Shown: in pieces, positions 1 through 64,000 of the stretch
Layout of the letters: every line of letters starts with the position of its first letter
How positions within the stretch are numbered: the stretch's first letter is position 1
Assembly (NCBI GenBank): GCA_964480705.1
Contig: CAYZPC010000001.1
Span: forward strand, 31,297-95,296
Reading direction: 5' to 3'
Length of the DNA stretch: 64,000 nt
Source of the DNA: an uncultured archaeon
GTDB taxonomy: Archaea > Iainarchaeota > Iainarchaeia > Iainarchaeales > VGJJ01
The notes under the pieces: generated by a model
The model's database searches: none
Told to the model about the DNA's origin: nothing
What the model saw: only the letters and a program-made list of their open reading frames with translations
Made by a program: the position numbers and the translations under genes

Positions 1-70
1 AAAGAAACTCTGGCCGAGGGATTGTGAAACAATTCCTCCACACCTGCCCGCCAGATGTCAATGGCGCGAG

Positions 71-154
71 TGCACGAGGGAGGATTCGAACCTCCGAAGG
101 TACTAAACCACCAGAGTCTGAATCTGGCCCCTTAGACCGCTTGGGTACCCGTGC
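71..154 (-). tRNA. tRNA-Leu (anticodon CAG), class II with long variable arm, no encoded CCA
   Basis: Reverse complement folds as GCACGGG acceptor / D-arm / anticodon stem CCAGA-TCTGG with loop TTCAGAC / long variable arm / T-arm GGAGG-TTCGAAT-CCTCC / CTCGTGC+A. Confidence 0.8.
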
Positions 155-241
155 GTGATATATTTTCGTGGAATTTACCATTTAAACAAACCCGCTTCGT
201 TTGGAGGTTTGCTTTATATTGGAGGGGTGTTTTTTCTTGGA

Positions 242-700
242 ATGGAAAACCCTCGCGATACACTTTTTTCGATGCCCGTGCAGTTTGTTCTAGTGTTGGG
301 CGGTGTCATTGCCCTTATTGCGTTTGTTTCGGCGTATGGAACGAACAATCCGACTATTTTTGGCCATTCTTCCGATGAAATTGAGTTTCCCATGATTCCC
401 AATGAGCGGGATTGTTCGAATGGTCTTGGTCAGTGTCGCGTGAGTTGTGCAGATCCTTCGACTCAGCGCATAATCACGGGAAGTTGTGTCACTTCAAACG
501 GGTGGGCGATGACGGTAATGGGTTTAGATGATGCAGACACTCCTGTTGCCATTGATGATGTCTGGGATTGTACAGATTTATTGTCGTGCAACAATAATGG
601 TTCGTGCGACCCGAATGAAACGAATGCGAATTGTCCTTCGGATTGTACAACGGCTCCCGGCGTATTAATCGCGCGCGTGGTGTGTGTGACGGAGAACTAA
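242..700 (+). CDS. Cysteine-rich secreted/membrane-anchored protein, paralog 1 (N-terminal TM helix then AYGxNxP..FGHSxDEI motif)
   Basis: Internal ATG at 242 (MENPRDTLFS..) inside ORF 155..700; hydrophobic N-terminus; 12+ Cys; N-terminal region conserved with the next two genes. Confidence 0.6.
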   Translation: MENPRDTLFSMPVQFVLVLGGVIALIAFVSAYGTNNPTIFGHSSDEIEFPMIPNERDCSNGLGQCRVSCADPSTQRIITGSCVTSNGWAMTVMGLDDADTPVAIDDVWDCTDLLSCNNNGSCDPNETNANCPSDCTTAPGVLIARVVCVTEN

Positions 701-702
701 TC

Positions 703-1074
703 ATGAATCGTTTTATTTCCTGGGAGATGGTGGGGGGATTTTTTCTCTTGCTCATTGCGTTGGGGGTAGCGTATGGTGGAAACACTCCCAGTCAATTGGG
801 TCATTCTCCGGATGAAATAAAGTGGGTCGTTGCCACGTATGTGGAAAATTGTGATAGTGGAACAGCGGATGGTTCATGCATCGCATCTTGCGCGCAGCCT
901 TTTGAGCGTGCGATTGGGGGAAGTTGTGTGGCACAATTAGGATATGCCTTTAGTGGATGGGCTGTCACGGATGCATTGGACAACCAGGTCGCGTGGGAGT
1001 GCACCGATCGCACGCACGATTTTGGTGCCGTGTTGCGTGCGCAAGTGAATTGTTTGAAAACCGGGGGACCATAA
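703..1074 (+). CDS. Cysteine-rich secreted/membrane-anchored protein, paralog 2
   Basis: ATG at 703 (MNRFISWEMVGGFFLLLIALGVAYGGNTPSQLGHSPDEI) immediately after paralog 1 stop; same N-terminal architecture. Confidence 0.6.
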   Translation: MNRFISWEMVGGFFLLLIALGVAYGGNTPSQLGHSPDEIKWVVATYVENCDSGTADGSCIASCAQPFERAIGGSCVAQLGYAFSGWAVTDALDNQVAWECTDRTHDFGAVLRAQVNCLKTGGP

Positions 1075-2169
1075 ATGAAGTCGCACCGCCCTATTCCTTT
1101 TGTGTTGGGAATTATTCTCCTAGTTGTTTCGGCTGGCGTGGTTGCCTACTTGAGTGGCGGTCCCGCCAATTTTTTTGGTCATTCTCCCGGAGAAATTGAA
1201 AATGATTTCATTACGGTTACACAAGCGTGTAATGATATGACCACGTCGGGCGGACAATACAAGTTTTGTGAAGCGTTGTGCCCGACAGGGGTTATTGATT
1301 ATTACGCGCTGAGCGGTTCGTGCAAAACCATCGTGAATGATTTTCCCACTAATGATAGTGGTTACCGCTACAATTTGTCTGGCGTAATGCCCGACTTGAA
1401 AGGATGGAGTTGTTTCAATGGGGATTTAGCAAATGATTCGAGTGAGTACATTGAAGCCTCGGTGATTTGCGCTCGCACGGGGGGATACTCTCCCATTCCC
1501 TATCAATTTTGCGGAAATTATCGCATTGAACCCTCTACCGGTCAACCCGGCAGTGTGAATGAAGTGTGCGACACCACCAATTTTGGAGATTGGTTGGATT
1601 GTACTGATTTTCTCACGGGCGGCGGAGTGTCATTGTGCAATGGTTCCCTCTCCTGCGGGGCAACGTGTGGCGGGTTTGACATTTCTCATTGTACGTATTG
1701 TAATGGTGGTTGTTCCCCTGGGCGGCAATTATGCGCGAATGGCACGTGCCAAGCCGATTGCTCGGGCAGCGGAGGAGTTGCTCCCGGAAGTAAACTCGTT
1801 GGTCCGGCTGGGAACAATTGCCAGCCCGGCGTTCCATGTGGGAGTGTGCCGGACACGTGGACGAATCCCGGCTTCTGCGGAGATGGCGGTTCAACGGGAG
1901 GCATTCCTGGTCCTGGCGAAGCATGTGATGGAGATGATAGTTTTTGCTCATCCTACGGCACGTTAGGCGTGGTCTGCCCGGATGGCACGAGTGTTTCTTC
2001 CGGATACACGTGCACCAACACTTGCGCATGTGAACCCAATCCCACTCCCTGTTGTACCGATGCCTTTGGCTCTCCGCAGTGTAGGGATAATTTAGATTGC
2101 GGCTTCGCCCAGACTGAAACGGGCATGGCGCATGGTATATGTGTGCTTGGGTGCTGCACCTATGGGTAG
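1075..2169 (+). CDS. Cysteine/glycine-rich secreted protein, paralog 3 (364 aa)
   Basis: ORF starts 1 nt after paralog 2 stop; N-terminus MKSHRPIPFVLGIILLVVSAGVVAYLSGGPANFFGHSPGEIEN matches paralogs; about 45 Cys in CxxC/CxC-rich repeats. Confidence 0.65.
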   Translation: MKSHRPIPFVLGIILLVVSAGVVAYLSGGPANFFGHSPGEIENDFITVTQACNDMTTSGGQYKFCEALCPTGVIDYYALSGSCKTIVNDFPTNDSGYRYNLSGVMPDLKGWSCFNGDLANDSSEYIEASVICARTGGYSPIPYQFCGNYRIEPSTGQPGSVNEVCDTTNFGDWLDCTDFLTGGGVSLCNGSLSCGATCGGFDISHCTYCNGGCSPGRQLCANGTCQADCSGSGGVAPGSKLVGPAGNNCQPGVPCGSVPDTWTNPGFCGDGGSTGGIPGPGEACDGDDSFCSSYGTLGVVCPDGTSVSSGYTCTNTCACEPNPTPCCTDAFGSPQCRDNLDCGFAQTETGMAHGICVLGCCTYG

Positions 2170-2174
2170 TGTAT

Positions 2175-2780
2175 TCACTTACCTATTTTCGCTATTTTGA
2201 GAATGAGTAATTCTTCAAACGCCACTTTTTGCCGCGCGACGATTCTGCATTTCAATCCTTTTTCGGCACATTTTTTTCGTGTTAAATAGATGCTATTGAG
2301 GCTCGTTTGCAGGAGGAAACACCCTCCTTGGGGCGTCAAATGCACGTTCAACCTATCCAAAAAAGCATCAATGATTTCCCTTCCCTTTTTTCCCCCATCT
2401 ACTTCCACCCATTTGATGGTTTCACTCGGAACATACGGGGGGTTGAATACAATGTAATCGAATGGAGTGGTTGGAGAAATTTTTTCAAATAAAAAGGAGC
2501 GTACATAATTTACGGTTGATTTTTTTTCCGGAAAATATTTTTCCACTATTTTTTGTGTTTGAGTCAGCGCGTCCTCATTCACATCTACACTCGTCACGTG
2601 TTTGGCGCCGCTCAACAATAGTGCGGCGGTTTGAATTCCATTTCCGCATCCCATGTCCAAGCATTTTTTTCCACGCAATTGGTTGGAGTTTTTTTCGATG
2701 GCGTGTGCGAGCAACCACGAGTCTTCCGCGGGTGCGTATCCATTGCGCGGTGCGGGGAATGACATTTTTTCCAGTGTCAT
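2175..2780 (-). CDS. Class I SAM-dependent methyltransferase, HemK/Mtq2-like (N5-glutamine MTase family, NPPY motif)
   Basis: LDMGCGNGI SAM-binding motif and FNPPYVP catalytic motif; start uncertain (2825/2780/2765). Confidence 0.75.
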   Translation of the reverse strand: MTLEKMSFPAPRNGYAPAEDSWLLAHAIEKNSNQLRGKKCLDMGCGNGIQTAALLLSGAKHVTSVDVNEDALTQTQKIVEKYFPEKKSTVNYVRSFLFEKISPTTPFDYIVFNPPYVPSETIKWVEVDGGKKGREIIDAFLDRLNVHLTPQGGCFLLQTSLNSIYLTRKKCAEKGLKCRIVARQKVAFEELLILKIAKIGK

Positions 2781-2907
2781 TTTTTTCATTTCATTTTTTG
2801 CAGTCATTATGTTATAGTCACACAAATCAAGCGTTTTAAATGAAACCCCTCACCTTTCTCGAATAGAAAAATTAGTTCAAAATTGTCTCCCAAGACGGTG
2901 AAAAAAT

Positions 2908-3207
2908 ATGTCGATGATTAGTGCATCTCGCTCAGCCTTGGCTAGCGTCGAAGAAAAAGTGTATGGTTTTCAAACCTCATTAAGCGTCTACATTGGATTA
3001 GTCCGCGCGTCCATTCAAGACAAATATCCCCTCTTGCAGAAACACGCGCTCCTCGCGCTCTTCGCCGCATTTGGAGTGGTGGTGTTTGTTCAAGCCCTCA
3101 TTTTGGTGATTACTTTTTTCACGAAGACATTTGCCATTTTTGCAATGGTTTTTGCGGTGTTTGGCAGCCTTCTCGCGTATGTTCCCATTCTCAATAAGTG
3201 GGTTTGA
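2908..3207 (+). CDS. Small membrane protein (2 TM), unknown function
   Basis: 99-aa ORF with two strongly hydrophobic helices. Confidence 0.45.
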   Translation: MSMISASRSALASVEEKVYGFQTSLSVYIGLVRASIQDKYPLLQKHALLALFAAFGVVVFVQALILVITFFTKTFAIFAMVFAVFGSLLAYVPILNKWV

Positions 3208-3252
3208 ATAATTTTGATGCATCGTTCCAACACGGAAAATTGTTAGAAAAAG

Positions 3253-3336
3253 TGCAGGGAGCAGGATTCGAACCTGCGAAGGCACTAAGCCAGTGCGGCC
3301 TAAACGCACTCCGGTTGACCGCTACGGTATCCCTGC
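3253..3336 (-). tRNA. tRNA-Leu (anticodon TAG), class II, no encoded CCA
   Basis: RC: GCAGGGA acceptor, anticodon stem GTGCG-CGCAC with loop TTTAGGC, long variable arm, T-arm GCAGG-TTCGAAT-CCTGC. Confidence 0.8.
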
Positions 3337-3337
3337 A

Positions 3338-3358
3338 AACTTTTTGTCAAAAAGTTTG
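3338..3358. repeat. Palindrome AAACTTTTTGTCAAAAAGTTT (member of recurring A5/T5 palindrome family; terminator-like)
   Basis: Near-perfect inverted repeat read directly; sits between the 3' end of the gene at 3416..4399 and the tRNA-Leu 5' end. Confidence 0.6.
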
Positions 3359-3415
3359 ATCAAAAAGCTCTTTGTATCTAAGGATGGGAAACAGATATAA
3401 ACGCCCGCACGCGTT

Positions 3416-4399
3416 TTACCGCGTCAAATCCGAATAATGTATTTTCGTATCTCTTTCAGGAGGGTTGTCTTCGATATCCTCGCGCAAATCATCCTCTACA
3501 TCCGAGGACCATTTTTTGGGTTGCGCTTCCGCCACTCCGTCGTTTGATTTTCCGCCCGGAACGCCTTTGAATAGCGTGTCGAGTGTTCCTTCAAAGAAGG
3601 GTGTTCCTTTGGTGGGAGCATTAAATCCTTCTTTCTTGCGGCCGTTAAACACGAAGAATGCTAATGCAATTGCCGCGACGATTCCCACCCCAATAATGGG
3701 AGCATTGCTGCTCGTTGCGAGTCCTGTCGCGGGAGAGGATGGTCGGAAAAAGTCTGAGATGAATGGAATTTGCAACCCCGTTTCAACCGGTTCTTCTTTG
3801 GGTGCAATGAGTGGCGCAAGCTGAGCGTTGAGTGTAATAATTTCTGCTTTTGCATCCTCCAATGCTTTCGTGAGCGTGGCATTATTCGTGTAAATATTTT
3901 CTTTCGCAGTAATGGTTTCAGTTTCAAGCGCGCCCACGCGCGTATCCACCGTGTCTACTTTCGTGCTTAGTTCCATTTGCGATGCCGCGTCAACGGCATC
4001 AAACACATTCACGGTAAACAAACTTGTTTCCGCTGCGCTTCCTTGCGTGGATACAAAAATAGTGTGAGGTCCAGGGAAAAATCCCGTGTGGGTGATAACC
4101 GCCGTCAATCCTTCATTTGTTTTGGTGTCCGCATCAAATGTGGCACAATGAATGATGAAGGGAATCCAGTCTGGTTGCACCGCGCACGTTCCGGAGGGAT
4201 AAATGGTTGCCACGAGAATGTTGTCAAAGTGCACCGCGCTCTGAGAAAATGTATCGGTGGCGGGCATGACGACTCTAAATGTGAAGGGTGCATACGATAC
4301 TACTTTTTCAGGGGCTTGAATTTCGGCTGCAAATGCCATGTTGGCGGTAAGTAAAATTAGTAGTAAAATTCCCCACGTTTTCATATTCATTCCTCGCAC
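3416..4399 (-). CDS. Secreted surface protein with signal peptide, coiled-coil segment and C-terminal TM anchor
   Basis: N-terminus MKTWGILLLILLTANMAFAAEIQAP; C-terminal helix IIGVGIVAAIALAFFVF followed by a basic tail. Confidence 0.6.
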   Translation of the reverse strand: MRGMNMKTWGILLLILLTANMAFAAEIQAPEKVVSYAPFTFRVVMPATDTFSQSAVHFDNILVATIYPSGTCAVQPDWIPFIIHCATFDADTKTNEGLTAVITHTGFFPGPHTIFVSTQGSAAETSLFTVNVFDAVDAASQMELSTKVDTVDTRVGALETETITAKENIYTNNATLTKALEDAKAEIITLNAQLAPLIAPKEEPVETGLQIPFISDFFRPSSPATGLATSSNAPIIGVGIVAAIALAFFVFNGRKKEGFNAPTKGTPFFEGTLDTLFKGVPGGKSNDGVAEAQPKKWSSDVEDDLREDIEDNPPERDTKIHYSDLTR

Positions 4400-4464
4400 G
4401 CTTTACCTGTCACGTCAACCCCTTTTATAAGCGTTTTTGGACGACCTTTTGTATATCGTATAAC

Positions 4465-4535
4465 AGTCCCGTAGTGTAACGGTATCACACGACCTTCACA
4501 CGGTCGAGACGGCGGTCCGACTCCGCCCGGGACTA
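4465..4535 (+). tRNA. tRNA-Val (anticodon CAC); atypical T-loop TCCGACT
   Basis: AGTCCCG/CGGGACT acceptor; anticodon stem CGACC-GGTCG with loop TTCACAC; T-stem GGCGG/CCGCC; discriminator A. Confidence 0.65.
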
Positions 4536-4570
4536 TTGTCGCGCCATTATCCATCTGGCGGATCGGTATA

Positions 4571-4606
4571 GGGTTATTGTTTCACAATAACCCGTTTATT
4601 TTTCGC
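4571..4606 (+). terminator. Hairpin GGGTTATTG-TTTCA-CAATAACCC followed by GTTTATTTTTCG, intrinsic-terminator-like, downstream of tRNA-Val
   Basis: 9-bp perfect stem followed by a T-rich tract. Confidence 0.5.
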
Positions 4607-4804
4607 CAGCCTTTTTACTAAAAAGGCTGATTCGACATCCGGCGGGTCGTCCCCAAGGTGTCGAATCGTCGACACCTTTCTGCTTTTGATTAAACTTTTT
4701 TTCCAGTGGGTGTTGCTTGCAACTCCCATTTCTCGCCACCGTTCATCGAAAGGGGCGTTTACTTCAAGCCCTTGTTTTTTATACCTGTAAACATTCACGT
4801 ATGC

Positions 4805-5107
4805 ATGCCTTCTGATTCTCCTCACCAACGTCGTAGAAACGTGGTGCGCCCCCGTCGAACGAGTGAGATGCGTAAAGACCGCTTGCGGCGTATTTCACAG
4901 TTGGAGCAGCGTTCCAATAACCAGCTTGGCGAATTGGCCCGGCAATTGGCCCTTGCGCGTAAAACGCTATCCGAACTTCAGCGAATGACGGATCGCGCGA
5001 GTTCGACTAATATTACTGATTTGCGCGTGCGTATTCGCACTTTGGAAAATAGGATTGCGAATCAAACCGAATTTCTTGAAAAATTAGACAAGCGCAAAAA
5101 ACAATAA
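4805..5107 (+). CDS. Small basic coiled-coil protein
   Basis: Internal ATG (MPSDSPHQRRRNVVRPRR..) then heptad-like LxxLxxL sequence; upstream part of ORF 4706 overlaps hairpins. Confidence 0.45.
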   Translation: MPSDSPHQRRRNVVRPRRTSEMRKDRLRRISQLEQRSNNQLGELARQLALARKTLSELQRMTDRASSTNITDLRVRIRTLENRIANQTEFLEKLDKRKKQ

Positions 5108-5120
5108 TTTTTGTTCTAAT

Positions 5121-5768
5121 TCACACACATTGTAAAATTGTGGTGAGTGTACTCTTGTTCTGCACTCCTTCCAATACTTTCTCATCAATCACTAAAGATG
5201 GGGTTTTTTGGATGGAGTAATCTTTTACTAAGAGCGCGGAAATTTCCGATGTGCCTTCGATGGGGAATGCAAAAATTTGAATCGTTTGCGCGCAAGTGTC
5301 TCTAATTTCATTCAATATTTGTGCTTGAATCAAACAATCCGTGCACGGCCCATCGGGGTAAAAGTACAAAATGGGTTGTCGCATGTCCTGTGCGTCTGGG
5401 CAATTCGCTTGATATGTTTTCAGTGAGAAAAATAGTTGCGCATTCGCTGAAATAAATCGTTGTCGAACCAAATCGTATTGGTTTTGTAAACTATTCTCGC
5501 GCGCCTCATCTAACAATGCAACCAGTGGAAAGAGTTTTTCATTCTGCACCTGAATGTGTTCGCTCAGCACCGCGCAATATCTTTCCGTGTTTTGCGTGGA
5601 TTGTAAATAATTCAAATACGCATTCACTGCATTCTCCTGCGTCATCACCGTGTCAATTTGGGAAATGAGTCGTGTGTTTCGGTCTCCTTCCAGTGCGGAG
5701 GAGAGCAAGAACCACGCGGTTAGAATAATAACCGTTAACACGGCTGCGCGTGCAAATACATTTACCAT
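5121..5768 (-). CDS. Membrane-anchored thioredoxin-fold protein (CxxC, DsbA-like)
   Basis: N-terminal TM; YFYPDGPCTDC CxxC motif; C-terminal PSLVIDEKVLEG typical of the Trx fold. Confidence 0.5.
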   Translation of the reverse strand: MVNVFARAAVLTVIILTAWFLLSSALEGDRNTRLISQIDTVMTQENAVNAYLNYLQSTQNTERYCAVLSEHIQVQNEKLFPLVALLDEARENSLQNQYDLVRQRFISANAQLFFSLKTYQANCPDAQDMRQPILYFYPDGPCTDCLIQAQILNEIRDTCAQTIQIFAFPIEGTSEISALLVKDYSIQKTPSLVIDEKVLEGVQNKSTLTTILQCV

Positions 5769-7093
5769 TTTCCTCGCCCCCCAGATGACATGGCCAAAAA
5801 CAATCCCCACACTTGCGTGGAGAGGATGAATATCCAGTACACGGACAAAAATAAAATGACTCCTACCATGGAGAGATTTTTTGTTTTGACTCCCGCGGCG
5901 CGTGTTCCCATCGCTGCCATCAGGATGGTTAATCCTACTATTAACATGTACAAGAACAAGTCACTGTTCAAGTAAAGGGGAGGCAATACAATCGTCTCAA
6001 ATGCAATCGTAGAATAGGACGTGAACGAGCGATACACATCCGCGAGGCTTTCCGAAAACATTCTTGCGGCGAGTAGTAGAAAGAAAATCGCCCCCGTATC
6101 TAATATCACGCGCAGGGGGAAAAATACGCGGAAGAAAAACTTTTGCGGTGAAAACATTTCGTTGCGATACTTGAAAATAGTCTGCCACCCTCCGCGTGCC
6201 CATCGTTGGCGTTGGCGAAAAAGTTTGCGCAGCGTATCAGGCACATCGGTAAACACTTGCGCGTCCGCTTCTAACACGACGTGATATCCTGCTTTGTGCA
6301 GGGCGAAGGTGATTTCCATATCCTCCGTGATGTTGTGCACGTCATACCCGCCTATTTTTTCAAAGGCGCTGCGGCGATACACGGAAAAGGGTCCCGGCGT
6401 CACGTATAGCGAGTCGAGTGTATTCAACACGGAGTTTTTCAATCCAAATTCTAAAAAGTATTCCACTTCTTGAATGCGTGCGAGTAAGTTGTTTCGGTTG
6501 TGCACGCGCACAATCGTGGTGACTGCTCCTACGTTTTCATTGCGATAAAAATGGGGGATTAGTTTTTCGAGCGTGTCCACATTGGGAAAACTATCTCCAT
6601 CAATCGCGGCGATGAATTCTCCTTTCGTTGAGCGTGCGGCCTTGTTGAGCGAGGCGGCTTTTCCAATATTTTTTTCATTATGAATGACTTTAATTTTTCC
6701 CTTGAATTCATTCAAAATTTCTCGTGTTTGATCCGTGCTTCCATCGTTTATCACAGTAATATCCCACTTTCCGTTGTAATGCATCGCCGTCACGTGTTGT
6801 AAACACGTGCGCAGGCTCTCTCCTCTATTCCATGCGGGGATGATTACACTCACGCTCGGCCACTTGGTGAGAAGTGGCACGTGAACGGTTTGTTTTTCCA
6901 AAAAGGCTAGGAGGAAGAAGCATCCCATGTACAAAAAAAACACCGAGAAGGAGACCATGATGATAAATAAAGGTAAATTGAAAACCGCCCATCCGGCCGC
7001 GCCGATGAAGAGTAAATATGCAAGTGCCCCTGCTACTCGTGCCCGGTCGGATGGCATGTTCTTGTTGAGCGTGGGTCCTTCAGAGCTGTCCAT
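5762..7093 (-). CDS. Family 2 glycosyltransferase, integral membrane, processive type (QxxRW)
   Basis: VSVIIPAWN, DGSTD, AIDGDS and QRQRWARG motifs; N- and C-terminal TM helices. Confidence 0.85.
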   Translation of the reverse strand: MDSSEGPTLNKNMPSDRARVAGALAYLLFIGAAGWAVFNLPLFIIMVSFSVFFLYMGCFFLLAFLEKQTVHVPLLTKWPSVSVIIPAWNRGESLRTCLQHVTAMHYNGKWDITVINDGSTDQTREILNEFKGKIKVIHNEKNIGKAASLNKAARSTKGEFIAAIDGDSFPNVDTLEKLIPHFYRNENVGAVTTIVRVHNRNNLLARIQEVEYFLEFGLKNSVLNTLDSLYVTPGPFSVYRRSAFEKIGGYDVHNITEDMEITFALHKAGYHVVLEADAQVFTDVPDTLRKLFRQRQRWARGGWQTIFKYRNEMFSPQKFFFRVFFPLRVILDTGAIFFLLLAARMFSESLADVYRSFTSYSTIAFETIVLPPLYLNSDLFLYMLIVGLTILMAAMGTRAAGVKTKNLSMVGVILFLSVYWIFILSTQVWGLFLAMSSGGRGKW

Positions 7094-7212
7094 ACTAGGA
7101 ATAACCCCGGAAGCCTCTTTTTAAGGGGTTTTGGGACAACGAGCGAAATGGCCCACTGAGGCATTGCAAATGCCTCGATGTAGTCCGCCGAACGACCATA
7201 TGGTTAATTTGG

Positions 7213-8544
7213 TCACTTTTGAAAGGCATTCGCGGTGGTTCCGCCATCCCAGCTCGTGCGGGGGCGCATTTTCACGGTGTAAATAGACTCGGCGTTGTCA
7301 TCGAGTAAGAGAGCAAACCCTCTTCCGCGAGGCATTTCTGCGTATAATTTGTCAAAGTCTCCGTGCATGTAGGATGGTCGCAGTTGAGACACGGCCATAA
7401 TATCATCTTGCGCCGTCATGCGGTGAGAGATGAATAAATCACACTGCGAAATAGCATCCGGGTGCAATTTATTCGGCCGCTGCGTCGCGAGCACTAAACT
7501 CAATCCCGGTTGGCGCCCCACACGAATCCATTCGAGTAAAACATTCAGCGCAATGTTGGGTTCATCTTTGGGCATGAACATGTGTGCTTCATCAATCATC
7601 ATCCAGACAATGGGCATTTGACTCTCGCGTCCAAGGCCTTTCATTAAGCGAATTTCTTCTTCTTTTCTAAACAACATTCGTTCTTCAAATAATTTTTTTC
7701 CCAACAATGCGACAATAATATCTTTCGTGCCTTCCATTCCAATGGCTTGGCGGTATGCGGACACATCAATAATGGTGATTTTCCCCGCTTCGGCGATGTC
7801 GCGAATTTTTGTTCCTTCTTTTTCTAACAACCCCCATTCTCTCGCCATCTCCACGCGATTTTTGAGGGCTTGTTTGGTGAGCGCATCCGCTTCCGCGTCT
7901 TGAGTAATTCCTAAAATGATCTCATCCAATCCAAAACGCATACCGAGTTTTTCTTTCATGTCATTGATGACGCGTCCTAACAAAATGGCTTCTGGGTCAT
8001 GCCACGTGTATCGAAATAATGCCATCCATTCCGTGATGTCCATTTCTCCCGCGCGAATGGTTAGAGGGCCATCCACCGGGATGTCTTTTTCTTTGTAAAA
8101 GTCCAGTTTTCCTTTGGGAACAAGCACGCGCACTGGAATGCTTTCGGGTGTGAGCCCCCATTCGGATAATTCTTTTTCATTTCCGCGCGTGGGAATTTTG
8201 AGTGTCCAGAATATTCCCACCATGTCAATCACAATCACCGAGACGCGGCGTTTCATTTCGGGTGCGAGTTTGGAAAACTCTTCAATCATCGTGGCCATGG
8301 AGTATGATTTTCCTCCGCCGCGTTTTCCACAAATCAAAATAACATGCGGTTTGGAAACATCCATCAAGACTTTTCGTCCCAACACCGGATTCTCTCCGCT
8401 CGACATAACGACTTTTCCAATGTATGCCGTTCCTTCCTCGCCGTATTTTTGTACATCTGCTGGCGTTCGCCCCACAACGGTGTTGCGTGCCGCAAAATCC
8501 ACTCCCATTTGTTTATCGGCCATTCTTCGAAGGAAAAACCCCAA
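7213..8544 (-). CDS. HerA/FtsK-superfamily P-loop ATPase (DUF87-like), orphan, no NurA partner
   Basis: Walker A ICGKRGGGKSY; Walker B MMIDEAHMF; LVLATQRP motif typical of HerA/FtsK-like ATPases. Confidence 0.7.
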   Translation of the reverse strand: MGFFLRRMADKQMGVDFAARNTVVGRTPADVQKYGEEGTAYIGKVVMSSGENPVLGRKVLMDVSKPHVILICGKRGGGKSYSMATMIEEFSKLAPEMKRRVSVIVIDMVGIFWTLKIPTRGNEKELSEWGLTPESIPVRVLVPKGKLDFYKEKDIPVDGPLTIRAGEMDITEWMALFRYTWHDPEAILLGRVINDMKEKLGMRFGLDEIILGITQDAEADALTKQALKNRVEMAREWGLLEKEGTKIRDIAEAGKITIIDVSAYRQAIGMEGTKDIIVALLGKKLFEERMLFRKEEEIRLMKGLGRESQMPIVWMMIDEAHMFMPKDEPNIALNVLLEWIRVGRQPGLSLVLATQRPNKLHPDAISQCDLFISHRMTAQDDIMAVSQLRPSYMHGDFDKLYAEMPRGRGFALLLDDNAESIYTVKMRPRTSWDGGTTANAFQK

Positions 8545-8632
8545 CTATATAAATCGGCCTTTTTGGAAAAAACATGCGATAACAGAAAATGGAAAAGCGG
8601 GTGTTTTTATATGACAATTTAGTGGTAGGAGA

Positions 8633-9103
8633 ATGCCCTCCAAAGAGTTGAAAGAACGCGAAGAAACCCTGCAAGCGTTACTAAAGAAAATTGACGCGGA
8701 CATTGATGTTTTCACCAAGCGTTTGGAAAAACTCCACGTGAAACACGATGAGCTCACGGGCGTAGTATTAGATGCGGGTCTGGAACCCGTTCCCATTTCC
8801 TTTCAAGCGGGGAAGAATGCGGATGTGATTAGTGAGTTAGAATCCCATGTTCTTGAACTCAACAAGCTCAAAAATTTGCTGAGTATGAAACTCCGCCGCA
8901 TTCTTCAAGAGGAAGATTTGTTGGAACATTTGCAAACCGAGTATGGAAAAAATGTCACATTCAAGCGCAACACCAAAGGTGGAGTGGAGTTGCAAGTGCA
9001 GGATAAGGATGCGGAAGAAGCATTTGCCCAATTGCAAGTGAGCAAGAAAAAATTAGATGAGTTGAGAGAGCAAATTCACGAGTTGGGCGATCCCGAAGAA
9101 TAA
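8633..9103 (+). CDS. Coiled-coil protein (possibly prefoldin-like)
   Basis: AGGAG RBS 5 nt upstream; two long heptad regions separated by a short beta-hairpin-like segment. Confidence 0.45.
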   Translation: MPSKELKEREETLQALLKKIDADIDVFTKRLEKLHVKHDELTGVVLDAGLEPVPISFQAGKNADVISELESHVLELNKLKNLLSMKLRRILQEEDLLEHLQTEYGKNVTFKRNTKGGVELQVQDKDAEEAFAQLQVSKKKLDELREQIHELGDPEE

Positions 9104-9185
9104 GTTGCTATTTTCTCCCCGTAAGCCTTTTTCCTTTGTATTCATACGTGTCTTTTAAAGGAAATTCGCACGTTTATCTTAGTAT

Positions 9186-9848
9186 ATGGCCGATGAAATA
9201 ACGCTCGATAAGGAAGTTTTCAAAGCGCTTGCGGGAGACACACGTGTTTCCGTGTTGAAATCATTAATGCAGCGCCGAAAAACACAAAGTGAATTGGCGA
9301 AAGAATTGAACCTCGCCGCGCCCACGATTAAAGATCATTTGGATATTTTGCAGAAAGCCCAACTCGTGAGAGAAGTGGATGATGGTCACAAATGGAAATA
9401 CATTGAATTAACCGTCAAAGGAAAATCACTCTTACAGCCAACTGACAAGCGTATCATGGTCTTGTTAGGAACCAGTTTGTTTGGTGTTGCAGCGGCCGGT
9501 TTTTTGGCGTATTCAAAATTCTCCTCTCTTGCATTCCAGAATTTTTCCACTTTTGCCGCCGATAACACGGCGGTGATGAAAGCCGGTTCTCTTCCCGCGG
9601 ATGCGATGATTGCGAGTGGGAGCGAATTAACCCAAGCGGCTCCCCTTGTTTCAGGAGAAGGTGCCAATGCTTCTATTGAAGTTGGTCGCACCGCGTTGGA
9701 AGCGGCCGCGCCGAGTGTTTCTCCTCTTGCCACGGATGTGGCGGCGCAAACATTCGCCTGGATTCCCACTCCTGAATTGGCAGTATTAGTAATTTGTTTA
9801 GTCGTTTTTGGTTTAGCGTGTGGAATGTGGATCAAACAGACATACTAA
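9186..9848 (+). CDS. ArsR-family HTH transcriptional regulator with C-terminal membrane anchor
   Basis: N-terminal ALAGDTRVSVLKSL..QSELAKELNLAAPTIKDHLDIL wHTH; C-terminal hydrophobic helix. Confidence 0.75.
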   Translation: MADEITLDKEVFKALAGDTRVSVLKSLMQRRKTQSELAKELNLAAPTIKDHLDILQKAQLVREVDDGHKWKYIELTVKGKSLLQPTDKRIMVLLGTSLFGVAAAGFLAYSKFSSLAFQNFSTFAADNTAVMKAGSLPADAMIASGSELTQAAPLVSGEGANASIEVGRTALEAAAPSVSPLATDVAAQTFAWIPTPELAVLVICLVVFGLACGMWIKQTY

Positions 9849-9849
9849 T

Positions 9850-9872
9850 TGAAACTTTTTGAAAAAGTTTCA
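9850..9872. repeat. Palindrome TGAAACTTTTTGAAAAAGTTTCA (A5/T5 palindrome family)
   Basis: 23-bp inverted repeat 2 nt after the ArsR stop codon. Confidence 0.6.
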
Positions 9873-9954
9873 TCAAAAGCCTACTTGGGGATTCTACGAA
9901 TCCCCAATAGTAGTCCGTCCGCGCGGCCGGAGGTTACCGGCCTTAGAAAGAGTA

Positions 9955-10080
9955 AGGCGGGGACGGGTTGGGTTGTCCCCGGCCTTTGGGTTGGTTGGGT
10001 TGTTAGGCAAATTGGGTTGGTTAAGAAGCATCAACGCAGCAACGGCGGGCCATCTTGGTTGGGTTGGGAGTTAAGGAGGC
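9955..10080 (+). repeat. G-rich GGGTTGG/GGTTGG repeat tract (potential G-quadruplex) in a structured intergenic region
   Basis: Nine or more GGGTTGG/GGTTGG units; no ORF on either strand; the 27-mer TCTTGGTTGGGTTGGGAGTTAAGGAGG is duplicated at 10366. Confidence 0.6.
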
Positions 10081-10138
10081 AGCCCACCGCGCTGAGTTGA
10101 TACAATCTTTCTTGGGAAGCATCATTGTGTTTTTTGAT

Positions 10139-10161
10139 AAAACTTTTTTTCAAAAAGTTTT
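10139..10161. repeat. Palindrome AAAACTTTTTTTCAAAAAGTTTT (A5/T5 family) at the stop of the wHTH gene
   Basis: Inverted repeat read directly. Confidence 0.55.
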
Positions 10162-10635
10162 TCGGACGAACACCACCTTTTTTCCGGATTGGATTTTTCC
10201 AAGGTAGCCGGTTTTGACGAGTGCATTGAGTCGTTGCGAGGCCGCGTTGGGATTTTTGTATCCTGCGTGCGTGCGCACCTCTTCGGCGTTGGCTTTTCCA
10301 TTTTTTTCAATGTATGCGAGTATTTTTTGGTCCGCTTCGGGTAAGAGTGAAATCGAATGCAGGTTCTCTTGGGTTGGGTTGGGAGTCAGGGAGGTTCCTG
10401 CATTCGATTTTAGTGCGAGGGATAATTCATCGTATTTTTCTTCCATCTTGGCGAGCAAATCATTCGTTTGCTTGCGTTCTTGAGCAAGTTTGAATAGGAG
10501 CGCGGCGATAATCATGGGGTTATCTTTCCCCGCTTGCATGACATCATTCAAGTCTGCCGTGAGGGTGGAGAATTCGGGGCTAATCTGCTCCATCAAGGCT
10601 TGCGGAGTCAGTTTTCGATAATCACGATTGGTCAT
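10150..10635 (-). CDS. Winged-helix (MarR/PadR-like) DNA-binding protein with N-terminal coiled-coil domain
   Basis: C-terminus ILAYIEKNGKANAEEVRTHAGYKNPNAASQRLNALVKTGYLGKI wHTH pattern. Confidence 0.6.
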   Translation of the reverse strand: MTNRDYRKLTPQALMEQISPEFSTLTADLNDVMQAGKDNPMIIAALLFKLAQERKQTNDLLAKMEEKYDELSLALKSNAGTSLTPNPTQENLHSISLLPEADQKILAYIEKNGKANAEEVRTHAGYKNPNAASQRLNALVKTGYLGKIQSGKKVVFVRKTF

Positions 10636-10640
10636 GCATC

Positions 10641-10659
10641 GTCATGATGGCATCATGAC
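10641..10659. promoter_or_regulatory. Operator-like palindrome GTCATGATGGCATCATGAC abutting TATA box CTATATAAAG in a divergent promoter
   Basis: Perfect 9-bp inverted repeat 6 nt upstream of the wHTH gene start and immediately 5' of a TATA-like box for the + strand gene. Confidence 0.5.
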
Positions 10660-10749
10660 TATATAAAGCTTGCGGGTGGGAAATGCGAAATGCTGCCTCT
10701 CTTTTTCTATGTCTTTATAGTTTTTATAGGTGGTTCCCGTCTGGTTTGA

Positions 10750-11460
10750 ATGGGCAAATCTTTTCGCTCCAAGCGTCCTTCCCGCGTGCGAGTGTTGCGG
10801 GTTCGCCGAGTGATTCCTCACGATGTCCAGAAACCATCTTCTACACAACCGTTGTTTTTGCAACGCGCTGCCCCCCATTCTTTTTCTTTCCGTGAAACTA
10901 CTTTGTGGCATTATGGTGACCCTGTGGGTTATGGTCGCGTGACGAATCCCATTGTGGGTCACACACGTGATAGTCGGCATTTGGTTTTGGCGGATAGAAA
11001 AAAACCTCGTGCGGCGTTGGCCTACTGGCATAAAGGGGAAGATTGGGTCATTACTTCTATTCAGCGCCTGCGCACCGAATATGTCTTGTCTTCGAAGTTG
11101 GGGGTTCACTCGTTTACGTGGAATGCGCGCAAAGAAACGGAACGTGGGAAGGATTTTGCTCGTGCATTAGGCATGCATCCTTCGGAATTTTTGTTGAGTC
11201 AATTTTTGTTTGCACATCGTGATGAAATCATTTCGGGAAAGAAAATATTTTTGGAACTTGTTGATTATGGTTTTCGGGGCAAAGATAACTCGAATTATTC
11301 CAATCAGGAAATATACGGCCCCATCCTCGAGCGTTTTTTCAAGCGCACTCCTTCGAAAACAGTTTTACTCGGGGAAAATTGTTCGGTGAAAAATTATGAG
11401 TTGAGTTTAGAAAAGCGCCGCGTGCGTGATGCATTGGGTTTGCCTCCGCTAAAAAAATAA
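10750..11460 (+). CDS. Hypothetical basic protein (236 aa)
   Basis: Longest ORF in the region with protein-like composition; start uncertain. Confidence 0.4.
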   Translation: MGKSFRSKRPSRVRVLRVRRVIPHDVQKPSSTQPLFLQRAAPHSFSFRETTLWHYGDPVGYGRVTNPIVGHTRDSRHLVLADRKKPRAALAYWHKGEDWVITSIQRLRTEYVLSSKLGVHSFTWNARKETERGKDFARALGMHPSEFLLSQFLFAHRDEIISGKKIFLELVDYGFRGKDNSNYSNQEIYGPILERFFKRTPSKTVLLGENCSVKNYELSLEKRRVRDALGLPPLKK

Positions 11461-11573
11461 TTTTTATAAAAAAGAAAAATAGAAATTTCCCGTCCTCGTT
11501 GGAGGAGCGGGTAAAAAAATGTCTGGGGAACATTTACGTTCCCCTAACTTCCGCGCGGCCGCAGGTTAGCGGC

Positions 11574-12437
11574 CTACTTCAGATATTTGATGGTGTTCTG
11601 GAATATTCCGCTGGTGACGCCCGGGTTGTAGTTGAAGTAAATGACTTTTCCTCCGCCTAATTGGGCTTGTTCCACAATCGCGGGGAAGTTCTTTCCCGTT
11701 CGTGCGTCTTCAATGTAGGCGATTTCATTTCCCGTGACACCTACATCAAATACTTCCAATGCTAAATATCCTGCTTCGGCTTGTGCGGGCACGCGTTCAA
11801 TTCCCTGCATGATGGGGTGTCGGTAGTCTTGTTGCCAAATAACTCCAATCACTCCAATCGGTCGTTTGCACGTGGGTTGTCCGTCTAAAATAATGTCACA
11901 ATTCACCGGAACAATATTTCCGAAGTTGGCTTTCCAACCTAAAATATCCAATGCGCCCGGTTGTTCAATTCCTGAATCCTTAATGATGACGAGTTTTCCT
12001 CCCGTCTTCACGTAGTTTTGCAACGCGTCTCCCAACTGTCGGGGAATGGCTTTGCTGATTTGTCCGGTTTGATCTAAAACAACTATATCAAATTGGGCGA
12101 GCTGATTTTCAGGATTGTTGGAAAACCCTTCCGCTGCCCGTATGAGTGGACTTCCCACTAAATCCTTGTTGGCGTTCAGCACGGCAATCATTTCGGGCGA
12201 AGGTGCGCCGATGATGAGCATTCGTGCGGTTGCGCTGGGGGATATTGCTCCCACAATGGGTCCGATAACGGGTGTAGATGTGTCAATCACTCCCAACCTT
12301 GCGAGGAGTAAGAATCCAATCACCACAATCAAAATAATGGGTATAATGGCTTCCAAGTTGAAATGCAATCGGCTGCCGATTCCATCATCAATGGGTGGTA
12401 AATCCGCGCCACCGCCATATGCATCTTCATTCGCCAT
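11574..12437 (-). CDS. Membrane-anchored extracytoplasmic protein (paralogous to 13076..14044)
   Basis: N-terminal TM IIPIILIVVIGFLLLA; shared blocks FDIVVLDQTG/FDLVIVTRAK and GGKLVIIKDSG/GGRLVWTGDAG with the second paralog. Confidence 0.55.
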   Translation of the reverse strand: MANEDAYGGGADLPPIDDGIGSRLHFNLEAIIPIILIVVIGFLLLARLGVIDTSTPVIGPIVGAISPSATARMLIIGAPSPEMIAVLNANKDLVGSPLIRAAEGFSNNPENQLAQFDIVVLDQTGQISKAIPRQLGDALQNYVKTGGKLVIIKDSGIEQPGALDILGWKANFGNIVPVNCDIILDGQPTCKRPIGVIGVIWQQDYRHPIMQGIERVPAQAEAGYLALEVFDVGVTGNEIAYIEDARTGKNFPAIVEQAQLGGGKVIYFNYNPGVTSGIFQNTIKYLK

Positions 12438-12503
12438 AGTCTTTTCCTCCCCAATACTTCACTAACCCAATTTGGGCATCTACAGGTTGTGGTTTTCCGG
12501 TCT

Positions 12504-13079
12504 TTATAAACTATGTGGGGGTTGTCGCCCAATTGATTGGCTTCTCCTCTTATCCCCAATCATTCTCGCAATGCCCTGGAAAATAGTGACGAGCCGCAGC
12601 ATGCGTTGGTATTCGGAAAATGCTCCCTCATAATCGCTTCCGCGCTTACCACGCATCCACACGTATAATTGCTTGGCATATTTTTGGTATTCTCTCGCTT
12701 GGTGGCGGAAATATTGTGAAGGTGTTTGCACTCGGGGCGGGTGGTTTTGGAGCAATTGTTTTTGGTTGGCGAGAAATATTTCCTCGAACTCTTTCGCGAG
12801 CATTTCTTTTCGTCCCGGTGAGAGTTGTTCCCACGCGTGCGTGGCGCCATTGCGCACATACCATTGCCACCGTGCTAATCCTGTGAGTTTAATTCCTTCT
12901 GGCGAGTTTGTTACCAATTTTTTTTCGAGTAAATATCCTAATTTGGTTCGCTGTGTTTTTGTCGCGTCATCAAAACTAATTACGCTTCCCTGCAAGAGTT
13001 TATCGAATAATCTTTTTCCGCGCCGGACAGCATTAGCCGGCGAGTTTTTCGCGCGAGGATTTTTTTTGGGTCCGCTCAT
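12504..13079 (-). CDS. Hypothetical basic cytoplasmic protein
   Basis: 191-aa ORF overlapping the upstream paralog stop by 4 nt, operon-like. Confidence 0.5.
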   Translation of the reverse strand: MSGPKKNPRAKNSPANAVRRGKRLFDKLLQGSVISFDDATKTQRTKLGYLLEKKLVTNSPEGIKLTGLARWQWYVRNGATHAWEQLSPGRKEMLAKEFEEIFLANQKQLLQNHPPRVQTPSQYFRHQAREYQKYAKQLYVWMRGKRGSDYEGAFSEYQRMLRLVTIFQGIARMIGDKRRSQSIGRQPPHSL

Positions 13080-14044
13080 CGCAGCATCCCATTGTATAGG
13101 TTCACGAGAAATTGTTGATACTCCATGGGTGGTTGTGCGAGCAATTCGGGTGGAACAGCATAATACACAATTTTTTCTCCCACTCCCGAAGAAACAATGA
13201 TGGGAAACACGCGCCCTAGTTCGTTATTCTCTTTGTCGCGCAGCGTGGTGCTCGTGTCCACGCTCAACACGCGTGTGCTTCCGATTCCAATGTCTCCCAC
13301 AATAGCAAAGTCTCCATACAGTTTCAAGTTGCTCGCAATTCCATACACTAATCGATGGTCGGCTCCTGATTCGGGAACTAACTCTCCAATTTGTTGCGCG
13401 GACGTGAAAATAGTGCAATCTCTAAAATCACAATAATTTCCTTTGTATTCTGTTGACAAGTATTGGTCGAATCGCACTGCAATCCCATCTTCTACATCTT
13501 TTCTCGCCCAGGGTGAAATGAGCGTGTGTCCGGCATTTTCATCCACGTCATCTGCGTACAAAAAATCATCATCCGTTGTGAGTTCGGTTCCCGCGTCGCC
13601 TGTCCACACTAATCGTCCGCCCGAGTCAGCGTATTCCATGAATGCGCGGATTTTGTCGGTGCTCATTTGCTTCGCACGTGTAACAATGACTAAATCAAAT
13701 TGTTTCAAATTTCCGGCGGAAACAAAATCTACTTCTTGTCTGGAAATATTGGTGGCGGCAGTAAAGCGCGGGTCTCGGAGGAGGCGCGCTAATTCATCCG
13801 GGTTTCCCAATCCAGCGTCTCCAAACACAATGAGTGTTTTGGGCGGTCCTTTGATGGTGTAGTACACATCGCACCACCCCGGAATGTCCCTACATGTTAC
13901 AATTCCCGACCACGTGAACAATCCTAAAATGAGCAAAACCATTCCAATGGCTAAACCCACGTGGTAGGCATCTTTCAACACGGGTCGCATTTCGGCCATG
14001 AAACGAAAACAAAGGTTGAGGTTTAAAAGAACACACTTATACAT
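13076..14044 (-). CDS. Membrane-anchored extracytoplasmic protein (paralog of 11574..12437)
   Basis: N-terminal TM; conserved blocks shared with 11574..12437. Confidence 0.55.
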   Translation of the reverse strand: MYKCVLLNLNLCFRFMAEMRPVLKDAYHVGLAIGMVLLILGLFTWSGIVTCRDIPGWCDVYYTIKGPPKTLIVFGDAGLGNPDELARLLRDPRFTAATNISRQEVDFVSAGNLKQFDLVIVTRAKQMSTDKIRAFMEYADSGGRLVWTGDAGTELTTDDDFLYADDVDENAGHTLISPWARKDVEDGIAVRFDQYLSTEYKGNYCDFRDCTIFTSAQQIGELVPESGADHRLVYGIASNLKLYGDFAIVGDIGIGSTRVLSVDTSTTLRDKENNELGRVFPIIVSSGVGEKIVYYAVPPELLAQPPMEYQQFLVNLYNGMLR

Positions 14045-14052
14045 TGGATAAT

Positions 14053-14232
14053 ATGGTTAAGTTCACACAATCCGCCCCTCAAGCGCAAGGCCCGAGCTCC
14101 GGAATTGGCGTTCAGCGATTTTTTGACACCGATGAGGGTGGTCCGCAGTTAACTCCGCAAATGATTTTCGGTTTTACCATTGCGGTGATTATTCTTTTTG
14201 TGGCCGCGCGATTGTTCGGATTTGTGCAGTAA
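14053..14232 (+). CDS. secG: Preprotein translocase subunit Sec61-beta (SecG, archaeal)
   Basis: 59 aa; SSGIGVQRFFDTDEGGPQLTPQMIFGFTIAVIILFVAARLFG matches the archaeal Sec61beta pattern, with a single C-terminal TM. Confidence 0.75.
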   Translation: MVKFTQSAPQAQGPSSGIGVQRFFDTDEGGPQLTPQMIFGFTIAVIILFVAARLFGFVQ

Positions 14233-14266
14233 AGTCGTATTTCCTTTTTTTTAAATTAATTACTAT

Positions 14267-17170
14267 TCACGCGACACTCATTCCAATTTCTATTTTTTCT
14301 TCGCGGATGGTTTCCGTGCTGAGGTGGGCGTGTTTTGTCGTGAAATTGGATACAAATACTAGTTTTTGCGCGCGCACTTTCGCTGCGATTTCCGCGTGGT
14401 GTGCTTTGAGCATGTGGGTGAGTTTTTCGCTCGCGCGAATTTCAACTACCACGTGTTGTTCCGGGTTCAGCACGGCTTTTTTTCTCAAATCTTGAATTTT
14501 TCTTGAAATTTCGCGTGCAAATCCTTCTCCTTCGAGTGCAGCATCCATCGCTGTGTCCAATGATACAATCGTTTCCGGGTCCTCTTCCAATGTGTGTGCG
14601 GCGGCGAATACTTTTTCATTCACGTGAATATTTTTCACATTCAACTGTGTCTTAATCATGTTTTCCAATGTTTGAATCGCGTGTTTTCGCTCTTCACTTT
14701 TCGTGTGCACATTCAGCGCGCGCAGGGGCCATCGCACGTTTATTTTTTCTTTCTCGCGCAAAAACAATCCGGCTGTGATGACTCCTTGTGCGTGGGTCAT
14801 GGCGTTTTCCAGTGTCACATTTCGCGGCGCGGGTTCCGGCCAAGGGGTCGTGTGAATGGAACCTGCTTCGCCGTTTACGACTTCGTGCATGATTTCACTC
14901 ACGTAGGGTGCAATGGGCGCCAATAATTTGGCGAGCGTGCTAAATGTTTGATAAAACACATACGCCACGGCTTCATCTCCTTGTTTGGCGCGTTCACGCA
15001 CGAGCTTGATGTACGTGCGCGAAAAATCCTCATTTACAAACGTTAGCAGGGCTTGCGTGCACGCGTTGAACGCGTACGCGTCATATCCTTCCGTCACGGT
15101 ATCGCGGCACGTGGCTAATCGAGACAAAATCCATTCGTCTTCGGTTTCAAGTTGGGGTGTGCTCACGAGCATTCCTTTTTCTAAATACGGTTGCGCAAAC
15201 AGGAGGCTGTTCCACAGCACATTCAACAAGGGTCGCACGCTCTCATTCATGGATGCTATTCCAATTCTCTTTTCGCTCCCCGGGGGAGTGAGGCACATTT
15301 GCAGTCGCACCGCGTCTACTCCATGAGCGTCAAACGCGGCCGCGGGAACAATGACGTTTCCTTTGGACTTGGACATTTTTTCTCCCTTTTCATCAACCAG
15401 GAGTCCGCCGCAAATGACTGTTTTGTAGGGTGATTTTCCAAACAGGAGTGCGCTGATGACGAGGAGCGTGTAGAACCATCCTCTCGTTTGGTCTTGTGCT
15501 TCGGCAATAAAATCATACGGGAAAAATTTCTCAAACAATTCTTTGTTTTCAAACGGGTAATGTAATTGGGCAAAGGGTGCGCTTCCCGAGTCGTACCAGC
15601 AATCTATTACATCGCTCTCGCGCTTCATTTCGCTATTGCATTTTTCACACGTAAACGTAATTTTGTCGAGGGTGGGTTTGTGTAAATCAAATTCTCCTTT
15701 TGGTGTGTTTTTTCCGCGTGCGCGTATTTCTTCTACGCTTCCCGCGGCGTGCAGGTGTCCGCACTCGTTGCGCGTGCAGCGCCATATGTTGAGCGGTGTT
15801 CCCCAATATCGTTTGCGGGACAATCCCCAGTCTTTGGCGTTGGCAATCCATTCTCCAAATCGCCCTTCTTTCACATGGTCGGGTGTCCACTTTATGTTTT
15901 GGTTAAGCTTTTCCAAAAGCTTACGATGCTGTGACACGTTGATGAACCAGGATTTCATGGCATAATACATCAGGGGGGTGTTGCATCTCCAGCAGTGCGG
16001 GTATTCGTGTTCAAATTTATCTGTTTTGAACAGGAGATTTTTTTCCTGCAGGAATGCAATCAATTCTTTCTCGGCATGTCTGTGGTTTTTTCCCGCCCAT
16101 TCTCCCATTTCGGCTTTGAACAATCCGTCTTCTCCCACGTGTTGTACAAACGCGAGGCCATTTTCTTTGCCGGCTTGGTAATCATCTTCTCCAAACCCGG
16201 GGGCGATGTGCACAATGCCCGTTCCGTCTTGCACGGTGACAAATTCTCCTGAAATAACATGGAATGATTTTCCATTAAGTTTAGCGGTTGAGCGCGTGTA
16301 CGTATCAAATGGCGGCACGTATTCTATTCCCACGAGTTTTTCTCCGCGCAGGGTTTCCTTAATGTGTGTTCCTTCCGGGAAGTGTTTGCTCACGAGCACG
16401 TGTGCGAGAACGTATTCCATTCCCTCACTCTCAACGATGGCGTAATCCACTTCCTTGTTTACCGCGAGTGAAATGTTTCCCGGAAGTGTCCACGGAGTGG
16501 TCGTCCATGCCAAGAAGGCGCGTTTGGGATTTTTTTTCCAAATGAATTTTACCGTTGCCGTGGTGTCTTTCACGGTCTTGTATCCCAATGCCACTTCGTG
16601 CGAGGAAAGAGATGTTTGGCAGCGCGGGCAAAAGGGGGTGGTGCGGTGTCCTTCGTACAAGTATCCGCGTTCAAATAATTGTTTGAGTGACCACCACACG
16701 GATTCAATGTAGTCATTTGACATGGTCACGTAGGGTTTTTCTAAATCCACCCAGTATGCCATTCGCTCCGTCATGACATCCCATTCCTGGATGAATGTGT
16801 TCACATCTTTTCGGCATTCTTCGACAAATTTTTCGGTTCCAAAATGTTCAATTTCGCGCTTGTTTTTCAAACCAAGTTTTTTTTCCACTTGCACTTCCAC
16901 CGGCAGCCCGTGCGTGTCCCATCCTGCTTTTCGTGGCACGGTTTTTCCGCGCATGAATTGGTATCTGTTTACAACGTCTTTGAATACGCGCATTTCCACG
17001 TGATGCAACGCTGGAGGAGCATTCGCAGTGGGCGGTCCTTCTAAGAATGAAAAAATGGGTTTGTGGGGGTTGTATCCCACCGTCTTTTCGATGATTTTAT
17101 TTTTTTTCCATTTCTCGAGCGCGCGCTGTTCGAGTAGTTTGAAATCGTACGAGCGGGGGAGAGATTGCAT
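14267..17170 (-). CDS. ileS: Isoleucyl-tRNA synthetase (archaeal/eukaryotic type)
   Basis: GWDTHGLPVE, KMSKSKGN, class I editing-domain layout, 967 aa. Confidence 0.9.
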   Translation of the reverse strand: MQSLPRSYDFKLLEQRALEKWKKNKIIEKTVGYNPHKPIFSFLEGPPTANAPPALHHVEMRVFKDVVNRYQFMRGKTVPRKAGWDTHGLPVEVQVEKKLGLKNKREIEHFGTEKFVEECRKDVNTFIQEWDVMTERMAYWVDLEKPYVTMSNDYIESVWWSLKQLFERGYLYEGHRTTPFCPRCQTSLSSHEVALGYKTVKDTTATVKFIWKKNPKRAFLAWTTTPWTLPGNISLAVNKEVDYAIVESEGMEYVLAHVLVSKHFPEGTHIKETLRGEKLVGIEYVPPFDTYTRSTAKLNGKSFHVISGEFVTVQDGTGIVHIAPGFGEDDYQAGKENGLAFVQHVGEDGLFKAEMGEWAGKNHRHAEKELIAFLQEKNLLFKTDKFEHEYPHCWRCNTPLMYYAMKSWFINVSQHRKLLEKLNQNIKWTPDHVKEGRFGEWIANAKDWGLSRKRYWGTPLNIWRCTRNECGHLHAAGSVEEIRARGKNTPKGEFDLHKPTLDKITFTCEKCNSEMKRESDVIDCWYDSGSAPFAQLHYPFENKELFEKFFPYDFIAEAQDQTRGWFYTLLVISALLFGKSPYKTVICGGLLVDEKGEKMSKSKGNVIVPAAAFDAHGVDAVRLQMCLTPPGSEKRIGIASMNESVRPLLNVLWNSLLFAQPYLEKGMLVSTPQLETEDEWILSRLATCRDTVTEGYDAYAFNACTQALLTFVNEDFSRTYIKLVRERAKQGDEAVAYVFYQTFSTLAKLLAPIAPYVSEIMHEVVNGEAGSIHTTPWPEPAPRNVTLENAMTHAQGVITAGLFLREKEKINVRWPLRALNVHTKSEERKHAIQTLENMIKTQLNVKNIHVNEKVFAAAHTLEEDPETIVSLDTAMDAALEGEGFAREISRKIQDLRKKAVLNPEQHVVVEIRASEKLTHMLKAHHAEIAAKVRAQKLVFVSNFTTKHAHLSTETIREEKIEIGMSVA

Positions 17171-17312
17171 ACTAGGATGTTGGCACGGGACTGTTTTTAA
17201 GGGTTGAACTGCGCGATTGGCTTTCCATCGTGGTTAAATACGCCAAACCGGTGCATTCATCACTATTCCTGCGTCGCAGGTAATATTTCAACCAAAACGA
17301 GGTGACTTAATA

Positions 17313-17399
17313 ATGGCTAAGAAAGTTCCCAGTAAAGCAAAACATCGCGGTCGAACAATCCATCGCACGAAGCGCCGACCCAAAAAAAGTAAGAAGTAA
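17313..17399 (+). CDS. Very small highly basic protein (28 aa); possible ribosomal-type small protein
   Basis: ATG preceded by GAGGTGA SD-like motif; MAKKVPSKAKHRGRTIHRTKRRPKKSKK; followed by hairpin GGGGC-ACAG-CCCC plus T7. Confidence 0.4.
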   Translation: MAKKVPSKAKHRGRTIHRTKRRPKKSKK

Positions 17400-17405
17400 T
17401 TTCAC

Positions 17406-17425
17406 GGGGGCACAGCCCCTCTTTT
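17406..17425 (+). terminator. GC hairpin plus T7 tract
   Basis: ggggcacagcccctcttttttt. Confidence 0.5.
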
Positions 17426-17474
17426 TTTATTCAATTTCTTTTTTTTGCAATTAGAGACTATTTTTAAGGGTTCT

Positions 17475-18335
17475 ATGGAGATGGTGTTTATGCCTGATTC
17501 AATTATTTTTTCCGACCCTTCTTCGTTTGATTTGAAAAAAGAAGCGTTGATTAGGGGTGGCGCGTCTCGTCTTCATTTAGTGGCGGATTTTGATAAAACT
17601 CTCACAAAGGGAATTTGGAAAGGAGAAAAGCGTTTTTCACTAATTGAATTGATTCGAAAATACCACTATCTGCCCGAAGGATATGTTACGGAAGCCTATG
17701 GTCTTTCCGACACGTATCGACCGTGGGAGAATGATCCTTCTCTTTCGTTGGATGAGCGAAAAAATAGAATGGTGGAGTGGTGGTCCACGCATGTGAAAGT
17801 CATGAGCAAATATGGTTTGTCCCGCGAAATCGTGGAGAAAATAATTCACGAACAGGAGATGGGGCCCCGCGAAGGATTGGGTACATTCTTGGACATTCTT
17901 TCTGCCAAAAACATCCCCTTACTCATTTTATCTGCCGCCGTCACCGATTTGATAGAAGGTTTTTTGCGCAAGGAGAAAATGCTTCACTCTAATATGCATG
18001 TTATTTCAAACGCGTTTTCGTATGATTCGTTTGGAAAAGTCACCGGCTACCGTGGAAATATTATTCACAGCTTAAACAAGAGTGAAGTTACAGTGAAAGA
18101 CACTCCTTATTATTCTCAAATTGTTTCGCGTCCAAATGTTATTTTGTTAGGCGATGGTTTGGGTGACGCGGAAATGGTAGATGGACTTACCCATGAGTGT
18201 GTGCTCAAAATTGGTTTTTTGAACGAAAATGTGGAAAAGAATTTGGACGCGTTCAAGCAGGCGTTTGATGTGATTATTTTGAATGATGGTAAAATGGATT
18301 TTGTGAACGATTTTCTGAAAGAAATTTTGGGGTGA
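17475..18335 (+). CDS. HAD-superfamily phosphatase, pyrimidine 5'-nucleotidase (UMPH-1)-like
   Basis: LVADFDKTLTKG motif I; ILLGDGLGDAEM motif IV. Confidence 0.7.
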   Translation: MEMVFMPDSIIFSDPSSFDLKKEALIRGGASRLHLVADFDKTLTKGIWKGEKRFSLIELIRKYHYLPEGYVTEAYGLSDTYRPWENDPSLSLDERKNRMVEWWSTHVKVMSKYGLSREIVEKIIHEQEMGPREGLGTFLDILSAKNIPLLILSAAVTDLIEGFLRKEKMLHSNMHVISNAFSYDSFGKVTGYRGNIIHSLNKSEVTVKDTPYYSQIVSRPNVILLGDGLGDAEMVDGLTHECVLKIGFLNENVEKNLDAFKQAFDVIILNDGKMDFVNDFLKEILG

Positions 18336-18397
18336 AAAGAGTGGTGCCATTTATTGGCACCACGACACCGATCCGCCAGATGGATAATGGCGAGGCA

Positions 18398-18469
18398 TGG
18401 ACCCGGGAGGGGTTGAACCTCCGACCTTCGCTGTATAAGAACGCTGCTCTACCACTGAGCTACGGGTCC
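18398..18469 (-). tRNA. tRNA, probable tRNA-Ile (anticodon TAT) with G27.A43 mismatch
   Basis: RC: GGACCCG-TA-GCTC-AGTGGTA-GAGC-A-GCGTT-CTTATAC-AGCGA-AGGTC-GGAGG-TTCAACC-CCTCC-CGGGTCC-A. Confidence 0.6.
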
Positions 18470-18525
18470 GTTCTAAAGTAACTAATTTCTCTCCCAAAAG
18501 GGCTTTAATAGTCGCCGGCCATGGT

Positions 18526-18831
18526 GTGCATATGATAATGCACCAGCCCAATTTTCGCGGCAAGCGTTTTCGAATCAAGGGCGGGAAATTAACGCCTGTT
18601 CCAAAATCCAAAAAAACCACTCCTCGTCAGCGGGCGGCGAAGGATTATATTGCTCGTGCGGCTCAAAAGCGGTGGAATTTTTTTCTGCGCACTGCGCGCG
18701 AATACACTTCCAAACACCGTCACGTGAATGCGGCTGAATTGATTGTGCATTTTTACATGAAAAAAATTTCCTTGCCGGAAGCGTTGGCCAAAAAGTTGTT
18801 GGCTGAAATTGCGCGAGAAAAAGAGAAGTGA
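18526..18831 (+). CDS. Hypothetical small basic protein
   Basis: 101-aa ORF; start uncertain. Confidence 0.35.
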   Translation: MHMIMHQPNFRGKRFRIKGGKLTPVPKSKKTTPRQRAAKDYIARAAQKRWNFFLRTAREYTSKHRHVNAAELIVHFYMKKISLPEALAKKLLAEIAREKEK

Positions 18832-18883
18832 AAATAAATGGGGGGTGAGTGGTTTTTTTTCCACTCACGTGCTAATGGTTTCG

Positions 18884-20521
18884 TTAGTCCATTCCCATTC
18901 CGCCCATGTCCGGCATTCCGCCTTTGGGGCCTCGTCCGGACGATGTGGCTGCGATGATGTCGTCAATGCGCAACAGCATTTGAGCGACTTCGGATGCGGA
19001 TGATAATGCTTGCGTCTTGATGCGCAAGGGTTCAACCACATTTAATTTTCGCATGTCGTCAATTTTGCTGTCGTGCACGTTCACACCTAAGTATTTTCCT
19101 TCTTTTCCTTTGTGTCGCGCGCGGAGTCCAACGAGTGTGTCGATGGGGTCCATTCCGGCTGTTTCCGCAAGCGTTTTGGGTATGATTTCCAACGCTTCTG
19201 CGAATGCGTTAATGGCGAGTTGTTCGCGTCCGCCCACATTTTTGGCGTATTCTTGCAACTGCATTGCGATTTCAATTTCGGTGCTTCCTCCACCCGTGAC
19301 GGTTTTTCCGTCTTTGATGGATGATGTCACGGCGCCCAACGCATCGGTGAGTGCGCGTTCGGCTTCGTCAATCACGTGTTGTGTTCCGCCGCGGACTAAG
19401 ATGGTAACGGCCTTAGGATTCTTGCATCCTTCGATGAACACCATGCTGTCTCCCGCAATTTTCTTTTCGGAAACCATTTTGGCGTGTCCCAAATCGTCTT
19501 TCGTCATGTCTTGCAGGCGTGAAATAATTTTTCCGCCGGTGCTTTTGGCCATTTTTTGTAAATCGCTCTGCTTGACTCTTCGCACGGCAAGAATTCCTGC
19601 TTTGGCGAGGAAGTGTTGGGCTAAATCGTCAATTCCTTTTTGGCAGATGACGACATTGGCTCCGCTCTTCTGAATGTTTTCCACCATTTTTTTGAGCATT
19701 CCTTCTTCTTGGTCTAAGAATGCTTGCAGCTGGTCTGGTGATGTGATTTCAATTTTGGCATCCGTTTCGGTTTCTTTGATTTCCAACGCGGCGTCAACCA
19801 ATGCAATTTTTGCATTCTCAACATGACGTGGCATTCCGGTGTGAACAATTTCTTTGTCTAAGACAATTCCCTTGATCAATTCAGAATCGTGCAAGCTGGC
19901 GCCTGTTTTCTTTTCAATTTTGACGTGGTCTAAGTCGATGGAATATTTTCCGTCTTCTTTTTCGGCAACCGTTTGAACGGCTTCCACAACCAAGTCAGAC
20001 AATCGTGCTTCGGCTTCGGCTGATTTTCCTGTCATGGATGTCATGGCGATTTTGCGCAGTGTTTTAGTGTCGTCAAATGTTAAGTTGTCGGCAATGTCTG
20101 CCGCAATGTCTTTGGCTTTCTTTTCAGCCATGCGGTATCCGTTGATAATAATGCTCGGATGAATTTCATCGTCGAGTAAAGATTCGGCTTTCTGCAAGAG
20201 TCCGCCGGCGAGGATAACAGCTGATGTGGTTCCGTCTCCGACTTCGCGGTCTTGTGTTTTGGCAACTTCCACCATCATTTTTCCGGCAGGGTGGTCGATT
20301 TGCATTTCTCCTAAGATGGTTGCACCGTCGTTTGAAATGGTGACATCGCCCATGTCGTCCACGAGCATTTTGTCCATTCCTTTGGGTCCGAGCGTGGATT
20401 TCACGGCATTGGCGACTGCTTTGGCAATCAGGATGTTAATTCGTTGAGCGTCTCGTCCGAGTACTCTTCGAGAACCTTCGGGCAGGAACATCATTTGTTG
20501 GTTCATTTTATTTTCGGTCAT
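18884..20521 (-). CDS. thsA: Thermosome subunit (group II chaperonin)
   Basis: [15 protein letters not shown], full-length CCT/thermosome architecture ending in [11 protein letters not shown]. Confidence 0.92.
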
Positions 20522-20716
20522 TTTTTGATTCCTCCTAAAAATAGAATCTTTTATCGTTAAACGTCGTTTTTCGGGTTGTTTTTGGCCTGTTTTTGGGGTT
20601 TTAGTCCATTTTTAGCCAAGTAATTCATTATTTAGATGGATGTAACTGTTTAAAAATCGAACTTTTTCGATGGATATGGCTGTTGAAACATAACTTTTGG
20701 CGGGGTTGTTTTGATA

Positions 20717-21577
20717 CTAGAAGGGGGCTGCGCGCGGGTCTGCCCATCCTTGCGGGCGGGGGTAGAAATCGTACACGTTCACCCGCGCGTCATTGGTTTT
20801 GCGTTTGCGCACGAAAAACTCGAGCAGCGTGCCTCGTTCGGCAGGCACGTGTCGCTGGCGCGCGTGCCACTCTGTTAGCATCTGCAGGGTCGCCGCGTAT
20901 TTTTTTCCTCCCAATCGGTTGCGATACCGTGTGAGTATGTCCTTCGCAGCCGTGATGCTGGGGATTTGCGCTAAAATAAATGAAAAAAATTCCGGATCAT
21001 TTGTGATGAATGGTTTGTTGATATAATCCAACACATCTCGCGTGAATCGATTGAATCGACCGCTTTTATTGTATTGAAAAAATAAGTTACCAACCATTCG
21101 CGCCACATTTTTTCCGAGTGCAGATACTCGTTTCCATTGCCGCAGTCTCTCCACGCGGGATGATTCGCGCGCGATAGAATCAAAGTGTTGCACTACTAGC
21201 GTTGCTTCGCTCGGCACACTTATTCGCAGGGGTTTTTGTACCATGTATGTTTTGCGCCATTGTTTCTGACGCACGCGGCCCCCTGGCGTGAGCATGGAAT
21301 AACGCTGAGCGGCAGTTTTCTTTCCCTGGCGTTTTCCCATTTCATCCAACACTTCCATGATGGCTTGTTTGACGCGCGCAAACTCCTGCGCTGTTATTTT
21401 GCGTGTGATGCGTGCTGTCGCCGAATTTTTTCCCAAACCAATCGTAAGTACGTGTTCGCTTCTGCGTCCTGTTTTTTTCTGAATGGTGACGCCAGGCTCG
21501 CCGTGTCTGCGCGAATGTGCAATCGCATTTGTGTGGATATTAATCATCACGCGCTTAGCGCGTGCGCGGGGTTTCAT
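20717..21577 (-). CDS. Hypothetical highly basic protein (286 aa) with GC-rich 3' end
   Basis: R/K-rich ORF; local GC clearly above the surrounding sequence (20700..20900). Confidence 0.5.
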   Translation of the reverse strand: MKPRARAKRVMINIHTNAIAHSRRHGEPGVTIQKKTGRRSEHVLTIGLGKNSATARITRKITAQEFARVKQAIMEVLDEMGKRQGKKTAAQRYSMLTPGGRVRQKQWRKTYMVQKPLRISVPSEATLVVQHFDSIARESSRVERLRQWKRVSALGKNVARMVGNLFFQYNKSGRFNRFTRDVLDYINKPFITNDPEFFSFILAQIPSITAAKDILTRYRNRLGGKKYAATLQMLTEWHARQRHVPAERGTLLEFFVRKRKTNDARVNVYDFYPRPQGWADPRAAPF

Positions 21578-21614
21578 CCTAGCTATTATTATCTGTTTGT
21601 TATTAATTTATTCT

Positions 21615-22220
21615 ATGGACTTTCGCCCCGAGCTTTCAACTAGACAAACGGATTGGTTGCACAATCATTCGTATGAGCTTATTTCCTTCATCGCTCGCGG
21701 AATGAACGCGGGGGTGTGGCTCGTTTCTAAGAATGGAAAAAAGTTTGCCGCCAAAATCGCTCATGCTAAATCGCGCCGCGTGCGAATGAGTGCAAAAGAA
21801 GTGCTGCATTTGCACGTGGCGAACGTGTTGAGCGTGGGTCCAAAAATAGTGGAAAGCGATGCGTCTGAAAATATTTTGATTATGGAATATGTCAATGGCA
21901 TTCCCCTCGCGGATTGGTTGAATAAAAATAATTCAAAAAAATTATTGAAAAAACTCCTCACTAAATTATTTGCACAGGCACGCACGCTCGACAACGGAAA
22001 ACTCGACCACGGCCAGTTGGGGGGAAAGCTGCACAACATTTTAGTGGATGCGAAAAGCAATCCTCATATTATTGATTTTGAAAAAGCTTCGTATGTGCGC
22101 GCGGCCAAGAATGTGAATGCGCTCACGCACACTTTGTTGAGCGGTCACACGGGTTTCTCCGTGCGCGTGCGTGAAATGCTCTCGGAAGAGGATGTGCGCG
22201 CGTTGCGTTTCCCACGATGA
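21615..22220 (+). CDS. Bud32/RIO-like small kinase-fold protein with substituted catalytic motifs (HGQ, DFE); possible pseudokinase
   Basis: ILIMEYVNGIPL hinge; LDHGQLGGKLHNILVD catalytic loop; IIDFEKAS in place of DFG. Confidence 0.6.
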   Translation: MDFRPELSTRQTDWLHNHSYELISFIARGMNAGVWLVSKNGKKFAAKIAHAKSRRVRMSAKEVLHLHVANVLSVGPKIVESDASENILIMEYVNGIPLADWLNKNNSKKLLKKLLTKLFAQARTLDNGKLDHGQLGGKLHNILVDAKSNPHIIDFEKASYVRAAKNVNALTHTLLSGHTGFSVRVREMLSEEDVRALRFPR

Positions 22221-22783
22221 GTGGTGTCATGTTTATATTGTCCATTTTTTTTTGTTCCCGAATGAATGGCAATTTTGGATACAAAACACACAATTTATTT
22301 TTGCGCGATTGGATGTTTTATGTCACCGTGCAGGCGGTTATTTTCATTAAAGTCGTGGCGTTTTACACGATGTTTGGTCACGGCATTTCCTATTTTGGCC
22401 AGCCGCTCATGTTGAATGTTCCTTTCATGGCCGTTCCTGTGTTTGGAAACTTGTATCATGTCTGGGAGTATTTTTTCCACCAGATCATGCACATTTTCAT
22501 TTTATTCTGGACACTCTTGCTGGCGAAGCATATTGTGAAAGTCGATTGGTTGGCGTTAGGAAAACTTTTTTTCATCGCAGTCGTGTTGCATAACATTGGA
22601 TACTGGTTTACGTTTTCGCATCCTTCGCTGATATTTTCTCTCCGCGATTTTGCCACTGATTTTGTTGCATTATTTTTGTTTTTTGCATTGTTTAGATTAG
22701 GATTCAAACTCGTTCCGCAATCCAAGAAGTGGACGATTCCTCTGTTTGATGAAGTGAAAAGCAGCGGTGCAAAAAATAAATGA
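22217..22783 (+). CDS. Polytopic membrane protein, His-rich TM helices
   Basis: 188 aa, 5-6 TM helices; overlaps the kinase-like gene stop by 4 nt. Confidence 0.5.
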   Translation: MSGVMFILSIFFCSRMNGNFGYKTHNLFLRDWMFYVTVQAVIFIKVVAFYTMFGHGISYFGQPLMLNVPFMAVPVFGNLYHVWEYFFHQIMHIFILFWTLLLAKHIVKVDWLALGKLFFIAVVLHNIGYWFTFSHPSLIFSLRDFATDFVALFLFFALFRLGFKLVPQSKKWTIPLFDEVKSSGAKNK

Positions 22784-22825
22784 AAAAGAGTGTGCCACTG
22801 CCTGGCACGGGCATAAGTTGTTTAT

Positions 22826-23218
22826 TCAAAGAGTGAATTTTCGGTCAACTTCTCGAATCAGCACATCACATTGTGATTTGACGGCTTCGAGTTGTTTGAT
22901 GATGTGTTCTTTTTCTTGTTCCACATCTTGAATTTTTTCGTAGGGTTCAATGGCTTCTTTCAACATTCCATAATCCACATACGTGTAGGGGTGTGCGTTC
23001 ATTTTTTTGGCAATGCGTTCGACCATTTTTCCTAACCAGATGTTCATTTCATCTTTCACTTGTCCCTTGATTTGTTTTCCATCATCAAGGTATTGTCGCA
23101 TCATGTTAGTAACCGTAGCGCGGGGAAAGGGGAGTTTGCTTTCTTCCATGGTTCCTTCTTCATCCGTTTCAGCGACAGGTGTTTCCTGTTGAACGTCCAT
23201 TTTTTCTTCGTCAGCCAT
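22826..23218 (-). CDS. Histone-fold protein (archaeal histone/NF-Y-like) with acidic N-terminal extension
   Basis: LPFPRATVTNMMRQYL..QIKGQVKDEMNIWLGKMVERIAKKM resembles a histone-fold helix-strand-helix. Confidence 0.5.
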   Translation of the reverse strand: MADEEKMDVQQETPVAETDEEGTMEESKLPFPRATVTNMMRQYLDDGKQIKGQVKDEMNIWLGKMVERIAKKMNAHPYTYVDYGMLKEAIEPYEKIQDVEQEKEHIIKQLEAVKSQCDVLIREVDRKFTL

Positions 23219-23333
23219 TGAATGTTCCTCCCATTCTATGTACGTAATACACGCCAAAAGCGGTTTTAAACCCTTCCCGAATGAGGCGCAAAGCAAGGTT
23301 TTTTATGCGCAAAAAAGGTCGTTTGAGTTGATT

Positions 23334-26300
23334 ATGCGCTGGTTTATTTTTGGTTTGATTTTGGTGAGTTTTTCCTCGCTTGCCTGGGCGCAAGTACTGG
23401 GTGGTGAACCCGATTTTGGTTCGGCTCCTGCCAACACGACCATTAATTCTAGTCCGGCTCCCATTGGGGGTTTTCTCTCTTTTTACTCCTCATGTCAAGA
23501 TGGCGTGTTCATGCGCAGCGTCGTGTGCGATTCTCCTTCGTGTGATGTGTCTTCTCCTTCCCTCTGTTCTTCCACTTTTTCTTCTACCGCAAGTAAATCG
23601 TGCGCCGCTCCCACAACTGTTTCAGATTGGGGGTATCATTTTCTCGTGAATTCAGCGTGCTGCAATGCGCAAAATAATTGTACGCTTCAGCAAACCACCG
23701 ATCCCTGGTTGGTGGGAGTGGAACCTTTTCCGGTGAGTACACAGATGGTGGATGTTTCCGGAATGGATCCCCGCGGGAATAAGTTGGCTCGTCGTTCGTA
23801 TTCGAGTTGGGTTTCGGTCTTCAACACATCTTCGGATGCAAAAATTTCCACCACCACTGACGCTGGTCTCACGTGGTCGAGTCCTCTTTCCATCAAATCA
23901 CTTTTTTCTCAAGCTCAATTGCCATTGGGTGTGAGTTATTCGTCTGTGCGCGTCGTTAATCCTGCGCTTGCGGTTGGAAATAATTCCGTTGAACTTGTTT
24001 TTGAAGTGGTGGACACTTCTGGAAAAAGCAACGTGTATTATTCTCACTGCGTCTCTTCTGCTTGTTCGAATGCAGCTGCGTGGTCGCTGGCTGTTCCCGT
24101 TCTCGATCCCATTGTCACGGAAACAAATCCCGGTGCGGCCGATTCAACATGGATGTATTCACTTGGTTCCCCTAAAATTGGAATCACTTCCTCTTCCATC
24201 GTGCATGTTATTTTTGATGACTCTCAAACGAATCCTTCGCTTCGCATTCAGGGAATTTTTCACCGGTATTGTTCTCTCGTTGACGGGTGTGACAAAGTAT
24301 CTGCGTGGAATGCTTCCACGAATGGGACGGATATTTTAGGGGGAGTCAATAACGGATACCCCCGCTCGCCTCACCTTTCCATTAGTTCAAAGGGCGTGTT
24401 TGCCATATGGATGGATTATTCTTCTTCCGGAAACCCGTCTTCAAATAGCATCTTTGTCTCCCTCTACGCAATTCCAACCAACACGTGGCTTTCTCCCGTT
24501 TCGGTTGGGAGCGCGAGTAGTTTTTCATTCCCCTGGATTTCGGCCGCTGGTAATCGCGCCGGAATTTCCGCGCTTTCTGGAAGCACCGTGCGCGTGTGGA
24601 ATTGTGATTCTTCCTGCATGAGTTCTCCTTCAACTCCAACGGCGTGGTCGGATGTTTCCTCCACTTTTTCTCCATTCAACACACTCACTTCCCTCTCCGA
24701 AGTTGCCATCGCAATTTCTCCTCTTGACTCGAGTGAATCCGTGCTGTTGGCTGCTGGAAACTTGGCGGGAAACAGACAATTATTTGGAATGTACTCTCGC
24801 GCGGGGGGCATCACGACAACTCTTCGCCGCATTTCCAACACTCCCACTTCATTCACTTTTACAGGATTGTCTGATGTGAGTGGAAATTTTTTGTGGAGCA
24901 GTCAACCTTTTTTGCAGTGGGCCGGCGCCACTCCAACAAGTGGTTCGGTTTATTCATCTAATGTTTTTTCATCAAACAATGCATTTCCATCCATCACTAT
25001 TACCGCGCCCACCACTCCCGTCACGTGGCAGTCAGCAAGTTCTTCCGCGTACTCTCAAACAATCACCTTCACCGCGCAGGATAATGATATTGAAGATGAA
25101 TTGTATGCGTCCATTTACTTTGGCACATCGCCCAACACCACCACTTATTTGCTTCGTGACCGCGTGGATTTGAAAACACTTCAAGGGACACAGAGCACTG
25201 ACACGTGTGCATCCGGTTCTTTTACGTCTCCCCGCACGTGCGTGTTGAACTTGCCCCTTTTCGATCCCGCCACGGGCTTGTTAGCTCCGAATGGAAATTA
25301 TTATTTGGTTGCTGTTCTCGCGGATTCAAAATCAGGGAGTGATGTTTTTTCCACTCCCAATCAAGTGACTTTTTCTCTCCCTTCCGGGACGATTTCCATT
25401 GCCGCACCCACTGCTGGCTCGTCGTGGTCGGGTCCGGGAACGAAACAGTTGGCGGTGGATGTGAATAATCCCCTCTTCTCTCAATTGTTTTCACTCACCC
25501 TTTCTGGCAATTCTCCGAGTGGTTCATTCATGTTTCCCTCGTATCCTGTTTCCTCGTACGGGAGCACTATTCCTCCGTGCGTTAAAGTGGGAAATAATTA
25601 TTCATGCGCGTATCCTATTCTGCCCTCTTCTTCTATTTCAGAAGGAGTGTACGCGTTGTCTCTCGACTCTAGCGTTGATGGCTTGCCCGGCCCCACGGCG
25701 AGCGTGAGTAATATTACGATTGATTTCATTGCCCCGCGCGTGGTCTCGGCGCAGCCGCAAGGCACGCTCACGAGTCCCCCTTCGTCTGTTTCATTTGCCC
25801 TGCAGGATTTTTCTCCCATTGCAACTGTGCCATCCATTCTCATCAATGGTCAGACAGCCACTCCTACTTGTTCATTTGGAGCACAGCCCGTCACGTGTTC
25901 CGCGCCCTTCCCTTCATCCATAACCACGGGCCCGGTCGTGGTTCAAGTAACCGCCTCGGATGCGTTTGGAAATAGTTCTCCGAGTAATTTTTCATTTACC
26001 ATCGATGGTGGAACCACTGTTCCTCCAGGGCCTGGCGGAGAAGGCGGAGGCGGTGGCGGAGGTGGCGGTGGCGGTGGGGGCGGCGGTCCAGGTAAAGTAA
26101 TTCCGCGAGTAGAAGATGTAATCACGCGCGACAGTGAGGGAAATGTTCTCGTGAATGGTACTCCAGTCGTGATTCCCAAAACAATTGTGGAAACTGTGGG
26201 AACATTTTCCAATAATGTGGTCACAGCCACGAGTAATTTGGTTGATGTGGTAGGTCCGAGTGCGCATGCCATATTTTTGGGGTTGTGCGTGATTGCCGGA

Positions 26301-26597
26301 CTGGCATCCGATGTGGTGTTTCGCCGTGTCTTTTCAAAAATTCGCGCGGACACCTATAAGCAGCGCGAGCGTTTGGTCCGAGCCCTCCTCGCGGGAATAT
26401 TTTTCATTATCCCTCTTGCCATTGGCTGGTCTTTTTCACTCGTGGCGGGATTTATTTTCACCGTAATGGAGATTGTGGGGTTTGTCGCTGCCGCATATGC
26501 GATCAAAATTCTCCAATACTATGACACGTTCGGCTACAAGGCCATTCAAGGGGTGGCGTCTGCGATTACTCCCCCGCCCCGACCTCCCTCCATGTGA
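23334..26597 (+). CDS. Giant S/T-rich surface protein with signal peptide, poly-Gly linker and C-terminal TM helices
   Basis: MRWFIFGLILVSFSSLAWA signal; over 1000 aa Ser/Thr/Cys-rich; G18 tract; three C-terminal hydrophobic helices. Confidence 0.7.
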   Translation: MRWFIFGLILVSFSSLAWAQVLGGEPDFGSAPANTTINSSPAPIGGFLSFYSSCQDGVFMRSVVCDSPSCDVSSPSLCSSTFSSTASKSCAAPTTVSDWGYHFLVNSACCNAQNNCTLQQTTDPWLVGVEPFPVSTQMVDVSGMDPRGNKLARRSYSSWVSVFNTSSDAKISTTTDAGLTWSSPLSIKSLFSQAQLPLGVSYSSVRVVNPALAVGNNSVELVFEVVDTSGKSNVYYSHCVSSACSNAAAWSLAVPVLDPIVTETNPGAADSTWMYSLGSPKIGITSSSIVHVIFDDSQTNPSLRIQGIFHRYCSLVDGCDKVSAWNASTNGTDILGGVNNGYPRSPHLSISSKGVFAIWMDYSSSGNPSSNSIFVSLYAIPTNTWLSPVSVGSASSFSFPWISAAGNRAGISALSGSTVRVWNCDSSCMSSPSTPTAWSDVSSTFSPFNTLTSLSEVAIAISPLDSSESVLLAAGNLAGNRQLFGMYSRAGGITTTLRRISNTPTSFTFTGLSDVSGNFLWSSQPFLQWAGATPTSGSVYSSNVFSSNNAFPSITITAPTTPVTWQSASSSAYSQTITFTAQDNDIEDELYASIYFGTSPNTTTYLLRDRVDLKTLQGTQSTDTCASGSFTSPRTCVLNLPLFDPATGLLAPNGNYYLVAVLADSKSGSDVFSTPNQVTFSLPSGTISIAAPTAGSSWSGPGTKQLAVDVNNPLFSQLFSLTLSGNSPSGSFMFPSYPVSSYGSTIPPCVKVGNNYSCAYPILPSSSISEGVYALSLDSSVDGLPGPTASVSNITIDFIAPRVVSAQPQGTLTSPPSSVSFALQDFSPIATVPSILINGQTATPTCSFGAQPVTCSAPFPSSITTGPVVVQVTASDAFGNSSPSNFSFTIDGGTTVPPGPGGEGGGGGGGGGGGGGGGPGKVIPRVEDVITRDSEGNVLVNGTPVVIPKTIVETVGTFSNNVVTATSNLVDVVGPSAHAIFLGLCVIAGLASDVVFRRVFSKIRADTYKQRERLVRALLAGIFFIIPLAIGWSFSLVAGFIFTVMEIVGFVAAAYAIKILQYYDTFGYKAIQGVASAITPPPRPPSM
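26031..26090 (+). repeat. (GGN)n simple repeat encoding an 18-20 residue poly-glycine tract
   Basis: ggcggagaaggcggaggcggtggcggaggtggcggtggcggtgggggcggcggt. Confidence 0.8.
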
Positions 26598-26885
26598 GAG
26601 GTTTTTTTACTCACATGACCTATGTTTGCGTGCCGAATGACGACATGCATTGCTCTGATTCATGATGATTGATGGGCACTCGGACGGCGTACTATTCTTT
26701 TTTTCCCCGGATTTTGTCCGCAGGCAAAAGGCCGATGCGACACTCGCTTGTAATGTCAAATGCCCCTAAATCGCCTTTTTGAGGGGTTTTATGGGTTAAT
26801 CCTTATATAGTCGGGCAGGGCCACTCCTATAGATGCCTGTATTTGGGGGTTATTCCCTGATTGGGCGGATTGGGAGGAATACACT

Positions 26886-27065
26886 ATGGCCAGCGAAACA
26901 TTCATTGTCAAAAGTAAAGTTGCGGATTTCATTCGCGGAAAGGACATGATGATGAGTTCAGATGCGTACGACGCATTGAACGACGAAGTCGAAAAAGTCA
27001 TTAAGCGCGCCGTTGAGCGATGCTCGCAAGGCGGACGAAAGACTGTCAAGCCCTTTGACTTCTAA
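26886..27065 (+). CDS. Small histone-fold-like protein (59 aa)
   Basis: MASETFIVKSKVADFIRGKDMMMSSDAYDALNDEVEKVIKRAVERCSQGGRKTVKPFDF; the C-terminal AGRKTVK-like motif matches archaeal histone helix 3; TATA-like cttatatag about 80 nt upstream. Confidence 0.5.
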   Translation: MASETFIVKSKVADFIRGKDMMMSSDAYDALNDEVEKVIKRAVERCSQGGRKTVKPFDF

Positions 27066-27218
27066 TTCATTCGCGGAGGCGGTTCTCGCCTCTTCTTTTT
27101 CTTTTTTTTGAATTTCATTTTTTCTATTTTTTAAAATAGTTTATTTTTCTCTCATTGTCGTTGTTTTGGTTTTCTCAAAGTGTCCGAATTTTATACTTAT
27201 ACACTACATAATGAGTGT

Positions 27219-27626
27219 ATGAACACACTCCAACTTTTCACCATTGGATTTATTTTCACGTTATTTGCTTCACCTGCGTTTGCGTGGCCGGCTTTTGTAG
27301 CCGACACGTGGAACACCAATCAAGTGTACGCGGGCTCGTATTACGCCCCTTCATCCCCTTATTCGGGCTGGACATACAACGCCTACTACCCTAACTCCGG
27401 CTACCCTGTCATGGGCGGCGGACGCATGTATCCGTATGGGTACAATTCGGGTTCGTACGCGGTTCCCAATTACTATTATGGAACTGGCTACACTGCGTAT
27501 GCTCCTCCTTCCTATCCTGGGCATTATGTGTCAGGAAATTATTACGGAATGCCCGTTCATTCCTCGCTTGAAGTAGGTTTCGGGAATGATAATTTTTACG
27601 TGCGCTGCACCTACTATTCGTGCTGA
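27219..27626 (+). CDS. Secreted Tyr/Gly-rich low-complexity protein
   Basis: Signal MNTLQLFTIGFIFTLFASPAFA; mature part about 30% Tyr with GY/YY/SY repeats. Confidence 0.55.
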   Translation: MNTLQLFTIGFIFTLFASPAFAWPAFVADTWNTNQVYAGSYYAPSSPYSGWTYNAYYPNSGYPVMGGGRMYPYGYNSGSYAVPNYYYGTGYTAYAPPSYPGHYVSGNYYGMPVHSSLEVGFGNDNFYVRCTYYSC

Positions 27627-27643
27627 GCACTTTTTTTTAGTTT

Positions 27644-28087
27644 TTAGTGCGCAATCTTCACCACACGCGCCTCAAATGCGTGTTCCAAAATATCTTTGGT
27701 TTGAATTTTGAGTAAAGAGAATTTGTCTCCCCCGCCGGCAATCACCCACGCATGTTTCGTAATGGCTTCATCCACTAGTGTTGGAGTCCCATAGATGGAA
27801 ATGGGTGGCACGCCCCCAACTTCATACCCCGTCACGGCCTCTACTTCGGCAGGGGTGGCTAAGCGAATATTTTTCGTTTCAAGCAAGGCAGCAATGGCTT
27901 GCGTATTCACTTTCTTCTCCCATTCTACTATTGCAAGTACGAACCCTTTTTCATGTGCGAAAAGGATGGTTTTGACTCCCGGGAAGGAGGATTCAATGGC
28001 CGCCGCTTGCTTGCTATTAGCCACTTCCGCGTCAAAGTGCATAATCTCGGCGTTTGGCCCATTTACGGCAATATACTCGTCAAGCAT
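27644..28087 (-). CDS. YbaK/ProX-type aminoacyl-tRNA deacylase
   Basis: GYEVGGVPPISIYG and overall YbaK domain pattern. Confidence 0.75.
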   Translation of the reverse strand: MLDEYIAVNGPNAEIMHFDAEVANSKQAAAIESSFPGVKTILFAHEKGFVLAIVEWEKKVNTQAIAALLETKNIRLATPAEVEAVTGYEVGGVPPISIYGTPTLVDEAITKHAWVIAGGGDKFSLLKIQTKDILEHAFEARVVKIAH

Positions 28088-28166
28088 CGTAACTCGTATA
28101 TATTGGTTTCCGCACGGTTTAAATAAAAGATAGGCCCATATTCTTATTATTCACATGAATTAGTGA

Positions 28167-28766
28167 ATGAGCCTTCCCATGTCTACCAAAGCACGTATTC
28201 CCAATGGCGCCAAGCTCATTATTATCGTCTTGAGCTTCTTTCTCGCCCTCACGTTTGTGCGTGCGGTCACTCTACAAGCCGACTCTCAAGAGGTTGTTTT
28301 TTCAGGTTCGCAATCTATTGTGTTTCCCGTTTCGGTGACGAACCCCACTAATTCACCCGTCATTCCTAACTTTTTAGCGGACGGACCATTCACTATTATT
28401 CTTCCTTCCGATAACGCCCCCATTCCTGCGAACGATTCCAAATCGTATGCGTTACAATTTTTCCCCGCCTCCACATTCAAAGTGGGAGATGTGTATGCTG
28501 GACAGTTGCGCGTAATTACGGGCGATGGTGAAACAGCCCTTCCTCTCACTTTTCGCATGAACCCCGCTCCCTTGTTCAACAACCCTTCCAATCTTTCGGC
28601 GCCAGTTTCCCCTACGGGATTCTTTTCGTTTGCCTCATTGTTCAATTTGTCCTTTTTTTCATCCCTTTCAATTGTGGATGTTTTCTTGGTGGTTATTGTC
28701 ATTGTTCTTACCGTTGCACTTGTTGCGCGTATCAAGAATAGATTGATTGGGGAGGAAAAATCATGA
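28167..28766 (+). CDS. Surface protein 1 of a three-gene operon (signal peptide plus C-terminal TM)
   Basis: Signal LIIIVLSFFLALTFVRAVT; C-terminal helix VFLVVIVIVLTVALVA. Confidence 0.6.
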   Translation: MSLPMSTKARIPNGAKLIIIVLSFFLALTFVRAVTLQADSQEVVFSGSQSIVFPVSVTNPTNSPVIPNFLADGPFTIILPSDNAPIPANDSKSYALQFFPASTFKVGDVYAGQLRVITGDGETALPLTFRMNPAPLFNNPSNLSAPVSPTGFFSFASLFNLSFFSSLSIVDVFLVVIVIVLTVALVARIKNRLIGEEKS

Positions 28767-30559
28767 ACACACTCTTGAAAGTTCTTGCATTCATTGCCGC
28801 GGTGTTATTTGTCGCGCCTGCGGTGCACGCCATTCCCTACACTGCTTCCTTTACTTCTCCCTCAGCCGTCTCGCTTCTCGAGAATATGTCGGTTTCTATT
28901 CCCCTTGAAATTCAAAACAATGATTTTCAGTCTCATACGGTTACATTGTCCGGTTTCTCCGATGAAGCAACCGTGAAAATTATCCCCAATTTGAAAACAT
29001 TCACCATTGCGCCCTATGAAAAAGTCACGGTTGGAATTACTGTGCGCGCCACCGATGATGCCGACCATGAAACGGTTCCCGCCCGAGTGCGAGTCAGTTT
29101 AGATGGTGACACGCGCGATGTTCCCCTCACAGTTTATGTGGGTTCCAATCCCTTCCTCACGCTCACGACATTCAATTCTACCGTGTGCGCCAATGAGTAT
29201 GTGGAAAGTATTTCTGTTTTAGTGGAAAATCGCACGAGCGCTGACACTCAAGTAACATTGCGCGCCGAGCAATCCATTTTGCTTCCCTTCACGGAAGAAG
29301 AAACCCTCACGTTAGAGAATGGAATTGAACAATTTGTCACCTTCCGCGTGAACGTTTCCCCTGCGAATGCGGGTAAATACACGGGAACCATTTTCGCGGA
29401 CACGAATCAAATCGTGGTGGTGCGTCCATTCGTTGTGAGTGTAAATGATTGCCCCGAAACGGTGGAGAAAACCATTTCTCTCAAATTGCCCACGAAAGTG
29501 TATGATTTAACCAAATTGAAAACCACGAATGTTCCTCTTTCGGTGAAAAACCTCACCGATGAAGCACAGTTTGTGGAATTCTTTGTGGACACGGACATGG
29601 GGTACACGCTCAATAGCATCACCATTGCCCCCCGCGACACGGCTAACATTAATCTCTCCCTCACTCCCGACACGAGTATTCCCGCGGGAAAGAAAGCCAT
29701 CACCATTACAGCCATTGCCGGCGGGTATCGCATTGCGCAATCGTTGAATGTGAATGTGCTTCCTTTGGATTTGTTAGAGTTGGAAAACGTTTCCTCCATT
29801 TACACGCTCTTTGAGGGAGATTCATCCTCAATGGATTTCATCGTGCACAATCGCGGAGATTCATCTCAAAGCATTTCATTGGGAATGCAGTCCAGCGTCT
29901 CCGATATCACATCCACTTTTACCCCTGCGAATGTGACCGTGTCACCCGGAAAGTCCGTGCGTGTCCAACTCACACTCACTGCGAATGAACACGTTTCGGT
30001 GACGCGCGTGAATACTTCTATTGTTGCGAATGGAAACAAGTCCAGTGCCACTCTTCCCTTGTCCTATGTAGTGGAACCCAACCCCACTGCCTTAGAAGGG
30101 GCATTGAAGTTTGTGAGCATTCCAAAAGAAATCTCCCTGAACGCAGACGAACAGAAAGAAATCACCATTACGTTGCGCAACGAGTCCGACACTGCCATTA
30201 CGGGCGTTCGCTTCCGCTTGTTGGGAGTGAGCGGCGCTAACATTAGTGTTGTGGGCCCTGCCTCCGCCACGTTGGCACCGTATGAGACGCAATCCTTCAC
30301 GTTACGTGTTGTCACACAAGAAGACACTCCTTCCGGAGTCTATTCTCCTATTCTCATCGCGCAGGGCGACAACGGCTCCGGCCGCGCTCCCATGAGTATT
30401 CGCGTGAATGATGGTTTCGTGAATGGACTCTTGACGGGTTTAGTCACGTTTGCCAATGAGCGTGCGGGAATTTTGGGTTTCATTGTTCTCGTGATTCTCG
30501 CGGGATATTATATTTTTTCCCGCTCCGAGAAACGCTCTCCTGTTTGGACGGCGAAATAG
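28763..30559 (+). CDS. Surface protein 2 (598 aa, signal peptide, repeated beta-rich domains, C-terminal TM)
   Basis: Start overlaps the upstream stop by 4 nt; MNTLLKVLAFIAAVLFVAPAVHA; C-terminal GILGFIVLVILAGYYIF. Confidence 0.65.
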   Translation: MNTLLKVLAFIAAVLFVAPAVHAIPYTASFTSPSAVSLLENMSVSIPLEIQNNDFQSHTVTLSGFSDEATVKIIPNLKTFTIAPYEKVTVGITVRATDDADHETVPARVRVSLDGDTRDVPLTVYVGSNPFLTLTTFNSTVCANEYVESISVLVENRTSADTQVTLRAEQSILLPFTEEETLTLENGIEQFVTFRVNVSPANAGKYTGTIFADTNQIVVVRPFVVSVNDCPETVEKTISLKLPTKVYDLTKLKTTNVPLSVKNLTDEAQFVEFFVDTDMGYTLNSITIAPRDTANINLSLTPDTSIPAGKKAITITAIAGGYRIAQSLNVNVLPLDLLELENVSSIYTLFEGDSSSMDFIVHNRGDSSQSISLGMQSSVSDITSTFTPANVTVSPGKSVRVQLTLTANEHVSVTRVNTSIVANGNKSSATLPLSYVVEPNPTALEGALKFVSIPKEISLNADEQKEITITLRNESDTAITGVRFRLLGVSGANISVVGPASATLAPYETQSFTLRVVTQEDTPSGVYSPILIAQGDNGSGRAPMSIRVNDGFVNGLLTGLVTFANERAGILGFIVLVILAGYYIFSRSEKRSPVWTAK

Positions 30560-30568
30560 TGCGAAAGG

Positions 30569-32062
30569 GTGATGGATTACATGAGTAAGCGTTGGGCGCA
30601 GCCTTCAACACGCTCCACTCCGGAGTTATTCATTAAGCGCAGCCTCATTCGACCGGTGCACGTCATGCTGATCCTCGCGGGAATGGCGTTGCTTCTTTCC
30701 GCGGCGCAGATGCACGCGTACACACCTTCTTCCACTGCCATTTTCTCATCTGTTTCAACGCAGGAATTATTTCTCCAGCCCGATTCGGAGTTGCCCGTGG
30801 ATATTTTCGTCAACACCCCGTATGGGAAACCCGTGAATGTTTCTTTTTCCACTGATTACCCTTCGCACGTATTGCGTGTCGATGGAGAATTGCATTCCAT
30901 TTCCACGTCTTTTCCGTTGCAACGCGAGATGCGCGTGTATGCGAATTGGAACGCTCCGCAGGGAGATTATTTAGTTACCTTGCGCGTGCACGTGCAAGAT
31001 GGTGGACAATCTTTCACTGAAACCCACCCCATTCGTGTTCACGTTGGAGAAAAGGGTTTGCTCACGTACTACACCACATCCAACACTACCCTTCCCGCGC
31101 GTGTTTCCGCGCCCATTTTTTCCACGAATGCCATTAATCTCTCCCGCACCGAGCGCACCACCGTTTCGGTTTCATTTCTCAATACGGGTTCCTCGACTGA
31201 TTATTTGGTTCGTCTCGCCGAACCCTCGTTGAATTTGCTTGTTCACGTGGTGAATGAAACCCATCGCCTCGTGGAAGACGGTTCGCGTGTCACATCTTGG
31301 TTGGATATTACGGCGCGCACGAATACTCCCTTTGGTGAAACTCCCTTGTATGTGGAAGCATACAATATGGTTTCCGGAGAAAAAACTCTTTTGGGCGTTG
31401 TCCGTGTGAATGTGTATGAGACATTCAACCTTGACGCGCGATTGCCTTTTCACTCATTTGTCGTTGAAGAGAATGATTTGATTGAAACCACTCTCTCGCT
31501 TGAAAATACGGAATACTCGGATGTGGATGTCATCATCGAGTCGAGTTCCTCACTCGCTCAGCCTGCCAATTCAACCATTCGTGTTCCGGCAAAAACTTCT
31601 ATTACCGTTCCTCTGTCCATTCACGCTTCCCCCTCACTGGGTGTGCGCGGCGACACATTGTATGTGATGAACCCCAATCTCACCGAGCAGGTTTCTTTTA
31701 CGGTTGAAACGGTTCCCCGCGGCACGTTGAAACCCATTGTTTCGGATGAGAATGCGAGAGGAAATGGTTCTCCTTTCACTCCAATTTCTGGCTTTGTTTC
31801 AGGAGTTTTTTCATCCGTGTGGGGATTGGTAATTATTGCGCTCGCCGGGTTGATTATTTTCTCTCAAAAATTTAGAGAGGGTGTCGTGGCTCGTTTGCCC
31901 AAGCCGGTTCCTCCTGCTAAAGCGCCTCCGGTTCCTAAACCGTCTTCACTTCCCGCACCATCTGCTCCTGCGCCCGTCCCATCCGCGCCTGCTCCAGGAA
32001 TTGTTTCAAATGTTCCTGTTCCCACTTCCAAAACGGATGCGACGCCGGCACAAAATAATTAA
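30569..32062 (+). CDS. Surface protein 3 (signal/anchor, C-terminal TM plus Pro-rich tail)
   Basis: VHVMLILAGMALLLSAA N-terminal helix; C-terminal VWGLVIIALAGLIIF then PKPVPPAKAPPVPKPSS. Confidence 0.6.
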   Translation: MMDYMSKRWAQPSTRSTPELFIKRSLIRPVHVMLILAGMALLLSAAQMHAYTPSSTAIFSSVSTQELFLQPDSELPVDIFVNTPYGKPVNVSFSTDYPSHVLRVDGELHSISTSFPLQREMRVYANWNAPQGDYLVTLRVHVQDGGQSFTETHPIRVHVGEKGLLTYYTTSNTTLPARVSAPIFSTNAINLSRTERTTVSVSFLNTGSSTDYLVRLAEPSLNLLVHVVNETHRLVEDGSRVTSWLDITARTNTPFGETPLYVEAYNMVSGEKTLLGVVRVNVYETFNLDARLPFHSFVVEENDLIETTLSLENTEYSDVDVIIESSSSLAQPANSTIRVPAKTSITVPLSIHASPSLGVRGDTLYVMNPNLTEQVSFTVETVPRGTLKPIVSDENARGNGSPFTPISGFVSGVFSSVWGLVIIALAGLIIFSQKFREGVVARLPKPVPPAKAPPVPKPSSLPAPSAPAPVPSAPAPGIVSNVPVPTSKTDATPAQNN

Positions 32063-32086
32063 TGAGAATTATTATTTCTGATTGAA

Positions 32087-34018
32087 TTATTTTCGATAAC
32101 TAGTCGCAATGCCCTCATCTAAGCATGAGAGGCACGACACTAAGTTGCTGCACACAGTGGTACAGTCTTTTTCGAGTTTGAAGTTTGGAATGGCCATTTG
32201 GTAAATGTGGCTTGCATTAATGTTGCTTGTTTTATCGGTGGTTAATTTTTCTGTGCTCAAAGAAAAATTGAATTTGTATTCTTTGTATCCGCGGATTTTG
32301 AGAACGGCTTGATACTCTCCTGGGTAAATAGGATTGTATTCCTGCAATTCCGTTGGTTTTCCATTCGGGTCGCGTTTACTTACGGCTGCAGCTGTTGTCA
32401 AATATTTTCCAGGGTTGGCTTGGTTGAACAACAATCCCTCATATGCTTTGTCGCGTGTCGTCGCTGGTTCATTTGCTTCAGGCTGTTGGAGTGGTTCGGC
32501 CAACCAGGATGTTCGGTCATTCACATGAATGAGTTCAAGTGTCATCATGTCATGAATGGCATCATTCGAGAGGCGATCATCCGTGTTGGGGTCGTTGTCC
32601 GGGTCGTTTAATTCAGGATTATTTTTGCGTAATACGTTGAGCGTGTCATTCGTGAGTTTAAATCGGAAAATGTCTTTGGAAGGGTCTTCGCTTGCTTTGA
32701 TGCGCACGGTTTGAATAGTGTCTTCGGTTCCCGGCACGTTGGTTTGTTTGATGCGGTACAACACCGTGATTTTTCCGCGCTGGGATGAGAGGAACGTGGC
32801 TTTGTAATCAAGCACGCTGGCTAATGGAGTAATGTCTCCGAAATCGGCTAAAATTTCTTTGCTGTGAGTGACTGTTTTCCAATAGGGAACAAATGTTCCA
32901 TTTTCCGCGGCACATAATCGCATTCCAAGAGTGAGTTTTCCCATTCCGGGTAAATTTACAATTTTATTGGACGCGTATTCTTTCGTAGTGTTGGGGTGCG
33001 CGGTGTTGTATGCATCTACTGCTCCCGTAATCGTACTAACCGGTTGTCCAATGTCGGTTCCAAACAATCCGACCGTTTGAATGGTTGTATAAATATCAAT
33101 TCCTTGTCCTATTAAATTGCGAAAAATATCCCATCCAATACTTTGTACGGTGTCAATGCGCGACGCGACACTTGCGGCAATGGTTTCATTATTGTTGAAG
33201 TGCCAAATTTGCAGCAAATAAACAGCGTTTCCTTTTGAATCTTGGAAAATAATATTTCTCGGGCTTAGTGCATATTCGGATGTCGTTGTAGTGGAGATTT
33301 TCTCATCCAAGTCTGCTCCCCCTTCGCGAAATTCAGGAGAGGAATCTCCTAATGTAATGAATTGGGGCGCGTCATTTCCAATTTCACAATATTCATTCAA
33401 CACCGGCGTTGCTTCCGCCACTTGCTGAGCAGTGGGTGTTGCGGTTGGAGCGGTGGGTGTGGTCGTTCCGGGCGTGGATGGATTTACTGCTTGTAACACG
33501 GGCAAGCTTGCTTCGAGTTTAGGCAAAAAATCCGTTGCCATGTAGGCTCCTTCCGTGTCATCGAGCTGGCAATCGCTGTTTGATAATAATCCTGAGAAGC
33601 TCATGTTGCTTGATTCTAATTCCGATTCATAATCTAATGCATACTGCGCCGAGAACGCGTCCCACACGCTGGTTTCACAATCAATCGCAGAATAGGTGTC
33701 TCCAATTTTAACGTAAACAATTCCTTCCGTGTTATCCGTTTCTTCTTCCACAAAGAGATACGTGTTGTTAATGGTTGGATCTGCTCCTTCGGTGAAAATG
33801 AATGCTTGTTGTCCGGCTAAATCGCGCATTTTTCTCAATAGGGGAACAACATTGTCTCCTGATGAGAGCGCGGGAATATTTTTTCCCCCAATGCTTTCTT
33901 GTCGAATAACCGTGTATCCTCCGCTGCCCTGTGCTTCGGAGTCGGTGGCATAAAAGAGGAATAACCCCCCTACTACGAGTGTTAGAATGATTCCGGCGGC
34001 GAGATAATGGGGTTGCAT
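32087..34018 (-). CDS. Large N-terminally anchored extracellular protein (643 aa)
   Basis: MQPHYLAAGIILTLVVGGLFLFYATDSEA; T/P-rich linker; no recognisable catalytic motif. Confidence 0.6.
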   Translation of the reverse strand: MQPHYLAAGIILTLVVGGLFLFYATDSEAQGSGGYTVIRQESIGGKNIPALSSGDNVVPLLRKMRDLAGQQAFIFTEGADPTINNTYLFVEEETDNTEGIVYVKIGDTYSAIDCETSVWDAFSAQYALDYESELESSNMSFSGLLSNSDCQLDDTEGAYMATDFLPKLEASLPVLQAVNPSTPGTTTPTAPTATPTAQQVAEATPVLNEYCEIGNDAPQFITLGDSSPEFREGGADLDEKISTTTTSEYALSPRNIIFQDSKGNAVYLLQIWHFNNNETIAASVASRIDTVQSIGWDIFRNLIGQGIDIYTTIQTVGLFGTDIGQPVSTITGAVDAYNTAHPNTTKEYASNKIVNLPGMGKLTLGMRLCAAENGTFVPYWKTVTHSKEILADFGDITPLASVLDYKATFLSSQRGKITVLYRIKQTNVPGTEDTIQTVRIKASEDPSKDIFRFKLTNDTLNVLRKNNPELNDPDNDPNTDDRLSNDAIHDMMTLELIHVNDRTSWLAEPLQQPEANEPATTRDKAYEGLLFNQANPGKYLTTAAAVSKRDPNGKPTELQEYNPIYPGEYQAVLKIRGYKEYKFNFSLSTEKLTTDKTSNINASHIYQMAIPNFKLEKDCTTVCSNLVSCLSCLDEGIATSYRK

Positions 34019-34086
34019 GCACGTTTACGGTTTTGGGCCTTTAAATAGGTTTTCACGTTCCCATTCCATTTGGCAAATCCCTTGAG

Positions 34087-36039
34087 TTAAATCCGCTTAT
34101 TTTCCTTTTCTTTCCAAAATCCCTTTATTTTTTCAGCGGGGCTCGTGGAGAGTTCATACTCGTGGGCGGGAGGAAAACAGTCCTTGTAGTTGGTTTGCGT
34201 GTAGCGCTTGTCCAGAAACACCACCACTCCCTCGTCTGTGGGGGTGCGAATAACCCTTCCAGCGGCTTGCAATGCTTTATTCATCGCGGGATAAATGTAT
34301 CCGTATTGCCATCCTTTCTGGAAGCGTTTTTCATAATAATTAACCAGTGCTTGCGTTTCCAAATTCATTTCCGCGAGGGGAATCCCCACGACAATTACTC
34401 CTAACAATTCGTTTCCAGGAAAATCCAATCCTTCTCCAAAACTCCCGCTCGTGCACGCCAGCAACACGGCTCCAAATCCGCGCGAGTGTTGTTTGAACTC
34501 ATTCAACAATTTTTCGGTTTCGTGCATTTTCATTCCTTCGCGCTGAAATAATAATTGTCGCGGCGTGTAGTCCTGCATTTTTCTCCCAATGTTATCCAAT
34601 AATTGAAACGATGGAAAAAATACTACGGTGTTTCCCGGAATTTGGTTGACCATTTTTCCGGTCTCGGATGCAAATGTGGTGAATGTTTCCTCGCTGCGTT
34701 CCGTAAATTTAGTCGATGCAAGGGGAGCAATCATTTGCAACCTATTTTGTTTGGGAAACGGAGAGGGGTAATACCCGTGTTCTGTTTTTTCTTTATTTAC
34801 TCCAATAATATCCGCAAACATTTTCGTGGGATGCAGGGTGCCTGACATGAGTAAGCATCCGTGCATTTTCTCCAACACTTTTTTGGTAAGCGGAGCCGGG
34901 TCGAGTGCTTTTACACCAACCGAATAATCATCTGCGTATCCCCATTTTTTGACTACTCGTGCGAGTCCTTCGCTTTCATTCGCCCATTTTTCTAAAAATT
35001 CTCCCACTTGAATAAGGAAAGAGGAATCTTTTCCGCTTTTTTCTAAATAATCCACTCCGCGCATTTCGCATTGCAGCGCAAATTCTTCCACATCCAGTTT
35101 TTCGGCTAAAAAAGTGCTCCATTTTTTTTCATCTAATAATTCTTCATTTCCACTCATTTTTTTTCCGTGCGCGCGCAAATGATGCTCCATGCGCGAGAGA
35201 ATTTTTTCCATTTCTTCATCTTTCAAATAGTGTGCTTCCTCTGCCGCTCGTGTGAGTTGTTTCGTGTTGAGCGTCGTTGAAAGTAATCCGCGCACACGCT
35301 CGGGAAGGTTGTGCGCTTCATCCACAATCAATAGACAATTTTCAGGTTTCTTTCCTAATTTTGGCAGCACGAGTTCACTGACACTCGGAGAAAAAATGTG
35401 ATAGTAATCCGCAATAATCACATTTGCTTTTTTGGCTAATTCCATGCTGGTTTCAAATGGACACATGGCCCAGGGCTGCATGCCCATTTGAAATGTGCTT
35501 GATTCATCTTTGATTTCTGCAGAGGAATGAACACCTTTCATTCTCGTGGAAAACTCTTGCCGGGCAATTTTGGCTTTTTCGCGTTGCAGCGTATCATATC
35601 CTTTCGCGTGTCCGTATGGAACGCACGTTTGGCTTTCTCTCTTCTTTCGGCACATCTCATAAAATCCTCTCCCTTCTTTCTGCTGGGTTTGCTCATCAAT
35701 GCATAAGTGTTTCTTCCCCACCAAATCCACCACGCGGAGTTTCAAATCATATTTAGCATTTATTCCACGTAACACGTCTACTGCAATAGCGTGCTGAGCG
35801 TTTTTGGGGGTGAGAAAAATAATCGTGAGAGTAGGGTCCTTTTGCAGTGCCACTCCAAGTGCGGCGCTCAAACTCGCGTCCGTTTTTCCTAATCCTGTTT
35901 CCGCATGTGCGAGGAAAATTTTTCCATTTTCAAATGCTTCATGTGCATCTATGATGAGTTTTTCCTGTCCTTCGCGCGGAGCATCAAACCGGAATGGAAT
36001 GGTTTTGGGCAGCATGCTAGAGTTACGGCCGGCACGCAT
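34087..36039 (-). CDS. xpd: XPD/Rad3-family (DinG-like) Fe-S DNA helicase
   Basis: AETGLGKT Walker A; LIVDEAHNLP DEAH box; 4-Cys Fe-S insert; QAAGRVIRTPTDEGVVVFLDKRY motif VI. Confidence 0.88.
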   Translation of the reverse strand: MRAGRNSSMLPKTIPFRFDAPREGQEKLIIDAHEAFENGKIFLAHAETGLGKTDASLSAALGVALQKDPTLTIIFLTPKNAQHAIAVDVLRGINAKYDLKLRVVDLVGKKHLCIDEQTQQKEGRGFYEMCRKKRESQTCVPYGHAKGYDTLQREKAKIARQEFSTRMKGVHSSAEIKDESSTFQMGMQPWAMCPFETSMELAKKANVIIADYYHIFSPSVSELVLPKLGKKPENCLLIVDEAHNLPERVRGLLSTTLNTKQLTRAAEEAHYLKDEEMEKILSRMEHHLRAHGKKMSGNEELLDEKKWSTFLAEKLDVEEFALQCEMRGVDYLEKSGKDSSFLIQVGEFLEKWANESEGLARVVKKWGYADDYSVGVKALDPAPLTKKVLEKMHGCLLMSGTLHPTKMFADIIGVNKEKTEHGYYPSPFPKQNRLQMIAPLASTKFTERSEETFTTFASETGKMVNQIPGNTVVFFPSFQLLDNIGRKMQDYTPRQLLFQREGMKMHETEKLLNEFKQHSRGFGAVLLACTSGSFGEGLDFPGNELLGVIVVGIPLAEMNLETQALVNYYEKRFQKGWQYGYIYPAMNKALQAAGRVIRTPTDEGVVVFLDKRYTQTNYKDCFPPAHEYELSTSPAEKIKGFWKEKENKRI

Positions 36040-36100
36040 TTAAGCACGTTTCAACGAAAATTCCGACGCGTTTTTTAATGATGAATGGTTTGTTCAGCGT

Positions 36101-36877
36101 ATGCCCGAACTCTTAGACTTGTCTCTCCCCACCTCCAGCGGGTTGTCTGCCGAAAAATCGAAGCATGCCGTGCGGCGTGTTCCCACGGGCATACCTGGTT
36201 TTGATGATTTGATTCAGGGTGGTTTTGAAGAGAAAACAAATACTCTTGTAGCGGGCTACGCGGGCACGGGCAAGACTACTTTTTCGATGCAGTTTTTGTA
36301 TAATGGTGCGACGCAGTGGAACGAACCTGGCGTCTATTTGAGTTTTGCTGAGAGTAAAGAAAGTATTTACAATCACTGCATGAATTTTGGGTGGGATTTT
36401 TATGCGTTGGAAAAGCAAGGTCTTGCGCGCCACTTATTTTACAAAGCCCACCAAGTCAACAAGCTCTTAGAAGAGGGCGGCGGCACCGTGCGCGATACAA
36501 TTGCAGAGATTGGTGCCAAGCGCCTGGTGATTGATTCCATTACCGCGTATGGATTGTTGTTTCGTGATGATTACAAGCAGCGCGAAGCATTATTGTTGTT
36601 TTTTGATATGCTGGTGAAGTGGGGTTGCACGAGTTTGATTATTGCCGAACAACTTACTGGTATTCAGGATGCGCGCGCCGGGGAAATTGGCTTTTTGACG
36701 GATGGAATCATCTCTTTTTCGTATGCGCAAGTAGAAGATGACGTGGGCCGGCGTACGCGACAGCACCAGATGGAAGTCTTGAAGATGCGCGGCACGAACC
36801 ATTATAATGGAATTATTGAAATCCAGTTCACTAAGCAGGGATTAGTCTGCCATAAAGCCGTTCGCGACGGAGAATAG
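36101..36877 (+). CDS. KaiC/RadA-like RecA-superfamily ATPase (single-domain KaiC homolog)
   Basis: LVAGYAGTGKTTFSMQFLYNGA Walker A and KaiC-like layout. Confidence 0.75.
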   Translation: MPELLDLSLPTSSGLSAEKSKHAVRRVPTGIPGFDDLIQGGFEEKTNTLVAGYAGTGKTTFSMQFLYNGATQWNEPGVYLSFAESKESIYNHCMNFGWDFYALEKQGLARHLFYKAHQVNKLLEEGGGTVRDTIAEIGAKRLVIDSITAYGLLFRDDYKQREALLLFFDMLVKWGCTSLIIAEQLTGIQDARAGEIGFLTDGIISFSYAQVEDDVGRRTRQHQMEVLKMRGTNHYNGIIEIQFTKQGLVCHKAVRDGE

Positions 36878-36956
36878 GTTTTTTCGGGTTTTAATCAAAT
36901 TTTTCTCAAAAATTTGGCGCACTAGCCTTAAATCATTCTCTCGTGTATGAGAGTAT

Positions 36957-37775
36957 ATGTCCCCCATCCGTGTTTCCATTGAATCCCTGGGTAAAGTCCT
37001 CTCGCCCGAACAGCTAAAGCAGGCGGGTCTTCCGGCAAAAGGGGATTTGGAGCTTTCATCTTTAGAATCGAACACGTGGCTTCTCACTCTTTCTCCCGCG
37101 CAAACCGATTTACTGTCCTCGCAAAGCGCACCCCTTTCTCCCATGCAGCAGAAAGTGCTCCGCTTGCTCAAAACCCATCGCTTGCCTGATTTGATTGAGG
37201 GTCGTTTTGAGCGTTTTCTCGCCGATGAAGAGTTGAAAGCCTTCCGCGAACTCATTGAGCGTGGAAAAATTATTGTGATTAAATCCAATCCCAAATTTGA
37301 CAAGGGAATTTACCGCGAAGCCATGTCAGAAGAACTTCGCGCGGCCGTGCAAACACATGCTTCGCGCGGCGCTTCGTTTTCTCCGTCACCTGTGGAGAAA
37401 AAAATAGTCACTCACACGGTTGTTGAAGAGAAGCCCGTGGAGGAATACTCGCTCGTGAATGATGGTTTCATGGTTTTGCGCAGCGATGGTGCGGCAAAAG
37501 CGGCGAGTTTTGATTTGCAGGAAAGAATTCGCGCGGGTGAAGTGAAAGGAATCAAAACCTTTGATGGTTTTTACTATATTATTGAAAATTCTCTCTTGGA
37601 AAAGTTTACGCTGCCAGTCGTGAATGCGTTGAAGGCGAAAAAGCGCGAAGAGCTTGCACCCTTATCCCTCTCGCTGGCCATTCCTCCCTTGCTCACGCGC
37701 ATTGTTTTAGAGTTTGCTAAAGAAGATGGTCTCGTGATTGAGAAACAGAAGAATATGTTTGCGTACGTCGGATGA
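36957..37775 (+). CDS. Hypothetical protein with central winged-helix-like segment
   Basis: 272-aa ORF; QQKVLRLLKTHRLPDLIEGRFERFLADEELKAFRELIERGKIIV. Confidence 0.45.
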   Translation: MSPIRVSIESLGKVLSPEQLKQAGLPAKGDLELSSLESNTWLLTLSPAQTDLLSSQSAPLSPMQQKVLRLLKTHRLPDLIEGRFERFLADEELKAFRELIERGKIIVIKSNPKFDKGIYREAMSEELRAAVQTHASRGASFSPSPVEKKIVTHTVVEEKPVEEYSLVNDGFMVLRSDGAAKAASFDLQERIRAGEVKGIKTFDGFYYIIENSLLEKFTLPVVNALKAKKREELAPLSLSLAIPPLLTRIVLEFAKEDGLVIEKQKNMFAYVG

Positions 37776-37809
37776 ATTGGAAAATGCCCGCTGGATTTGG
37801 AGTGGATGA

Positions 37810-38199
37810 TTGATGCGTGTCCTCGTTCCTATTCTCTCTCATTCGGATGTGGATGATGTGTTTGTGCAGCATATTTCCGAACAAGCCTCGGTGGTGTATT
37901 TGCTCCTAGTTCTTGACCCCAAATCTGCCTCTGCATCGTTTGGTTTCAAAACCAGTGAAATAATGTCCGGCCGAGAGACCATGGATAAAATGAAGCTCAA
38001 AATTAAAGAAAACAAGCGCTTGTGCACGGACATTTTAGAATGGGGAAACACCCTTGAAAAGATTGCGCAGATTGCGGAGATGAAGCAAGTGGAAAAAATC
38101 CTCGTGTATAATGGAAAAAAGAATCCGTATTTTCAGCACGTGGTGAATGACATTCAGAAGTCAACGACCATTCCCATTGTCGCATTCCCTTTATCTTAA
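37810..38199 (+). CDS. Universal stress protein (UspA)-like
   Basis: MRVLVPILSHSD N-terminus and TTIPIVAFPL C-terminus fit the Usp alpha/beta pattern. Confidence 0.45.
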   Translation: MMRVLVPILSHSDVDDVFVQHISEQASVVYLLLVLDPKSASASFGFKTSEIMSGRETMDKMKLKIKENKRLCTDILEWGNTLEKIAQIAEMKQVEKILVYNGKKNPYFQHVVNDIQKSTTIPIVAFPLS

Positions 38200-38223
38200 A
38201 TACCTGAATTTTATTCTCTTGCA

Positions 38224-39246
38224 TTGATGACTCGCGCCAAACCTCGTTCTGCAGGTGGTTATTTGAGTAAGCGTAAACGAAATTTGCTCTTACAATCGCG
38301 CATTGCGTGGCTGCGCGAAGTGCATGAAAAACATCCGGATCTGATTCGACTGACGACTCGTGAAAAAATAGAAAAACGGTATGGCATTCCTAAAAACTAT
38401 TTGGAACAATTCTTTGAAGGAAATAATTCCACTCGACAGCTGCGCACAAAAATCGAATTGGCGCAGAGGGTGCTAAATGATCCTGACCGCAAGTGGTTGG
38501 CGGAGGATTATCGCATCTGGCCATATGCTCGAATTGTTGCTCTCGCCCCCACTAACTCTGCAAAAGAAATTTATCAAACAATTCTCGCTGAACGTGCTTC
38601 ATTTCCGGATGCTTCCCGGCGAAAAGTTTTCTCTATTCATGCTATCAGTAATTTGATTAAGACATTTCTTCTTCGCCCAGATGGAATGGGGGTGATTTGG
38701 GAGAAGCGTGCAAAGAAAATGAAAAATGCTCGTCCAGATAACCGTTTATCGGAAGAGGTGCGAAGAGAATTGGTTCAAGAAGCGATTCCCTTGTCCAATG
38801 CTTCAAAACGTGCTTTGGAGGTTAGTGATTTACTCTTGGACCGTTTAATCTATGAGTCGAGAAAAGTGAAAGGTTTAGAGAATTTGTCTCAAAGTGAGCG
38901 CATAACGCGTTGGAGAAAATTTGTCAGGGTATGTATGCATCGGTGGGTGATCGATGCTTTGCGGAAAAGAGATTTTCAAAGTCGACGCACTAGCCCGCTT
39001 AAACAAAAATTTGTTGAAGTGAGTGAGTTGCCATCCTCCAAGATTTCGGTTTCGCTTGATTCTCATTTGCCAACCGGTTTTAAGTTAACGCCAAAAGATA
39101 GGGAAGTCCTTGATTTGTTGCGGAGGGGTTTTACTAAAATTCAAATTGCTCGCGAATTAGGGCTTACTGCGCACGCGATTACGCTCAGACTATTTTCGCT
39201 GCGCAAGCGGATTAGCAAGGCTTCTCAAAAAAATTCAAAATTGTAA
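38224..39246 (+). CDS. Putative transcriptional regulator with C-terminal LuxR/GerE-type HTH
   Basis: LTPKDREVLDLLRRGFTKIQIARELGLTAHAITLRLFSLRKRI. Confidence 0.55.
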   Translation: MMTRAKPRSAGGYLSKRKRNLLLQSRIAWLREVHEKHPDLIRLTTREKIEKRYGIPKNYLEQFFEGNNSTRQLRTKIELAQRVLNDPDRKWLAEDYRIWPYARIVALAPTNSAKEIYQTILAERASFPDASRRKVFSIHAISNLIKTFLLRPDGMGVIWEKRAKKMKNARPDNRLSEEVRRELVQEAIPLSNASKRALEVSDLLLDRLIYESRKVKGLENLSQSERITRWRKFVRVCMHRWVIDALRKRDFQSRRTSPLKQKFVEVSELPSSKISVSLDSHLPTGFKLTPKDREVLDLLRRGFTKIQIARELGLTAHAITLRLFSLRKRISKASQKNSKL

Positions 39247-40374
39247 AAAGTGCACTTCGTCCATTTTTTCGCGGTACATTTCTACATCGTCATTAAATTT
39301 TTTCATGAATGTAGTCATTTTTTCCACCGTGATTTGTTTCAATTCTCCGGAGAGCATTTTTCCGCTTTTGTAATCATCATGAATTTTTTTCAATTCATTA
39401 TCATTCTCAACTAAATGTTGTTTCAGCAATTCATACACCATGTCTTTCTCAATTTCCGCACCCAGTTTTCGTTGTTCTTCCGCTGTTTTTCGTCCACCGG
39501 TGACAGCGCCCTTGATTACTTTTTCAACCGCTTTCAAATCATCCGGCAGGGTAATGTTTCCTTTGGGATTTGATTTGCTCATCTTCGCATTTCCATCCAT
39601 GGATGGGAGAAATTTGTGATACATCGAAGAAATGGGCATGAAGCGCTGCGTGCTTTCCATCTTATGCAAGTAATCTCGACACAAGCGCACGTGGGGTTCC
39701 TGGTCTAATCCCACGGGAATAATTCCTGGTGTTGGGCGTCCCGCTCTTTCTTGGGGGAAAATCATATCGCCTATTTGCGTGACCGCACTCATGATGCGTC
39801 CCGGGTCGGCGTTTCCATACACTCCTTTGAACTCGTTGAGCGTAATGCGTTGCGCGGCCTCAAATGCAAGTTTGGTTACCGTGCGGTTTTCGCTTTGAAA
39901 ATAAAAATGGGTTTTTTTGATGTCTAATCCCAACGCCAAATACGCTGGAATGTGAAATCGCATCGCGCGTTTTTTTCCTTCTTCAATGCTCACGCCGCGC
40001 GCCGCAGCGCTTTCCAAGTCTGCCACGAGAACAAATGTTTCTCCTCCCTGCTCTTGGAAATATTTTACATTTTCTACCACACTCTTGGTTCCAAAGTGGA
40101 GTTTTTCGGCGGAAGGCATGACTCCGGTTAGCACATAGAATGGTTTGTGATTTTTGATGCACTCGGAAATGCGTTTCATGTCGCGCCCCGCGAACACTAC
40201 CTCGCGGCGCATGAGTCGGTTGGGGTTGGGGAACATTTCCACGTTAAACGGTTCTAACCCAAAGTGCTGCGCCACTTGCTTGTAGTCCGAAATCAGGTTG
40301 TCTCCCCATGGGTCGAGTTGTTCGCTGGCCATACGTGTACAAGCGCACACGGCCTTTAAAATCGGGGGGTGCAA
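39235..40374 (-). CDS. trpS: Tryptophanyl-tRNA synthetase (archaeal/eukaryotic type)
   Basis: Class I fold; VGLDQEPHVRLCRDY (GxDQDPx); KMSKS; C-terminal SGKMLSGELKQ resembles TrpRS anticodon-binding helix. Confidence 0.75.
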   Translation of the reverse strand: MHPPILKAVCACTRMASEQLDPWGDNLISDYKQVAQHFGLEPFNVEMFPNPNRLMRREVVFAGRDMKRISECIKNHKPFYVLTGVMPSAEKLHFGTKSVVENVKYFQEQGGETFVLVADLESAAARGVSIEEGKKRAMRFHIPAYLALGLDIKKTHFYFQSENRTVTKLAFEAAQRITLNEFKGVYGNADPGRIMSAVTQIGDMIFPQERAGRPTPGIIPVGLDQEPHVRLCRDYLHKMESTQRFMPISSMYHKFLPSMDGNAKMSKSNPKGNITLPDDLKAVEKVIKGAVTGGRKTAEEQRKLGAEIEKDMVYELLKQHLVENDNELKKIHDDYKSGKMLSGELKQITVEKMTTFMKKFNDDVEMYREKMDEVHFLQF

Positions 40375-40380
40375 CCATCC

Positions 40381-40830
40381 TCATTCGATGAACTGTTTAA
40401 TGTGTTCAAGAATTATATCCAATTTTTCTTTGGGTAAAATGTCGCTAGTCTTTGGCAAATAGTGCCGACCAAATTCCGTATCCATCCACGTTTTTCCGTC
40501 AAAAGTAATTGGTTCGTCATGTCGCGGTTTCATGTGCCAGTGAACGTGAGGGTTGTATGGTTTTTCTTTGAACGCGTGATTCATGAGGCATGTCCAATTA
40601 AACAGCGTAAATGGAAATGCCTTTTTGAGACCCGTTTCAAGTTTTTCAGTCACGCGGTGAAAGTCAACCATCTCTTCATCCGTAAGTTTAGACAAACTTT
40701 CAACATGACGTTTGGAAGAAATGAGGCATCTTCCCAAATAATTTTGGTCCCAGCTCAGGAAAACGTTCCAGTGTTTCGTTTCAAAAATAGGGTATTCCTT
40801 GATTGGGCAGATGTGGCATTCTTTTTCCAT
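40381..40830 (-). CDS. HIT-family (histidine triad) hydrolase
   Basis: NPHVHWHMKPR HxHxHxx motif. Confidence 0.8.
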   Translation of the reverse strand: MEKECHICPIKEYPIFETKHWNVFLSWDQNYLGRCLISSKRHVESLSKLTDEEMVDFHRVTEKLETGLKKAFPFTLFNWTCLMNHAFKEKPYNPHVHWHMKPRHDEPITFDGKTWMDTEFGRHYLPKTSDILPKEKLDIILEHIKQFIE

Positions 40831-40952
40831 AATTTACTTGTGAAACGTAGAGATAAAATCCTATGTTTTATTTTTTTCGGCGGTTTACCTTCCGCCCGTT
40901 TTTATTCAGTTTATTCGTGTTCGTTTCGCACTCACTTTTGGAGGTCGTTTCT

Positions 40953-41801
40953 ATGGATCAAAAAGATGCGTTGGTTGTTTTTCAAGATACAAAAATTAGG
41001 AGAATATTACATAATAATGAATGGTTTTTTTCAGTCGTAGACGTGGTTGGTGCTTTGACAGATAGTCCAACGCCCCGACAATACTGGGGCAAAGTAAAGG
41101 ATAGGGAGTTCAACGAGATTCAGTTGTCCCCAATTTGGGTACAACTGAAATTACCTTCTTCGGACGGCAAACTATACGAAACCGACTGCGCCAACACCCA
41201 AAACATGTTCCGCATCATCCAATCCATCCCTTCTCCCAAAGCCGAGCCCTTCAAACAATGGTTAGCCAAAGTAGGCTATGAGCGCGTGAAAGAAATTGAA
41301 AACCCTGAATTAGCCCAAGCGCGCATGGTCGAAACCTACCGCGCGAAAGGATATTCCAATGAGTGGATTGAAAGACGTCTGCGTGGCATTGCCGTGCGGG
41401 ACGATTTGACGAATGAGTGGAAAAAACGCGATGTGAAAGAGGGAGTGGAGTTTGCCATCCTCACGGCGGAAATTTCTTCCGCCACATTCGGAATGACTCC
41501 AACCGAATACAAGGATTTCAAGGGGTTGAAAAAAGAAAACTTGCGCGACCACATGAATGATTTGGAGTTAATTTTTACCATGCTCGGAGAAGCATCCACT
41601 GCACACGTTGCGCGTGGAAAAGACGCGCAGGGTTTTGTTGAGAACCAGCAGGCCGCCGTGGTGGGTGGAACGATTGCAGGGAATGCGCGAAAGGAATTGG
41701 AAAATAAAAGTGGAGAAAAGATTTCCACATCTGAAAATTATCTTTCTGTTCCTGAGAGTCAGAAGCGTTTGGAGCGCTCGGCTAAAAAACACATTGAGTG
41801 A
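40953..41801 (+). CDS. Bro-N / DinD-like (DNA-damage-inducible protein D family) protein
   Basis: N-terminus IRRILHNNEWFFSVVDVVGAL fits Bro-N; C-terminal NEWKKRDVKEGVEFAILTAEISSATFGMTPTEYKDFKGL block. Confidence 0.55.
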   Translation: MDQKDALVVFQDTKIRRILHNNEWFFSVVDVVGALTDSPTPRQYWGKVKDREFNEIQLSPIWVQLKLPSSDGKLYETDCANTQNMFRIIQSIPSPKAEPFKQWLAKVGYERVKEIENPELAQARMVETYRAKGYSNEWIERRLRGIAVRDDLTNEWKKRDVKEGVEFAILTAEISSATFGMTPTEYKDFKGLKKENLRDHMNDLELIFTMLGEASTAHVARGKDAQGFVENQQAAVVGGTIAGNARKELENKSGEKISTSENYLSVPESQKRLERSAKKHIE

Positions 41802-41825
41802 ATAGTTTATTGGAGATGCTTCACG

Positions 41826-42296
41826 ATGGTCAAAAAGCGCTGGGATAAACCCAAATCGGACAATGCCTTCCTGAATGATGTTTCATTCATTGTTTTCGTC
41901 GTGCGTTTTAATTATCGGGTGGTTGAGAAGAAGTGGCCGGAAATAACGAAAGCGTTTCATCATTTTGATATTGCAAAGCTCTCCAAATTAGACGAAACGG
42001 ATGAAAAAACCATGGAAAAATTCTTGCGTGCGCCGGGAATGATAAAAAACAAGTGGAAAATGCAAAGCGTTATCATCAACGCCAAAAAGTGTGCGGAGAT
42101 TCAACGCGAACATGGAAGTGTGTTGAAGTGGATTGCTAAAGCCAAAAAAGAATACAAAAAATCCCCCTTGCTCGCTCCCGAATTGAGAGATATTTTCCGC
42201 GTGTTTAGGGGAATTGGCCCGATGACAAGCACGTGGCTGGAAAGTTTGTTCATGTCTGATAAATCGTATGTCGAGTATGAAATGCCCGACAAGTGA
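41826..42296 (+). CDS. tag: DNA-3-methyladenine glycosylase I (Tag)-like, divergent (lacks canonical N-terminal Zn-binding residues)
   Basis: Colinear with E. coli Tag core (FHHFDIAKLSKLDETD..IKNKWKMQSVIINAKK). Confidence 0.6.
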   Translation: MVKKRWDKPKSDNAFLNDVSFIVFVVRFNYRVVEKKWPEITKAFHHFDIAKLSKLDETDEKTMEKFLRAPGMIKNKWKMQSVIINAKKCAEIQREHGSVLKWIAKAKKEYKKSPLLAPELRDIFRVFRGIGPMTSTWLESLFMSDKSYVEYEMPDK

Positions 42297-42306
42297 GTTG
42301 TTGATC

Positions 42307-42329
42307 AAACTTTTTGGTAAAAAGTTTGG
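42307..42329. repeat. Palindrome CAAACTTTTTGGTAAAAAGTTTG preceded by TTGAT (A5/T5 family)
   Basis: 11 nt after the tag stop; near-identical copy at 53261. Confidence 0.6.
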
Positions 42330-42562
42330 TAGGGTATGAAATGCCGGACTAATATCAACTGCTTTGTGCAGGAATGCTTCGCCATCGTTCAAATCCGCAC
42401 GCGTAACAGTGCAGCGCCACACTTCCTTGTGCGGGGTGCACTATTTTTTTCGAGTGGCACGTGGGACATTTGCTCGCGCGCGTGGGGATCATAAAAGATA
42501 ACGACTTTTAGGTGTTGATAAATGCTTGCCAGCCAAATCGCCAGCAAAAATTATTCAAATGA

Positions 42563-42922
42563 CTATCGTTGCGTTTCCAAATAGGCTTGTCGCGCGAGTG
42601 TTAGCGCGTCTTGGAGTGTTTCATCCGACTCAATAGTGACTTCTACCCATCCATTGTTCGCCATATTTTTGTCTCGGGGCACGCGTGCCATGTTTGAGTT
42701 GATGGCGCGCTGCTGGTGCGTGCGTGGTAGTTTAATGCGCATGGAAATCTGTCGCATGGTGGTGTACATTTCGCAGAATAGTTCTCCATTCGCTGAAACC
42801 GAGTCTCCTAATCCGGAGCGCTGCGGCTGAATGCCTTTCCAGCGTTTGATTCCATTCATGAATCCTTCATTCCATCTTTCCACGTCGAGTGGTCCTTTCG
42901 TGAGTGTTACATTGTCGTTCAT
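42563..42922 (-). CDS. Hypothetical protein (119 aa)
   Basis: ORF only. Confidence 0.4.
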   Translation of the reverse strand: MNDNVTLTKGPLDVERWNEGFMNGIKRWKGIQPQRSGLGDSVSANGELFCEMYTTMRQISMRIKLPRTHQQRAINSNMARVPRDKNMANNGWVEVTIESDETLQDALTLARQAYLETQR

Positions 42923-43053
42923 CGGCTAATTCCCCCTTCGCCGTACTGGGACTGAACGGAGGAAGTATGCTTCATTGGAATAAAAGGCTTGACACTCTAG
43001 CGGGAAAAAAGGGCACCCCACCCCCATTTCCTCAACATAATTTGGTGGGTTTG

Positions 43054-44079
43054 TTACAGCAACACGGCCACAATCACGAAATACAATATGATAGATGTCA
43101 CATCCGAGATAATCGTTGCGAGGGGCCCGCTTCCTAATGCGGGGTCGTGTCCTGTTTTTTGGAATGCGTATGCGGTGACAAAGGAGGTGATGCTTGATAT
43201 CATGAGTGTGGCGAATATGGCGGCTGAAATTACAAGTGTTTCTCCATTTCCTTTCCATAAGAGGAAAATAATTCCATACACGATGGATGCAATCATGAGG
43301 CTGATGATGATGGAGATGGTGAGTGTGCGCACAAAATAGGGAATCGTTTTCAATTCCTTTCCCATAATGGATATGTCTCGAATGTAGAGTGTTTGATTTT
43401 GCGTTCCAAGCGCATTACTCATGTACAATATCGCTGGGATGAAAAACGCCACGATGAGATGTTCATCCAGCACGCGTGCAAACTGGTCCATGATTCCCGC
43501 GGCAATAATCACTCCCACTAATCCAATGAGCAGCCATGGGGCGCGGTGCACAATGCTTTCGCGAATGGGAATGTGCATCGTGTCTTCATAATCTAAGTGC
43601 GCGTGGTGCACACCCGAAAAGGACAGGATGTGTTCGCGCAGGGTTCGGTTGATGATGTGGAGAATTTTATTCGTGACAATGACTCCTACGAGTTTTCCTT
43701 GTTTCACAATGGGGATGGCTCGCAGGTTGTGCTGCAATGCGAGGTGTGCGATTCGTTCGCGGTGCGTGTCGGGTCGAACGTAAATGATTTCTTTTTGCAT
43801 GACGCTTTTGATGGGCGTGGTGGGGGCGTAGCGAAATAAATCGCGGATTGAAATAACCCCCACTAGTTTTTCGGAGGAATTTTGAATGTAAATGTATTCC
43901 ACTTCATCAAAGTCTCCTCCATTTTTGGAGATGTGTTCGTCCACTTGCTTGATGGTCCATGTTTCGGGAACCACAGGAAAGTGTCCCGCTCCATAATATG
44001 CAGCCGTTCCATGCGCGGTGTGTTCGGCTGAAAAAGTGCTCCGCATTTCGGGGGTGGTTGGTTTGCGGGCAATCGTCAT
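43054..44079 (-). CDS. mgtE: Magnesium transporter MgtE (CBS pair plus TM domain, no N-domain)
   Basis: Two CBS motifs then 5 TM helices with a conserved MgtE-like pattern. Confidence 0.8.
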   Translation of the reverse strand: MTIARKPTTPEMRSTFSAEHTAHGTAAYYGAGHFPVVPETWTIKQVDEHISKNGGDFDEVEYIYIQNSSEKLVGVISIRDLFRYAPTTPIKSVMQKEIIYVRPDTHRERIAHLALQHNLRAIPIVKQGKLVGVIVTNKILHIINRTLREHILSFSGVHHAHLDYEDTMHIPIRESIVHRAPWLLIGLVGVIIAAGIMDQFARVLDEHLIVAFFIPAILYMSNALGTQNQTLYIRDISIMGKELKTIPYFVRTLTISIIISLMIASIVYGIIFLLWKGNGETLVISAAIFATLMISSITSFVTAYAFQKTGHDPALGSGPLATIISDVTSIILYFVIVAVLL

Positions 44080-44206
44080 GAGTGGGATGATTTTTTTTAG
44101 AGATTAAAAAGGAGCGTTCAGCGAAAAAGAAGAGGTGACGCAGCGGGTGAGTGCTGCGTACCAAAAAACAGACGAGTAATGTTTCGGCCGTTGAGAGTTA
44201 GTGGAT

Positions 44207-44674
44207 TTAGTTGGCCACGAATGTGAGTTCTTTCACATCGAGCACGTCTTCTTTATCCACGCCTTCGACGCTCAAACCGACGGTCATTCCTTGCTTGGCA
44301 ACCGCGCAGTTGGGGTATTTGCTCTCGATTTCTGTCACGCGGAATGTTTTTCCGGATGGAGAGATTCCCATCATGCGGGGGGCGATAACACCGGATTTGA
44401 CTTTGCCGATGATATAAACGCCGTTAAATCCTAAGAATGTGGAGATTTTTTGAACCTCTAATTTGGGCTCTTTGCCCGGTTCCACTCGAATGTGGTCCTC
44501 CGGACGCGAAATAATTTGGATACCGCTACTTGCTGTGGCGGCTACACTCATTTTGGATCGGCCATTGCCGAATGTTAGGCTTATCAGACTCATTTTATCC
44601 TCACCCCGAAGATACACTATTGGCGTTTTTTTCTGGGACTGGGTGTTGATTAAGGTTCTGGTGGGCAAAACCAA
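44207..44674 (-). CDS. Stand-alone EF-Tu domain-2-like beta-barrel protein
   Basis: GVYIIGKVKSGVI..GMTVGLSVEGV matches translation-factor domain II signature; start uncertain (MSLISL at 44594). Confidence 0.4.
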   Translation of the reverse strand: MVLPTRTLINTQSQKKTPIVYLRGEDKMSLISLTFGNGRSKMSVAATASSGIQIISRPEDHIRVEPGKEPKLEVQKISTFLGFNGVYIIGKVKSGVIAPRMMGISPSGKTFRVTEIESKYPNCAVAKQGMTVGLSVEGVDKEDVLDVKELTFVAN

Positions 44675-44935
44675 ACCTTACACCCATTGCAGACTTTGAG
44701 TTCTTTACTTTGGACTTTATAACCCTTTTCCTCTGTTGTGCGTTGTTTGTTTCAAAAAAGGGGGTAGGATAACCCTTTTTCCCCAAAATGGGGGGTAATT
44801 AAGGATTTTTAAAATTATAAAAAGGGTTAGTTTTCGTTTTTTGTCGTGCGAATATGGGCACAATCTTGGACGAATTTGCGGTTCATTTTGCTCCCAATAC
44901 ACAGACATAAATTCTCCTCCCTCCCTGCTTTCCTC

Positions 44936-45574
44936 ATGCTCGGCCAACTCCGTTCCGCGTTCAAGCCCATTTTCAACGTGCTCGCCCAACCCTTCATTGC
45001 CCTGCGAATCAACCCCTTGTGGGTGACCTTAATCGCTATTCCCTTTGCCCTCGCATGCGCCTATGCGTATGCCACGCAGCAATTCTGGCTCGCTCTCCTC
45101 CTTTTACCCCTTTCAAGTCTCTGGGATGCTATCGATGGCACGGTTGCCCGGGCGCAGAAGAAGGAGTCCCTCTGGGGCAATTATTTTGAGACGATGATTG
45201 ACAAGCTCATTGAAATCATTATTTTCATCGGACTCTCAACGGTTGCCCCTATTGCTGCCATTTCCGCGCTCGGTTTTGGCCTATTATCATCCTACGCCAA
45301 GCCCCGCGTGGCGCTCGTGATTATCACCGACAACCATGACTGGCCGGCCATTGGTGAACATGCGGATAAAATGGTCATTTTGTTTGCGGGAACCCTGTGG
45401 GCGGCACTCTCTCCGTTTGCCGCGGTGGAAATCCTGACATACACGCTTTGGATGGTTGCGCTCGTTTCGTTGGTGGGGAGTATCCAGCGCGTGGTTTATG
45501 CCAAGAAATTAATTCATCTTGCTGAAAAAAATGGCTCTATTCTTCCGTATCTCAAGAAAGGAAAGGAACGTTGA
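44936..45574 (+). CDS. CDP-alcohol phosphatidyltransferase family protein
   Basis: DAIDGTVAR..G..D..D motif; 5-6 TM helices. Confidence 0.75.
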   Translation: MLGQLRSAFKPIFNVLAQPFIALRINPLWVTLIAIPFALACAYAYATQQFWLALLLLPLSSLWDAIDGTVARAQKKESLWGNYFETMIDKLIEIIIFIGLSTVAPIAAISALGFGLLSSYAKPRVALVIITDNHDWPAIGEHADKMVILFAGTLWAALSPFAAVEILTYTLWMVALVSLVGSIQRVVYAKKLIHLAEKNGSILPYLKKGKER

Positions 45575-45614
45575 CCTCGCCGGTAAGGCTAAAAGAGATT
45601 CCCCGTCCTTTGAT

Positions 45615-46040
45615 ACTATGAATCCGCAATTGAATCTTTCCGAATCTCAACATGTGAGTCATACACTTACTCCTCCCGCTTCAACGCATACCGTTGCGCC
45701 AGCGAGTAACCAGATTACCATTGACCAATTCTTGAACCTGGTGCAACTCCGCACCGCCAAGATCGTTTCAGTTGAACGTATTCCCAACAAAGACAAACTA
45801 TTGAAACTCACACTTGAAGTGGGAAATGAAACCCGCACCATTGTTTCGGGCATTCGTACTTTTTTTCCGGATGAAACTATTTTAGTCGGAAAAATGATTG
45901 CCATCGTTGCCAACCTTGAACCCAAAAAACTCGGCGGCGTGGTGAGTGAAGGAATGCTCCTTGCCGCGTTGGATGATGAGGGAAAATTTTCCCTGCTCGT
46001 CGCCGAGAATGATGTGAAGAGTGGCGCAGAAGTTCGTTGA
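45615..46040 (+). CDS. tRNA-binding protein (Trbp111/CsaA/EMAP-II-like OB fold)
   Basis: AKIVSVERIPNKDKLLKLTLEVG..LVGKMIAIVANLEPKKLGGVVSEGMLLAA. Confidence 0.75.
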   Translation, partial: TMNPQLNLSESQHVSHTLTPPASTHTVAPASNQITIDQFLNLVQLRTAKIVSVERIPNKDKLLKLTLEVGNETRTIVSGIRTFFPDETILVGKMIAIVANLEPKKLGGVVSEGMLLAALDDEGKFSLLVAENDVKSGAEVR

Positions 46041-46533
46041 GCGGAGCGTGTTGAACGTGCGCGTGCTTGTTGATAACGAAAAATCGCGCGCGGAAGAATT
46101 TTTTCAAGAAGCATTGAAAGAATGCGAAAAATCATTTTGCCTCTCTTCTCAATCCGGCTGCGTAATTGCGAACAACAATCTCATCATTGGCCGCGGCACA
46201 AACTCTCCTCCGGGGAATGTTAAAATAGAAAAATGTCTCAAGGATGATTTGCCGGAGAATTTTCGTTCCGACAAAACGTGTTGCATTCACGCTGAGGAGC
46301 GTGCGATTTTAGACGCTCTTTCGTTGGGAAAAAAACGTCTGCACGGTTCCACGTTATATTATATTCGAAAAAAATTTGGAGAAAAAGTTTTTGCAGGAAA
46401 ACCATACTGCACTATTTGTTCAAAACTTGCATTGGATGTTGGGGTAAAAGAATTTGTTCTCTGGCATGAAAATGGTATTGTAGCGTACGATGCGTGTGAG
46501 TATAATGAACTCTCTTTCGCACATCGTCTGTAA
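46021..46533 (+). CDS. dCMP/CMP deaminase-family zinc enzyme
   Basis: CIHAEERAI and PYCTICSKLA Zn-ligand motifs. Confidence 0.7.
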   Translation: MAQKFVERSVLNVRVLVDNEKSRAEEFFQEALKECEKSFCLSSQSGCVIANNNLIIGRGTNSPPGNVKIEKCLKDDLPENFRSDKTCCIHAEERAILDALSLGKKRLHGSTLYYIRKKFGEKVFAGKPYCTICSKLALDVGVKEFVLWHENGIVAYDACEYNELSFAHRL

Positions 46534-46585
46534 TTTCTTTTCTTTACTTTTTTTTTGTTTTTGTTTTGAAAAAATCGTTTCGAAC

Positions 46586-46981
46586 TTAATCGCCGAGTGT
46601 GTAATCGAATGCAATCGCCCACGTGGGTTGCACTGCGATTCCATCAATCAATATTTGGTCTCCGCACGCATACTCGCGAATTCGTCCGCCCGCGAGAACT
46701 TTCTCTTGGAGGGTTCGGGCGATGGATTGTTGCATATTGACAATTTGAATTTCTCCGTGAAAAGTGGGGTTGAATCCATTATCTTCATCTTCGCACGTGA
46801 ACATGGCGCGTGCACTTACAGCGTTCGCCCAGTATGTTTGTCCTGTTCCAATGTCAGTGACGTGAACGTAATACCCTTGCGCCGCGTTGGTTGCGCCGGC
46901 ATTTGACAATGCTAAAATGGCGAGGATGCTGATGGTTAGGAAGAGTCGTAAAATCATATTTTTCAACATAACTTGGTGCAA
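46586..46981 (-). CDS. Small secreted protein, unknown function
   Basis: Signal MILRLFLTISILAILALSNAGA. Confidence 0.45.
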   Translation of the reverse strand: MHQVMLKNMILRLFLTISILAILALSNAGATNAAQGYYVHVTDIGTGQTYWANAVSARAMFTCEDEDNGFNPTFHGEIQIVNMQQSIARTLQEKVLAGGRIREYACGDQILIDGIAVQPTWAIAFDYTLGD

Positions 46982-47023
46982 AAGCGTTATAAACCCAATA
47001 AAATGCCTTTATTCGCCCTTTCT

Positions 47024-48199
47024 CTACCCTAAAGTAGTGAGCAAATATGGCACGACTGCAAGTGTCGCGAGCATGCTCCCCAGATTGGCGAGCACGGTGA
47101 TAAGGAGGATTTGTGTCACGCGGTTTTTTCGAAACGATTGAAGGGAGTTCAACTCGCTTAATCCTGTGAAGTCCTTCATATTGGGCGCATCGCGTTTCGC
47201 TTCCATCGCCGCAGCCACCCATCCTGCTGCAATTAAGGGGTGGAGCGCGGCCAGCCACGCCGTGAGAAAAACACCTATGGCAGTACTCCAGTGCGCTCCG
47301 CCTAACATTGCTCCAATGGATGCGAGCACGCCGTGTCCCACAAACCAAAATAATAGGAAATGCAGCGAGGATTCAATTCCGCCTTGTAAAAATAACCATC
47401 CAAACACTGCGACAAATACCACTGGGATTCCCCATTCTATCCATTTGTTTTTTTTCTCGGTGGGAACAATATTCAATTCGGCCAGAGGGATGAGTTTTTC
47501 CGCGTTTCCTTTGGTGTGTGCGTGCAAGTGTTCGATTATTCCTTTCACGTGTCCCGCCCCCACTATTCCAACAATTTTTTTTCCAGGAGTTTGAATGAGC
47601 GCATGCGCAATGTACGAATCGCGTTCATCCACCAGCGTTCGTTTGAGTTTGGGATATTCGCGCGATAAATCTTCCATGAGTTTTGTCACGAGGTCGCTTT
47701 GTTTCATTTCTTCAATTTTTTTTTCATCGAGTTTTTCTTCCACTCCGCCAAATAATCCCATCACGAGGCTTCCGCCAAGTTTTAATTTTTCCCAAATGCT
47801 AACGTTGGCGAGGGCGCGCTTCATGGTGATTTGTAAACTTCTATCCATGAGCAATAGCGGTGTTTTAGTCTGTTGCGCGTACTCCACCGCAACTTTCATT
47901 TCATCCCCGGGTTTTACTCCCACATTTTCTCCTAATCTTTTTTGCATGTTGGAGAGGAACAAATTCAATAGCACTAATCCGCTTTGCCCCGACTCAATGA
48001 GCTTCAACACATTCGTGTTTTCCCACTGGTCACCATTCATGAGTTTTTGCAATCGTATTTCGTCTAATTCTACTCCCACAATAGTGGGTTTTTCTTCTTC
48101 AATCGTTTTTTGTACTAATTCCACACTCGCTCTGGAGATGTGTGCCGTTCCCACGAGGATGATTTCTTTTTCTCCTACTTTAATGCGGAAAATGCTCAT
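47024..48199 (-). CDS. TraB/PrgY/GumN-family protein with C-terminal TM domain
   Basis: VGTAHISRASVELV..VGVELDEIR N-terminal motif; 4 C-terminal TM helices. Confidence 0.7.
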   Translation of the reverse strand: MSIFRIKVGEKEIILVGTAHISRASVELVQKTIEEEKPTIVGVELDEIRLQKLMNGDQWENTNVLKLIESGQSGLVLLNLFLSNMQKRLGENVGVKPGDEMKVAVEYAQQTKTPLLLMDRSLQITMKRALANVSIWEKLKLGGSLVMGLFGGVEEKLDEKKIEEMKQSDLVTKLMEDLSREYPKLKRTLVDERDSYIAHALIQTPGKKIVGIVGAGHVKGIIEHLHAHTKGNAEKLIPLAELNIVPTEKKNKWIEWGIPVVFVAVFGWLFLQGGIESSLHFLLFWFVGHGVLASIGAMLGGAHWSTAIGVFLTAWLAALHPLIAAGWVAAAMEAKRDAPNMKDFTGLSELNSLQSFRKNRVTQILLITVLANLGSMLATLAVVPYLLTTLG

Positions 48200-48404
48200 T
48201 TACATGTGTGAGTCCGTGCTTATTAAAAAAGGGTTGATGGGGAAAATAACATATGACAACTGTATTATCTCAGGAAGTGTTATCCGTTCTCGTCTGTCCC
48301 AAGGATAGAGGGGAATTATCCTATTCTTCCTCAGCAAACACCCTCACGTGCAACACGTGCAAACACGTGTATTCGATTGTGAATGGCGTTCCCAACATGC
48401 TGAA

Positions 48405-48962
48405 CTAATTAGTTGGTTTGCGTCCCGCCCATTTTCTCCACATTTCCTCAGGATTTTCCAGCAAATATTTTCGAATGCGATCCCCAATCATTTTGGGCGT
48501 CATGTCGCGCGCGACAAGAACCATGACTGTTTTTTTTCCACCGTGTGAAATTTCTCCCACGTATCCCATTTGGGGATTGAGAAATTGAATAAGTATTCGT
48601 TTCATTTGTTTTATTTCTGTCCGTTTTCGTGCATCAAGTATTGGTGCGTTTCGCAGGGCATTATATTTTTTCCAAAACGAAAGTACGGGACTTTCTTTTG
48701 TTTGGTCGGCAAAAAATTTTTCGGGGGAAGAATACCATTTCCACGGGAGTAAAAGTTTTTCAGTCATGCGTTTTTGTTCGGCGGGTGTGGCGCGTGAAAA
48801 AAGATTTCCAACTACTCGTTCTCGAACGGCTTTCATTCGCGCAGAAAAGTGTTCTGCATTTTCCCGATGCGTCGCATACGTGGGTGTGGGTTTTTTCGCG
48901 GCGCGGCGTTGTATGCGCACTACTCTTCGCTGTCTGCGCTTAGATGCCGGTTGCCCATTCAT
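48405..48962 (-). CDS. Hypothetical basic protein, third gene of the Lhr-MPE operon
   Basis: 185 aa, R/K-rich N-terminus; 20-nt gap from the MPE stop. Confidence 0.5.
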   Translation of the reverse strand: MNGQPASKRRQRRVVRIQRRAAKKPTPTYATHRENAEHFSARMKAVRERVVGNLFSRATPAEQKRMTEKLLLPWKWYSSPEKFFADQTKESPVLSFWKKYNALRNAPILDARKRTEIKQMKRILIQFLNPQMGYVGEISHGGKKTVMVLVARDMTPKMIGDRIRKYLLENPEEMWRKWAGRKPTN

Positions 48963-48981
48963 GCGTGGAATGGGTTTTTGT

Positions 48982-49809
48982 CTAATTTAAACGTTCCAAC
49001 AACCCAAAATCGTACACGCTGTCTTCCACTAACCACGCGCGAAAATGGTCCAGTTTTCCTTGCAGAAAGGGCGATAGTGCTCCTTCTCGCGGATCGCTTC
49101 CCGGCGCAGCAAAATTGAATGAGGGCAGCACTAAAATGCGCTTGTTTTCATAATTTCCCACGAGAAAGCATTTGTATTTTTGTTTGGTGGCCCCATCTTG
49201 TAATTCAATCGCGGGGTGGTCGTGTCCAATAATCACCGTGTGAGCGTTTTCATACGCTTCATCGTTTGGAATTTCGTGTCCGTGGCACACGTATGCGCGC
49301 GAGTGTTCTAACAGCACGCCTTTTTTCTCTAATTTTACTTTAGCAAATCGTGCAATGGGTTCAATGGCAATGTCATGATTTCCTTTGATAATGGTTATTC
49401 TGTCCGAGTGTTCGCTCAATAATTCAAGTAGTTGAATGACCTCTCTCCATTCTTGGTTGGATGCATTTCCAAACCCATGTTTAATATCTCCATTCAAAAA
49501 AATGTGCGAAACATGTTTTTTTTCGGTAAAGAGCGCGCGCAAATGTTCCTTCACTTCTTTGAAATTGAATCGCGGAAGAAACACTCCTTGGTTGTTGTAG
49601 TGTTCTTCTAATCCTAATTGTAAATCCCCCAAAATGAGGCAATCATCCGCAGGCACGTAGAGTGCTAAATCCATTGCTTGAAAACCTGGGGCAATTTCCA
49701 CGGGAAGAAGTGTAGTGTGCGTGTGGGCAGGCGCCTCACTATGCGTCGCGTGAATTAGTTTTCCCAGGGGGTGTTTTTCTTTTTTCTCAGGCTTCTTGGG
49801 CGGTGACAT
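48982..49809 (-). CDS. mpe: Metallophosphoesterase (calcineurin-like), MPE nuclease partner of Lhr
   Basis: GDLQLG, NGDIKHGFG, GNHD, GHEIP, GHDHP motifs; overlaps the Lhr stop. Confidence 0.75.
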   Translation of the reverse strand: MSPPKKPEKKEKHPLGKLIHATHSEAPAHTHTTLLPVEIAPGFQAMDLALYVPADDCLILGDLQLGLEEHYNNQGVFLPRFNFKEVKEHLRALFTEKKHVSHIFLNGDIKHGFGNASNQEWREVIQLLELLSEHSDRITIIKGNHDIAIEPIARFAKVKLEKKGVLLEHSRAYVCHGHEIPNDEAYENAHTVIIGHDHPAIELQDGATKQKYKCFLVGNYENKRILVLPSFNFAAPGSDPREGALSPFLQGKLDHFRAWLVEDSVYDFGLLERLN

Positions 49810-52381
49810 TCTGCATCACCTTCTCGTGCATGCGCTTGATAAAACTGAGCCTGTCTTCGAGTTTGACCAGGTCATAGTGTCCTTGCGCAATGAGGTTGAA
49901 CGCGAAGGGAGAAAACGTGTCGAGGTGCACAATATTCACCTTAATCATTCCCTGCTCAATGGCGGTGATGATTTCTTTGGCGTGGGGCATGTCCATTAAG
50001 TCTTCTAATACTTCACGGCGTGCCTCGCGTAAAATGGGGAAGTTTTCATCCATTCGCATAACAGCTGAAAGTAAGAGGCGTGAGGACATTTGCTGTCGTC
50101 CAACAGACTTGGTGCGCCCCATGTAGGTGCGCAATATCATAAACGCTCGCGTCGCACAATGTCTGAATCTCCTTCGGAGAACTTCCGAGGTGCGCAATGC
50201 TATTTCTAGAATTTTTTCAAACTCCCATGAGTGTACGAGTGAGATGAGTTTTTCGGGCGAGGCTTTTCCTCCAAATCGGAGGGCAAAGCCATTGTCTCCG
50301 AGTAATATGTCCACATCCTGATGAATCATTCGTCCTAATGCATACGCGTAGGCGCGCGACATCGCATCATTTACTCTCCTTCCAAAGAGGGTGTGAAAAA
50401 CAAAATTGGTCATTCCTTCTTCTTTCACTACTTCTAACAACACGCTTCCGTGGTGGGGAATCTCGGCAAAATGGAATTGCTGGTAAAAATATTCATAGAT
50501 GGCATTCGCTGCGTATTTGTCCACATACAAGTAGGAGTCAATGAAAGTGAGAATTTCTTTTTTGCTTTTTTTGAGTCGGAATTTTTCTTGCATGAGTTTT
50601 CTAAATTTTTGAATTTCCAGCGCCAAATCGTATGATAGTGGGAGCATCTCTGACACCCAGCTTGGAATCGTGGGGATTCCTCCGGATGCTTTAGCTTGTA
50701 CGGTCATTCCGCGTGCGAATTGAAACTCCATTGTGTTTCCACCTAATGCAAATCGGTCTCCTTTTTTGAGGCGGTCCATGAATGCTTCATCAAATGTTCC
50801 AATGACGTGTTCGCCAATCTTCACTTTCACTTTTGCTTCATCGGGAATCGTTCCCAAGTTTGTCATGTATAGCATGCGCGCCATTTTTCCGCGTTTTCCC
50901 ATCATGCCAGTGGCTTCATCTATCCACACTTTCGCGTACACGTGTCTAACTTCCAATCCCGCGTAATGTCCGCTCAAATAATCAATGATCGCATTGAAAT
51001 CCGCTCGCGTGAGGGTCTCATACGGGTATGCGCGCGTGACTTCCTCATACACTTCTTCAATTTTTCGCGGATCATTTACGACCATTCCAATAATGTGCTG
51101 CGCCAACACATCAAGTGCATTTTTGGGTACGTGAACACGGTCAATGTTTTTTTCAATGGCATTTTTCAGCAGCACGCCGCACTCTACTAAATCATCTCGG
51201 TCTAACACGACAATTCGTCCCTTCACCACATCATGCAGTTTGTGTCCCGCGCGTCCAATTCGTTGCAATGCGCGCGCCACTCCCTTTGGGCTGCCTAACA
51301 AAATGACCAAATCGATGTATCCAATGTCAATTCCTAATTCAAGCGACGTAGACGAGACGCACACTTTGTATTTTCCCGTTTTCAAGTTGTCCTCTACTTG
51401 AAGTCGGTGTTCGCGTGACAAACTCGAGTGGTGGGCGCCAATAAATCCTTCATATTTGCTCGGATATTTTTCTTTCAAGTGATGCACCACTCTCTCGGTG
51501 GCCGCCCTCGTATTCGTGAAAATTAATGTTGAGCGGTGGTTTCCAATTAAATCATCTAGCAAGCGGTACACCGCTTCATCCATTTTTTTCTGAGTAGTAT
51601 TAATCAAATCCGGTAATGGAGAGAGTACTTTCATGTCCATTTCCTTGATGTGGGACACATCCACTACTTTGCACGGTCGCGTTTTTCCCTTGTTTTCGTT
51701 TCCAACTAAATAGTTAGCCACTTCATCCAACGGTGCCACGGTCGCGGATAACCCAATGCGTGTAATAGCTGGAGAGAGTCGCTGCAAGCTTTCCATGCTG
51801 AGTGCGAGCATCGTTCCTCGTTTTCCGCTGGCAATCGCGTGAATTTCATCCACAATAATCCAGCGCGCCTCTTTCATTGCGAGAGAAAATTTTGGTGCGG
51901 TGAGCATGATAGCAAGTGTTTCCGGTGTCGTGATGAGGATGTGAGGCGGTTTCTTCAGCATCGCTGCGCGTTCATTTTGAGGCGTGTCTCCGGTTCGCAC
52001 CCCAATGCGAATAGGATATTCTTTTCCCAATTTTGCGGCTGCCTTTTGAACTTCTTCTAAGGGTGCTTTCAAATTTTTTTCAATGTCGTTTGACAATGCT
52101 CGCAGCGGAGAAACATACACCGCGTACACTTTGTCCTCCAGTTGTTGTGCGTCCGAGAGGTGCATTAATTCCGATAACACGGCCGCAAACGCGGAGAGTG
52201 TTTTTCCCGTTCCGGTGGGGGCGGAGATGAGAATGTTGTCGCGGCGGTGAATGGATACAATGGAATAAAGCTGCGGCTCCGTAAATCCCTTGAAGTGGTG
52301 CTTGAAGTACCCCCCCAAGAGCGGGTGCAAGGATGCATACACTTCCGTCTCGGGAAACTTTTGGGTGAGGCGCGTAATCAT
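49787..52381 (-). CDS. lhr: Lhr-like large superfamily-2 DNA helicase (Lhr-Core: RecA1-RecA2-WH-domain 4)
   Basis: APTGTGKT, DEIH, SATV, and 864-aa length with Lhr-like C-terminal domains. Confidence 0.85.
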   Translation of the reverse strand: MITRLTQKFPETEVYASLHPLLGGYFKHHFKGFTEPQLYSIVSIHRRDNILISAPTGTGKTLSAFAAVLSELMHLSDAQQLEDKVYAVYVSPLRALSNDIEKNLKAPLEEVQKAAAKLGKEYPIRIGVRTGDTPQNERAAMLKKPPHILITTPETLAIMLTAPKFSLAMKEARWIIVDEIHAIASGKRGTMLALSMESLQRLSPAITRIGLSATVAPLDEVANYLVGNENKGKTRPCKVVDVSHIKEMDMKVLSPLPDLINTTQKKMDEAVYRLLDDLIGNHRSTLIFTNTRAATERVVHHLKEKYPSKYEGFIGAHHSSLSREHRLQVEDNLKTGKYKVCVSSTSLELGIDIGYIDLVILLGSPKGVARALQRIGRAGHKLHDVVKGRIVVLDRDDLVECGVLLKNAIEKNIDRVHVPKNALDVLAQHIIGMVVNDPRKIEEVYEEVTRAYPYETLTRADFNAIIDYLSGHYAGLEVRHVYAKVWIDEATGMMGKRGKMARMLYMTNLGTIPDEAKVKVKIGEHVIGTFDEAFMDRLKKGDRFALGGNTMEFQFARGMTVQAKASGGIPTIPSWVSEMLPLSYDLALEIQKFRKLMQEKFRLKKSKKEILTFIDSYLYVDKYAANAIYEYFYQQFHFAEIPHHGSVLLEVVKEEGMTNFVFHTLFGRRVNDAMSRAYAYALGRMIHQDVDILLGDNGFALRFGGKASPEKLISLVHSWEFEKILEIALRTSEVLRRRFRHCATRAFMILRTYMGRTKSVGRQQMSSRLLLSAVMRMDENFPILREARREVLEDLMDMPHAKEIITAIEQGMIKVNIVHLDTFSPFAFNLIAQGHYDLVKLEDRLSFIKRMHEKVMQNVTAQEA

Positions 52382-52505
52382 TGTTTTTCACTAAAATGGT
52401 TATCTATCGGTCATGCGATAGGCTAGTATACGAAAACGTGGAAATAGGATTAAAATGCCATGCGGGGTGGAGCGCCAATATATACTCTTTTTTCCTTGGC
52501 TCTTA

Positions 52506-53141
52506 ATGGAAATTCTCTCCTATCGCGAATCGCGTATTTTCTCAAAGCAGGCAACCGACCGTATTTTGCAGTCCATTGCTCGAGCGAATGGTCCGATTGT
52601 TCTTCCGGTGGATATTGAATCAATTGCCCATTGCCGCCGCGCCGCACGAGACCCCGCAGTGGTTGCTTCCATTGCAAAAAACCCGTATGGTTTGGACGTA
52701 ATCTCTCTAGCCATTTATTCGATGGCACAAGGAAAGCAAATCGTTCCCATGTTTAATTCAGCGTGGAAAAAACTAGGCAAGCAACATCATCAAGCCTATG
52801 CCGCTTTCGAATCATTGTCAAGTCGTTCGAATGATTTGGCTCGTGCACGCGTGCAGTACGCCCATCGCGAATATTCAATTGAAGCGGCTCGTCTCAAAAA
52901 TTTTTATGAGCGTTTTAGAAAAATTTCTCCTGCGTTGATTGTGGCGGAAGATAATTATGCGATTATTTTTGGCAAACTATTTCGCACCCGCGTACAGAGA
53001 CTCAGCCGACATTCCCGGAGCGGTTTGATGATCATTCGTAAAGTTTGGCCTCACGTAGTGGAAGCATTTAGGGATAATCCCGTTGCTATTCACTCGCGCA
53101 GGCATGGGAGAAAAATAAGGCGTTTGAGAAAAGGAAAGTGA
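52506..53141 (+). CDS. Hypothetical basic protein
   Basis: ORF only. Confidence 0.4.
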   Translation: MEILSYRESRIFSKQATDRILQSIARANGPIVLPVDIESIAHCRRAARDPAVVASIAKNPYGLDVISLAIYSMAQGKQIVPMFNSAWKKLGKQHHQAYAAFESLSSRSNDLARARVQYAHREYSIEAARLKNFYERFRKISPALIVAEDNYAIIFGKLFRTRVQRLSRHSRSGLMIIRKVWPHVVEAFRDNPVAIHSRRHGRKIRRLRKGK

Positions 53142-53260
53142 GTGCAAAAACGGGCGCGGGAAATTTCTTTCCCGCTACCCAATTTGCTGAGGAGATGTTT
53201 CTGGGAAGGGTGATAAAATGCGTCTGCCCCTTTGTGGGGCAATTTTTACTTGTTTTTGAT

Positions 53261-53283
53261 CAAACTTTTTAGGAAAAAGTTTG
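53261..53283. repeat. Palindrome CAAACTTTTTAGGAAAAAGTTTG preceded by TTGAT (A5/T5 family)
   Basis: Near-identical to the copy at 42307. Confidence 0.6.
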
Positions 53284-53581
53284 GTGGTTGGGAGCCTTCG
53301 GAATTATCCTGTTCGAGCCAGGTGAGCCTACTCCCAAACCAAGTTTGAGATTGTCATATTCCGATCTTGTTCAACCACCTCGCGCAATCTTTACTCGTTT
53401 TCTCATATATAATCCTGCCAAAACCATATTTCCGCTCTTTTGTATCATGTATTCATGTTTGCTATTTTTTTTGTTTCATCGATTGTTGTTCCACTCTCTA
53501 AATGAAACAATTCTCTCGAAGGAGCCATTCTTCGAGTATCGCACGAAACGCGTTTAAAGGAGGAAATTCCCTTGTACGTGT

Positions 53582-54244
53582 ATGCGAAATTCCCTTTCCC
53601 ATAAAGAAAAGCAGGTTTTGATTGAGCTCGCCAAAAATGCGCGCCTCTCCGATAGAGAATTGGCTTCGCGGTTGAAAACGTCACAACCCACCGTCACACG
53701 CATTCGTACTCGTCTCATTGAAGATGGCTTCGTGGACCGCTTCATGATTCTTCCCCGCTTGGAAAAATTGGGATTGAAGTTTCACGCATTCACGTTTGTG
53801 CGCACTAACGCGTTTGCTTCGAGCAAAAAAATGGCGGCGTGGGCAGCGGAGCAGCCGTGTGTTGTTTTTTCCTCGGAAGGAGATGGTATTCGCAATCATT
53901 CGGTGGTGTTTGAGTCTTTTCACGAGGACTATGCGGACTATTCTCAAGTCATGCGCTCGTTTAAGGAAAAATTTTCAGGACAATGGGTGGATGTCACTCC
54001 TTTTTTCTCGGATGTGCAGAATATTTCCAAATATTACCACTGGCACCCCCTCATCGAGGATCGTGTACATAAAATCAAAACAGAATTAGGGGAGAAGCGT
54101 GTCTCCAATCGCGAGCGTTTGCGCGCGGCGCTGGAAAAGTTTCCCAATCCCTTGGAACGAATTTCCAATCCCCTGCGTTCGCGTGATGGAAAAGAGTTGA
54201 AAGATGAAAAAAATGATGATGCTGAAAAAGTTCCTGAAAAATAA
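53582..54244 (+). CDS. lrp: Lrp/AsnC-family transcriptional regulator with acidic/basic C-terminal extension
   Basis: N-terminal HTH KQVLIELAKNARLSDRELASRLKTSQPTVTRIRTRLIEDGFV plus RAM-like domain; AAGGAGG RBS. Confidence 0.8.
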   Translation: MRNSLSHKEKQVLIELAKNARLSDRELASRLKTSQPTVTRIRTRLIEDGFVDRFMILPRLEKLGLKFHAFTFVRTNAFASSKKMAAWAAEQPCVVFSSEGDGIRNHSVVFESFHEDYADYSQVMRSFKEKFSGQWVDVTPFFSDVQNISKYYHWHPLIEDRVHKIKTELGEKRVSNRERLRAALEKFPNPLERISNPLRSRDGKELKDEKNDDAEKVPEK

Positions 54245-54255
54245 TCATTCAGCAC

Positions 54256-54522
54256 TTACAGCATGTCGGGCTCTTCCATGGGTGTGAAGAGGTTGCGCGT
54301 TCCAAAACAATTGGGATAGTCTGGGCAGCTCCAGAATGAGTGTTTTTTTCCTGTTTTGATGACCATTTTGGTATCGCAATTCGGGCAGGGCGGAATGGTG
54401 GTGGGAACATTCACGTGCATCTCGCACGAGGGTAAATGAAGTGTATTCGTGGTGGTGGATTTTTTTCCACAGACCGAGCAAAAAGTAAGAGTTGTTTCCA
54501 CTGTTTTACTCACCGCACGCAT
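54256..54522 (-). CDS. Zinc-ribbon protein (topoisomerase-type C4 zinc finger)
   Basis: CPNCDTKMVIKTGKKHSFWSCPDYPNC plus an upstream CSVCGKK pair. Confidence 0.6.
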   Translation of the reverse strand: MRAVSKTVETTLTFCSVCGKKSTTTNTLHLPSCEMHVNVPTTIPPCPNCDTKMVIKTGKKHSFWSCPDYPNCFGTRNLFTPMEEPDML

Positions 54523-54613
54523 ATCACTATTTCTCGTGAAAAGGTGTTTTAAACCGCTCGTTTCCGGGTGGTTTTCCCCACACTTTATATCTCTGTTTCA
54601 CGTTTTTTTCTGC

Positions 54614-55408
54614 ATGCCTCCTGCATCTTCCTCTAAGTCTCCGGCTGCTATTTCCAAAAAGGTTATTTTTGTGGCGCTGGAAAATATTCTCATTCCCGGC
54701 GAGGCGGTCAAGGATATTTCTCCTGCCAACGTAGAATCTTTTTTAGTAGAATTATCGGCGTTTGCCAAATCCGCCAATGTTCGCGTCTTCCTTCTTTCGG
54801 TTCACGATAAAACCTGGGCTGAAAATCTCGTGCGTGAGAAGAAATGGGAGAATTTTTTTCCCACTTCCACTATTTTTGGCATTACAGAGGCCTATTTGGA
54901 TAGCATGCAGCCCGTGGATCGTGCTCGGTTTGAAACCAAGCGGAAAGAAAACCCCGAATCGGTGGATGAGTATTACCGTCAAGTTGCCATGCAGGAAATT
55001 ATTTCCACCCACCATTTTTCTCCGGAAGAATGCGTGTTAATTGGTCAAGATTATTGGTTTGATGGGTTTTACACTCGAAGGTATGCCCTGGTGGACATTC
55101 TCTTCATTGAAAGCGCTCTCACCTCGCGGGGAAAACCCATTCCGGAGAAAATTAGTGGATTGTGGTATGCTCCCCTCGACTTCAAATCCGTTCAGTCTTT
55201 TTTCCGCAGCGATGCTTCCGCACCAAACTACAAACCCTTAGACACGTGGGCGAGTGTCACGCTCACGGAGGAATTGTTGGGTGCCCAAAAGTTCAACATG
55301 ATTAAGCGCCTCGTTTTGGAAAAAAAGAAAGACGGCACCATCCATCCGGTGTCATCCTCCTTTCACACGACTCCTTCCTCGGACAATGGCCCCCCTCCCG
55401 TGGTGTAA
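54614..55408 (+). CDS. Hypothetical protein
   Basis: ORF 54449..55408 with N-terminal hydrophobic stretch; start uncertain. Confidence 0.4.
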   Translation: MPPASSSKSPAAISKKVIFVALENILIPGEAVKDISPANVESFLVELSAFAKSANVRVFLLSVHDKTWAENLVREKKWENFFPTSTIFGITEAYLDSMQPVDRARFETKRKENPESVDEYYRQVAMQEIISTHHFSPEECVLIGQDYWFDGFYTRRYALVDILFIESALTSRGKPIPEKISGLWYAPLDFKSVQSFFRSDASAPNYKPLDTWASVTLTEELLGAQKFNMIKRLVLEKKKDGTIHPVSSSFHTTPSSDNGPPPVV

Positions 55409-55531
55409 CGCCAAAAATCCCTATTTTGCCTTTATTTTCCATTTTAATCTGTTTCTGGCCTCCTCCGAGACAGTCTTTTAACCCTTGACGCATATAGCAT
55501 TGCCATCTCTTGAAAGAGGGTGAAATTACCC

Positions 55532-56809
55532 ATGAAAAGTCCGTTTGCTGTCGAAAAAGTTCGTGCTCATTTAGTGTATGACTCGCGTGGCTTCCCCACG
55601 ATTGAGGTTATTGCCAATTCAGGTTCCATTTCTGCCTCCGCCACCGCTCCTGCGGGAGTGAGCAAGGGTCGTTTTGAAGCCCATGATTTGCGCGATGAGG
55701 AATCATTTATGGGAATGGGTGTCCAGAAGGCCATCCGGAATGTGAACGGCCCCATTAATAGTGAACTCAAAGACATGAATGCGGTTGCCCAAGCGGATAT
55801 TGATAAGGCCCTCATTGAGTTGGATGGAACCCCCAACAAGTCAAAATTGGGTGCCAATGCTCTCATTGCCACGTCCATTGCCATTACTCGTTTAGGTGCT
55901 TTGTTGCAAGACAAGCCCTTGTATGAGCACATTCACTCTCTCGCCACCGCGGGAAAGCCCGGAAAGTCTGCTCCCACGCTTCCATTGCCCATGATTAATG
56001 TGTTGAATGGTGGAAAGCACGCTGGAAACGATTTGCCTTTTCAAGAATTTTTGATTACTCCCACGAAAGCCAAGAGCGTCGCAGATGCGATTCAAATTTC
56101 GTCTGAAATTTATCACACCTTGCGCGAGCACGTGGGGAAAAATTTTGATATTCGTGCCACAAACGTTGGAGAGACGGGCGGTCTAGCCATTCCGACGGGT
56201 AGTGTCAACGTGGCGCTGGATGTTATTCTCGCAGCGGCCAAAGAGGCGGGTCATGAAAAACAAATCAAAATTGGTTTGTCAATTGCGGGTTCGCACATGC
56301 GCAAAAAAGGCGCGTATGTTATTGATGGTAAACCCCTCACGCATCGCCAGCTCGTTAATTATTATGTGAATCTCGTCGAGCAATACCCTATTTCAATGCT
56401 CGAGGACCCGTTTGCAGAAGATGATTTGCAGGGTTATCAAGGTTTGATGACGCGCGTGGGAGCGACTCACTCAATTGTGGGGGACGATTTGCTCGTTTCC
56501 TCTCCTACTCGAATTAAGCGCGTGTTGGATTTGAAAGCGTGCAATGGGTTGAACTTGAAACCCAACCAGGTGGGAACCGTTTCCGAAGTGTTGGAAGCAT
56601 TCCACCTCGCGCGCAATGCCAAGTGGACTACCATTGTGAGTGACCGTGCCGGAGAAACCGAGGATTCATTCATCGCTGATTTAGCCGTTGGAATTGGTGC
56701 CGAATATTTGAAAGCCGGCGGAATGGCCCGCTCGGAGCGCGTGGCGAAATACAACCGCTTGTTGCGAATCGAGGAAGAGTTAGGAAAGAAAGCCGTTTTG
56801 AAGAAATAA
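55532..56809 (+). CDS. eno: Enolase
   Basis: Full-length enolase layout with RBS GAGGGTGA upstream. Confidence 0.92.
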   Translation: MKSPFAVEKVRAHLVYDSRGFPTIEVIANSGSISASATAPAGVSKGRFEAHDLRDEESFMGMGVQKAIRNVNGPINSELKDMNAVAQADIDKALIELDGTPNKSKLGANALIATSIAITRLGALLQDKPLYEHIHSLATAGKPGKSAPTLPLPMINVLNGGKHAGNDLPFQEFLITPTKAKSVADAIQISSEIYHTLREHVGKNFDIRATNVGETGGLAIPTGSVNVALDVILAAAKEAGHEKQIKIGLSIAGSHMRKKGAYVIDGKPLTHRQLVNYYVNLVEQYPISMLEDPFAEDDLQGYQGLMTRVGATHSIVGDDLLVSSPTRIKRVLDLKACNGLNLKPNQVGTVSEVLEAFHLARNAKWTTIVSDRAGETEDSFIADLAVGIGAEYLKAGGMARSERVAKYNRLLRIEEELGKKAVLKK

Positions 56810-56864
56810 TTTTTGAAAAAAAGAGTTCGGGGAATTATTTTTCCCCATTTTTTGTTTTTTCTAA

Positions 56865-59432
56865 CTAATCGTCTTTCCAAATTTTTTTCTTAGTTGGAGC
56901 GTTTTCTTTTTTGGCAAAATTAATGGGCTTTTTCTCGCGGAGCTTTTGTTCAAGCTTGCTTCCAATGGGTGCTCCTCCCACAATTTTAGATGCAATTTTT
57001 TGGCTGGCGCTCATTTTTCCGCTTACGAGCATGCTCGATTCTTTTTTCTCAGACTTGGGTGCAGGCTTTGGAAGAGAAGGGAGTTTGAATGCTGGAAGTT
57101 TGAGTAATGGTTTTGACGCGGATGTTTCCACGCGCACGGGTGATTTATTTGAAATAGTTGGAAGTGCCAGTTTAACTTTTCCCGTTTTCACGAGGTAAAA
57201 CAAAACGCCCCCACCCACAATTAGTCCAACAATAATGAATCCGGCTAAAAAGTAGGGGTTGCTTGTGAAAGGGTTTGGTTTTCCACTCGCATTCACATCG
57301 CTGTTCAAGTCCACTGCCGAAGTGGCTTGCATGTAAATCTGCACATTGTTTCCCGGAGCATATGTTACGGCTTCCGATGCAATTCCGCGTTGGGGAATAT
57401 TTGCCAACGCTTGATATTTTCCCGCGTCCGCAATGTCAAACAAACAGTACCCATTCGCGTCCGTGGTGCACGTTCCTACGGTCGCGCACTGGTTTTTGAT
57501 TTGGGGAATGTTGTTGGCTAGTGATGCAAATGACCCTGCGCACACATTTCCATATTCAATGAAAACAATTTCCACGTTTCCTATTCCTGAGTTGTCCACA
57601 TTATTGAGCTGCACTTCAATTCCCGCATCATCTATTTTTCCATTGCAGTCATTGTCTAAATTATCTTCGTTTTCCGTTGCACCCGGGTATATTTTGTCGC
57701 TGTTATCATTGCAGTCTTTTGGTACTGCACACGTGGACACGCCATCGTCGTCTTCATCAAATCCATTGTCTACTTTTCCATTACAATCATTATCCACTGC
57801 GTCGCACACTTCACTTGCTCCAGGGTGAACAGCGGCATCGTTGTCATTGCAGTCAAATTTAACCGTGTCTTTGGCACAAACCCCGTCGATGTATCCATCT
57901 CCATCATTGTCCACACATTCTTCGCATCCCACGGTGATGATTTTCCACGCATCGGCCGCAGCGGATACTGCGAGAATGTTATTGTTAGGGTCAGACGCGA
58001 GCGCGTTGGCAATTTTTCCATCTAATTCGCTGGGGAAAAAGTTATCCGCTTTGTCAAACAATGCATATGCTTGCTGCTGGAGTCTTCGTTCCATTGTTTC
58101 TTCGCTTTCCACGCACGATGCGCGGAGGAAAACGTGTCCAAGCATGAGCTGCGCAAATGCTCTTCCTTCCGTGTCAATGGAGTAGCTCGCATACTTGAGT
58201 AAATCACCATTGCGCGAGAGCCCTGATCCCGCGTCATCTTCCTCTAAAACGAGCAATGATTGCACAGCCTTTTTGAAATTGGTATTTTCAGTGTAAATTT
58301 TTGGATTCGATTTTTGAAGTAAATGAAGAGTCACACTCATGTCGGTAATGAATCCTTTCGTCTCACCCACTGCCACATACGCAGGATAGGCTTCATACGC
58401 TGCACTTCCATCATCCGGGGTGCAATTGTTGGGATTGATCCCTGCTCCTTCCCAGCGCATGTAATCCTTGTATGTGCCATCGCATTCTTGCAGGGCGAGC
58501 ATTCCTTTTTCGGCAATTCGAGCAGCGCGGGAATATTTAGTGTCTCCCGTTTCCTTTGCTAGCGCGTCCCAAAATAGAATCGTTTGCGCCATGTGTGTTT
58601 TTCGGCTTTCGTGGAGTTTGATATTTCCCCCATCCGTGCACAATTCGGTGTCTGCTGAATCCGTTTGAATGATGAATTGATACGGCATCAATCCCACTGG
58701 AATAGTGTGCCCATACGTATCGGCTGTTTTGGAGGAAGGTATTCCAAATGTTTCTCCTTCTTCCACTACAATCGCGTCGAGGAGCATGTTTCCAATTCCC
58801 GTGGCAATTTTCATGTAATCATTTTTTCGCGTAGAGTCAAAATCGGCTGCGCGCAAAAACAAATATCCCGCTCCTGCGAGCGTGGAGAGTTGTGCCTGTG
58901 TTTGTTTGTTGATGGTGTCCTTGGGCACGCCCCACGTGTTGAATGCAATGCTTTCGTCTTTCATGCACGCATTACTCGTTGCGTTTATTCCCAAAATGGA
59001 TGGGAGAACATTTGCAATTCCATTGTTGGGAAGTTTTTCTTTGTGTCCCGTTCCAAATGTTTCCGTGTTGGGAGTCCACACCCAGGGAAGGGTTTGCGTG
59101 GCAACGTGTGTGATTTTGCTGGACAATCCATCATTCAAATCCAATCCCGCGAGCTGCGGGTTGAGGAGTGTGTCCATTCCAATAATATACAAGCCAATTT
59201 TTCCAAATTCGTTTGAGTTGTCAAAAAAATCGACATCATCAATGGAGAATTGCGATTGGGGCAAATCATACACGCTTCCCCATCCCCGCGTGTTGTGGGA
59301 GGTGACAAATCCTCTCTCCACCATGTTTTCGAGCGTATCATCCAGCCCATCAGGCGGCGTTTCAGCCAGTGCAAAGGTAAGCGGAGATAGCCCAGCGAGA
59401 AGCAGAATTGACAATAGCACTCGCTTCCACAT
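56865..59432 (-). CDS. Large surface protein with MopE-like putative metal-binding repeats and C-terminal TM plus Lys-rich tail
   Basis: Signal peptide; CVDNDGDGYIDGVC..DCNDNDAAVHP..DNDCNGKVDNGFDEDDDG repeats; TM FLAGFIIVGLIVGGGVLFYLV. Confidence 0.7.
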   Translation of the reverse strand: MWKRVLLSILLLAGLSPLTFALAETPPDGLDDTLENMVERGFVTSHNTRGWGSVYDLPQSQFSIDDVDFFDNSNEFGKIGLYIIGMDTLLNPQLAGLDLNDGLSSKITHVATQTLPWVWTPNTETFGTGHKEKLPNNGIANVLPSILGINATSNACMKDESIAFNTWGVPKDTINKQTQAQLSTLAGAGYLFLRAADFDSTRKNDYMKIATGIGNMLLDAIVVEEGETFGIPSSKTADTYGHTIPVGLMPYQFIIQTDSADTELCTDGGNIKLHESRKTHMAQTILFWDALAKETGDTKYSRAARIAEKGMLALQECDGTYKDYMRWEGAGINPNNCTPDDGSAAYEAYPAYVAVGETKGFITDMSVTLHLLQKSNPKIYTENTNFKKAVQSLLVLEEDDAGSGLSRNGDLLKYASYSIDTEGRAFAQLMLGHVFLRASCVESEETMERRLQQQAYALFDKADNFFPSELDGKIANALASDPNNNILAVSAAADAWKIITVGCEECVDNDGDGYIDGVCAKDTVKFDCNDNDAAVHPGASEVCDAVDNDCNGKVDNGFDEDDDGVSTCAVPKDCNDNSDKIYPGATENEDNLDNDCNGKIDDAGIEVQLNNVDNSGIGNVEIVFIEYGNVCAGSFASLANNIPQIKNQCATVGTCTTDANGYCLFDIADAGKYQALANIPQRGIASEAVTYAPGNNVQIYMQATSAVDLNSDVNASGKPNPFTSNPYFLAGFIIVGLIVGGGVLFYLVKTGKVKLALPTISNKSPVRVETSASKPLLKLPAFKLPSLPKPAPKSEKKESSMLVSGKMSASQKIASKIVGGAPIGSKLEQKLREKKPINFAKKENAPTKKKIWKDD

Positions 59433-59576
59433 CTCCCTCGACCTCCCCTCGCGTGTATGATTTTCTTTTTGCTATTTAAAACCACGTTCACGAAGGGGAT
59501 TTTTTCAACAATTTTTTTTCTCCCGCGAGAGGTTATTAAACTCCCCGACTCCTTTTTTGGATAATTATTCACTTTT

Positions 59577-60080
59577 TTGGAGGAAAAAAACATGAATGGA
59601 ATACATAAGGCTATTTTCCTGTGGGGAGTCGTCTGCCTGCTGGGATATGGTGTCTATCATTTTGCATTAATGGATCCCAATTTTCCTAAACCGCTTCCGT
59701 TGTGGAGCGTGCTCACGATTATTGGTGTAGTTGCCATGATTAAGCTTGTTCCCAACTGGAAAAAAAATAATGTTGTTTGGGTTTGGGCCACAATTGGTGT
59801 GGTTGGAATGCTCTATCATTGGGCGTTTGCCAGCAATATTTTACCCGCCATCATTCCGTCTCCCTGGGCATATTGGGCATTGTTGCATGCCATTGGATTC
59901 ATTCTAACGGGCTACTACTGGACGAACAAAAACTTCTGGTATGGTGTGGGAGTTGTCAACGCGCTCGCGTTCGTGGCATTCTTTGCTTTTCCCACGTCCA
60001 TTGGAATGTATTCATCTGCGCTCCTTGCCGCGGTGAGCGGATTACCCTTGATGTATAATGGGTATTTCAGCAAGCTGTAA
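59577..60080 (+). CDS. Small polytopic membrane protein (4-5 TM)
   Basis: Hydrophobicity pattern. Confidence 0.5.
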   Translation: MEEKNMNGIHKAIFLWGVVCLLGYGVYHFALMDPNFPKPLPLWSVLTIIGVVAMIKLVPNWKKNNVVWVWATIGVVGMLYHWAFASNILPAIIPSPWAYWALLHAIGFILTGYYWTNKNFWYGVGVVNALAFVAFFAFPTSIGMYSSALLAAVSGLPLMYNGYFSKL

Positions 60081-60131
60081 AATAATGGGTGAAGTGCGCC
60101 GCGAGGCGCATTTCTTTTTTCTTTTTTTTAT

Positions 60132-60944
60132 TTATTTTTTACTCGCTTTTGGTGTTTTTGTTTTTGCCGTGTTATTCGTTTTAGCATTGTCTTCCAAAGC
60201 CTGAAATATGGTTCGTTGTTTAGAGTCAATTCCATCAATCGTTGCTTTAGGCTGTGTCACGTCAAAGGTGTAGGAGAAATATTCTAATCCATTATTTTTC
60301 AATAGTTCAAGCGCAGGCCTTCCAATAGTGGGCGCGACCAAGAGTCCGCGCGTTTTCCTATTCTTAATTTTCTTCACTTCATTCACATACCTCACGAGCT
60401 GCATGACTGAATTGTAATCCGCCTGCCTTCGCTTGAGTTCAATCACCACTAAATTTCCATCCTTATCCTCTGCCATAATGTCAATCAATCCCTTCCGCAG
60501 GGCGCTTTCTTGTTTCAGGGGTTTGAGTCCTTTTTCCAACACATCTAAATCCGTCATGAGTTGGTCATTCAATTCTTTTTCCGTCCCCACAAGTTTGAAA
60601 TCCTCGGCGTGGTCTTCCATCGCGTGAATGGTAATCATTTCCACATTTTTCAAAAAAACAGTTAATGTTTCACGTGGGGAACGTTTAATCGCCGACACCG
60701 TGAGGGTGTCATTTTCGAGTACAGTTGACCACGTGTTGCTCATCAAATAATTCGTCGGCCGCAAGAGTCGGTTTTGATGGATGGCAAACGACCCATCTCC
60801 CTTAATCAACAGCAGGCGCGAACCCAGCGGAAGATTGCTTGCTGCCCTCCCTTGATATTTGACTTCACAGTCTCCCACGAGCATAATCAAGTCTTTGCGC
60901 GCCAATGCGGCATCTAATCTTTCTTTGGCTTGGGAAAGTTGCAT
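60132..60944 (-). CDS. nucS: Endonuclease NucS/EndoMS (mismatch-specific)
   Basis: N-terminal KGDGSFAIHQ; C-terminal RecB-like DIMAEDKDGNLVVIELKRRQADYNSVMQLVRY. Confidence 0.8.
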   Translation of the reverse strand: MQLSQAKERLDAALARKDLIMLVGDCEVKYQGRAASNLPLGSRLLLIKGDGSFAIHQNRLLRPTNYLMSNTWSTVLENDTLTVSAIKRSPRETLTVFLKNVEMITIHAMEDHAEDFKLVGTEKELNDQLMTDLDVLEKGLKPLKQESALRKGLIDIMAEDKDGNLVVIELKRRQADYNSVMQLVRYVNEVKKIKNRKTRGLLVAPTIGRPALELLKNNGLEYFSYTFDVTQPKATIDGIDSKQRTIFQALEDNAKTNNTAKTKTPKASKK

Positions 60945-61008
60945 TTACTAAAAACGGATTGTACCATTAAAAGCCCATGCGCCTGCCGTGTTTGAAACTT
61001 TTTTTGAT

Positions 61009-62073
61009 TTATATTTCAATGAGTTTTTTGGGCGCAAAACTCAATCGTTCATTCGTTGAGCGTGTGACAATCGCATCATCCTCTATTCGGATTCCCCATT
61101 TTTTTCCATAGTAGCCGGGCTCCACCGCCACCGCCATATCAGGCTGATATTTCCACGTGGCGAGTGCGTGAATCGCTCCCGGCATGTCATGCGTTTCCAG
61201 CCCAATTCCATGTCCTAATGCATGGGGGATTTTGTGTCCGAGTGTTTTTTCGGCCGCAATAAACGTGTCTCGCGCGTGCGCGCCCGGTGCAATATGTTCG
61301 AATGCCGCGTTTTGTGCCGCGACACACTTCGCATACATTTCTTTCTGCTCCTCGTTTGCGCTTCCGAATACAAACGTTCGCGAGAGGTCAGCACAATACC
61401 CCTCATATTTTGCCCCGCAATCGATTAGAACATTTTCTCCTTTTTGGAGTTTTTTGTGTGAGTTAAAGTGATGAATATTCTGAGAGTTTTTTCCAAACGC
61501 CACAATCGTAGTAAACGCGGGCGGGCATCCTTCGCGTGCAAATGCGTGGTTAATTTCTGCTGCGAGGGAAATTTCACTCATATTGTTTTTCACCGTCGTT
61601 GGAATTTTTTTCACCACGTCTTGGGTGATGTTCACCGCTTCGCGAATTTTTTTCAATTCCTCGCGTGTTTTAATTATTCTACTCTCCGCAAGCGCGGTGC
61701 TTACATCCAAGAATTTGGCCGTTGGAAAATTTTTCTTTAGTGCAACAAGTTGTCCCGCGGTGATGTAATTTAAATTGACTCCCACGCGTTTTTTTCCAAA
61801 GTATTTTCGCAAGTTTTTGAGCACATCTTTTCGCGAACGCACAACATGTATTTTTCCTGCGTATGTTTGTTTTACCGTTCCCGCTTCGAGGGGGCTGGTT
61901 AGGAGCAATTGTTGCGCGTCGGTTTGCACGAAGCGGAATGAAAAGTCCGTGTGAGAAATACCCGTAAATTTGGTGAGGAGGGGGTCCTGCATCTGTTCAC
62001 TTGTAACGGTATAAAGCGTGTCAATTTTCTGCTTGGCGAACCATTCCGGCGTAAAATGAGGGGTTTTTTTCAT
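61009..62073 (-). CDS. M24-family Xaa-Pro aminopeptidase/prolidase
   Basis: HGIGLETHDMP and pita-bread metal-ligand pattern. Confidence 0.8.
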   Translation of the reverse strand: MKKTPHFTPEWFAKQKIDTLYTVTSEQMQDPLLTKFTGISHTDFSFRFVQTDAQQLLLTSPLEAGTVKQTYAGKIHVVRSRKDVLKNLRKYFGKKRVGVNLNYITAGQLVALKKNFPTAKFLDVSTALAESRIIKTREELKKIREAVNITQDVVKKIPTTVKNNMSEISLAAEINHAFAREGCPPAFTTIVAFGKNSQNIHHFNSHKKLQKGENVLIDCGAKYEGYCADLSRTFVFGSANEEQKEMYAKCVAAQNAAFEHIAPGAHARDTFIAAEKTLGHKIPHALGHGIGLETHDMPGAIHALATWKYQPDMAVAVEPGYYGKKWGIRIEDDAIVTRSTNERLSFAPKKLIEI

Positions 62074-62128
62074 GGCTAATTAAACGAAAAGAGTTGGGAC
62101 TTTTAAGGGTTCACCCGCGAGTAATAGT

Positions 62129-63307
62129 ATGGTCCAAAACCCCATTTCTGCCGATTATACCATTCCCCCCTGGGTCTCCCCATTAGTGTGGAAAGACAAG
62201 CCTCGCCTCGATGCGGCTATTGCTTTTTTGCGCGCCCTCACGGAAGAGGATAATGTGGCAGTGTTGTATGATGATGATGGGGATGGCATGTCCGCTGCCG
62301 CGAGTGTAGTGGTGGGTGTGGAGCGTCTCACGGGAAAAAAACCCTTTTTGATTCAGACATTTGAACATTCTCCTTCGTACGTGGATGAGTTGCTTCCCCA
62401 AAAATTGCAAGCGGAAGGAGTAACAAAAATTATTACCGTTGACAAACCCATTGACCAGAAGGGTGAAACATTTCTTCGCGCGCTTGAAAAAATAGCTCCT
62501 GTGTTGGTGATTGACCACCATAAAATCTACTGCGATTATTCCTCGGAAAGATTCATCATGGTGAAGCCCCATTTGGTTTGGGAAACCGAGCCGAGTTCAT
62601 TTCCCACGGCCATTTTAGCGTACACTCTTTTTTCTATGGTCACCGATCTTTCAGATAGAGATTGGATTCCCTGCATTGGAATTGTTTCCGACTCGGCATA
62701 CCCCCGCTGGAAAGAGATGGTGGATGCCTCTGCGCAAAAGTGGGGCTTAGATGCCGTGAAAGATGATCCCTTTGAAGCGCCTTTTGGTATCATGAGTGGG
62801 ATTGTGTATTGCACGCAGATTCTTTCCTCCTATCAAATGCCCGAATTGTTGGATTTACTCGTTTCCTCGACCCACCCAAATGAGGTGTTGAATTCTGGTT
62901 TTCGCACGCTTGTGAATGTGGTGGATGCCGAAGTGAAAGAGTGGTTGGAGCGCTTGAAAACGGAAATTAAATTATTTCCGGAGATTGAGCTCGCGCTCGC
63001 GCACGTGCAGCCGCGTCATGGGATTAAAAGTTTGTTAATCAACAAGCTCTCGCGTGATCGTTATTCCAATTGGAATTTGGTTATTTTGCAGGATGTGGCG
63101 AATGGCACGCGCGTTACTCTTTCTGCGCGCCGGCAGGATTTCAAAGTCCCCATGAATGATATGTTAGAATTTGCGGTGAAAGGTTTTTCTGAAGCCAACG
63201 CAGGAGGACATATTCCTGCTGCTGGGGGATTAATTCGGAAAGAGGATGAGGAAAAGTTTATTGAGAATGTGAAGACGTTTTTACAAAATTATTATTCTAA
63301 AAAATAA
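62129..63307 (+). CDS. DHH/DHHA1 phosphoesterase (RecJ-like/NrnA-like)
   Basis: DDDGDG, VIDHH, and NAGGHIPAAGG (GGGH) motifs. Confidence 0.75.
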   Translation: MVQNPISADYTIPPWVSPLVWKDKPRLDAAIAFLRALTEEDNVAVLYDDDGDGMSAAASVVVGVERLTGKKPFLIQTFEHSPSYVDELLPQKLQAEGVTKIITVDKPIDQKGETFLRALEKIAPVLVIDHHKIYCDYSSERFIMVKPHLVWETEPSSFPTAILAYTLFSMVTDLSDRDWIPCIGIVSDSAYPRWKEMVDASAQKWGLDAVKDDPFEAPFGIMSGIVYCTQILSSYQMPELLDLLVSSTHPNEVLNSGFRTLVNVVDAEVKEWLERLKTEIKLFPEIELALAHVQPRHGIKSLLINKLSRDRYSNWNLVILQDVANGTRVTLSARRQDFKVPMNDMLEFAVKGFSEANAGGHIPAAGGLIRKEDEEKFIENVKTFLQNYYSKK

Positions 63308-63330
63308 TTTTATAATAATGCGCTATTTTA

Positions 63331-63801
63331 TTATTTCTCTACGCGAACAAACACGCTAGTTTGATATGTTTTTTCTCCAATTTTCGCGCTCACATCCACG
63401 CGATAGGTTCCAGGAAAAAAAGGCGTTGATGCTGCATCAACTGGCGAAATCAAAAACTCGAGTTTGCGCGTTTCTTGCGGTCCAAGCGTTTGAATCGTCA
63501 ATTTTTCCGGGTACAAACTAAGTTGTTCCGACCCCGGCGCGGCGAGGGAAACCACCACATTGCTTACGGAAGCATTCGCGGGGTTCGTGACCAATACTTC
63601 TAGCATCGTGGAATCGTTTCCAGACAAGGAGAGGGGGTTTTGTTTCAACTCTGCGTGCAAGGCGTTAAACGTCTGCGTCGTGAAGACAAGGACAAGAATG
63701 GCCAATACTACTATTGCCAGCAGCGGCTTAGCCACTCCGGAGAGGGGTCCTAAATCAATGTCGAGAGGGTTGCTCTGATATACCTTCATACTCTCAACCA
63801 A
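63331..63801 (-). CDS. N-terminally anchored extracellular protein, beta-rich
   Basis: TM LLAIVVLAILVLVFT. Confidence 0.5.
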   Translation of the reverse strand: MVESMKVYQSNPLDIDLGPLSGVAKPLLAIVVLAILVLVFTTQTFNALHAELKQNPLSLSGNDSTMLEVLVTNPANASVSNVVVSLAAPGSEQLSLYPEKLTIQTLGPQETRKLEFLISPVDAASTPFFPGTYRVDVSAKIGEKTYQTSVFVRVEK

Positions 63802-63856
63802 TCATTCGTCCCTTTTTAGGCTTGCCTTTTTGCAACCGTTATTTTGGGCAATGTGC

Positions 63857-64000
63857 TAGTGGGGCAGCGTAAAGAGTCTATCATCTTCTTTTCCATCTAA
63901 TATTCCTGCGCGCACTCCCGCGTCCATCCATGCATGTGCGTACGAGTATGCGGCGAGCGCGAGCAATAATTCTCCATTTTTTTCAAAGTGCGCGGCATCG
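63857..64000 (-). CDS. Partial CDS, C-terminal 47 codons only, unknown function (5' end outside window)
   Basis: Open frame to window edge ending ..ILDGKEDDRLFTLPH-stop. Confidence 0.3.

Follow-up and report, generated by a model that had tools for sequence, protein, structure and literature searches.

An ArkI-family kinase of the Iainarchaeota and the lineage-restricted basic protein gene that diverges from it

A small kinase encoded in the window, the 64-kb stretch of DNA analyzed here, belongs by its sequence to the ArkI/Ark1 family and comes from a member of the Iainarchaeota (Diapherotrites, DPANN). The family itself has already been described. The explanation that we favor, and consider probable, is that an ArkI-family Up47 kinase is encoded next to a selected accessory basic protein, which most likely binds nucleic acids. 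The locus comprises the following features.

18398..18469, minus strand: tRNA-Ile(UAU), detected by ARAGORN and Rfam, with the 5-nt V-loop AGGUC (U47-C48)
18884..20521, minus strand: thermosome (group II chaperonin), the conserved left neighbor of the slot; annotated as PF00118 in contig L087, which is identical, and in syntenic loci
20631..20691: tandem 27-nt element (TTTAGATGGATGTAACTGTTTAAAAAT / TTTCGATGGATATGGCTGTTGAAACAT), found as a repeat; left edge of the variable slot
20700..20900: local GC peak (0.62) spanning the final ~70 codons of the basic gene
20717..21577, minus strand: orphan 'PF-terminal' basic protein of 286 aa, an accessory gene in the thermosome/kinase slot
21578..21614: divergent AT-rich spacer of 37 bp between the basic gene and the kinase
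21615..22220, plus strand: ArkI-family (Ark1, COG2112/AQ578) small RNA kinase of 201 aa, pI 10.0, with key residues DHGQ (131-134), GGK138, N141 and DFE (154-156)
22217..22783, plus strand: conserved polytopic membrane protein, the operon partner of the kinase; alternative start at 22262

The kinase open reading frame spans positions 21483-22220 (+) and contains the ATG at 21615 from which the 201-residue protein is read; homologues begin at the same MDF/MxF, which identifies 21615 as the real start. The protein fits a minimal ePK-like two-lobe fold (~200-220 aa) devoid of subdomains VIII and X, and the first-pass annotation had correctly recognized a minimal kinase fold of the Bud32/RIO type. 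Its best solved relative is the ArkI of Thermococcus kodakarensis (TkArkI, TK2051, PDB 7VNX; COG2112; AQ578), retrieved by phmmer at 8.9e-7 with the next match at 0.05. TkArkI also ranks first in a search with the family profile (65 bits, 4.9e-17, versus 34.7 bits for a Bud32-type kinase), and another Ark1 of solved structure, that of G. acetivorans, is matched as well. In each of the four comparisons made, sequence, profile and structure searches among them, ArkI scores above both Bud32 and RIO. The window kinase and ArkI share the two-lobe architecture of ~200 aa without an activation segment, the replacements of HRD by HGQ and of DFG by DFE, the lysine of GGK in the catalytic loop, the Lys/Glu pair at the ATP site, the Asn of subdomain IX and a basic charge on the surface, whereas overall identity to TkArkI is just 24-25%.

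The HGQ and DFE substitutions noted in the first-pass annotation are genuine. The catalytic loop reads LD-H132-G133-Q134-LGGKLHN141 and the metal-binding stretch IID154-F155-E156-KA; in a phmmer alignment to AMPK, Q134 falls exactly on the HRD catalytic Asp, and D154 matches the DFG Asp. No Asp lies closer to Q134 than D131, which precedes it by three residues; this excludes a catalytic Asp displaced by one position. H132, G133 and Q134 are invariant in 24 kinase homologues and align to the TkArkI DHGQ, and D154-F155-E156-K157-A158, likewise invariant among homologues, align to the TkArkI IDFEKA. G137-K138 are invariant too, at a distance from the Gln that is one residue shorter than in TkArkI. 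The set of residues invariant in the 24 homologues further includes G29, K47, E62, K138, D154 and N166, and N141 is invariant in the homologue alignment. H132, Q134, K138 and D154 are the counterparts of TkArkI H130, Q132, K137 and D149, and the H130A, Q132A, K137A and D149A substitutions cripple the activity of TkArkI (PMC9095486). At the ATP site, R28, G29, K47 and E62 correspond to TkArkI K32/G33 (P-loop), K51 and E65, the R28 position being occupied by Lys in about half of the homologues, and N166 aligns to the subdomain IX residue N160.

Outside this core, the kinase departs from TkArkI, and it comes from an apparently mesophilic DPANN archaeon. R95 is not conserved and is replaced by Met in the window kinase, and the T162 position is occupied by Asn168 here and by Ser, Asn, Gly or Thr in homologues. 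The C-terminus is shorter than that of TkArkI and variable across the clade: placed against TkArkI by residue counting, the kinase ends ~5 residues short of the aligned position of the YKR motif (Y200-K201-R202), which is missing along with the extended α7 helix. In TkArkI this motif sits at the end of the extended α7 and takes part in tRNA binding, and the K201A substitution severely lowers activity (PMC9095486).

We propose that the kinase would catalyze the ATP-dependent phosphorylation of the U47 2'-OH in class I tRNAs with a 5-nt variable loop containing U47-C48, the chemistry being carried out by catalytic-loop His132, Gln134 and Lys138 together with the metal-binding Asp154 of DFE. By analogy with the characterized enzymes, we infer that Up47 is formed in the Iainarchaeota source organism. 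A 5-nt V-loop with U47-C48 is the substrate signature of ArkI (PMC9095486, PMC10159004, PMC10622864), and the tRNA-Ile(UAU) that carries it lies 3 kb from the kinase gene and is kept in related loci. ArkI was already known in mesophiles, with active enzymes in N. viennensis and M. maripaludis; our literature search returned no paper tying ArkI to DPANN or Iainarchaeota.

The kinase would be transcribed together with the conserved His-motif membrane protein. As the first-pass annotation had described, a His-rich polytopic membrane protein (8 His, 4-5 hydrophobic segments) overlaps the kinase stop, its start lying in an ATGA; some orthologues begin 10-60 nt further downstream, which makes the ATG at 22262 an alternative start. 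In 19 loci the gene follows the kinase directly in the same orientation, and an alignment of the proteins reveals the invariant motifs FHQxMH, AKH, LHN(V/I)(G/S)YWxT and (S/T)H. Searches of Pfam, NCBIfam and further family collections returned no match.

The first-pass annotation interpreted HGQ and DFE as pointing to a pseudokinase or to altered chemistry. The second half of this statement holds, as the substrate would be an RNA 2'-OH rather than a protein, but the first does not. A pseudokinase derived from Bud32 or RIO, or a Bud32 paralogue that is independent of KEOPS and no longer catalytic, would account for the Gln in place of the catalytic Asp, for a Pfam RIO1 match above the gathering score (26.9 bits versus 22) and for weak matches to the NCBIfam Bud32 models. 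However, the replacements of HRD by HGQ and of DFG by DFE are published traits of the ArkI active site, and an enzyme with identical motifs is a proven active kinase (PMC9095486). Since they constitute the normal active site of the family, these motifs are not a sign of decay. The VAIK Lys, αC Glu, catalytic-loop Asn and DFG Asp on which a pseudokinase is tested are all kept, and the ATP- and metal-binding residues concerned (K47, E62, N141 and D154) do not vary. Bud32/PRPK, the kinase/ATPase of KEOPS, has the motifs HGD and DFG and occurs as a partner of Kae1 or fused to it, in contrast to the HGQ and DFE of the window kinase, whose NCBIfam Bud32 equivalog scores of 16-36 bits fall far under the cut-offs of 125-372 (36.1 versus 372 for the best; 29 versus 125 for TIGR03724). 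The RIO1 match is partial (residues 60-161), and the window kinase differs from RIO1/RIO2 kinases by having Gln at the catalytic Asp position, by lacking the RIO-specific N-terminal extension and by its length of only 201 aa. With ArkI ahead of both families in every comparison, we regard a loss of catalysis as very improbable. The first-pass annotation was also right that the kinase is not beside Kae1, Pcc1 or Cgi121: no Kae1/TsaD, Bud32, Cgi121, Pcc1 or Tpt1/KptA domain was found among the ~55 ORFs of the 64-kb window, where the Tpt1/KptA eraser was sought as PF01885, and the loci syntenic with the window contain no KEOPS partner genes (Kae1, Cgi121, Pcc1). An active ArkI-fold enzyme directed at something else here, be it a small molecule, a different position in RNA or some target connected with the membrane protein, is less remote than a pseudokinase, although we still consider it quite unlikely. 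The loss of the YKR tRNA-binding motif, the lack of conservation at T162 and the additional canonical Asn141, which has no clear counterpart in the aligned TkArkI loop, would all suit such a change. The same holds for the operon, which joins the kinase to a membrane protein rather than to tRNA genes and is strictly kept in the 19 loci; no described arkI locus offers a parallel, which makes another substrate possible. Moreover, the names of the sampling sites suggest that the kinase-carrying organisms live in cool water or groundwater, where a need for tRNA thermostabilization is not obvious. Against this stand the identity of the core catalytic signature to that of ArkI, the activity of ArkI in the two mesophiles named above and the presence of a tRNA with the substrate signature in the window, and operons mixing unrelated functions are common in DPANN genomes.

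The gene diverging from the kinase across the 37-bp AT-rich spacer encodes, as first annotated, an extremely basic protein of 286 aa (pI 11.39; 58 K+R, 21 D+E). Only five true relatives were found among 1.84e9 representative proteins; all members end in 'PF', and D181, P195, L202, P273, P285 and F286 form the complete list of invariant residues. The gene aligns with P0038 at 69% identity without gaps across its 286 codons, and its dN/dS relative to the L001 orthologue is ~0.14, similar to that of the kinase (0.15). The basic gene is under purifying selection; it is a real, selected and lineage-restricted accessory gene, rare and dispensable. Neither the protein nor its family has a significant match in Pfam, NCBIfam, PHROGs or PADLOC, and PDB sequence and profile searches with the protein were equally negative, so that none of the Rep, primase and ribosomal or ribosome-biogenesis families raised in the first-pass annotation is matched in these resources. 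The family and PDB searches likewise revealed no transposase or homing endonuclease match and no corresponding catalytic motifs, and no relatives of the family were found among viral (IMG/VR) or JGI metagenome sequences. An AF2 model built from 2 sequences has a pLDDT of 47, and its Foldseek matches (E >= 0.27) are meaningless. The pI of 11.4, the lack of a conserved set of catalytic residues and the C-terminal 'PF' suggest a role in binding nucleic acids, and from composition and context the product is most likely a non-enzymatic nucleic-acid-binding protein. The conserved 'PF' could serve as a docking motif. The fifth family member is encoded directly after a TYW3 tRNA-modification gene.

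In the proposed arrangement, the basic gene would occupy a variable slot extending from the thermosome operator to the kinase start codon and share a bidirectional promoter region with the kinase. The tandem 27-nt element at the left edge, probably the thermosome promoter/operator, occurs once in the window, and 35 of 90 loci keep it on the upstream side of their thermosome gene. The basic gene ends beside it: its stop codon is no more than 25 nt away in the window, and in L004 the distance is 0 nt. At the right edge, the spacer is identical at 33 of 37 nt between the window and L001, although the adjoining coding DNA is far more diverged, and it is missing from 'empty-site' relatives; we infer that it constitutes the shared promoter region. 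Four lineages have the basic gene in this thermosome|kinase slot, its pairing with the kinase recurring in L001, L004 and L005, where the distant members from L004 and L005 are likewise divergent from the kinase. We initially read the gene as a recent insertion and revised this reading in view of these distant homologues in the same slot. It is missing from 77 species-representative loci. A comparison of L001 (present) with L013 (absent) reveals a clean indel (929 bp versus 63 bp), and in L021, a close sister without the basic gene, the slot contains a different basic orphan of 192 aa. This orphan and those in the slots of L026 (204 aa) and L005 (205 aa) have no homology to the basic family by hhalign. 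A search around the basic gene found no terminal inverted repeats and no target-site duplications.

Two other readings of the basic gene deserve consideration. Its product could work together with the kinase, for instance as a tRNA-binding cofactor that stands in for the missing YKR surface, a possibility that we view as unlikely. The two genes are paired divergently, with a spacer of 37-51 bp, in four lineages with kinases that share only 41-45% identity; this recurrence, the TYW3 neighbor of the fifth family member and the extreme basicity of the protein all agree with such a function. However, the gene is missing from most kinase genomes, including sisters whose kinases are 84-95% identical and do not differ at the C-terminus, which rules it out as an obligate cofactor, and unrelated orphans fill the same slot in L021 and L005. 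Alternatively, the gene may be a selfish or mobile cassette spread by recombination into the thermosome|arkI site among related Iainarchaeota, which we likewise hold to be possible but rather doubtful. Its presence and absence are clean, without remnants, between lineages whose flanking DNA is ~90% identical; the empty sites of L013 and L003 have a homologous sequence in common, which is missing from L001; the carriers are spread over the kinase tree; the slot accepts alternative cargo; and the gene has a local GC anomaly. By analogy, a patchy but clean presence between conserved neighbors, a basic product and fast evolution are shared with free-standing accessory or homing-type genes in conserved intergenic slots. 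Unlike these, the basic gene has no detectable nuclease or DNA-binding family. No nuclease, recombinase or transposase motif was found in it, and no terminal repeats or target duplications flank it. It is single-copy in a constant context across five contigs, uses native codons, is absent from IMG/VR and JGI metagenome contigs, and its divergence keeps pace with that of the kinase, the pattern that vertical descent with subsequent losses would produce. A bolder combined proposal, which we find improbable, is that the gene specifies a new tRNA-modification factor (which may be a trans-acting tRNA-binding subunit for the YKR-less ArkI of Iainarchaeota and, in one lineage, for Taw3/TYW3) or else a site-specific mobile cassette targeting the 5' end of arkI. 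If either were true, the operon that joins ArkI to the membrane protein in this clade would indicate that tRNA 2'-phosphorylation has a role beyond thermotolerance in DPANN archaea of cold waters.

The reading that we prefer, an Up47 kinase beside a selected accessory protein, means that raw sequence has yielded once more the active-site signature by which the sole internal RNA 2'-kinase known to date is recognized. It also extends the ArkI family to DPANN archaea that have small genomes, are apparently mesophilic and seem to make up a whole phylum, the kinase being carried by 77 species-level genomes. Thermotolerance is the function for which ArkI was described; that reduced genomes from lakes and groundwater broadly retain it would favor a more general role for Up47, for example in the folding of tRNA or its resistance to nucleases. 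Both the orphan basic family and the His-motif membrane partner are leads, as candidates for kinase-linked functions.

The GC-rich 3' region that the first-pass annotation reported in the basic gene is the highest GC peak of the window. The value of 0.62 at 20700-20900 is reached by 0.03% of 200-nt intervals in the 64 kb, and the 150-nt intervals 20700-20849 and 20775-20924 have a GC content of 0.61 and 0.59, respectively. A structured RNA or ncRNA beneath the peak was rejected, with fold z scores of -0.6 and -0.06 on the two strands and no Rfam or tRNA match. The foreign origin suggested for the gene draws weak support from its accessory, patchy distribution. Its codon usage is native, with an RSCU distance that is no outlier and the Arg codon choice of the genome, which rules out a recent foreign origin by this measure, and its divergence follows that of the neighboring kinase. 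The GC content of the whole gene is 0.515, compared with a gene mean of 0.462 +/- 0.027, and 0.495 is expected from its amino-acid composition and the codon usage of the genome; about 60% of the excess stems from a composition rich in Arg, Ala, Gly and Pro. A local synonymous GC excess is left over in the last 86 codons, for which 0.526 is predicted and 0.597 observed (z 3.8).

The HGQ and DFE triplets that the first-pass annotation took to indicate a pseudokinase or altered chemistry are present in the kinase, and they are those of a working enzyme. TkArkI, the T. kodakarensis member of the archaeal RNA kinases (ArkI/Ark1) that form 2'-phosphouridine at tRNA U47 (Up47), carries HGQ in place of the HRD triplet and DFE in place of DFG, as described in the ArkI discovery paper (Ohira et al. 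2022, PMC9095486), and its H130A, Q132A, K137A and D149A substitutions cause severe or complete loss of activity (PMC9095486). Residues H132, Q134, K138 and D154 of the kinase align with these four positions and, along with G29, K47, E62, N141 and N166, are invariant in the Iainarchaeota kinase family. What looked like substitutions are thus the traits that define an RNA kinase already characterised and shown to be active, and the pseudokinase reading does not hold.

Pfam places the kinase at the superfamily level only (Pkinase, 30.8 bits, slightly below the gathering score; RIO1, 26.9 bits, above the gathering score of 22), and with the Bud32 models of NCBIfam it reaches 16-36 bits, short of their cut-offs of 125-372. 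Compared with all PDB sequences, the kinase matches TkArkI (7VNX) with an E-value of 8.9e-7, the second-best match being at 0.05; with a profile of 24 homologues TkArkI reaches 4.9e-17 (65 bits), and a Bud32-type kinase trails at 1e-7 (34.7 bits). A confident AlphaFold model (pLDDT 92.4, pTM 0.87) retrieved 7VNX as the top Foldseek match (E 9e-12, TM 0.75), with human PRPK behind it (0.68); the Geoglobus acetivorans Ark1, whose structure has likewise been solved, is a further match. We conclude that the kinase very probably belongs to the known ArkI/Ark1 family, as a new member. It nevertheless differs from TkArkI, with which it shares only 24-25% identity: it lacks the C-terminal YKR motif and has a shorter, unconserved C-terminus, neither T162 nor R95 of TkArkI is conserved, the GGK lysine lies one residue nearer the Gln, and the canonical Asn (N141) is present.

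The window is archaeal, and the surroundings of the kinase are as follows; the motifs, basic neighbour, GC peak and membrane ORF described in the first-pass annotation were all confirmed in the sequence.

14267-17170 (-), isoleucyl-tRNA synthetase
in the window, UMPH-1 nucleotidase
18398-18469 (-), tRNA-Ile(UAU)
18884-20521 (-), thermosome gene
20631-20691, tandem 27-nt repeats upstream of the thermosome gene
20717-21577 (-), 286-aa basic ORF
between the basic ORF and the kinase, 37-bp AT-rich spacer
21615-22220 (+), kinase
22217 (alternative start 22262) to 22783 (+), polytopic membrane ORF
22826-23296 (-), acidic protein, 127-156 aa
23238-26597 (+), Ser/Thr/Pro-rich protein, 1119 aa
40863-41801 (+), BRO-N domain protein

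ArkI targets the 2'-OH of U47 in class I tRNAs with a 5-nt V-loop and U47-C48 (PMC9095486, PMC10159004, PMC10622864). The tRNA-Ile(UAU) encoded 3 kb upstream of the kinase has the V-loop AGGUC, and the window encodes just one more class I tRNA, tRNA-Val(CAC), with a 4-nt loop. The UAU anticodon is noteworthy for a genomic tRNA-Ile, since in most archaea AUA is read by a CAU tRNA that carries a modification; many Iainarchaeota loci keep this tRNA gene beside the thermosome. The 64-kb window encodes no Tpt1/KptA eraser and no Kae1, Bud32, Cgi121 or Pcc1. In view of the missing YKR motif and the puzzling operon with a membrane protein, we regard Up47 formation by the kinase in vivo as only moderately probable.

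Homologues occur in Iainarchaeota/Diapherotrites MAGs, which identifies the source of the window as a DPANN archaeon. A genome scan recovered the kinase, carrying DHGQL-GGK and DFEKAS, at 77 species-representative loci, of which nearly all belong to Iainarchaeota. ArkI had been documented in mesophiles (PMC9095486), and our literature search found no paper on ArkI in DPANN. Three contigs with archaeal ArkI-like kinases (L055, L060, L072) have been assigned to MAGs of bacteria (Falkowbacteria, Chloroflexota), probably through binning errors. In one large subclade (19 loci), the kinase is directly followed by the membrane protein, which has 4-5 transmembrane segments and invariant FHQxMH, AKH, LHN(V/I)(G/S)YWxT and (S/T)H motifs; it belongs to no known family, with zero matches in Pfam, NCBIfam and PHROGs, and may be an enzyme of the membrane that binds metal or haem. 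In a single lineage (L005), an additional 292-aa ORF (5912-6790, -) with a weak Kdo/WaaP-type kinase match comes after the membrane gene.

The basic protein (pI 11.39; 20% Lys + Arg) is a rare accessory ORFan, unmatched in Pfam, NCBIfam, PHROGs, PADLOC and PDB sequence/profile searches. Apart from the protein itself, a word-indexed search of 5.8 billion proteins returned only an orthologue at 69% identity (P0038, from locus L001); when 1.84 billion representatives were searched exhaustively with an HMM, five true relatives (24-49% identity) and one probably spurious repeat protein were added. The gene is real, since it aligns with its orthologue without gaps over 286 codons at a dN/dS of ~0.14, close to that of the kinase (0.15). 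All true members share DPExF...L..IPS.T.A, YDFYP and a C-terminal '...PF'; just six residues are invariant (D181, P195, L202, P273, P285, F286), which argues against an enzyme. The protein probably binds nucleic acid. A functional link to tRNA modification, to which the position of a family member after the TYW3 tRNA-modification gene in L006 would point, seems unlikely.

The markedly GC-rich 3' region is real, reaching 0.62 over 20700-20900 (top 0.03% of windows), and orthologues also exceed their own flanks by 1.5-9 points. The protein is Arg/Ala/Gly/Pro-rich and CGC is the genome's preferred Arg codon; amino-acid composition and genome codon usage predict a gene GC of 0.495, whereas the observed value is 0.515 and genes in this genome average 0.462. 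Codon usage is no outlier overall, and Arg codon choice is that of the genome. Composition therefore offers no good evidence for the foreign origin initially suggested. The last 86 codons retain a synonymous excess (0.597 versus 0.526 expected, z 3.8); folding, Rfam and tRNA searches found no RNA structure or ncRNA as its source.

In L001, L004 and L005, a basic-family gene again diverges from an ArkI-like kinase (only 41-45% identical to that of the window) across a 37-51-bp spacer. In L002, L003, L007, L008, L012 and L013 it is absent and the thermosome gene directly abuts the kinase, the family is detectable in 0/77 species-representative loci, and the four carriers are scattered across the kinase tree. 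The same interval, between the putative thermosome operator and the kinase start codon, holds an unrelated basic orphan in L021 (2519-3097, -; 192 aa, pI 11). The L021 and L005 kinases share 84% identity, and L005 itself has, besides the basic gene, a second unrelated, very basic orphan (8979-9596, +; 205 aa). This interval is therefore a variable site holding dispensable, fast-evolving basic ORFans, and behaves as a hotspot for lineage-specific ones. Pairwise identities of basic proteins run parallel to the kinase values (basic/kinase, 69/74, 27/42, 26/45, 27/48), favouring long residence and repeated loss. L001 and L013, with and without the gene, have 95% identical kinases and flanks of ~90% nucleotide identity; where L001 has 929 bp, L013 has 63 bp, a clean replacement that leaves no remnant. 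The empty-site sequence is homologous between L013 and L003, a pattern favouring gain or recombinational replacement on at least one occasion. A selfish or mobile gene is doubtful: all five contigs that encode the identical protein show it in constant context, and IMG/VR and JGI metagenome contigs yielded no relatives.

The thermosome repeats occur in 35/90 Iainarchaeota loci (including L002-L005, L008, L012-L016, L020-L022, L024, L027, L029 and L070) and once in the window. The pair, TTTAGATGGATGTAACTGTTTAAAAAT / TTTCGATGGATATGGCTGTTGAAACAT, lies 34-37 nt apart with a TATA-like TTTAAAA inside, is better conserved than adjoining coding DNA, and probably represents the chaperonin promoter and an operator for a heat-shock-type regulator. 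The acidic protein is syntenic and weakly matches a histone fold (CBFD_NFYB_HMF, E 0.007); the ORF as listed, beginning at a TTG, is probably too long. Also syntenic (1089-1135 aa in relatives), the 1119-aa protein has zero Pfam matches, contains a run of 15 Gly, carries hydrophobic segments at its C-terminal end, and is likely a surface or S-layer-type protein. The BRO-N domain is typical of viruses and mobile elements; its gene here is flanked by HIT-family and methyladenine glycosylase genes.

Follow-up and report, generated by a model that had tools for sequence, protein, structure and literature searches.

The closest described counterparts of the genes analysed here are archaeal multi-Ig membrane proteins (CARDB/NEW3, i.e. 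Pfam NPCBM_assoc, or FixG_C-like), which have a signal peptide, tandem Ig domains with a strand-B Asn, a single C-terminal transmembrane (TM) helix and no known function. In the Sulfolobales, SlaA and SlaB form a co-transcribed two-component S-layer with a membrane stalk. Substrates of archaeosortase A are Ig-rich surface glycoproteins whose C-terminal PGF-CTERM signal consists of a Gly plus aromatic/Leu motif, a TM segment and basic residues. Donor-strand fibres (chaperone-usher pili, archaeal threads, bundling pili and cannulae) have membrane-free mature subunits that lack the last strand of their fold, which is completed by a neighbour's N-terminal donor, and chaperone/usher or equivalent genes lie nearby; sortase-assembled pili have an LPXTG-type signal and a sortase gene. 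The putative secretion system associated with arCOG01314 (Makarova et al. 2015, PMC5898192) includes Ig-like "S-layer" proteins of three families.

The locus described here is an operon of an Iainarchaeum-type archaeon (Diapherotrites, DPANN), and lies in a 64-kb stretch of DNA that was analysed as a whole (the window). A preliminary description had reported co-directional genes of 199, 598 and 497 aa, the first two overlapping by 4 nt, and the ORF list agrees (Table 1; the overlap is ATGA). Its placement of gene 3 at 10 nt after gene 2 is right as to the tight packing, but the spacer in the ORF list is 9 nt and the true start is probably the ATG at 30581, giving a protein of 493 aa, because the Met at that position (M5 of the ORF) is invariant in the alignment, six of the eight homologues begin with it and a Shine-Dalgarno-like site lies 7 nt upstream. 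Gene 1 may have an alternative start at ATG 28179, as in a 195-aa database copy (P0015). A Shine-Dalgarno-like site for gene 2 within the end of gene 1 indicates translational coupling, so the three products are probably made together. A putative TATA-box-like element, TTTAAATA, which resembles the archaeal consensus TTTAWATA, lies about 40 nt before ATG 28167. All three genes have homologues (14, 16 and 8 homologous clusters for the three genes, the 16 being those of gene 1) and co-occur in other loci examined, and they are therefore genuine genes and not chance ORFs.

Table 1. Coordinates of the three genes and of features within and around them
Feature	Position	Strand	Basis
TATA-box-like element, TTTAAATA, within the 79 nt between gene 1 and the divergent gene upstream	28119..28126	+	sequence
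Gene 1, 199 aa (ATG): N-terminal TM, one Ig-like domain, PTGFFSF-motif linker, C-terminal TM, ARIKNRLIG tail	28167..28766	+	ORF list, hydropathy, alignment
Gene 1 N-terminal hydrophobic segment, residues 13-33, NGAKLIIIVLSFFLALTFVRA	28203..28265	+	conservation
Gene 1 C-terminal TM helix, residues 166-187, followed by cytoplasmic AR-x-KNR-x-x-G motif	28662..28727	+	hydropathy, alignment
GGGGAGG, Shine-Dalgarno-like, 7 nt before gene 2 ATG	28749..28755	+	sequence
Gene 2, 598 aa (ATG): signal peptide, five Ig domains, LLTGLVTF, TM, short tail with invariant W595	28763..30559	+	Pfam, AlphaFold, alignment
Gene 2 pre-TM motif LLTGLVTF, residues 556-563	30428..30451	+	G559 94% conserved
Gene 2 C-terminal TM helix, residues 568-588	30464..30526	+	hydropathy, AlphaFold
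GGGTGAT, Shine-Dalgarno-like, 7 nt before ATG 30581	30567..30573	+	sequence
Gene 3, 497 aa (GTG; probably 493 aa from 30581): N-terminal helix, three Ig-like domains, PISGF-motif linker, TM, FSQKFR...LPKP, Pro-rich tail	30569..32062	+	AlphaFold, alignment, homology
Gene 3 C-terminal TM helix, residues 413-431	31805..31861	+	hydropathy, AlphaFold
Gene 3 Pro-rich disordered tail, residues 444-477, PKPVPPAKAPPVPKPSSLPAPSAPAPVPSAPAPG, predicted cytoplasmic	31898..31999	+	alignment, pLDDT

The five CARDB/NEW3-type Ig domains of the gene 2 protein span about residues 24-128, 129-232, 233-335, 336-440 and 441-550. It matches the Pfam models FixG_C (43.8 bits, cut-off 25.6) and HYDIN_VesB_CFA65-like_Ig (30.9, cut-off 25.5), and its NPCBM_assoc score of 21.0 is slightly below the cut-off of 24.4. 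AlphaFold models five beta-sandwiches (pLDDT 82.6, mostly 80-95 in the domains). Among 81 family members one Asn per domain (N52, N156, N263, N363 and N473) is 90-99% conserved, and the C142/C230 pair is 93% conserved. With its signal peptide, tandem domains each bearing a conserved Asn and one C-terminal TM helix, the protein is of the CARDB/NEW3/FixG_C type. An exhaustive profile search found 686 cluster representatives in its family, whose names are all absent or generic ("uncharacterized membrane protein" in IMG, "NEW3 domain-containing protein" in NCBI/UniRef), and the five-domain architecture is constant over phylum-level distances. The curated model NF033506 (about 627 positions) is roughly collinear with distant family members (P0070, E = 1.7e-13; P0060, E = 8e-9), but these relatives reach only 50 bits against a cut-off of 110, two of the 15 orthologues match at E = 0.0088 and the window protein has no match. 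NF033506 is named "putative S-layer protein", and the S-layer role in that name is itself only predicted.

The gene 3 protein is modelled with three Ig-like beta-sandwiches (about residues 58-160, 178-284 and 288-382; pLDDT 66.6). The Pro-rich tail, noticed before and called cytoplasmic, is found after the TM helix and a basic cluster, and is therefore predicted to lie on that side of the membrane. Only its start, LPKPxPPxK, is conserved (invariant columns L443, P444, K445 and P449); the tail has 18% identity versus 47% for the juxtamembrane stretch, and its pLDDT is below 50. Relatives of gene 3 range from 351 to 1032 aa, and since they are variable, with extra Ig domains or (in locus L022) a VWA domain, this protein is a candidate for the outward-facing or adhesive member. 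The N-terminal hydrophobic segment of gene 1 has 70% mean pairwise identity across 11 Iainarchaeia loci, compared with 29% for its own Ig domain and 30% for the gene 2 signal peptide; because it is the best-conserved part of the protein, it is probably a retained signal-anchor and not a cleaved signal. The AR-x-KNR-x-x-G motif of gene 1 is also present in the Micrarchaeota-type loci L017, L021 and L023.

Judged from their sequences, the three products are paralogues of one another, a point absent from the preliminary description. Gene 1 matches, as a paralogue, the final domain and anchor of both gene 2 (97%, E = 9e-11) and gene 3 (96.6%), and gene 3 is homologous to gene 2 (99.5%, E = 2e-22; HMM E = 2.7e-18). 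We note that a further single-Ig paralogue stands alone in the window at 63331-63801. As had been proposed, each product is rich in T, S and V and is hydrophobic near both ends: hydropathy gives a single N-terminal segment and a single TM-like C-terminal one (residues 17-35 and 169-187 in gene 1, 3-21 and 568-586 in gene 2, and 25-50 and 413-431 in gene 3). Structure prediction had been suggested as a search for Ig/CARDB-like repeats; AlphaFold and Pfam do show Ig beta-sandwiches. Genes 1, 2 and 3 encode one, five and three complete CARDB/NEW3-type domains, respectively, and structure searches return only PapD/ASH/MSP/FixG-type Ig chains. The three proteins share a C-terminal module in which a [TSA]-G-[LF] motif stands between a membrane-proximal Ig domain and a single TM helix, with a basic juxtamembrane stretch behind the helix. 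Beyond this module each has its own conserved cytoplasmic motif at the 16 loci that have the trio (gene 1, KNR-x-x-G; gene 2, W595; gene 3, LPKP). In the window's proteins the [TSA]-G-[LF] motif, which is not an established signature, is 8-12 residues away from the TM helix; this motif and the protein-specific cytoplasmic ones were seen over these loci and about 140 family members. The ectodomains have pI values of 4.2-5.0, and the three proteins contain 3, 13 and 7 N-X-S/T sequons. The earlier view of the operon is supported: its genes are transcribed together and coupled in translation, and they encode beta-rich surface proteins that are secreted and anchored at the C terminus.

Fifteen other distinct loci that have all three genes show the same order, with gene 1-gene 2 spacings of -4 to +7 nt over the 16 loci. 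They belong to Ca. Iainarchaeum/Diapherotrites and to contigs of the type seen in Micrarchaeota. Within the Iainarchaeia synteny adds little alone because the entire 17-20 kb block is collinear there; the Micrarchaeota-type contigs (L017 and L021-L023) have a different neighbourhood, with MetK and HTH-CBS genes on one side of the trio and TrmB on the other. The conserved unit argues against the possibility, raised in the preliminary description along with the synteny comparison, that the proteins are unrelated singletons. A more distant lineage (L024) has genes 1 and 2 only, so a trimer is not universal. Across the compared loci identity is 31-67% for the trio, 58-85% for XPD and 72-87% for KaiC; the trio evolves faster than its cytoplasmic neighbours, yet is never lost.

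What sets gene 2 apart from other archaeal multi-Ig proteins is that it belongs to a constant pair or trio of paralogues, in which the pre-TM motif is common to all and the cytoplasmic motif differs between subunits. The trio has no ABC transporter or other partner genes nearby. Like SlaA and SlaB, it consists of surface proteins transcribed together, among them a C-terminally anchored one that could carry an outer layer, but in sequence and domains it is unrelated to SlaA/SlaB and PF05123, and all three of its subunits are anchored and paralogous. The arCOG01314 system similarly encodes several distinct Ig-domain membrane or secreted archaeal proteins together (PMC5898192), some of them two-TM proteins with an extracellular Ig domain, the topology predicted for Iainarchaeia gene 1. 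Its partners (a DUF4350 protein, a MoxR ATPase and DUF58/vWA) are absent within about 7-10 kb at the loci examined and among the window ORFs scanned, and the Pfam scan gave no match to DUF1616.

The preliminary description likened the operon to chaperone-usher or sortase-pilus operons, with minor, major and tip subunits of a fibre. Polymerisation of this kind, by donor-strand complementation or sortase, now appears extremely improbable and the idea is largely refuted. All 5 + 3 modelled domains are complete 7-9-strand sandwiches (AlphaFold models, not solved structures), so that the check proposed for donor-strand complementation finds no missing strand, and all subunits retain a conserved TM anchor together with a cytoplasmic motif, unlike membrane-free fibre subunits. 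No LPXTG is visible in the C-terminal regions of the three proteins across the compared loci; PapD/usher families, sortases and chaperones are all absent from the window and from the syntenic loci that were examined. Pfam and NCBIfam scans of the window likewise agree with the earlier remark that no sortase or archaeosortase is nearby. A different use of the C terminus, in which the [TSA]-G-[LF]/TM/basic module is a sorting signal of the PGF-CTERM/PEP-CTERM kind that is cut by an archaeosortase-like enzyme and leaves the proteins lipid-attached, strikes us as decidedly unlikely. The tripartite layout is there in all three proteins at 16 loci and in about 140 family members, the motif of family members often abuts the TM helix directly (e.g., LAGLFALG), and the full name of the related model NF033506 (PACE-CTERM-PROT) includes "CTERM". 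However, the motif is not PGF and is 8-12 residues before the TM helix in the window's proteins, which give no match to PGF-/PEF-/VPXXXP-CTERM models at E up to 10, and the 64-kb window contains no Exosortase_EpsH match or polytopic protein of archaeosortase size. W595, KNR-x-x-G and LPKP are moreover conserved beyond the basic cluster, which argues against removal of the tail, since cytoplasmic motifs would be pointless in a discarded piece.

The explanation that we favour, though with no better than even confidence, is that the products of the operon are expressed together and form a glycoprotein scaffold of the envelope, anchored in the membrane and probably hetero-oligomeric. The N-terminal Ig domains of the three paralogues would face outward as acidic rods of one, five and three domains with many N-glycosylation sequons; the subunits would co-assemble by means of the homologous modules next to and within the membrane, giving a membrane-fixed hetero-oligomer projecting roughly 4, 12 and 20 nm from the cell, and this complex would be a structural element, whether as a coat resembling an S-layer or as a pedestal for an outer layer. 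Secretion signals, acidic pI, Ig-like domains, sequons and an anchor are general S-layer traits that are not S-layer-specific, and none of the three proteins matches known S-layer domains (PF05123/PF05124, TIGR01564/TIGR01567, DUF1608). A narrower and rather doubtful proposal makes the 598-aa protein itself the lattice-forming Iainarchaeia S-layer glycoprotein with its own TM anchor, and its paralogues minor lattice or anchoring parts. Its signal peptide, acidic ectodomain, 13 sequons, five Ig-like domains and C-terminal anchor fit such a role, as does the name of the related NF033506; this layout is similar to that of archaeal S-layer proteins built of Ig domains, for example Haloferax csg, and the 64-kb window has no further S-layer candidate with a known domain. 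The low NF033506 scores given above count against it, and Micrarchaeota relatives coexist with a different, proven and highly abundant S-layer protein of the PF05123 type (bioRxiv 10.1101/2021.04.28.441871). That the trio is a DPANN adhesion or host-contact complex with the gene 3 product as adhesin is unlikely: many DPANN are ectosymbionts (PMC11329633), the ectodomains evolve fast and gene 3 varies in length and gains a VWA domain, but the window's proteins have no recognisable ligand-binding domain, and the five-domain constancy of gene 2 is more typical of a structural protein. Co-regulation alone could account for the operon linkage, and Ig-domain surface proteins are numerous in archaeal genomes; with the lone paralogue elsewhere in the window and the absence of gene 3 from L024, this would suit three independent surface proteins that form no complex. 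We find this improbable, as the genes stay in the same order and tightly coupled in two phyla whose neighbourhoods at the locus differ, and each paralogue's distinct conserved cytoplasmic motif speaks for roles that are fixed and not redundant.

DPANN archaea, with their tiny genomes, carry out much of their biology at the cell surface, yet almost nothing is known of how their envelopes are built or anchored. An envelope scaffold of the kind favoured here is a testable candidate for their membrane-anchoring layer, because the gene order is fixed across at least two DPANN phyla, hundreds of family members are unannotated and the related subunits have their own conserved tails. The S-layer protein of a cultured Micrarchaeota, SLP_Mh, is one case in which the module is relevant; it has no clear anchor, and a TM-bearing stalk protein has been raised as one possibility (bioRxiv 10.1101/2021.04.28.441871). 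It is conceivable, if a long shot, that the pair or trio is an obligate, DPANN-specific heteromeric TM complex (Iainarchaeota, Micrarchaeota and relatives) that ties an outer layer to the cytoplasm through its three tails, possibly with an internal signalling or cytoskeletal partner, and is the missing stalk of the anchor-less Micrarchaeota-type S-layer, or else that the [TSA]-G-[LF] module is a new sorting signal. As a candidate anchoring layer, the module also gives a handle by which envelope complexes could be labelled or pulled down in the small number of co-cultures that exist.

The operon is real, conserved and uncharacterised, and it encodes surface proteins. The three co-directional ORFs are present in the ORF list exactly where the preliminary description had placed them (Table), and genes 1 and 2 do overlap, sharing the sequence ATGA; a Shine-Dalgarno-like GGGGAGG lies 7 nt ahead of the gene 2 start. 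Gene 3 was thought to follow closely, and does so with a 9-nt gap if it begins at its GTG, but its true start is more probably ATG 30581, since this Met is invariant among homologues and the first residue in six of eight, and GGGTGAT lies 7 nt upstream. Hydropathy analysis finds the expected single N-terminal and single C-terminal hydrophobic segment in each protein, and the Pro-rich stretch described as a cytoplasmic tail (gene 3 residues 444–477) lies beyond the transmembrane (TM) segment and a basic cluster and is therefore predicted to be on that side of the membrane. Promoter and terminator pattern scans of the operon gave chance-level results, and no RNA families, tRNAs or tandem repeats occur within it.

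Table. Positions of the operon genes, of other features of the window, and of two unusual homologues on Micrarchaeota-type contigs
Feature	Position	Strand	Description
tRNA-Ile	18398-18469	-	anticodon UAU
1119-aa secreted protein	23238-26597	+	Ser-rich (16%); 21 Cys; three C-terminal TM segments; no Pfam family
~17-Gly run of 1119-aa protein	26033-26083		tandem GGN codons
148-aa secreted protein	27180-27626	+	17.6% Tyr; also Gly/Pro/Asn/Ser-rich; without known family
Gene 1	28167-28766	+	199 aa
Gene 1 N-terminal hydrophobic segment	28203-28265		residues 13-33
Gene 2	28763-30559	+	598 aa
Gene 3	30569-32062	+	497 aa
643-aa protein	32087-34018	-	N-terminal TM; no Pfam match; convergent with gene 3
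312-aa protein	40863-41801	+	BRO-N domain (PF02498, E 2e-10)
855-aa protein	56865-59432	-	signal-like N terminus; TM near residue 730; repeated MopE-type putative metal-binding motifs (PF11617, E 7e-17)
Fourth, stand-alone paralogue	63331-63801	-	156 aa; N-terminal TM; one CARDB-like Ig domain; without C-terminal TM
Gene 3 of contig L022	8926-12024		1032 aa; VWA domain
Gene 2 of contig L017	8001-11099		1032 aa; ~450-aa N-terminal extension with His/Asp-rich start

Profile comparisons show that the three proteins are paralogues of one another. Profile-profile alignment matches gene 1 to the last Ig domain, linker and TM segment of gene 2 (97%, E 9e-11) and, with alignments from 16 loci (the window and 15 others that carry all three genes), gene 3 to gene 2 over 403 columns (99.5%, E 2e-22) and gene 1 to the last domain and TM of gene 3 (96.6%); a broad gene 2 family HMM also detects both of the others (gene 3, 2.7e-18; gene 1, 2.2e-8). 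In all three proteins the TM is preceded by a [TSA]-G-[LF] motif, at 16 of 16 loci and in most of ~140 family members. The paralogy falls precisely on the membrane-proximal domain, this motif and the TM; the tails beyond differ, and each is conserved, with AR-x-KNR-x-x-G in gene 1, a C-terminal Trp (W595) invariant in the 15 gene 2 sequences of alignment A1, and in gene 3 either FS-x-KFR...LPK (Iainarchaeia) or a long tail rich in Lys and Glu (other loci). Surface proteins with tandem Ig domains and a C-terminal anchor are already known in archaea; what is new is the paralogous pair or trio with a common anchor module and distinct tails. The fourth paralogue in the window is matched by both the gene 1 HMM (2e-8) and the gene 2 family HMM (1.6e-7).

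Structure prediction bears out the suggestion of Ig-type repeats. In the AlphaFold model of gene 2, made from the family alignment, a signal helix leads into five beta-sandwiches, which a linker joins to a TM helix (pLDDT 82.6). That of gene 3 starts with an N-terminal helix, continues through three beta-sandwiches and a linker to a TM helix, and ends in a disordered tail (pLDDT 66.6); homology to these modelled domains of its paralogues suggests an Ig fold for gene 1 as well. FixG_C and HYDIN/VesB-type Ig domains score above the Pfam cut-offs in gene 2, and NPCBM_assoc (NEW3) falls narrowly under. Across 81 full-length members of the gene 2 family, conservation peaks at a single Asn in each domain (N52, N156, N263, N363 and N473; 90–99%), at the domain 2 Cys pair C142/C230 (93%) and at G559 ahead of the TM (94%). 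The ectodomains are acidic (pI 4.2–5.0), those of genes 1, 2 and 3 contain 3, 13 and 7 N-X-S/T sequons, respectively, and nothing points to an enzyme site; PDB sequence searches with all three family profiles returned only chance-level matches.

The N-terminal hydrophobic segment of gene 1 has a mean identity of 70% across 11 Iainarchaeia loci, compared with 29% for the gene 1 Ig domain and 30% for the gene 2 signal peptide. A cleaved signal peptide is not expected to stay so constant, so the Iainarchaeia gene 1 product is probably a two-TM protein with its Ig domain as an external loop; nucleotide-level constraint beside a divergent promoter may also underlie this conservation. Micrarchaeota-type loci have an ordinary, variable signal peptide at the corresponding position.

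Homologues of all three proteins were found only in uncultured archaea, the named sources being Candidatus Diapherotrites / Ca. Iainarchaeum or Ca. Micrarchaeota, and public data include a copy of gene 1 with 100% identity. Searched for exact matches in public assemblies, the gene 2 protein gave none and the gene 1 protein matched a 4.9-kb contig only. An exhaustive profile search places 686 cluster representatives in the gene 2 family (E <= 1e-3), and 95 of these reach E <= 1e-30. Members are mostly 600–635 aa long and collinear with the query; in the others the same ~560-aa body forms the C-terminal part of a longer protein. In the source records they are called "hypothetical", "uncharacterized membrane protein" or "NEW3 domain-containing protein". 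The literature on PACE-CTERM, COG1470 and NEQ255 yielded nothing of use.

Whether the genes form a unit or are unrelated singletons was the point on which the preliminary description could fall. In the Iainarchaeia a whole 17–20 kb block is collinear around the trio, with genes for thermosome, RIO kinase, a ~1100-aa surface protein, small secreted proteins and a tRNA-editing protein before it and a fast-evolving N-anchored protein, XPD and KaiC after it; because the entire block is collinear, this synteny alone is weak evidence. The Micrarchaeota-type contigs (L017/L018 and L021–L023) are the stronger test, since there the small-large-variable order is kept in another neighbourhood (MetK and HTH-CBS, trio, TrmB), with a gene 1–gene 2 spacing of -4 to +4 nt and a small protein that is matched by the gene 1 profile (5e-13). 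With order and tight coupling kept across such loci and a distinct conserved tail in each member, unlinked surface proteins are an unlikely explanation. A more distant, AT-rich lineage (L024) has a gene 1-like protein adjacent to a gene 2-like one and no third member, so the conserved core is the gene 1/gene 2 pair, which gene 3 has joined in the Iainarchaeota and Micrarchaeota. The most variable member is gene 3 (351–1032 aa), and the trio evolves faster than its cytoplasmic neighbours, yet is always kept.

We note that in L017, L021, L022 and L023 the unit is closely preceded by an HTH_3-CBS regulator, with 1–4 intervening genes in L017, L021 and L022, and that in these last three it is followed by a TrmB-family regulator; both lineages have a gene with a tRNA-editing domain close to the unit. 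The 1119-aa protein is conserved ahead of the trio in every Iainarchaeia locus (30–51% identity), and the Tyr-rich 148-aa protein, kept in the syntenic block at 34–69% identity, may belong to a matrix or serve in adhesion. The 643-aa protein evolves much faster than its neighbours (20–43% identity) and is often alignable only at its C terminus. Farther away, the 855-aa protein is, from its predicted features, another large surface protein. BRO-N domains are common in viruses and mobile elements, and the 312-aa protein may thus mark an integrated element. Because AUA is read in most archaea by a modified CAU anticodon, the tRNA-Ile(UAU) is perhaps notable.

The proposed likeness to minor-major-tip fibres or pili fails on every feature testable here: the modelled Ig domains are complete, contrary to donor-strand complementation, every subunit keeps its own anchor and conserved cytoplasmic motif, and no LPXTG or PGF signal scores, so that a pilus is most implausible. 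No usher, chaperone, sortase or archaeosortase was found in the scanned window ORFs or the gene tables of 12 related loci, in agreement with the earlier statement that no sortase or archaeosortase is nearby; the Pfam scan covered the trio, six neighbours and 30 further window ORFs of ~190 aa or more, and none of 29 unannotated or unscanned window ORFs has more than three TM-like segments by hydropathy. The trio might instead be substrates of a hypothetical C-terminal sorting enzyme, but the conserved tails past the basic cluster weaken the idea, which we consider quite unlikely. The arCOG01314 "secretion system" includes Ig-like S-layer-type proteins (PMC5898192); membership was rejected because its defining genes are all absent nearby.

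We infer that the unit is a structural, probably glycosylated envelope scaffold, either an S-layer-like coat or a pedestal beneath one. Because the genes are translationally coupled, their products are probably made together, and the three would assemble at the membrane into a fixed hetero-oligomer; the coupling, the shared membrane-proximal paralogy and the distinct tails fit this better than three interchangeable adhesins, and a host-adhesion complex seems improbable. At an estimated ~4 nm per Ig domain, the ectodomains would reach ~4, 12 and 20 nm. The name of the related NCBIfam model NF033506, "putative S-layer protein", is a curated but untested label that points to the same envelope role, but membership fails on score. 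That the gene 2 product is the S-layer protein proper is rather unlikely. Micrarchaeota have a proven S-layer protein of another family without a clear anchor, for which a TM stalk protein was among the anchoring options listed by its authors (bioRxiv 10.1101/2021.04.28.441871). Orthologues of the trio are candidates for that stalk, and the operon is chiefly of value for the testable lead it gives on how DPANN envelopes are built.

Follow-up and report, generated by a model that had tools for sequence, protein, structure and literature searches.

An XPD helicase and KaiC-like ATPase gene neighbourhood of an Iainarchaeia archaeon, predicted to consist of separately promoted units

KaiC-like ATPases have been proposed to act as signalling hubs in archaea (Makarova et al. 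2017, cited in PMC5847659). The aRadC proteins of Sulfolobus are single-domain KaiC-like hexamers that have been implicated in DNA repair (PMC4080772). The same work pairs Bax1 with XPB and not with XPD, and the abstract of PMC7293015, where Bax1 is the protein that "binds archaeal XPB", likewise makes it a partner of XPB rather than of XPD.

The window analysed here is a stretch of 64,000 nucleotides from a small, uncultured archaeon of Ca. Diapherotrites/Iainarchaeum (Iainarchaeia, DPANN). A thermosome match at 805 bits identifies the host as archaeal, and the names of the matched sequences place it in Diapherotrites/Iainarchaeum. The locus is composed of five open reading frames (ORFs), all confirmed where a preliminary description of this DNA had placed them, and separated from left to right by gaps of 61, 79, 34, and 24 nt. 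The minus strand encodes an XPD/Rad3-type 5'-3' FeS helicase (34087-36015, 642 aa from Met9; listed ORF 34087-36039). The plus strand encodes a single-domain KaiC-family ATPase (36101-36877, 258 aa), a multi-winged-helix protein (36957-37775, 272 aa), a Usp-fold protein listed as 129 aa (ORF 37810-38199; 128 aa from the ATG at 37813), and a helix-turn-helix (HTH) protein listed as 340 aa (ORF 38224-39246; 339 aa from the ATG at 38227). A convergent tryptophan-tRNA ligase gene (TrpRS; 39235-40332, minus strand, start MASEQL), assigned from NCBIfam and Pfam matches and synteny, follows on the right. The five domain guesses of the preliminary description (XPD, single-domain KaiC, winged helix (wH), Usp-like, and C-terminal LuxR/GerE HTH) all hold. 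The genes had been read correctly; the interpretation placed on them is partly supported, and the arrangement is largely ordinary.

The explanation that we prefer, and to which we give about an even chance, is that the locus is a lineage-specific, largely ordinary Iainarchaeia neighbourhood of separately promoted units. The first unit would be a leaderless XPD helicase gene, and the second a single-domain KaiC-family ATPase gene, back-to-back with XPD, with its own TATA box and oligo-T after the stop codon. The third would be a bicistron for the multi-wH protein and the Usp-fold protein, the latter having lost the canonical motif for ATP binding. The fourth, present in a minority of genomes, would be a separately promoted gene for a fast-evolving protein that resembles a transcription factor and has a LuxR/GerE-type HTH at its C-terminus.

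Candidate TATA boxes precede the XPD, KaiC, 272-aa, and 340-aa genes. The XPD heptamer CTTAAAT (36038-36044, minus strand) begins 29 nt upstream of the Met9 ATG, in leaderless-type geometry; 15 species keep it, in the form CTTAAA or ATTATA. An alignment of 15 loci places the TATA-like box TTTTTTAAT (36071-36079, plus strand) so that it begins 30 nt upstream of the KaiC ATG; other species have TTTTATAA or TTTTATATA in its place. Oligo-T tracts right after the KaiC stop codon (36878-36907, plus strand) form a putative archaeal terminator, and T-runs occupy the equivalent position in most species. The CTTAAAT box of the 272-aa gene (36927-36933, plus strand) begins 30 nt upstream of the ATG, and (C/T)CTTAAATC is kept there in 16 loci. 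That of the 340-aa gene (38195-38201, plus strand) begins 32 nt upstream of the ATG at 38227, overlaps the stop codon of the 129-aa gene, and has an identical placement in loci L007 and L008. In the whole 64 kb, CTTAAAT occurs at just three sites, which precede the start codons of the XPD, 272-aa, and 340-aa genes by about 30 nt.

The predicted terminator and the separate promoter between the KaiC and 272-aa genes argue against their strict co-transcription, and the gap between them extends up to 348 nt (L027). The spacing between the 272-aa and 129-aa genes is tight (3-74 nt in 15 loci), and the two are probably co-transcribed. From these sequence signals we predict four units, XPD, KaiC, a 272-129 bicistron, and the 340-aa gene, and not one operon.

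The XPD protein contains DEAD_2, HBB, and Helicase_C_2 domains, all scoring above the Pfam cut-offs (66.5, 46.2, and 142.2 bits), the FeS cysteines C113, C130, C139, and C193, a GLGKT motif at residue 49, and DEAH at 240. Its best PDB match is Thermoplasma XPD (160 bits), followed by eukaryotic XPD (84 bits) and DinG (38 bits). By this ranking the protein groups with XPD and not with DinG, despite narrowly missing the NCBIfam TIGR00604 rad3 cut-off (221.8 versus 246.95 bits). The N-terminus MLPxxIPF begins at Met9 in 15 species. The alignments place the true start at Met9 (window position 36015); the ATG annotated further upstream falls within the TATA box, and other species do not keep it in frame. 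The genes on either side of XPD encode a 643-aa protein without a Pfam domain and the KaiC-like ATPase, neither of which is Bax1. The preliminary description had regarded an XPD gene without Bax1 as an anomaly; the premise is wrong, and the arrangement is expected because Bax1 partners XPB. XPD is presumably an ordinary repair helicase.

The order of a minus-strand XPD gene divergent from KaiC, then the 272-aa and 129-aa genes and the convergent TrpRS gene, is kept across Iainarchaeia species, and persists where XPD is only 58-66% and the 272-aa protein only 43-57% identical. The divergent XPD-KaiC pairing is kept in about 16 lineages. The KaiC and 272-aa genes are adjacent in 20 of 20 loci, despite indels immediately around them (Bro-N, HIT, and the 340-aa slot). 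Exceptions to the order are the lack of the 129-aa gene in L011, a KaiC-272-129 array without adjoining XPD in L026, and a Bro-N gene between XPD and KaiC in L021. Co-conservation in Iainarchaeia thus stands for KaiC, the 272-aa and 129-aa genes, and divergent XPD, whereas the 340-aa gene, which the preliminary description had counted with them, fills its slot at only 6 of 20 distinct loci.

It is also possible, though rather unlikely, that these housekeeping and lineage-specific genes have no functional connection and owe their adjacency solely to the slow rearrangement of these small genomes. Synteny in the same genomes extends over the whole 15-kb region, from genes of secreted proteins through TrpRS and adenine glycosylase to MgtE; co-conservation is therefore weak evidence of function, and adjacency may reflect slow rearrangement alone. 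The separate predicted promoters of the XPD, KaiC, 272-aa, and 340-aa genes agree with this possibility, as do the KaiC homologues of Micrarchaeota, Aenigmatarchaeota, and Thermococci, which adjoin neither XPD nor homologues of the 272-aa and 129-aa genes. However, the KaiC-272 adjacency unbroken by nearby indels, the 272-129 spacing that is tight in every species, and the heptamer common to the XPD, 272-aa, and 340-aa genes and absent elsewhere from the window speak against synteny as the sole explanation.

The KaiC-like protein is formed by one PF06745 domain (177.4 bits versus the Pfam cut-off of 26.6), with Walker A GTGKT at residue 55, Walker B VIDS at 143, and an RG motif at 229. It scores below the cut-off in all NCBIfam archaeal KaiC subfamilies (KaiC_arch_3: 131.7 versus 249.45 bits). 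Circadian KaiC, with CI and CII domains in about 500 aa, was rejected as an identity for this single-domain chain of 258 aa (PRK09302: 138.8 versus 408 bits). Pairwise scores against PDB entries are 186 bits for KaiC, 115.6 for PH0186, 101 for PH0284, 65 for Sso2452, and 22.6 for RadA.

The precedent of Sulfolobus aRadC, the XPD pairing kept across lineages, and the adenine glycosylase gene nearby are consistent with the KaiC-like protein being an aRadC-type RecA-family recombination mediator that repairs DNA together with XPD, with the multi-wH protein as a DNA-binding accessory. We nevertheless consider this improbable, as the KaiC CI domain and PH0186 score far above Sso2452 and RadA, a ranking by which the protein does not belong to the Sso2452-type aRadC. 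The NCBIfam models of RadA (32 versus a cut-off of 259 bits) and RadB (20 versus 278 bits) do not fit either, and the loci without adjoining XPD or with an intervening Bro-N gene also count against it.

The 272-aa protein is composed of a small N-terminal β-rich domain (residues 1-50), a wH (62-121), a disordered linker (134-153), a highly conserved α/β segment (158-212), and a second wH (211-270). The very strongly conserved 129-aa protein has the Usp α/β fold. It matches no Pfam family at E ≤ 0.1, Usp (PF00582) included, and MJ0577 matches the profile of its family at E = 2 only. The Usp ATP-binding motif G-x2-G-x9-G(S/T) is absent; the MJ0577 segment 'GSHGKTNLKEILLGS' aligns to 'NGKKN----EYFQH'.

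The 340-aa protein contains a LuxR/GerE-type (sigma-70 region-4-like) HTH at approximately residues 286-335. As a single sequence it scores 20.6 bits against Pfam GerE (PF00196; cut-off 23.5), and the LuxR-type assignment holds at the level of the family, 31 of whose 38 members match GerE (best E 3.6e-10). The family profile gives E-values of about 1e-8 for VraR, NarL, and GerE and of 5e-6 for sigma-H, and NCBI already names some members 'LuxR C-terminal-related transcriptional regulator'. These profile comparisons establish that the domain belongs to the HTH superfamily and favour the LuxR type over sigma region 4. A complete sigma-70/ECF factor (regions 2 and 4) was rejected, as TIGR02937 aligned with the C-terminal part alone (19.8 versus 42.9 bits). 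Searches of residues 1-282 in 16 family members gave no Pfam or PDB match; no N-terminal sensory domain is detectable.

Proteins of this family are about 320 aa long, restricted to Iainarchaeia, and present as several paralogues per genome. All named full-length homologues come from Diapherotrites/Iainarchaeum MAGs and none from elsewhere; recent horizontal transfer of the gene, which had been suggested, is therefore not supported. The gene is located in a strain-variable segment (38180-39228), delimited by blastn of the window against L001 and L002 and by gene lists, with TrpRS as the conserved right-hand border of the slot. In L001 and L002 the flanking DNA is 97.5% identical to the window, yet the 340-aa gene is missing. 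Its dN/dS is 0.575, compared with 0.016-0.10 for its neighbours, and positional orthologues are about 30% identical where their neighbours are 65-89% identical. The 340-aa gene is accessory, lineage-specific, fast-evolving, and under relaxed constraint.

The preliminary description had joined the four co-directional genes into a stress/DNA-damage signalling operon with a bacterial-derived LuxR-type output, coupled to XPD. The small gaps on one strand, the confirmed LuxR-type HTH, the shared CTTAAAT box, and the recurrence of the full four-gene order in L007, L012, L013, and L014 are in line with this model, which is nonetheless largely refuted by the presence/absence pattern of the 340-aa gene and which we regard as very improbable. 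The gene is missing at 14 of 20 loci, near-identical strains included, and, together with the TATA boxes before the KaiC, 272-aa, and 340-aa genes and the oligo-T after KaiC, this argues against a single four-gene operon; the 272-129 pair alone looks bicistronic. The elevated dN/dS of the 340-aa gene, the lack of a Pfam or PDB match to a sensor, the confinement of named full-length homologues to Iainarchaeia, and the mistaken Bax1 premise also count against the model, whose link to stress or DNA damage derives from adjacency within a generally syntenic region. The least credible reading is that a mobile element or virus inserted between the 129-aa gene and TrpRS, with the 340-aa gene as its remnant or cargo: the presence/absence polymorphism has sharp boundaries, the neighbouring Bro-N gene is clearly mobile, and the basic, HTH-rich protein evolves fast, but no relative was found on 2.9 million viral contigs, the 1-kb segment contains no integrase, transposase, or flanking repeat, and positional orthologues fill the same slot down to 65% identity of the 272-aa protein.

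Within a neighbourhood of separately promoted units, we hypothesize that the KaiC-like protein is a probably hexameric signalling or remodelling ATPase, comparable to the proposed archaeal KaiC-like 'hubs'. The multi-wH protein may serve it as an adaptor or a DNA-binding partner, with the Usp-fold protein as a small regulatory subunit. The 340-aa protein would be a stand-alone DNA-binding regulator, drawn from a paralogous Iainarchaeia family and dispensable to the core. XPD would be tied to the other genes at most by a common core-promoter architecture.

The XPD protein of the window resembles archaeal XPD from Thermoplasma acidophilum (2VSF/4A15) and Sulfolobus (3CRV) in its DEAD_2, Arch/HBB, and Helicase_C_2 domains, four FeS cysteines, motif I, and DEAH; the score just under TIGR00604 is its only departure, and it is otherwise unremarkable. 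Like PH0186 (2ZTS) and PH0284 (2DR3), the KaiC-like protein consists of a single RecA-like KaiC domain, about 250 aa long, that carries Walker A and B and the RG motif. It is highly similar to the KaiC CI domain and distant from aRadC Sso2452, ArlH, RadA, and RadB. Unlike clock KaiC, it lacks a second domain; its FAES replaces the FEES pair and keeps one of the two KaiC catalytic Glu residues. The 272-aa chain has at least two wH, as do the tandem wH proteins (ScpB, ESCRT-II subunits, the SelB C-terminus, and the RPC34/TFIIIC wH arrays), to which it has no sequence similarity; with TM-scores of 0.2-0.28 and a pTM of 0.44, it shares with them the domain type only and not the architecture. It further differs from them in its additional N-terminal β-rich domain and conserved 158-212 segment, both unassigned. 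The 129-aa protein differs from MJ0577 (1MJH) and the A. fulgidus Usp (3QTB) in its substituted and shortened ATP-binding loop, and its family has invariant residues of its own, GFK..EI..GR and KRLC.DILEWG. Unlike LuxR/FixJ/NarL regulators, the 340-aa protein lacks a receiver, an autoinducer-binding domain, and any other known sensor; like their GerE domains, the HTH of its family is C-terminal and about 50 aa long, and it is combined with the family's own N-terminal region of about 280 aa.

The neighbourhood of the XPD helicase gene is most likely a lineage-specific and essentially ordinary one. The window is archaeal: it codes for archaeal-type aminoacyl-tRNA synthetases and for a subunit of the thermosome (805 bits). 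Homologues of the studied genes carry the names Candidatus Diapherotrites or Candidatus Iainarchaeum, a DPANN lineage. The window also contains a tRNA-Ile gene (18398-18469, minus strand) with the uncommon anticodon TAT (UAU), a hint that AUA codons are read with no modified CAU tRNA. A tRNA-Leu(TAG) gene (3252-3336, minus strand) is called by ARAGORN and is absent from Rfam at the gathering threshold.

The five reading frames of the preliminary description are exactly placed, and its observation of the gene arrangement is confirmed; its interpretation is supported in part. The XPD protein (34087-36039, minus strand) is composed of DEAD_2, HBB, and Helicase_C_2 Pfam domains, and contains four FeS cysteines and the GLGKT and DEAH motifs. 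Its closest solved structures are those of Thermoplasma XPD and eukaryotic XPD/Rad3, whereas DinG is far behind. The protein is most likely a normal repair helicase. The absence of a Bax1 gene next to XPD had been regarded as an anomaly. However, according to PMC7293015 and PMC4080772, Bax1 ("binds archaeal XPB") forms a helicase-nuclease complex with XPB and not with XPD. An XPD gene without adjacent Bax1 is thus the expected state, and the anomaly vanishes.

The XPD reading frame as listed starts eight codons too early (36016-36039, minus strand). The ATG annotated as its start falls within the TATA box, a conserved CTTAAA(T) box. The stretch from this ATG to Met9 is not kept in frame, and the N-terminus MLPxxIPF is common to all species; therefore, the true start of XPD is Met9 (36015), which has a predicted leaderless geometry. 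Upstream of XPD, window positions 28763-34018 hold three large genes (598, 497, and 643 aa) with signal or transmembrane-like ends and without Pfam domains, probably encoding surface proteins. They are kept upstream of XPD in close relatives, and diverge fast, with 88-93% identity as opposed to 97-98% for their neighbours.

The order of divergent XPD and KaiC-like genes, followed by the 272-aa and 129-aa genes and the convergent TrpRS gene, is preserved in nearly all of 20 distinct loci. XPD is absent only in the related locus L026, the 129-aa gene is absent in L011, and a Bro-N gene lies between XPD and the KaiC-like gene in L021. Co-conservation of the proposed module hence holds for XPD and the KaiC-like, 272-aa, and 129-aa genes, but not for the 340-aa gene (38224-39246, plus strand), members of whose family occupy the slot between the 129-aa and TrpRS genes in six of the 20 loci (window, L007, L008, L012/L015, L013, and L014). 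A rival explanation is that the genes are adjacent through pure synteny: in these genomes, everything from the genes for secreted proteins through MgtE is syntenic. That the genes stay next to each other thus says little about function.

The KaiC-like protein (36101-36877, plus strand; 258 aa) is a single-domain KaiC-family ATPase (PF06745, 177 bits) with Walker A, Walker B, and RG motifs. It keeps one of the two catalytic glutamates of KaiC (FAES in the window protein, FEES in KaiC). A repair role like that of aRadC is disfavoured by the comparison with solved structures, as the score is 186 bits for KaiC over the whole sequence (119 bits for the CI domain) and 65 bits for aRadC Sso2452. The scores for PH0186, PH0284, and RadA are 115.6, 101, and 22.6 bits, respectively. 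The NCBIfam models of archaeal KaiC subfamilies, RadA, RadB, and ArlH are all under their cut-offs. The ATPase belongs to the KaiC family but to no named subfamily, and is not, strictly speaking, a paralogue of RadA or RadB. KaiC homologues of Micrarchaeota, Aenigmatarchaeota, and Thermococci adjoin neither XPD nor homologues of the 272-aa and 129-aa proteins.

The 272-aa (36957-37775, plus strand) and 129-aa (37810-38199, plus strand) proteins have zero matches in Pfam or NCBIfam, and no specific family can be named for the 272-aa protein. Their homologues, in 39 and 23 clusters, respectively, come only from Diapherotrites or unclassified archaeon metagenome-assembled genomes (MAGs). A metagenome scan with the alignment of the 129-aa protein found only three loci. 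The AlphaFold2 model of the 272-aa protein, computed from 38 sequences (pLDDT 80.5), is formed by a small N-terminal β-rich domain, a winged helix (residues 62-121), a disordered linker, a highly conserved segment (158-212), and a second winged helix (211-270). The two modelled winged helices agree with the earlier assignment of the protein as winged-helix-containing. An AbrB/SpoVT-like N-terminal domain, an impression from motif and secondary structure, gained no support at the sequence level, where sub-alignment profiles matched nothing in the PDB or Pfam. The model of the 129-aa protein is very confident (pLDDT 92.3, pTM 0.88) and gives it a Usp fold. In place of the canonical G-x2-G-x9-G(S/T) ATP loop found in MJ0577, the protein has a different and shorter stretch. 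A dN/dS of 0.016 indicates very strong purifying selection.

The preliminary description grouped the four co-directional genes as a possible stress/DNA-damage signalling module. Their reading as one operon is a rival explanation; the sequence predicts four separate transcription units: XPD, KaiC, 272-129, and 340. In 15 species, the KaiC ATG is preceded at approximately 25-30 nt by a TTTTATAA-type box. In 16 loci, a (C/T)CTTAAATC box begins approximately 30 nt ahead of the 272-aa start codon, and oligo-T runs lie between this box and the KaiC stop codon, which they directly follow. The gap between the 272-aa and 129-aa genes is 3-74 nt, and the 129-aa gene has no such box. For the 340-aa gene, a separate CTTAAATA box begins 32 nt upstream of the ATG in L007, L008, and the window.

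Both strands of the 64-kb window together contain just three copies of the heptamer CTTAAAT, compared to the expected 9.6 ± 2.9. The copies at 36038-36044 (minus strand), 36927-36933 (plus strand), and 38195-38201 (plus strand) begin 29-32 nt upstream of the start codons of XPD (Met9), the 272-aa gene, and the 340-aa gene. Related loci are just as poor in the heptamer, with 0-4 copies per 12-21 kb, but it is found again at the promoters of XPD and the 272-aa gene. This post hoc observation carries little weight; it may mark a common strong core promoter or co-regulation. As a long shot, we speculate that Iainarchaeia have a small regulon, comprising XPD, the multi-winged-helix/Usp bicistron, and the LuxR-type gene if present, marked by the otherwise avoided CTTAAAT. 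The interposed KaiC-like ATPase would then be an ATP-driven switch, a lineage-specific KaiC-hub module linking a cellular signal to XPD expression, with the LuxR-type paralogues, which evolve rapidly, as swappable outputs.

The 340-aa protein alone scores under the cut-offs of GerE (20.6 versus 23.5 bits) and the ECF-sigma model (19.8 versus 42.9 bits). A word-indexed search across 5.8 billion proteins yielded just three close relatives. With the family profile, a full HMMER run against 1.84 billion cluster representatives gave 114 matches, about 40 of them full-length (300-340 aa). In the alignment of 38 family members (A4), motifs are conserved over the whole length. Pfam GerE is matched by 31 of the 38 (best E 3.6e-10) and Sigma70_r4_2 by 20; the family profile matches VraR, NarL, and GerE at about 1e-8 and sigma-H at 5e-6. 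The LuxR/GerE-type assignment of the helix-turn-helix (HTH) therefore holds at the family level. A sigma-factor reading was rejected, since TIGR02937 is far under its cut-off and LuxR-type domains score better in the family. The search for an N-terminal sensory domain gave no Pfam family or solved structure matching the N-terminal 280 residues. An HTH in this part was also rejected: the CENP-B match of the full profile (E 7.8e-4) disappeared when the N-terminal sub-alignment was used. Tandem arrays of up to 12 LuxR-like HTH motifs, which match residues 289-329 of the 340-aa protein, occur in two metagenomic proteins, P0068 (740 aa) and P0084 (903 aa). A 243-aa protein of L011 (11586-12317, minus strand), with a sigma-70-region-4/LuxR-like C-terminal HTH, matches just the HTH part of the family profile (E 2.8e-4); its gene is in another variable slot, between CDP-alcohol phosphatidyltransferase and tRNA-binding-domain genes.

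The named members of the 340-aa family are all from Diapherotrites or Iainarchaeum, and several of its paralogues can occur in one MAG (such as PHH08_05265 and PHH08_02135); the recent transfer from bacteria proposed for this gene is thus not supported. Some members are already annotated in NCBI as "LuxR C-terminal-related transcriptional regulator". A second 339-aa gene in L007 was rejected as a paralogue of the 340-aa protein for want of similarity. An origin of the 340-aa gene from a mobile element or virus is opposed by the lack of any match on viral contigs, and a viral origin was rejected on this ground.

L001 and L002 have a KaiC protein identical to that of the window and flanks that are 97.5% identical, and lack the whole 340-aa gene (38180-39228) and the HIT and Bro-N genes (40335-41825). 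Across the TrpRS and adenine glycosylase genes, the identity drops to 90-93%, which suggests that the stretch between the two indels is a recombination tract. Positions 38180-42334 form a local recombination and indel hotspot. Positional orthologues in L012-L014 are about 30% identical to the window protein, with neighbouring proteins at 65-89%, and dN/dS between the window and L007 is 0.575 for the 340-aa gene and 0.016-0.10 for twelve neighbouring genes. Together with the slot occupancy, these sequence comparisons indicate that the 340-aa gene is dispensable and rapidly evolving. The C-terminal tail of the 129-aa protein was dropped as evidence for insertion or deletion at the slot, because the tails vary independently of slot content. 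The Bro-N gene (40863-41801, plus strand; Pfam 41.5 bits) shifts position within the lineage and behaves like a mobile gene: it lies between the HIT and adenine glycosylase genes in the window and L016, between TrpRS and the glycosylase in L018, and between XPD and KaiC in L021, and is absent from L001 and L007.

The main value of the analysis is a corrected annotation. It moves the XPD start codon and removes a false anomaly. Two Iainarchaeia families so far listed as "hypothetical" receive folds, one as a multi-winged-helix protein and the other as a Usp-fold protein that lacks the motif. The LuxR-type regulator is reassigned from a recent bacterial import to a lineage-restricted paralogous family. 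The most plausible functional core would be the KaiC-like ATPase with the multi-winged-helix/Usp-fold pair, and the LuxR-type protein would be an accessory stand-alone DNA-binding regulator from an expanded Iainarchaeia-specific family. Such a core would fit the proposal that KaiC-like ATPases are archaeal signalling hubs (Makarova et al. 2017, as cited in PMC5847659). If the trio is a functional unit, it would be one more concrete, testable example of the proposed archaeal KaiC-based signalling networks, from a DPANN lineage whose regulatory repertoire is very small.

Follow-up and report, generated by a model that had tools for sequence, protein, structure and literature searches.

In the 64,000-nucleotide stretch of DNA analysed here (the window), which comes from a tiny DPANN archaeon of the Iainarchaeia, a Bro-N gene (ORF1) stands 24 nt upstream of, and on the same strand as, the gene for a short Tag-like protein (ORF2, here called TagL). 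We put the probability at roughly two in three that an accessory Bro-N cassette has been juxtaposed with a conserved, vertically inherited TagL, and that the two do not form a dedicated DNA-damage module. Since the Bro-N gene sits between the TagL promoter and the TagL start codon, the operon most likely arose when that gene inserted. The pairing would then be ordinary genome flux and for that reason should not be carried forward as a "DNA-damage operon". Features of the locus are summarized in Table 1. The open reading frame coordinates and domain calls of an earlier sequence-only reading of this DNA hold up and are well clear of chance, with Pfam scores of 41.8 bits for Bro-N (cut-off 25.6) and 48.7 bits for Adenine_glyco (cut-off 25).

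Table 1. Features of the trpS-TagL region, numbered from the first letter of the window
Feature	Position	Strand	Remarks
trpS, archaeal-type TrpRS	39235..40374	-	NCBIfam NF008925, E 3.8e-104; syntenic in relatives; left conserved flank of the slot
HIT-family hydrolase gene	40381..40830	-	Pfam HIT, E 3.7e-8; accessory cassette in the trpS-TagL slot
Putative promoter region	40877..40908	+	Conserved in sequence comparisons; presumed promoter role
Bro-N cassette	40909..41825	+	Bounds set against L017, which has HIT only, and L016, whose slot is empty
ORF1, Bro-N gene, 282 aa	40953..41801	+	Bro-N and helical DinD-type C-terminal domain; PADLOC PDC-S13
ORF2 (TagL), 156 aa	41826..42296	+	Zinc-less, Tag-like helix-hairpin-helix glycosylase fold
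Hairpin and degenerate copy of the TagL 3' end	42306..42352	+	Candidate for either a terminator or a recombination scar
Hypothetical gene, 119 aa	42563..42922	-	Right conserved flank; 47-87% identity, syntenic in relatives
mgtE	43054-44079	-	Beyond the 119-aa gene

The trpS-TagL slot and the insertion site

TagL is syntenic and vertically inherited in the Iainarchaeia. Gene order around it is kept, running from XPD and a KaiC-like ATPase through further genes to trpS (-), TagL (+), the 119-aa gene (-), which has no family match in Pfam or NCBIfam, and mgtE (-). Comparison of TagL-bearing contigs with the window by tblastn revealed that the space between trpS and TagL is a slot of variable content, with four states. 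The slot is empty, measuring 60-104 nt, in L016 (TagL 92% identical to that of the window), L012 and L019 (84%), L014 (83%), L030 (82%), L020 (80%) and L021 (79%), and holds neither Bro-N nor HIT in L003 (66%), L006 and L026 (56%) and L025 (60%). It contains HIT only in L017 (90%) and L022 (81%), Bro-N only in L015 (92%) and L024 (73%), and both in the window, L018 (89%) and L013 (70%), the last of which additionally holds a PIN/MazE pair. L023 (76%) carries the Bro-N gene on a short contig that does not reach the HIT side. The HIT gene is found in the window, L018, L013, L017 and L022 and is missing from the other relatives compared, its presence being independent of that of the Bro-N gene. 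In an NJ tree built on concatenated TrpRS, TagL and the 119-aa protein, slot states are interspersed at every depth, and the closest clade (the window, L015, L016, L017 and L018) contains all four of them.

At least nine distinct related genomes have a solitary TagL directly behind the common promoter, a finding that goes against the earlier claim that the pair is a DNA-damage unit, and the TagL relatives in Woesearchaeota and Nanoarchaeota lie in different contexts with no Bro-N neighbour. Five diverged lineages, with TagL 70-92% identical, have the Bro-N gene immediately 5' of TagL; the spacing is that given above for the window and 2-38 nt in L024 and L023, and the two genes overlap by 4 nt in L013. 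Base composition shows no anomaly at 40-42 kb (GC 0.44-0.46 there and about 0.46 in the window overall).

An upstream element, YNGGCG-N(12-20)-TTTTTAT, is common to all TagL loci. In the window, the motif TCGGCGGTTTACCTTCCG at 40877-40894, which occurs once in the whole window, is followed on the forward strand by a TATA-like TTTTTATTCA at 40899-40908. At empty sites the TATA-like box is about 25-35 nt from the TagL ATG, so that TagL would there have little or no 5' leader, and at sites occupied by Bro-N the conserved TagL element instead sits 5' of the Bro-N gene. Homology between the window and L017 extends from the HIT start codon to TTTTTATTCA, breaks, and restarts at the TagL ATG, which places the cassette at approximately the limits in Table 1. 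The cassette comprises its own leader with a GGAGG at 40940-40944, the coding sequence, and the 24-nt spacer, which holds an SD-like GGAG for TagL at 41812-41815. A search for terminal direct or inverted repeats flanking the cassette yielded only short matches at chance level. Since there is no promoter-sized space 5' of TagL, ORF1 and TagL are likely co-transcribed as an operon; the sequence-only reading had proposed this, and the short spacer, its GGAG and the position of the TagL promoter upstream of the Bro-N gene agree with it.

The Bro-N genes of the window and L015 are 71-91% identical in DNA over the 3' two-thirds, a backbone-level similarity, and only 43-75% identical in the part for the Bro-N domain. 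This mosaic fits a shared history at the locus, on top of which there was recombination or the DNA-binding domain diverged rapidly. A search for an SOS box upstream of 40953, a check that the earlier reading had suggested, found none there (CTGT-N8-ACAG, one mismatch allowed), as expected given that the host is an archaeon; the window as a whole has six one-mismatch sites against 13 expected by chance.

The Bro-N protein ORF1 and its family

ORF1 starts at the ATG at 40953, with a GGAGG 8 nt upstream. Its homologues begin at MDQKD, and gene callers likewise give 282 aa on identical short contigs. A longer reading from 40863 was rejected, as it would run through the promoter region. The Bro-N domain spans about residues 10-106 (Pfam match 14-106, E 1.6e-10). 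ORF1 matches PADLOC family PDC-S13 over its full length (model PDLC04920, E 1.2e-118), with residues 1-278 aligned to positions 1-281 of the 286 in the profile, and PDLC04919, the model of the E. coli DinD type, matches residues 122-279 (E 6.8e-7). There is no NCBIfam family at E<0.1 and no match in a sequence search of the PDB, and nuclease, integrase or transposase domains were not detected with Pfam, NCBIfam, PADLOC or PHROG. AlphaFold models the Bro-N domain confidently and the C-terminal domain at pLDDT 30-60; because this part of the model is weak and Foldseek returned nothing at E<=0.001, no fold-based inference is drawn for ORF1.

Escherichia coli DinD (b3645) resembles ORF1 in length (274 against 282 aa) and in combining Bro-N with a helical C-terminal domain. 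The protein, taken from NC_000913, has Bro-N at residues 10-105 (E 1.5e-7) and matches PDLC04919 at E 2.4e-121 and PDLC04920 at E 2.2e-16 (residues 122-250). Both proteins fall in PDC-S13 with reciprocal significant matches to each other's sub-model, although the sub-models differ (PDLC04920 for ORF1, PDLC04919 for DinD), and they have the C-terminal motif KGLKK..L.DHM..EL in common. Their pairwise similarity, however, is not significant (BLASTP E 0.36). Alignment of the ORF1 family with the single E. coli DinD sequence by hhalign gave a probability of 5%, which by itself is too weak, so the homology rests on the PADLOC profiles. Judged by its profile grouping, its DinD-matching C-terminal half and the shared C-terminal motif, ORF1 belongs to the DinD family broadly defined (PDC-S13) but is not a DinD orthologue. 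The DinD-like C-terminal block of the earlier reading is accordingly upheld at the profile level (PDLC04919 and PDLC04920), and orthology is not, given the BLASTP result and the missing NCBIfam match. The hosts differ as well, that of ORF1 being an archaeon without LexA or SOS box. E. coli DinD, the founding member of the family, is SOS-induced and for decades has served as a standard SOS reporter, with no settled function. Inhibition of RecA by DinD is not known outside E. coli. In the one paper found that joins DinD with defence islands, dinD serves only as a reporter.

PDCs are phage defence candidates, which are predictions only, and PDC-S13 was nominated through members located inside loci for BREX, DISARM or type I RM systems (Payne et al., bioRxiv 10.1101/2024.01.29.577857). 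Unlike these nominated members, the copy in the window lies outside any recognisable defence system, and its neighbours trpS, HIT, TagL and mgtE have no significant PADLOC match. The surroundings of ORF1 homologues are heterogeneous in the 80 metagenomic loci that were compared. Four of these loci have the family member embedded between cas9 and cas1, which adds guilt-by-embedding evidence for the DinD/PDC-S13 family as candidate defence proteins. In 16 of 80 a co-directional downstream gene follows within 50 nt or overlaps, and in none of the 80 does TagL or this HIT lie within 5 kb, which also speaks against the pair as a DNA-damage unit. Two other Diapherotrites genomes have the Bro-N gene beside a Fic or a nucleotidyltransferase gene, with no TagL within 5 kb. 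Our literature search found PDC-S13 mentioned by name nowhere, and no work combining Bro-N with Cas9 and cas1.

More than 8,000 proteins were retrieved, so the family is very large, and it is also highly conserved. The best 120 are 68-77% identical to ORF1, and the named taxa among them are Woesearchaeota, Nanoarchaeota, Aenigmarchaeota, Diapherotrites/Iainarchaeota, Altiarchaeota and Methanoperedens. Every one of the closest relatives that has a name (70-77% identity) is archaeal, contrary to the earlier statement that Bro-N/DinD is characteristically bacterial or viral. When ranked by Bro-N identity, the relatives form a plateau at about 70-77% in a comparison set that is biased toward window matches. 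Relatives on bacterial plasmids are 34-58% identical, and 22 of 72,556 plasmids carry one; 291 IMG/VR contigs have relatives, with 46-66% identity among the 80 listed; and four of 50,697 GenBank phage records contain one.

Phage Bro/Ant antirepressors share the N-terminal Bro-N domain with ORF1, which has weak matches to the PHROG "anti-repressor Ant" through this domain only. They differ in their ANT/KilAC C-terminal domain, which was not detected in ORF1 with Pfam, and the best PHROG match of ORF1 is not Ant but phrog_15286, a family of unknown function. ORF1 as a phage antirepressor was rejected on the lack of an ANT/KilAC domain, the restriction of Ant matches to Bro-N and the scarcity of relatives in phage records.

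TagL and the zinc-less mini-Tag clade

The closest known system to TagL is Tag of E. coli and S. aureus (PF03352, TIGR00624; PDB 1LMZ, 2OFK and 4AIA), from which TagL differs in being 30 residues shorter, with an identity of 14-20%. Its Adenine_glyco match (PF03352, E 1e-12) covers only profile positions 15-116 of 177, and it fails the curated Tag cut-offs (TIGR00624, 36.1 bits against 232.5; NF007678, 25.9 against 349). Alignment with E. coli Tag bears out the earlier observation that this 156-aa protein lacks the zinc-snap Cys and His: all four ligands (Cys4, His17, His175 and Cys179) are missing, and an alignment of the 29-member TagL family has no invariant Cys or His. The ligands are highly conserved among Tag homologues (PMC9266487).

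The binding pocket is altered as well. TagL is without the N-terminal segment that holds Tyr16 and His17 in Tag, Glu38 of Tag corresponds to Val23, and Gly43-Leu44-Ser-Trp46 is replaced by Arg-Phe-Asn-Tyr, with Tyr30 at the Trp46 position. In Tag, Glu38, Tyr16 and Trp46 belong to the pocket for 3-methyladenine (3mA), and Glu38 and Tyr16 make contacts specific for it. What is invariant in the TagL family is a GxI[KR]x..K motif, an N-A pair and the HhH G-I-G at residues 129-131; the family alignment has no conserved acidic residue after the HhH. The fold is that of an HhH glycosylase, and Tag is the best structural match. According to DSSP, the model has only two beta strands, residues 2-7 and 148-153, which must therefore pair with each other, and they are predicted to do so at the site of the zinc snap, where Tag has its zinc ligands. 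The PDB holds dedicated structures of the Y16F and E38Q mutants of Tag.

A search of 1.84 billion representatives with the TagL profile retrieved 2,497 at E<=1e-3, 320 at E<=1e-10 and 10 at E<=1e-30. Many of these relatives have 145-165 aa, no zinc ligands and, where Tag has Glu38, a hydrophobic residue (IF.AG[LF].W); few carry an organism name, and one of those few is from Patescibacteria. On these sequence features TagL falls into a zinc-less "mini-Tag" clade of uncharacterised proteins, in which the Glu38 position is Val, Ile or Phe throughout. This would make a sizeable Tag-fold clade, 320 50%-identity clusters at E<=1e-10 from DPANN, Patescibacteria and metagenomic lineages, that has neither the zinc snap nor the 3mA-binding glutamate. 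Its Iainarchaeal and Woesearchaeal TagL subfamily (35 proteins) appears from the model to add a terminal beta clamp. Homologues in the clade are automatically annotated as "DNA-3-methyladenine glycosylase I" in the source databases, a name that is probably wrong or at least a prediction. Because the zinc snap and the Glu38 and Tyr16 contacts have been lost, TagL is most likely a DNA- or lesion-binding protein or a glycosylase of altered specificity, and not a canonical Tag.

Origin of the gene pair

TagL is a lineage-conserved gene of the Iainarchaeia that normally stands alone behind its own TATA box, and the intergenic slot between it and trpS would be a small hot spot for accessory genes, which HIT (-) and Bro-N (+) cassettes occupy independently and which in one relative also holds the PIN/MazE pair. 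The Bro-N cassette of the window is placed exactly between the TagL TATA box and the TagL ATG. The Bro-N gene would then probably be transcribed from the TagL promoter, and TagL would become the second cistron, served by the GGAG in the spacer. The patchy cassettes are best read as presence/absence alleles that relatives exchange when their conserved flanks recombine homologously, and that are now and then gained or lost. As for the products, the Bro-N protein most likely acts without a partner in stress or defence; its Bro-N domain would bind DNA and its highly conserved helical DinD-type domain would act as an effector or interaction module. TagL keeps the HhH DNA-binding scaffold of Tag, probably with the pairing of its N- and C-terminal strands in place of the zinc snap, and lacks the Glu38 and Tyr16 contacts for 3-methyladenine. 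Read in this way, the locus shows cleanly how, in nature, an accessory gene can come to separate the TATA box of an archaeal gene from its start codon, an insertion that turns a near-leaderless gene into the second cistron of an operon.

The strongest counterpoint is that recurrence in five lineages and tight spacing exceed what a single random insertion predicts, and selection for linkage could account for them. We see only a slim chance of a real functional link between Bro-N and TagL. A functional DNA-damage or surveillance operon, in which the two proteins act together and linkage is selected, with, for example, TagL recognising alkylated or modified DNA and Bro-N/DinD modulating recombination or signalling, is quite unlikely. 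TagL is intact and promoter-proximal without Bro-N in most relatives, L016 (92%) and L017 (90%) among them, its Woesearchaeota and Nanoarchaeota relatives have no Bro-N neighbour, and Bro-N genes are not accompanied by TagL within 5 kb in any of the 80 loci, nor in the two other Diapherotrites genomes; the 3mA pocket residues are missing from TagL, and no SOS box was found upstream of ORF1. These observations outweigh the arrangement in five diverged lineages of the Iainarchaeia, where the genes share a strand and lie close together or overlap, the lack of a TagL promoter of its own where the Bro-N gene is present, the SOS induction of an E. coli DinD of like architecture, and the DNA-binding folds of both proteins. 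It is very unlikely that the two, in their recurrent and translationally coupled arrangement, form a selected DNA-surveillance or defence module in which TagL, its 3mA recognition lost, senses modified or foreign (e.g., viral) DNA and has the DinD-family protein as its effector partner. If true, Bro-N-TagL would be a new two-gene module in DPANN archaea, with an effector from a family that would also plug into bacterial type II CRISPR-Cas (cas9-cas1) and type I RM systems.

TagL might instead be a true 3-methyladenine DNA glycosylase I in pared-down form, engaged in ordinary base-excision repair beside a phage-type antirepressor. This is unlikely: even though the Adenine_glyco match exceeds the Pfam gathering score, Tag is the best structural match, homologues bear that name in the source databases, and an aromatic residue at the Trp46 position (Tyr30) and the invariant HhH GIG are kept, Glu38 is Val, Ile or Phe across the mini-Tag clade, the Tyr16/His17 segment is missing, and the scores against TIGR00624 and NF007678 are far under their cut-offs. 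Tyr16 and Glu38 are residues that contact 3mA and are the ones changed in the Y16F and E38Q structures of the PDB. The antirepressor half of this explanation also conflicts with an ORF1 that has no Ant/KilAC domain and a family seen in only 4 of 50,697 phage records. Alternatively, the Bro-N gene may be a self-propagating, site-preferring cassette, homing or promoter-trap-like, that repeatedly inserts 3' of the TATA box and hijacks transcription. Such a cassette would explain why the left boundary falls directly after the TATA box and why a clean segment the length of a gene is what distinguishes occupied from empty sites, and it would agree with the very high Bro-N identity across phyla, the relatives on 291 IMG/VR viral contigs and the close or overlapping co-directional downstream genes in 16 of 80 loci. 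It is highly improbable, however, as neither a nuclease, integrase or transposase domain nor terminal direct or inverted repeats were found in our searches, insertion contexts elsewhere are heterogeneous, and the backbone-level DNA identity of the window and L015 in the 3' two-thirds of the gene fits common descent at the locus better than insertion anew each time.

The sequence-only reading had proposed lateral acquisition for several genes. Recent acquisition of XPD or TagL is not indicated, since XPD lies in the conserved backbone of the relatives and TagL is part of the same synteny; for Bro-N and HIT, accessory genes that come and go, the proposal stands in spirit. The nearest relatives of these two that carry a name come from other archaea and not from bacteria or phages. 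Among the DNA-damage genes named for the window, HIT, XPD (34090-36039) and Lhr (49790-52381) with an adjacent metallophosphoesterase (48985-49809) were confirmed. Just downstream of TagL, a perfect hairpin of 10 bp (42306-42328), followed by the degenerate copy of the 3' end of TagL, is common only to the window and L017.

Bro-N homologues adjoining cas9

In four of 80 metagenomic loci (L063, L091, L106 and L112), a homologue of ORF1, the DinD-like protein with a Bro-N domain, is encoded directly 3' of cas9, which was called with TIGR01865 at E <=1e-115. These homologues are 55-63% identical to ORF1. Because the cas9 stop and the Bro-N gene overlap by 4 nt in L091, L106 and L112, the gene arrangement suggests that the two are co-translated there within a type II CRISPR-Cas operon. 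L063 has a gap of about 36 nt, and its Bro-N ORF is called on the opposite strand. Type II cas1 (TIGR03639, E about 1e-93) comes next after Bro-N in L063, L091 and L106. A literature search found no publication joining Bro-N with Cas9 and cas1.

Coordinates of features in the window and in the compared loci
Locus	Feature	Position	Strand	Remark
Window	322-aa ORF	13079-14044	-	No Pfam match
Window	1119-aa ORF	23238-26594	+	No Pfam match
Window	497-aa ORF	30569-32059	+	No Pfam match
Window	643-aa ORF	32090-34018	-	No Pfam match
Window	TCGGCGGTTTACCTTCCG motif	40877-40894		Just 5' of TATA box
Window	Bro-N domain	40986-41215		Allele ..EWFFSVVD..
Window	Hairpin and TagL-end copy	42306-42352 region
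Window	45-aa ORF	42355-42492	-	CPxC...CxxC
L013	PIN/MazE pair	3782-4469
L018	Additional sequence	6460-7755		About 1.3 kb
L063	cas9; Bro-N region; cas1	1221-4961; about 5001-5588; 5620-6723
L091	cas9; Bro-N; cas1	359-4837; 4837-5673; 5666-6577
L106	cas9; Bro-N; cas1	733-4986; 4986-5810; 5817-6728
L112	cas9; Bro-N	343-4986; 4986-5816		Sequence stops short of any cas1

Bro-N alleles and Tag-like proteins

At least two allele types of this Bro-N domain exist among the DinD-like proteins, that of the window being shared with the relative's locus L018, whereas L015 and L024 carry ..EWWFVLED... DNA identity between the two types falls to 43-75%. Since the alleles diverge while the remainder of the gene follows the genome backbone, the pattern suggests that this DNA-binding module has recombined as a domain or been under diversifying selection.

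The representative protein library yielded hundreds of Tag-fold proteins of 145-165 aa (matches P0156-P0303) that are zinc-less and without Glu38, one of the few organism-named examples coming from Patescibacteria. The sources auto-annotate them as 'DNA-3-methyladenine glycosylase I'; they are devoid of the defining residues of Tag, and the glycosylase name is putative.

Sequences flanking the genes

The TCGGCGGTTTACCTTCCG motif occurs once in the window, and all Iainarchaeal relatives (L012-L024) keep both the GGCG(G) core and the spacing before TagL, the zinc-less Tag-like protein gene, or before Bro-N. It may be a regulator-binding site, a BRE-proximal element or part of the divergent trpS/HIT promoter. 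Directly after the TagL stop lies a perfect 10-bp hairpin, CAAACTTTTT-GGT-AAAAAGTTTG, followed by a degenerate second copy of the TagL 3' end (..ESL..YEMPD*). Together they form an insert of roughly 60-75 nt, common to the window and L017 only; it would be a terminator or else a scar left by recombination. Convergent to TagL is the 45-aa zinc-ribbon-like ORF, smaller than usual ORF-size cut-offs, whose DNA is conserved 3' of TagL in L012-L017 and L013.

Elsewhere in the window, four ORFs had no Pfam match at E<=1e-5. The TagL neighbourhood is a small flexible islet within otherwise syntenic DPANN genomes.

Two further stretches of accessory DNA were observed: a PIN/MazE toxin-antitoxin pair lies between trpS and HIT in L013, and additional sequence separates TagL from the 119-aa gene in L018.
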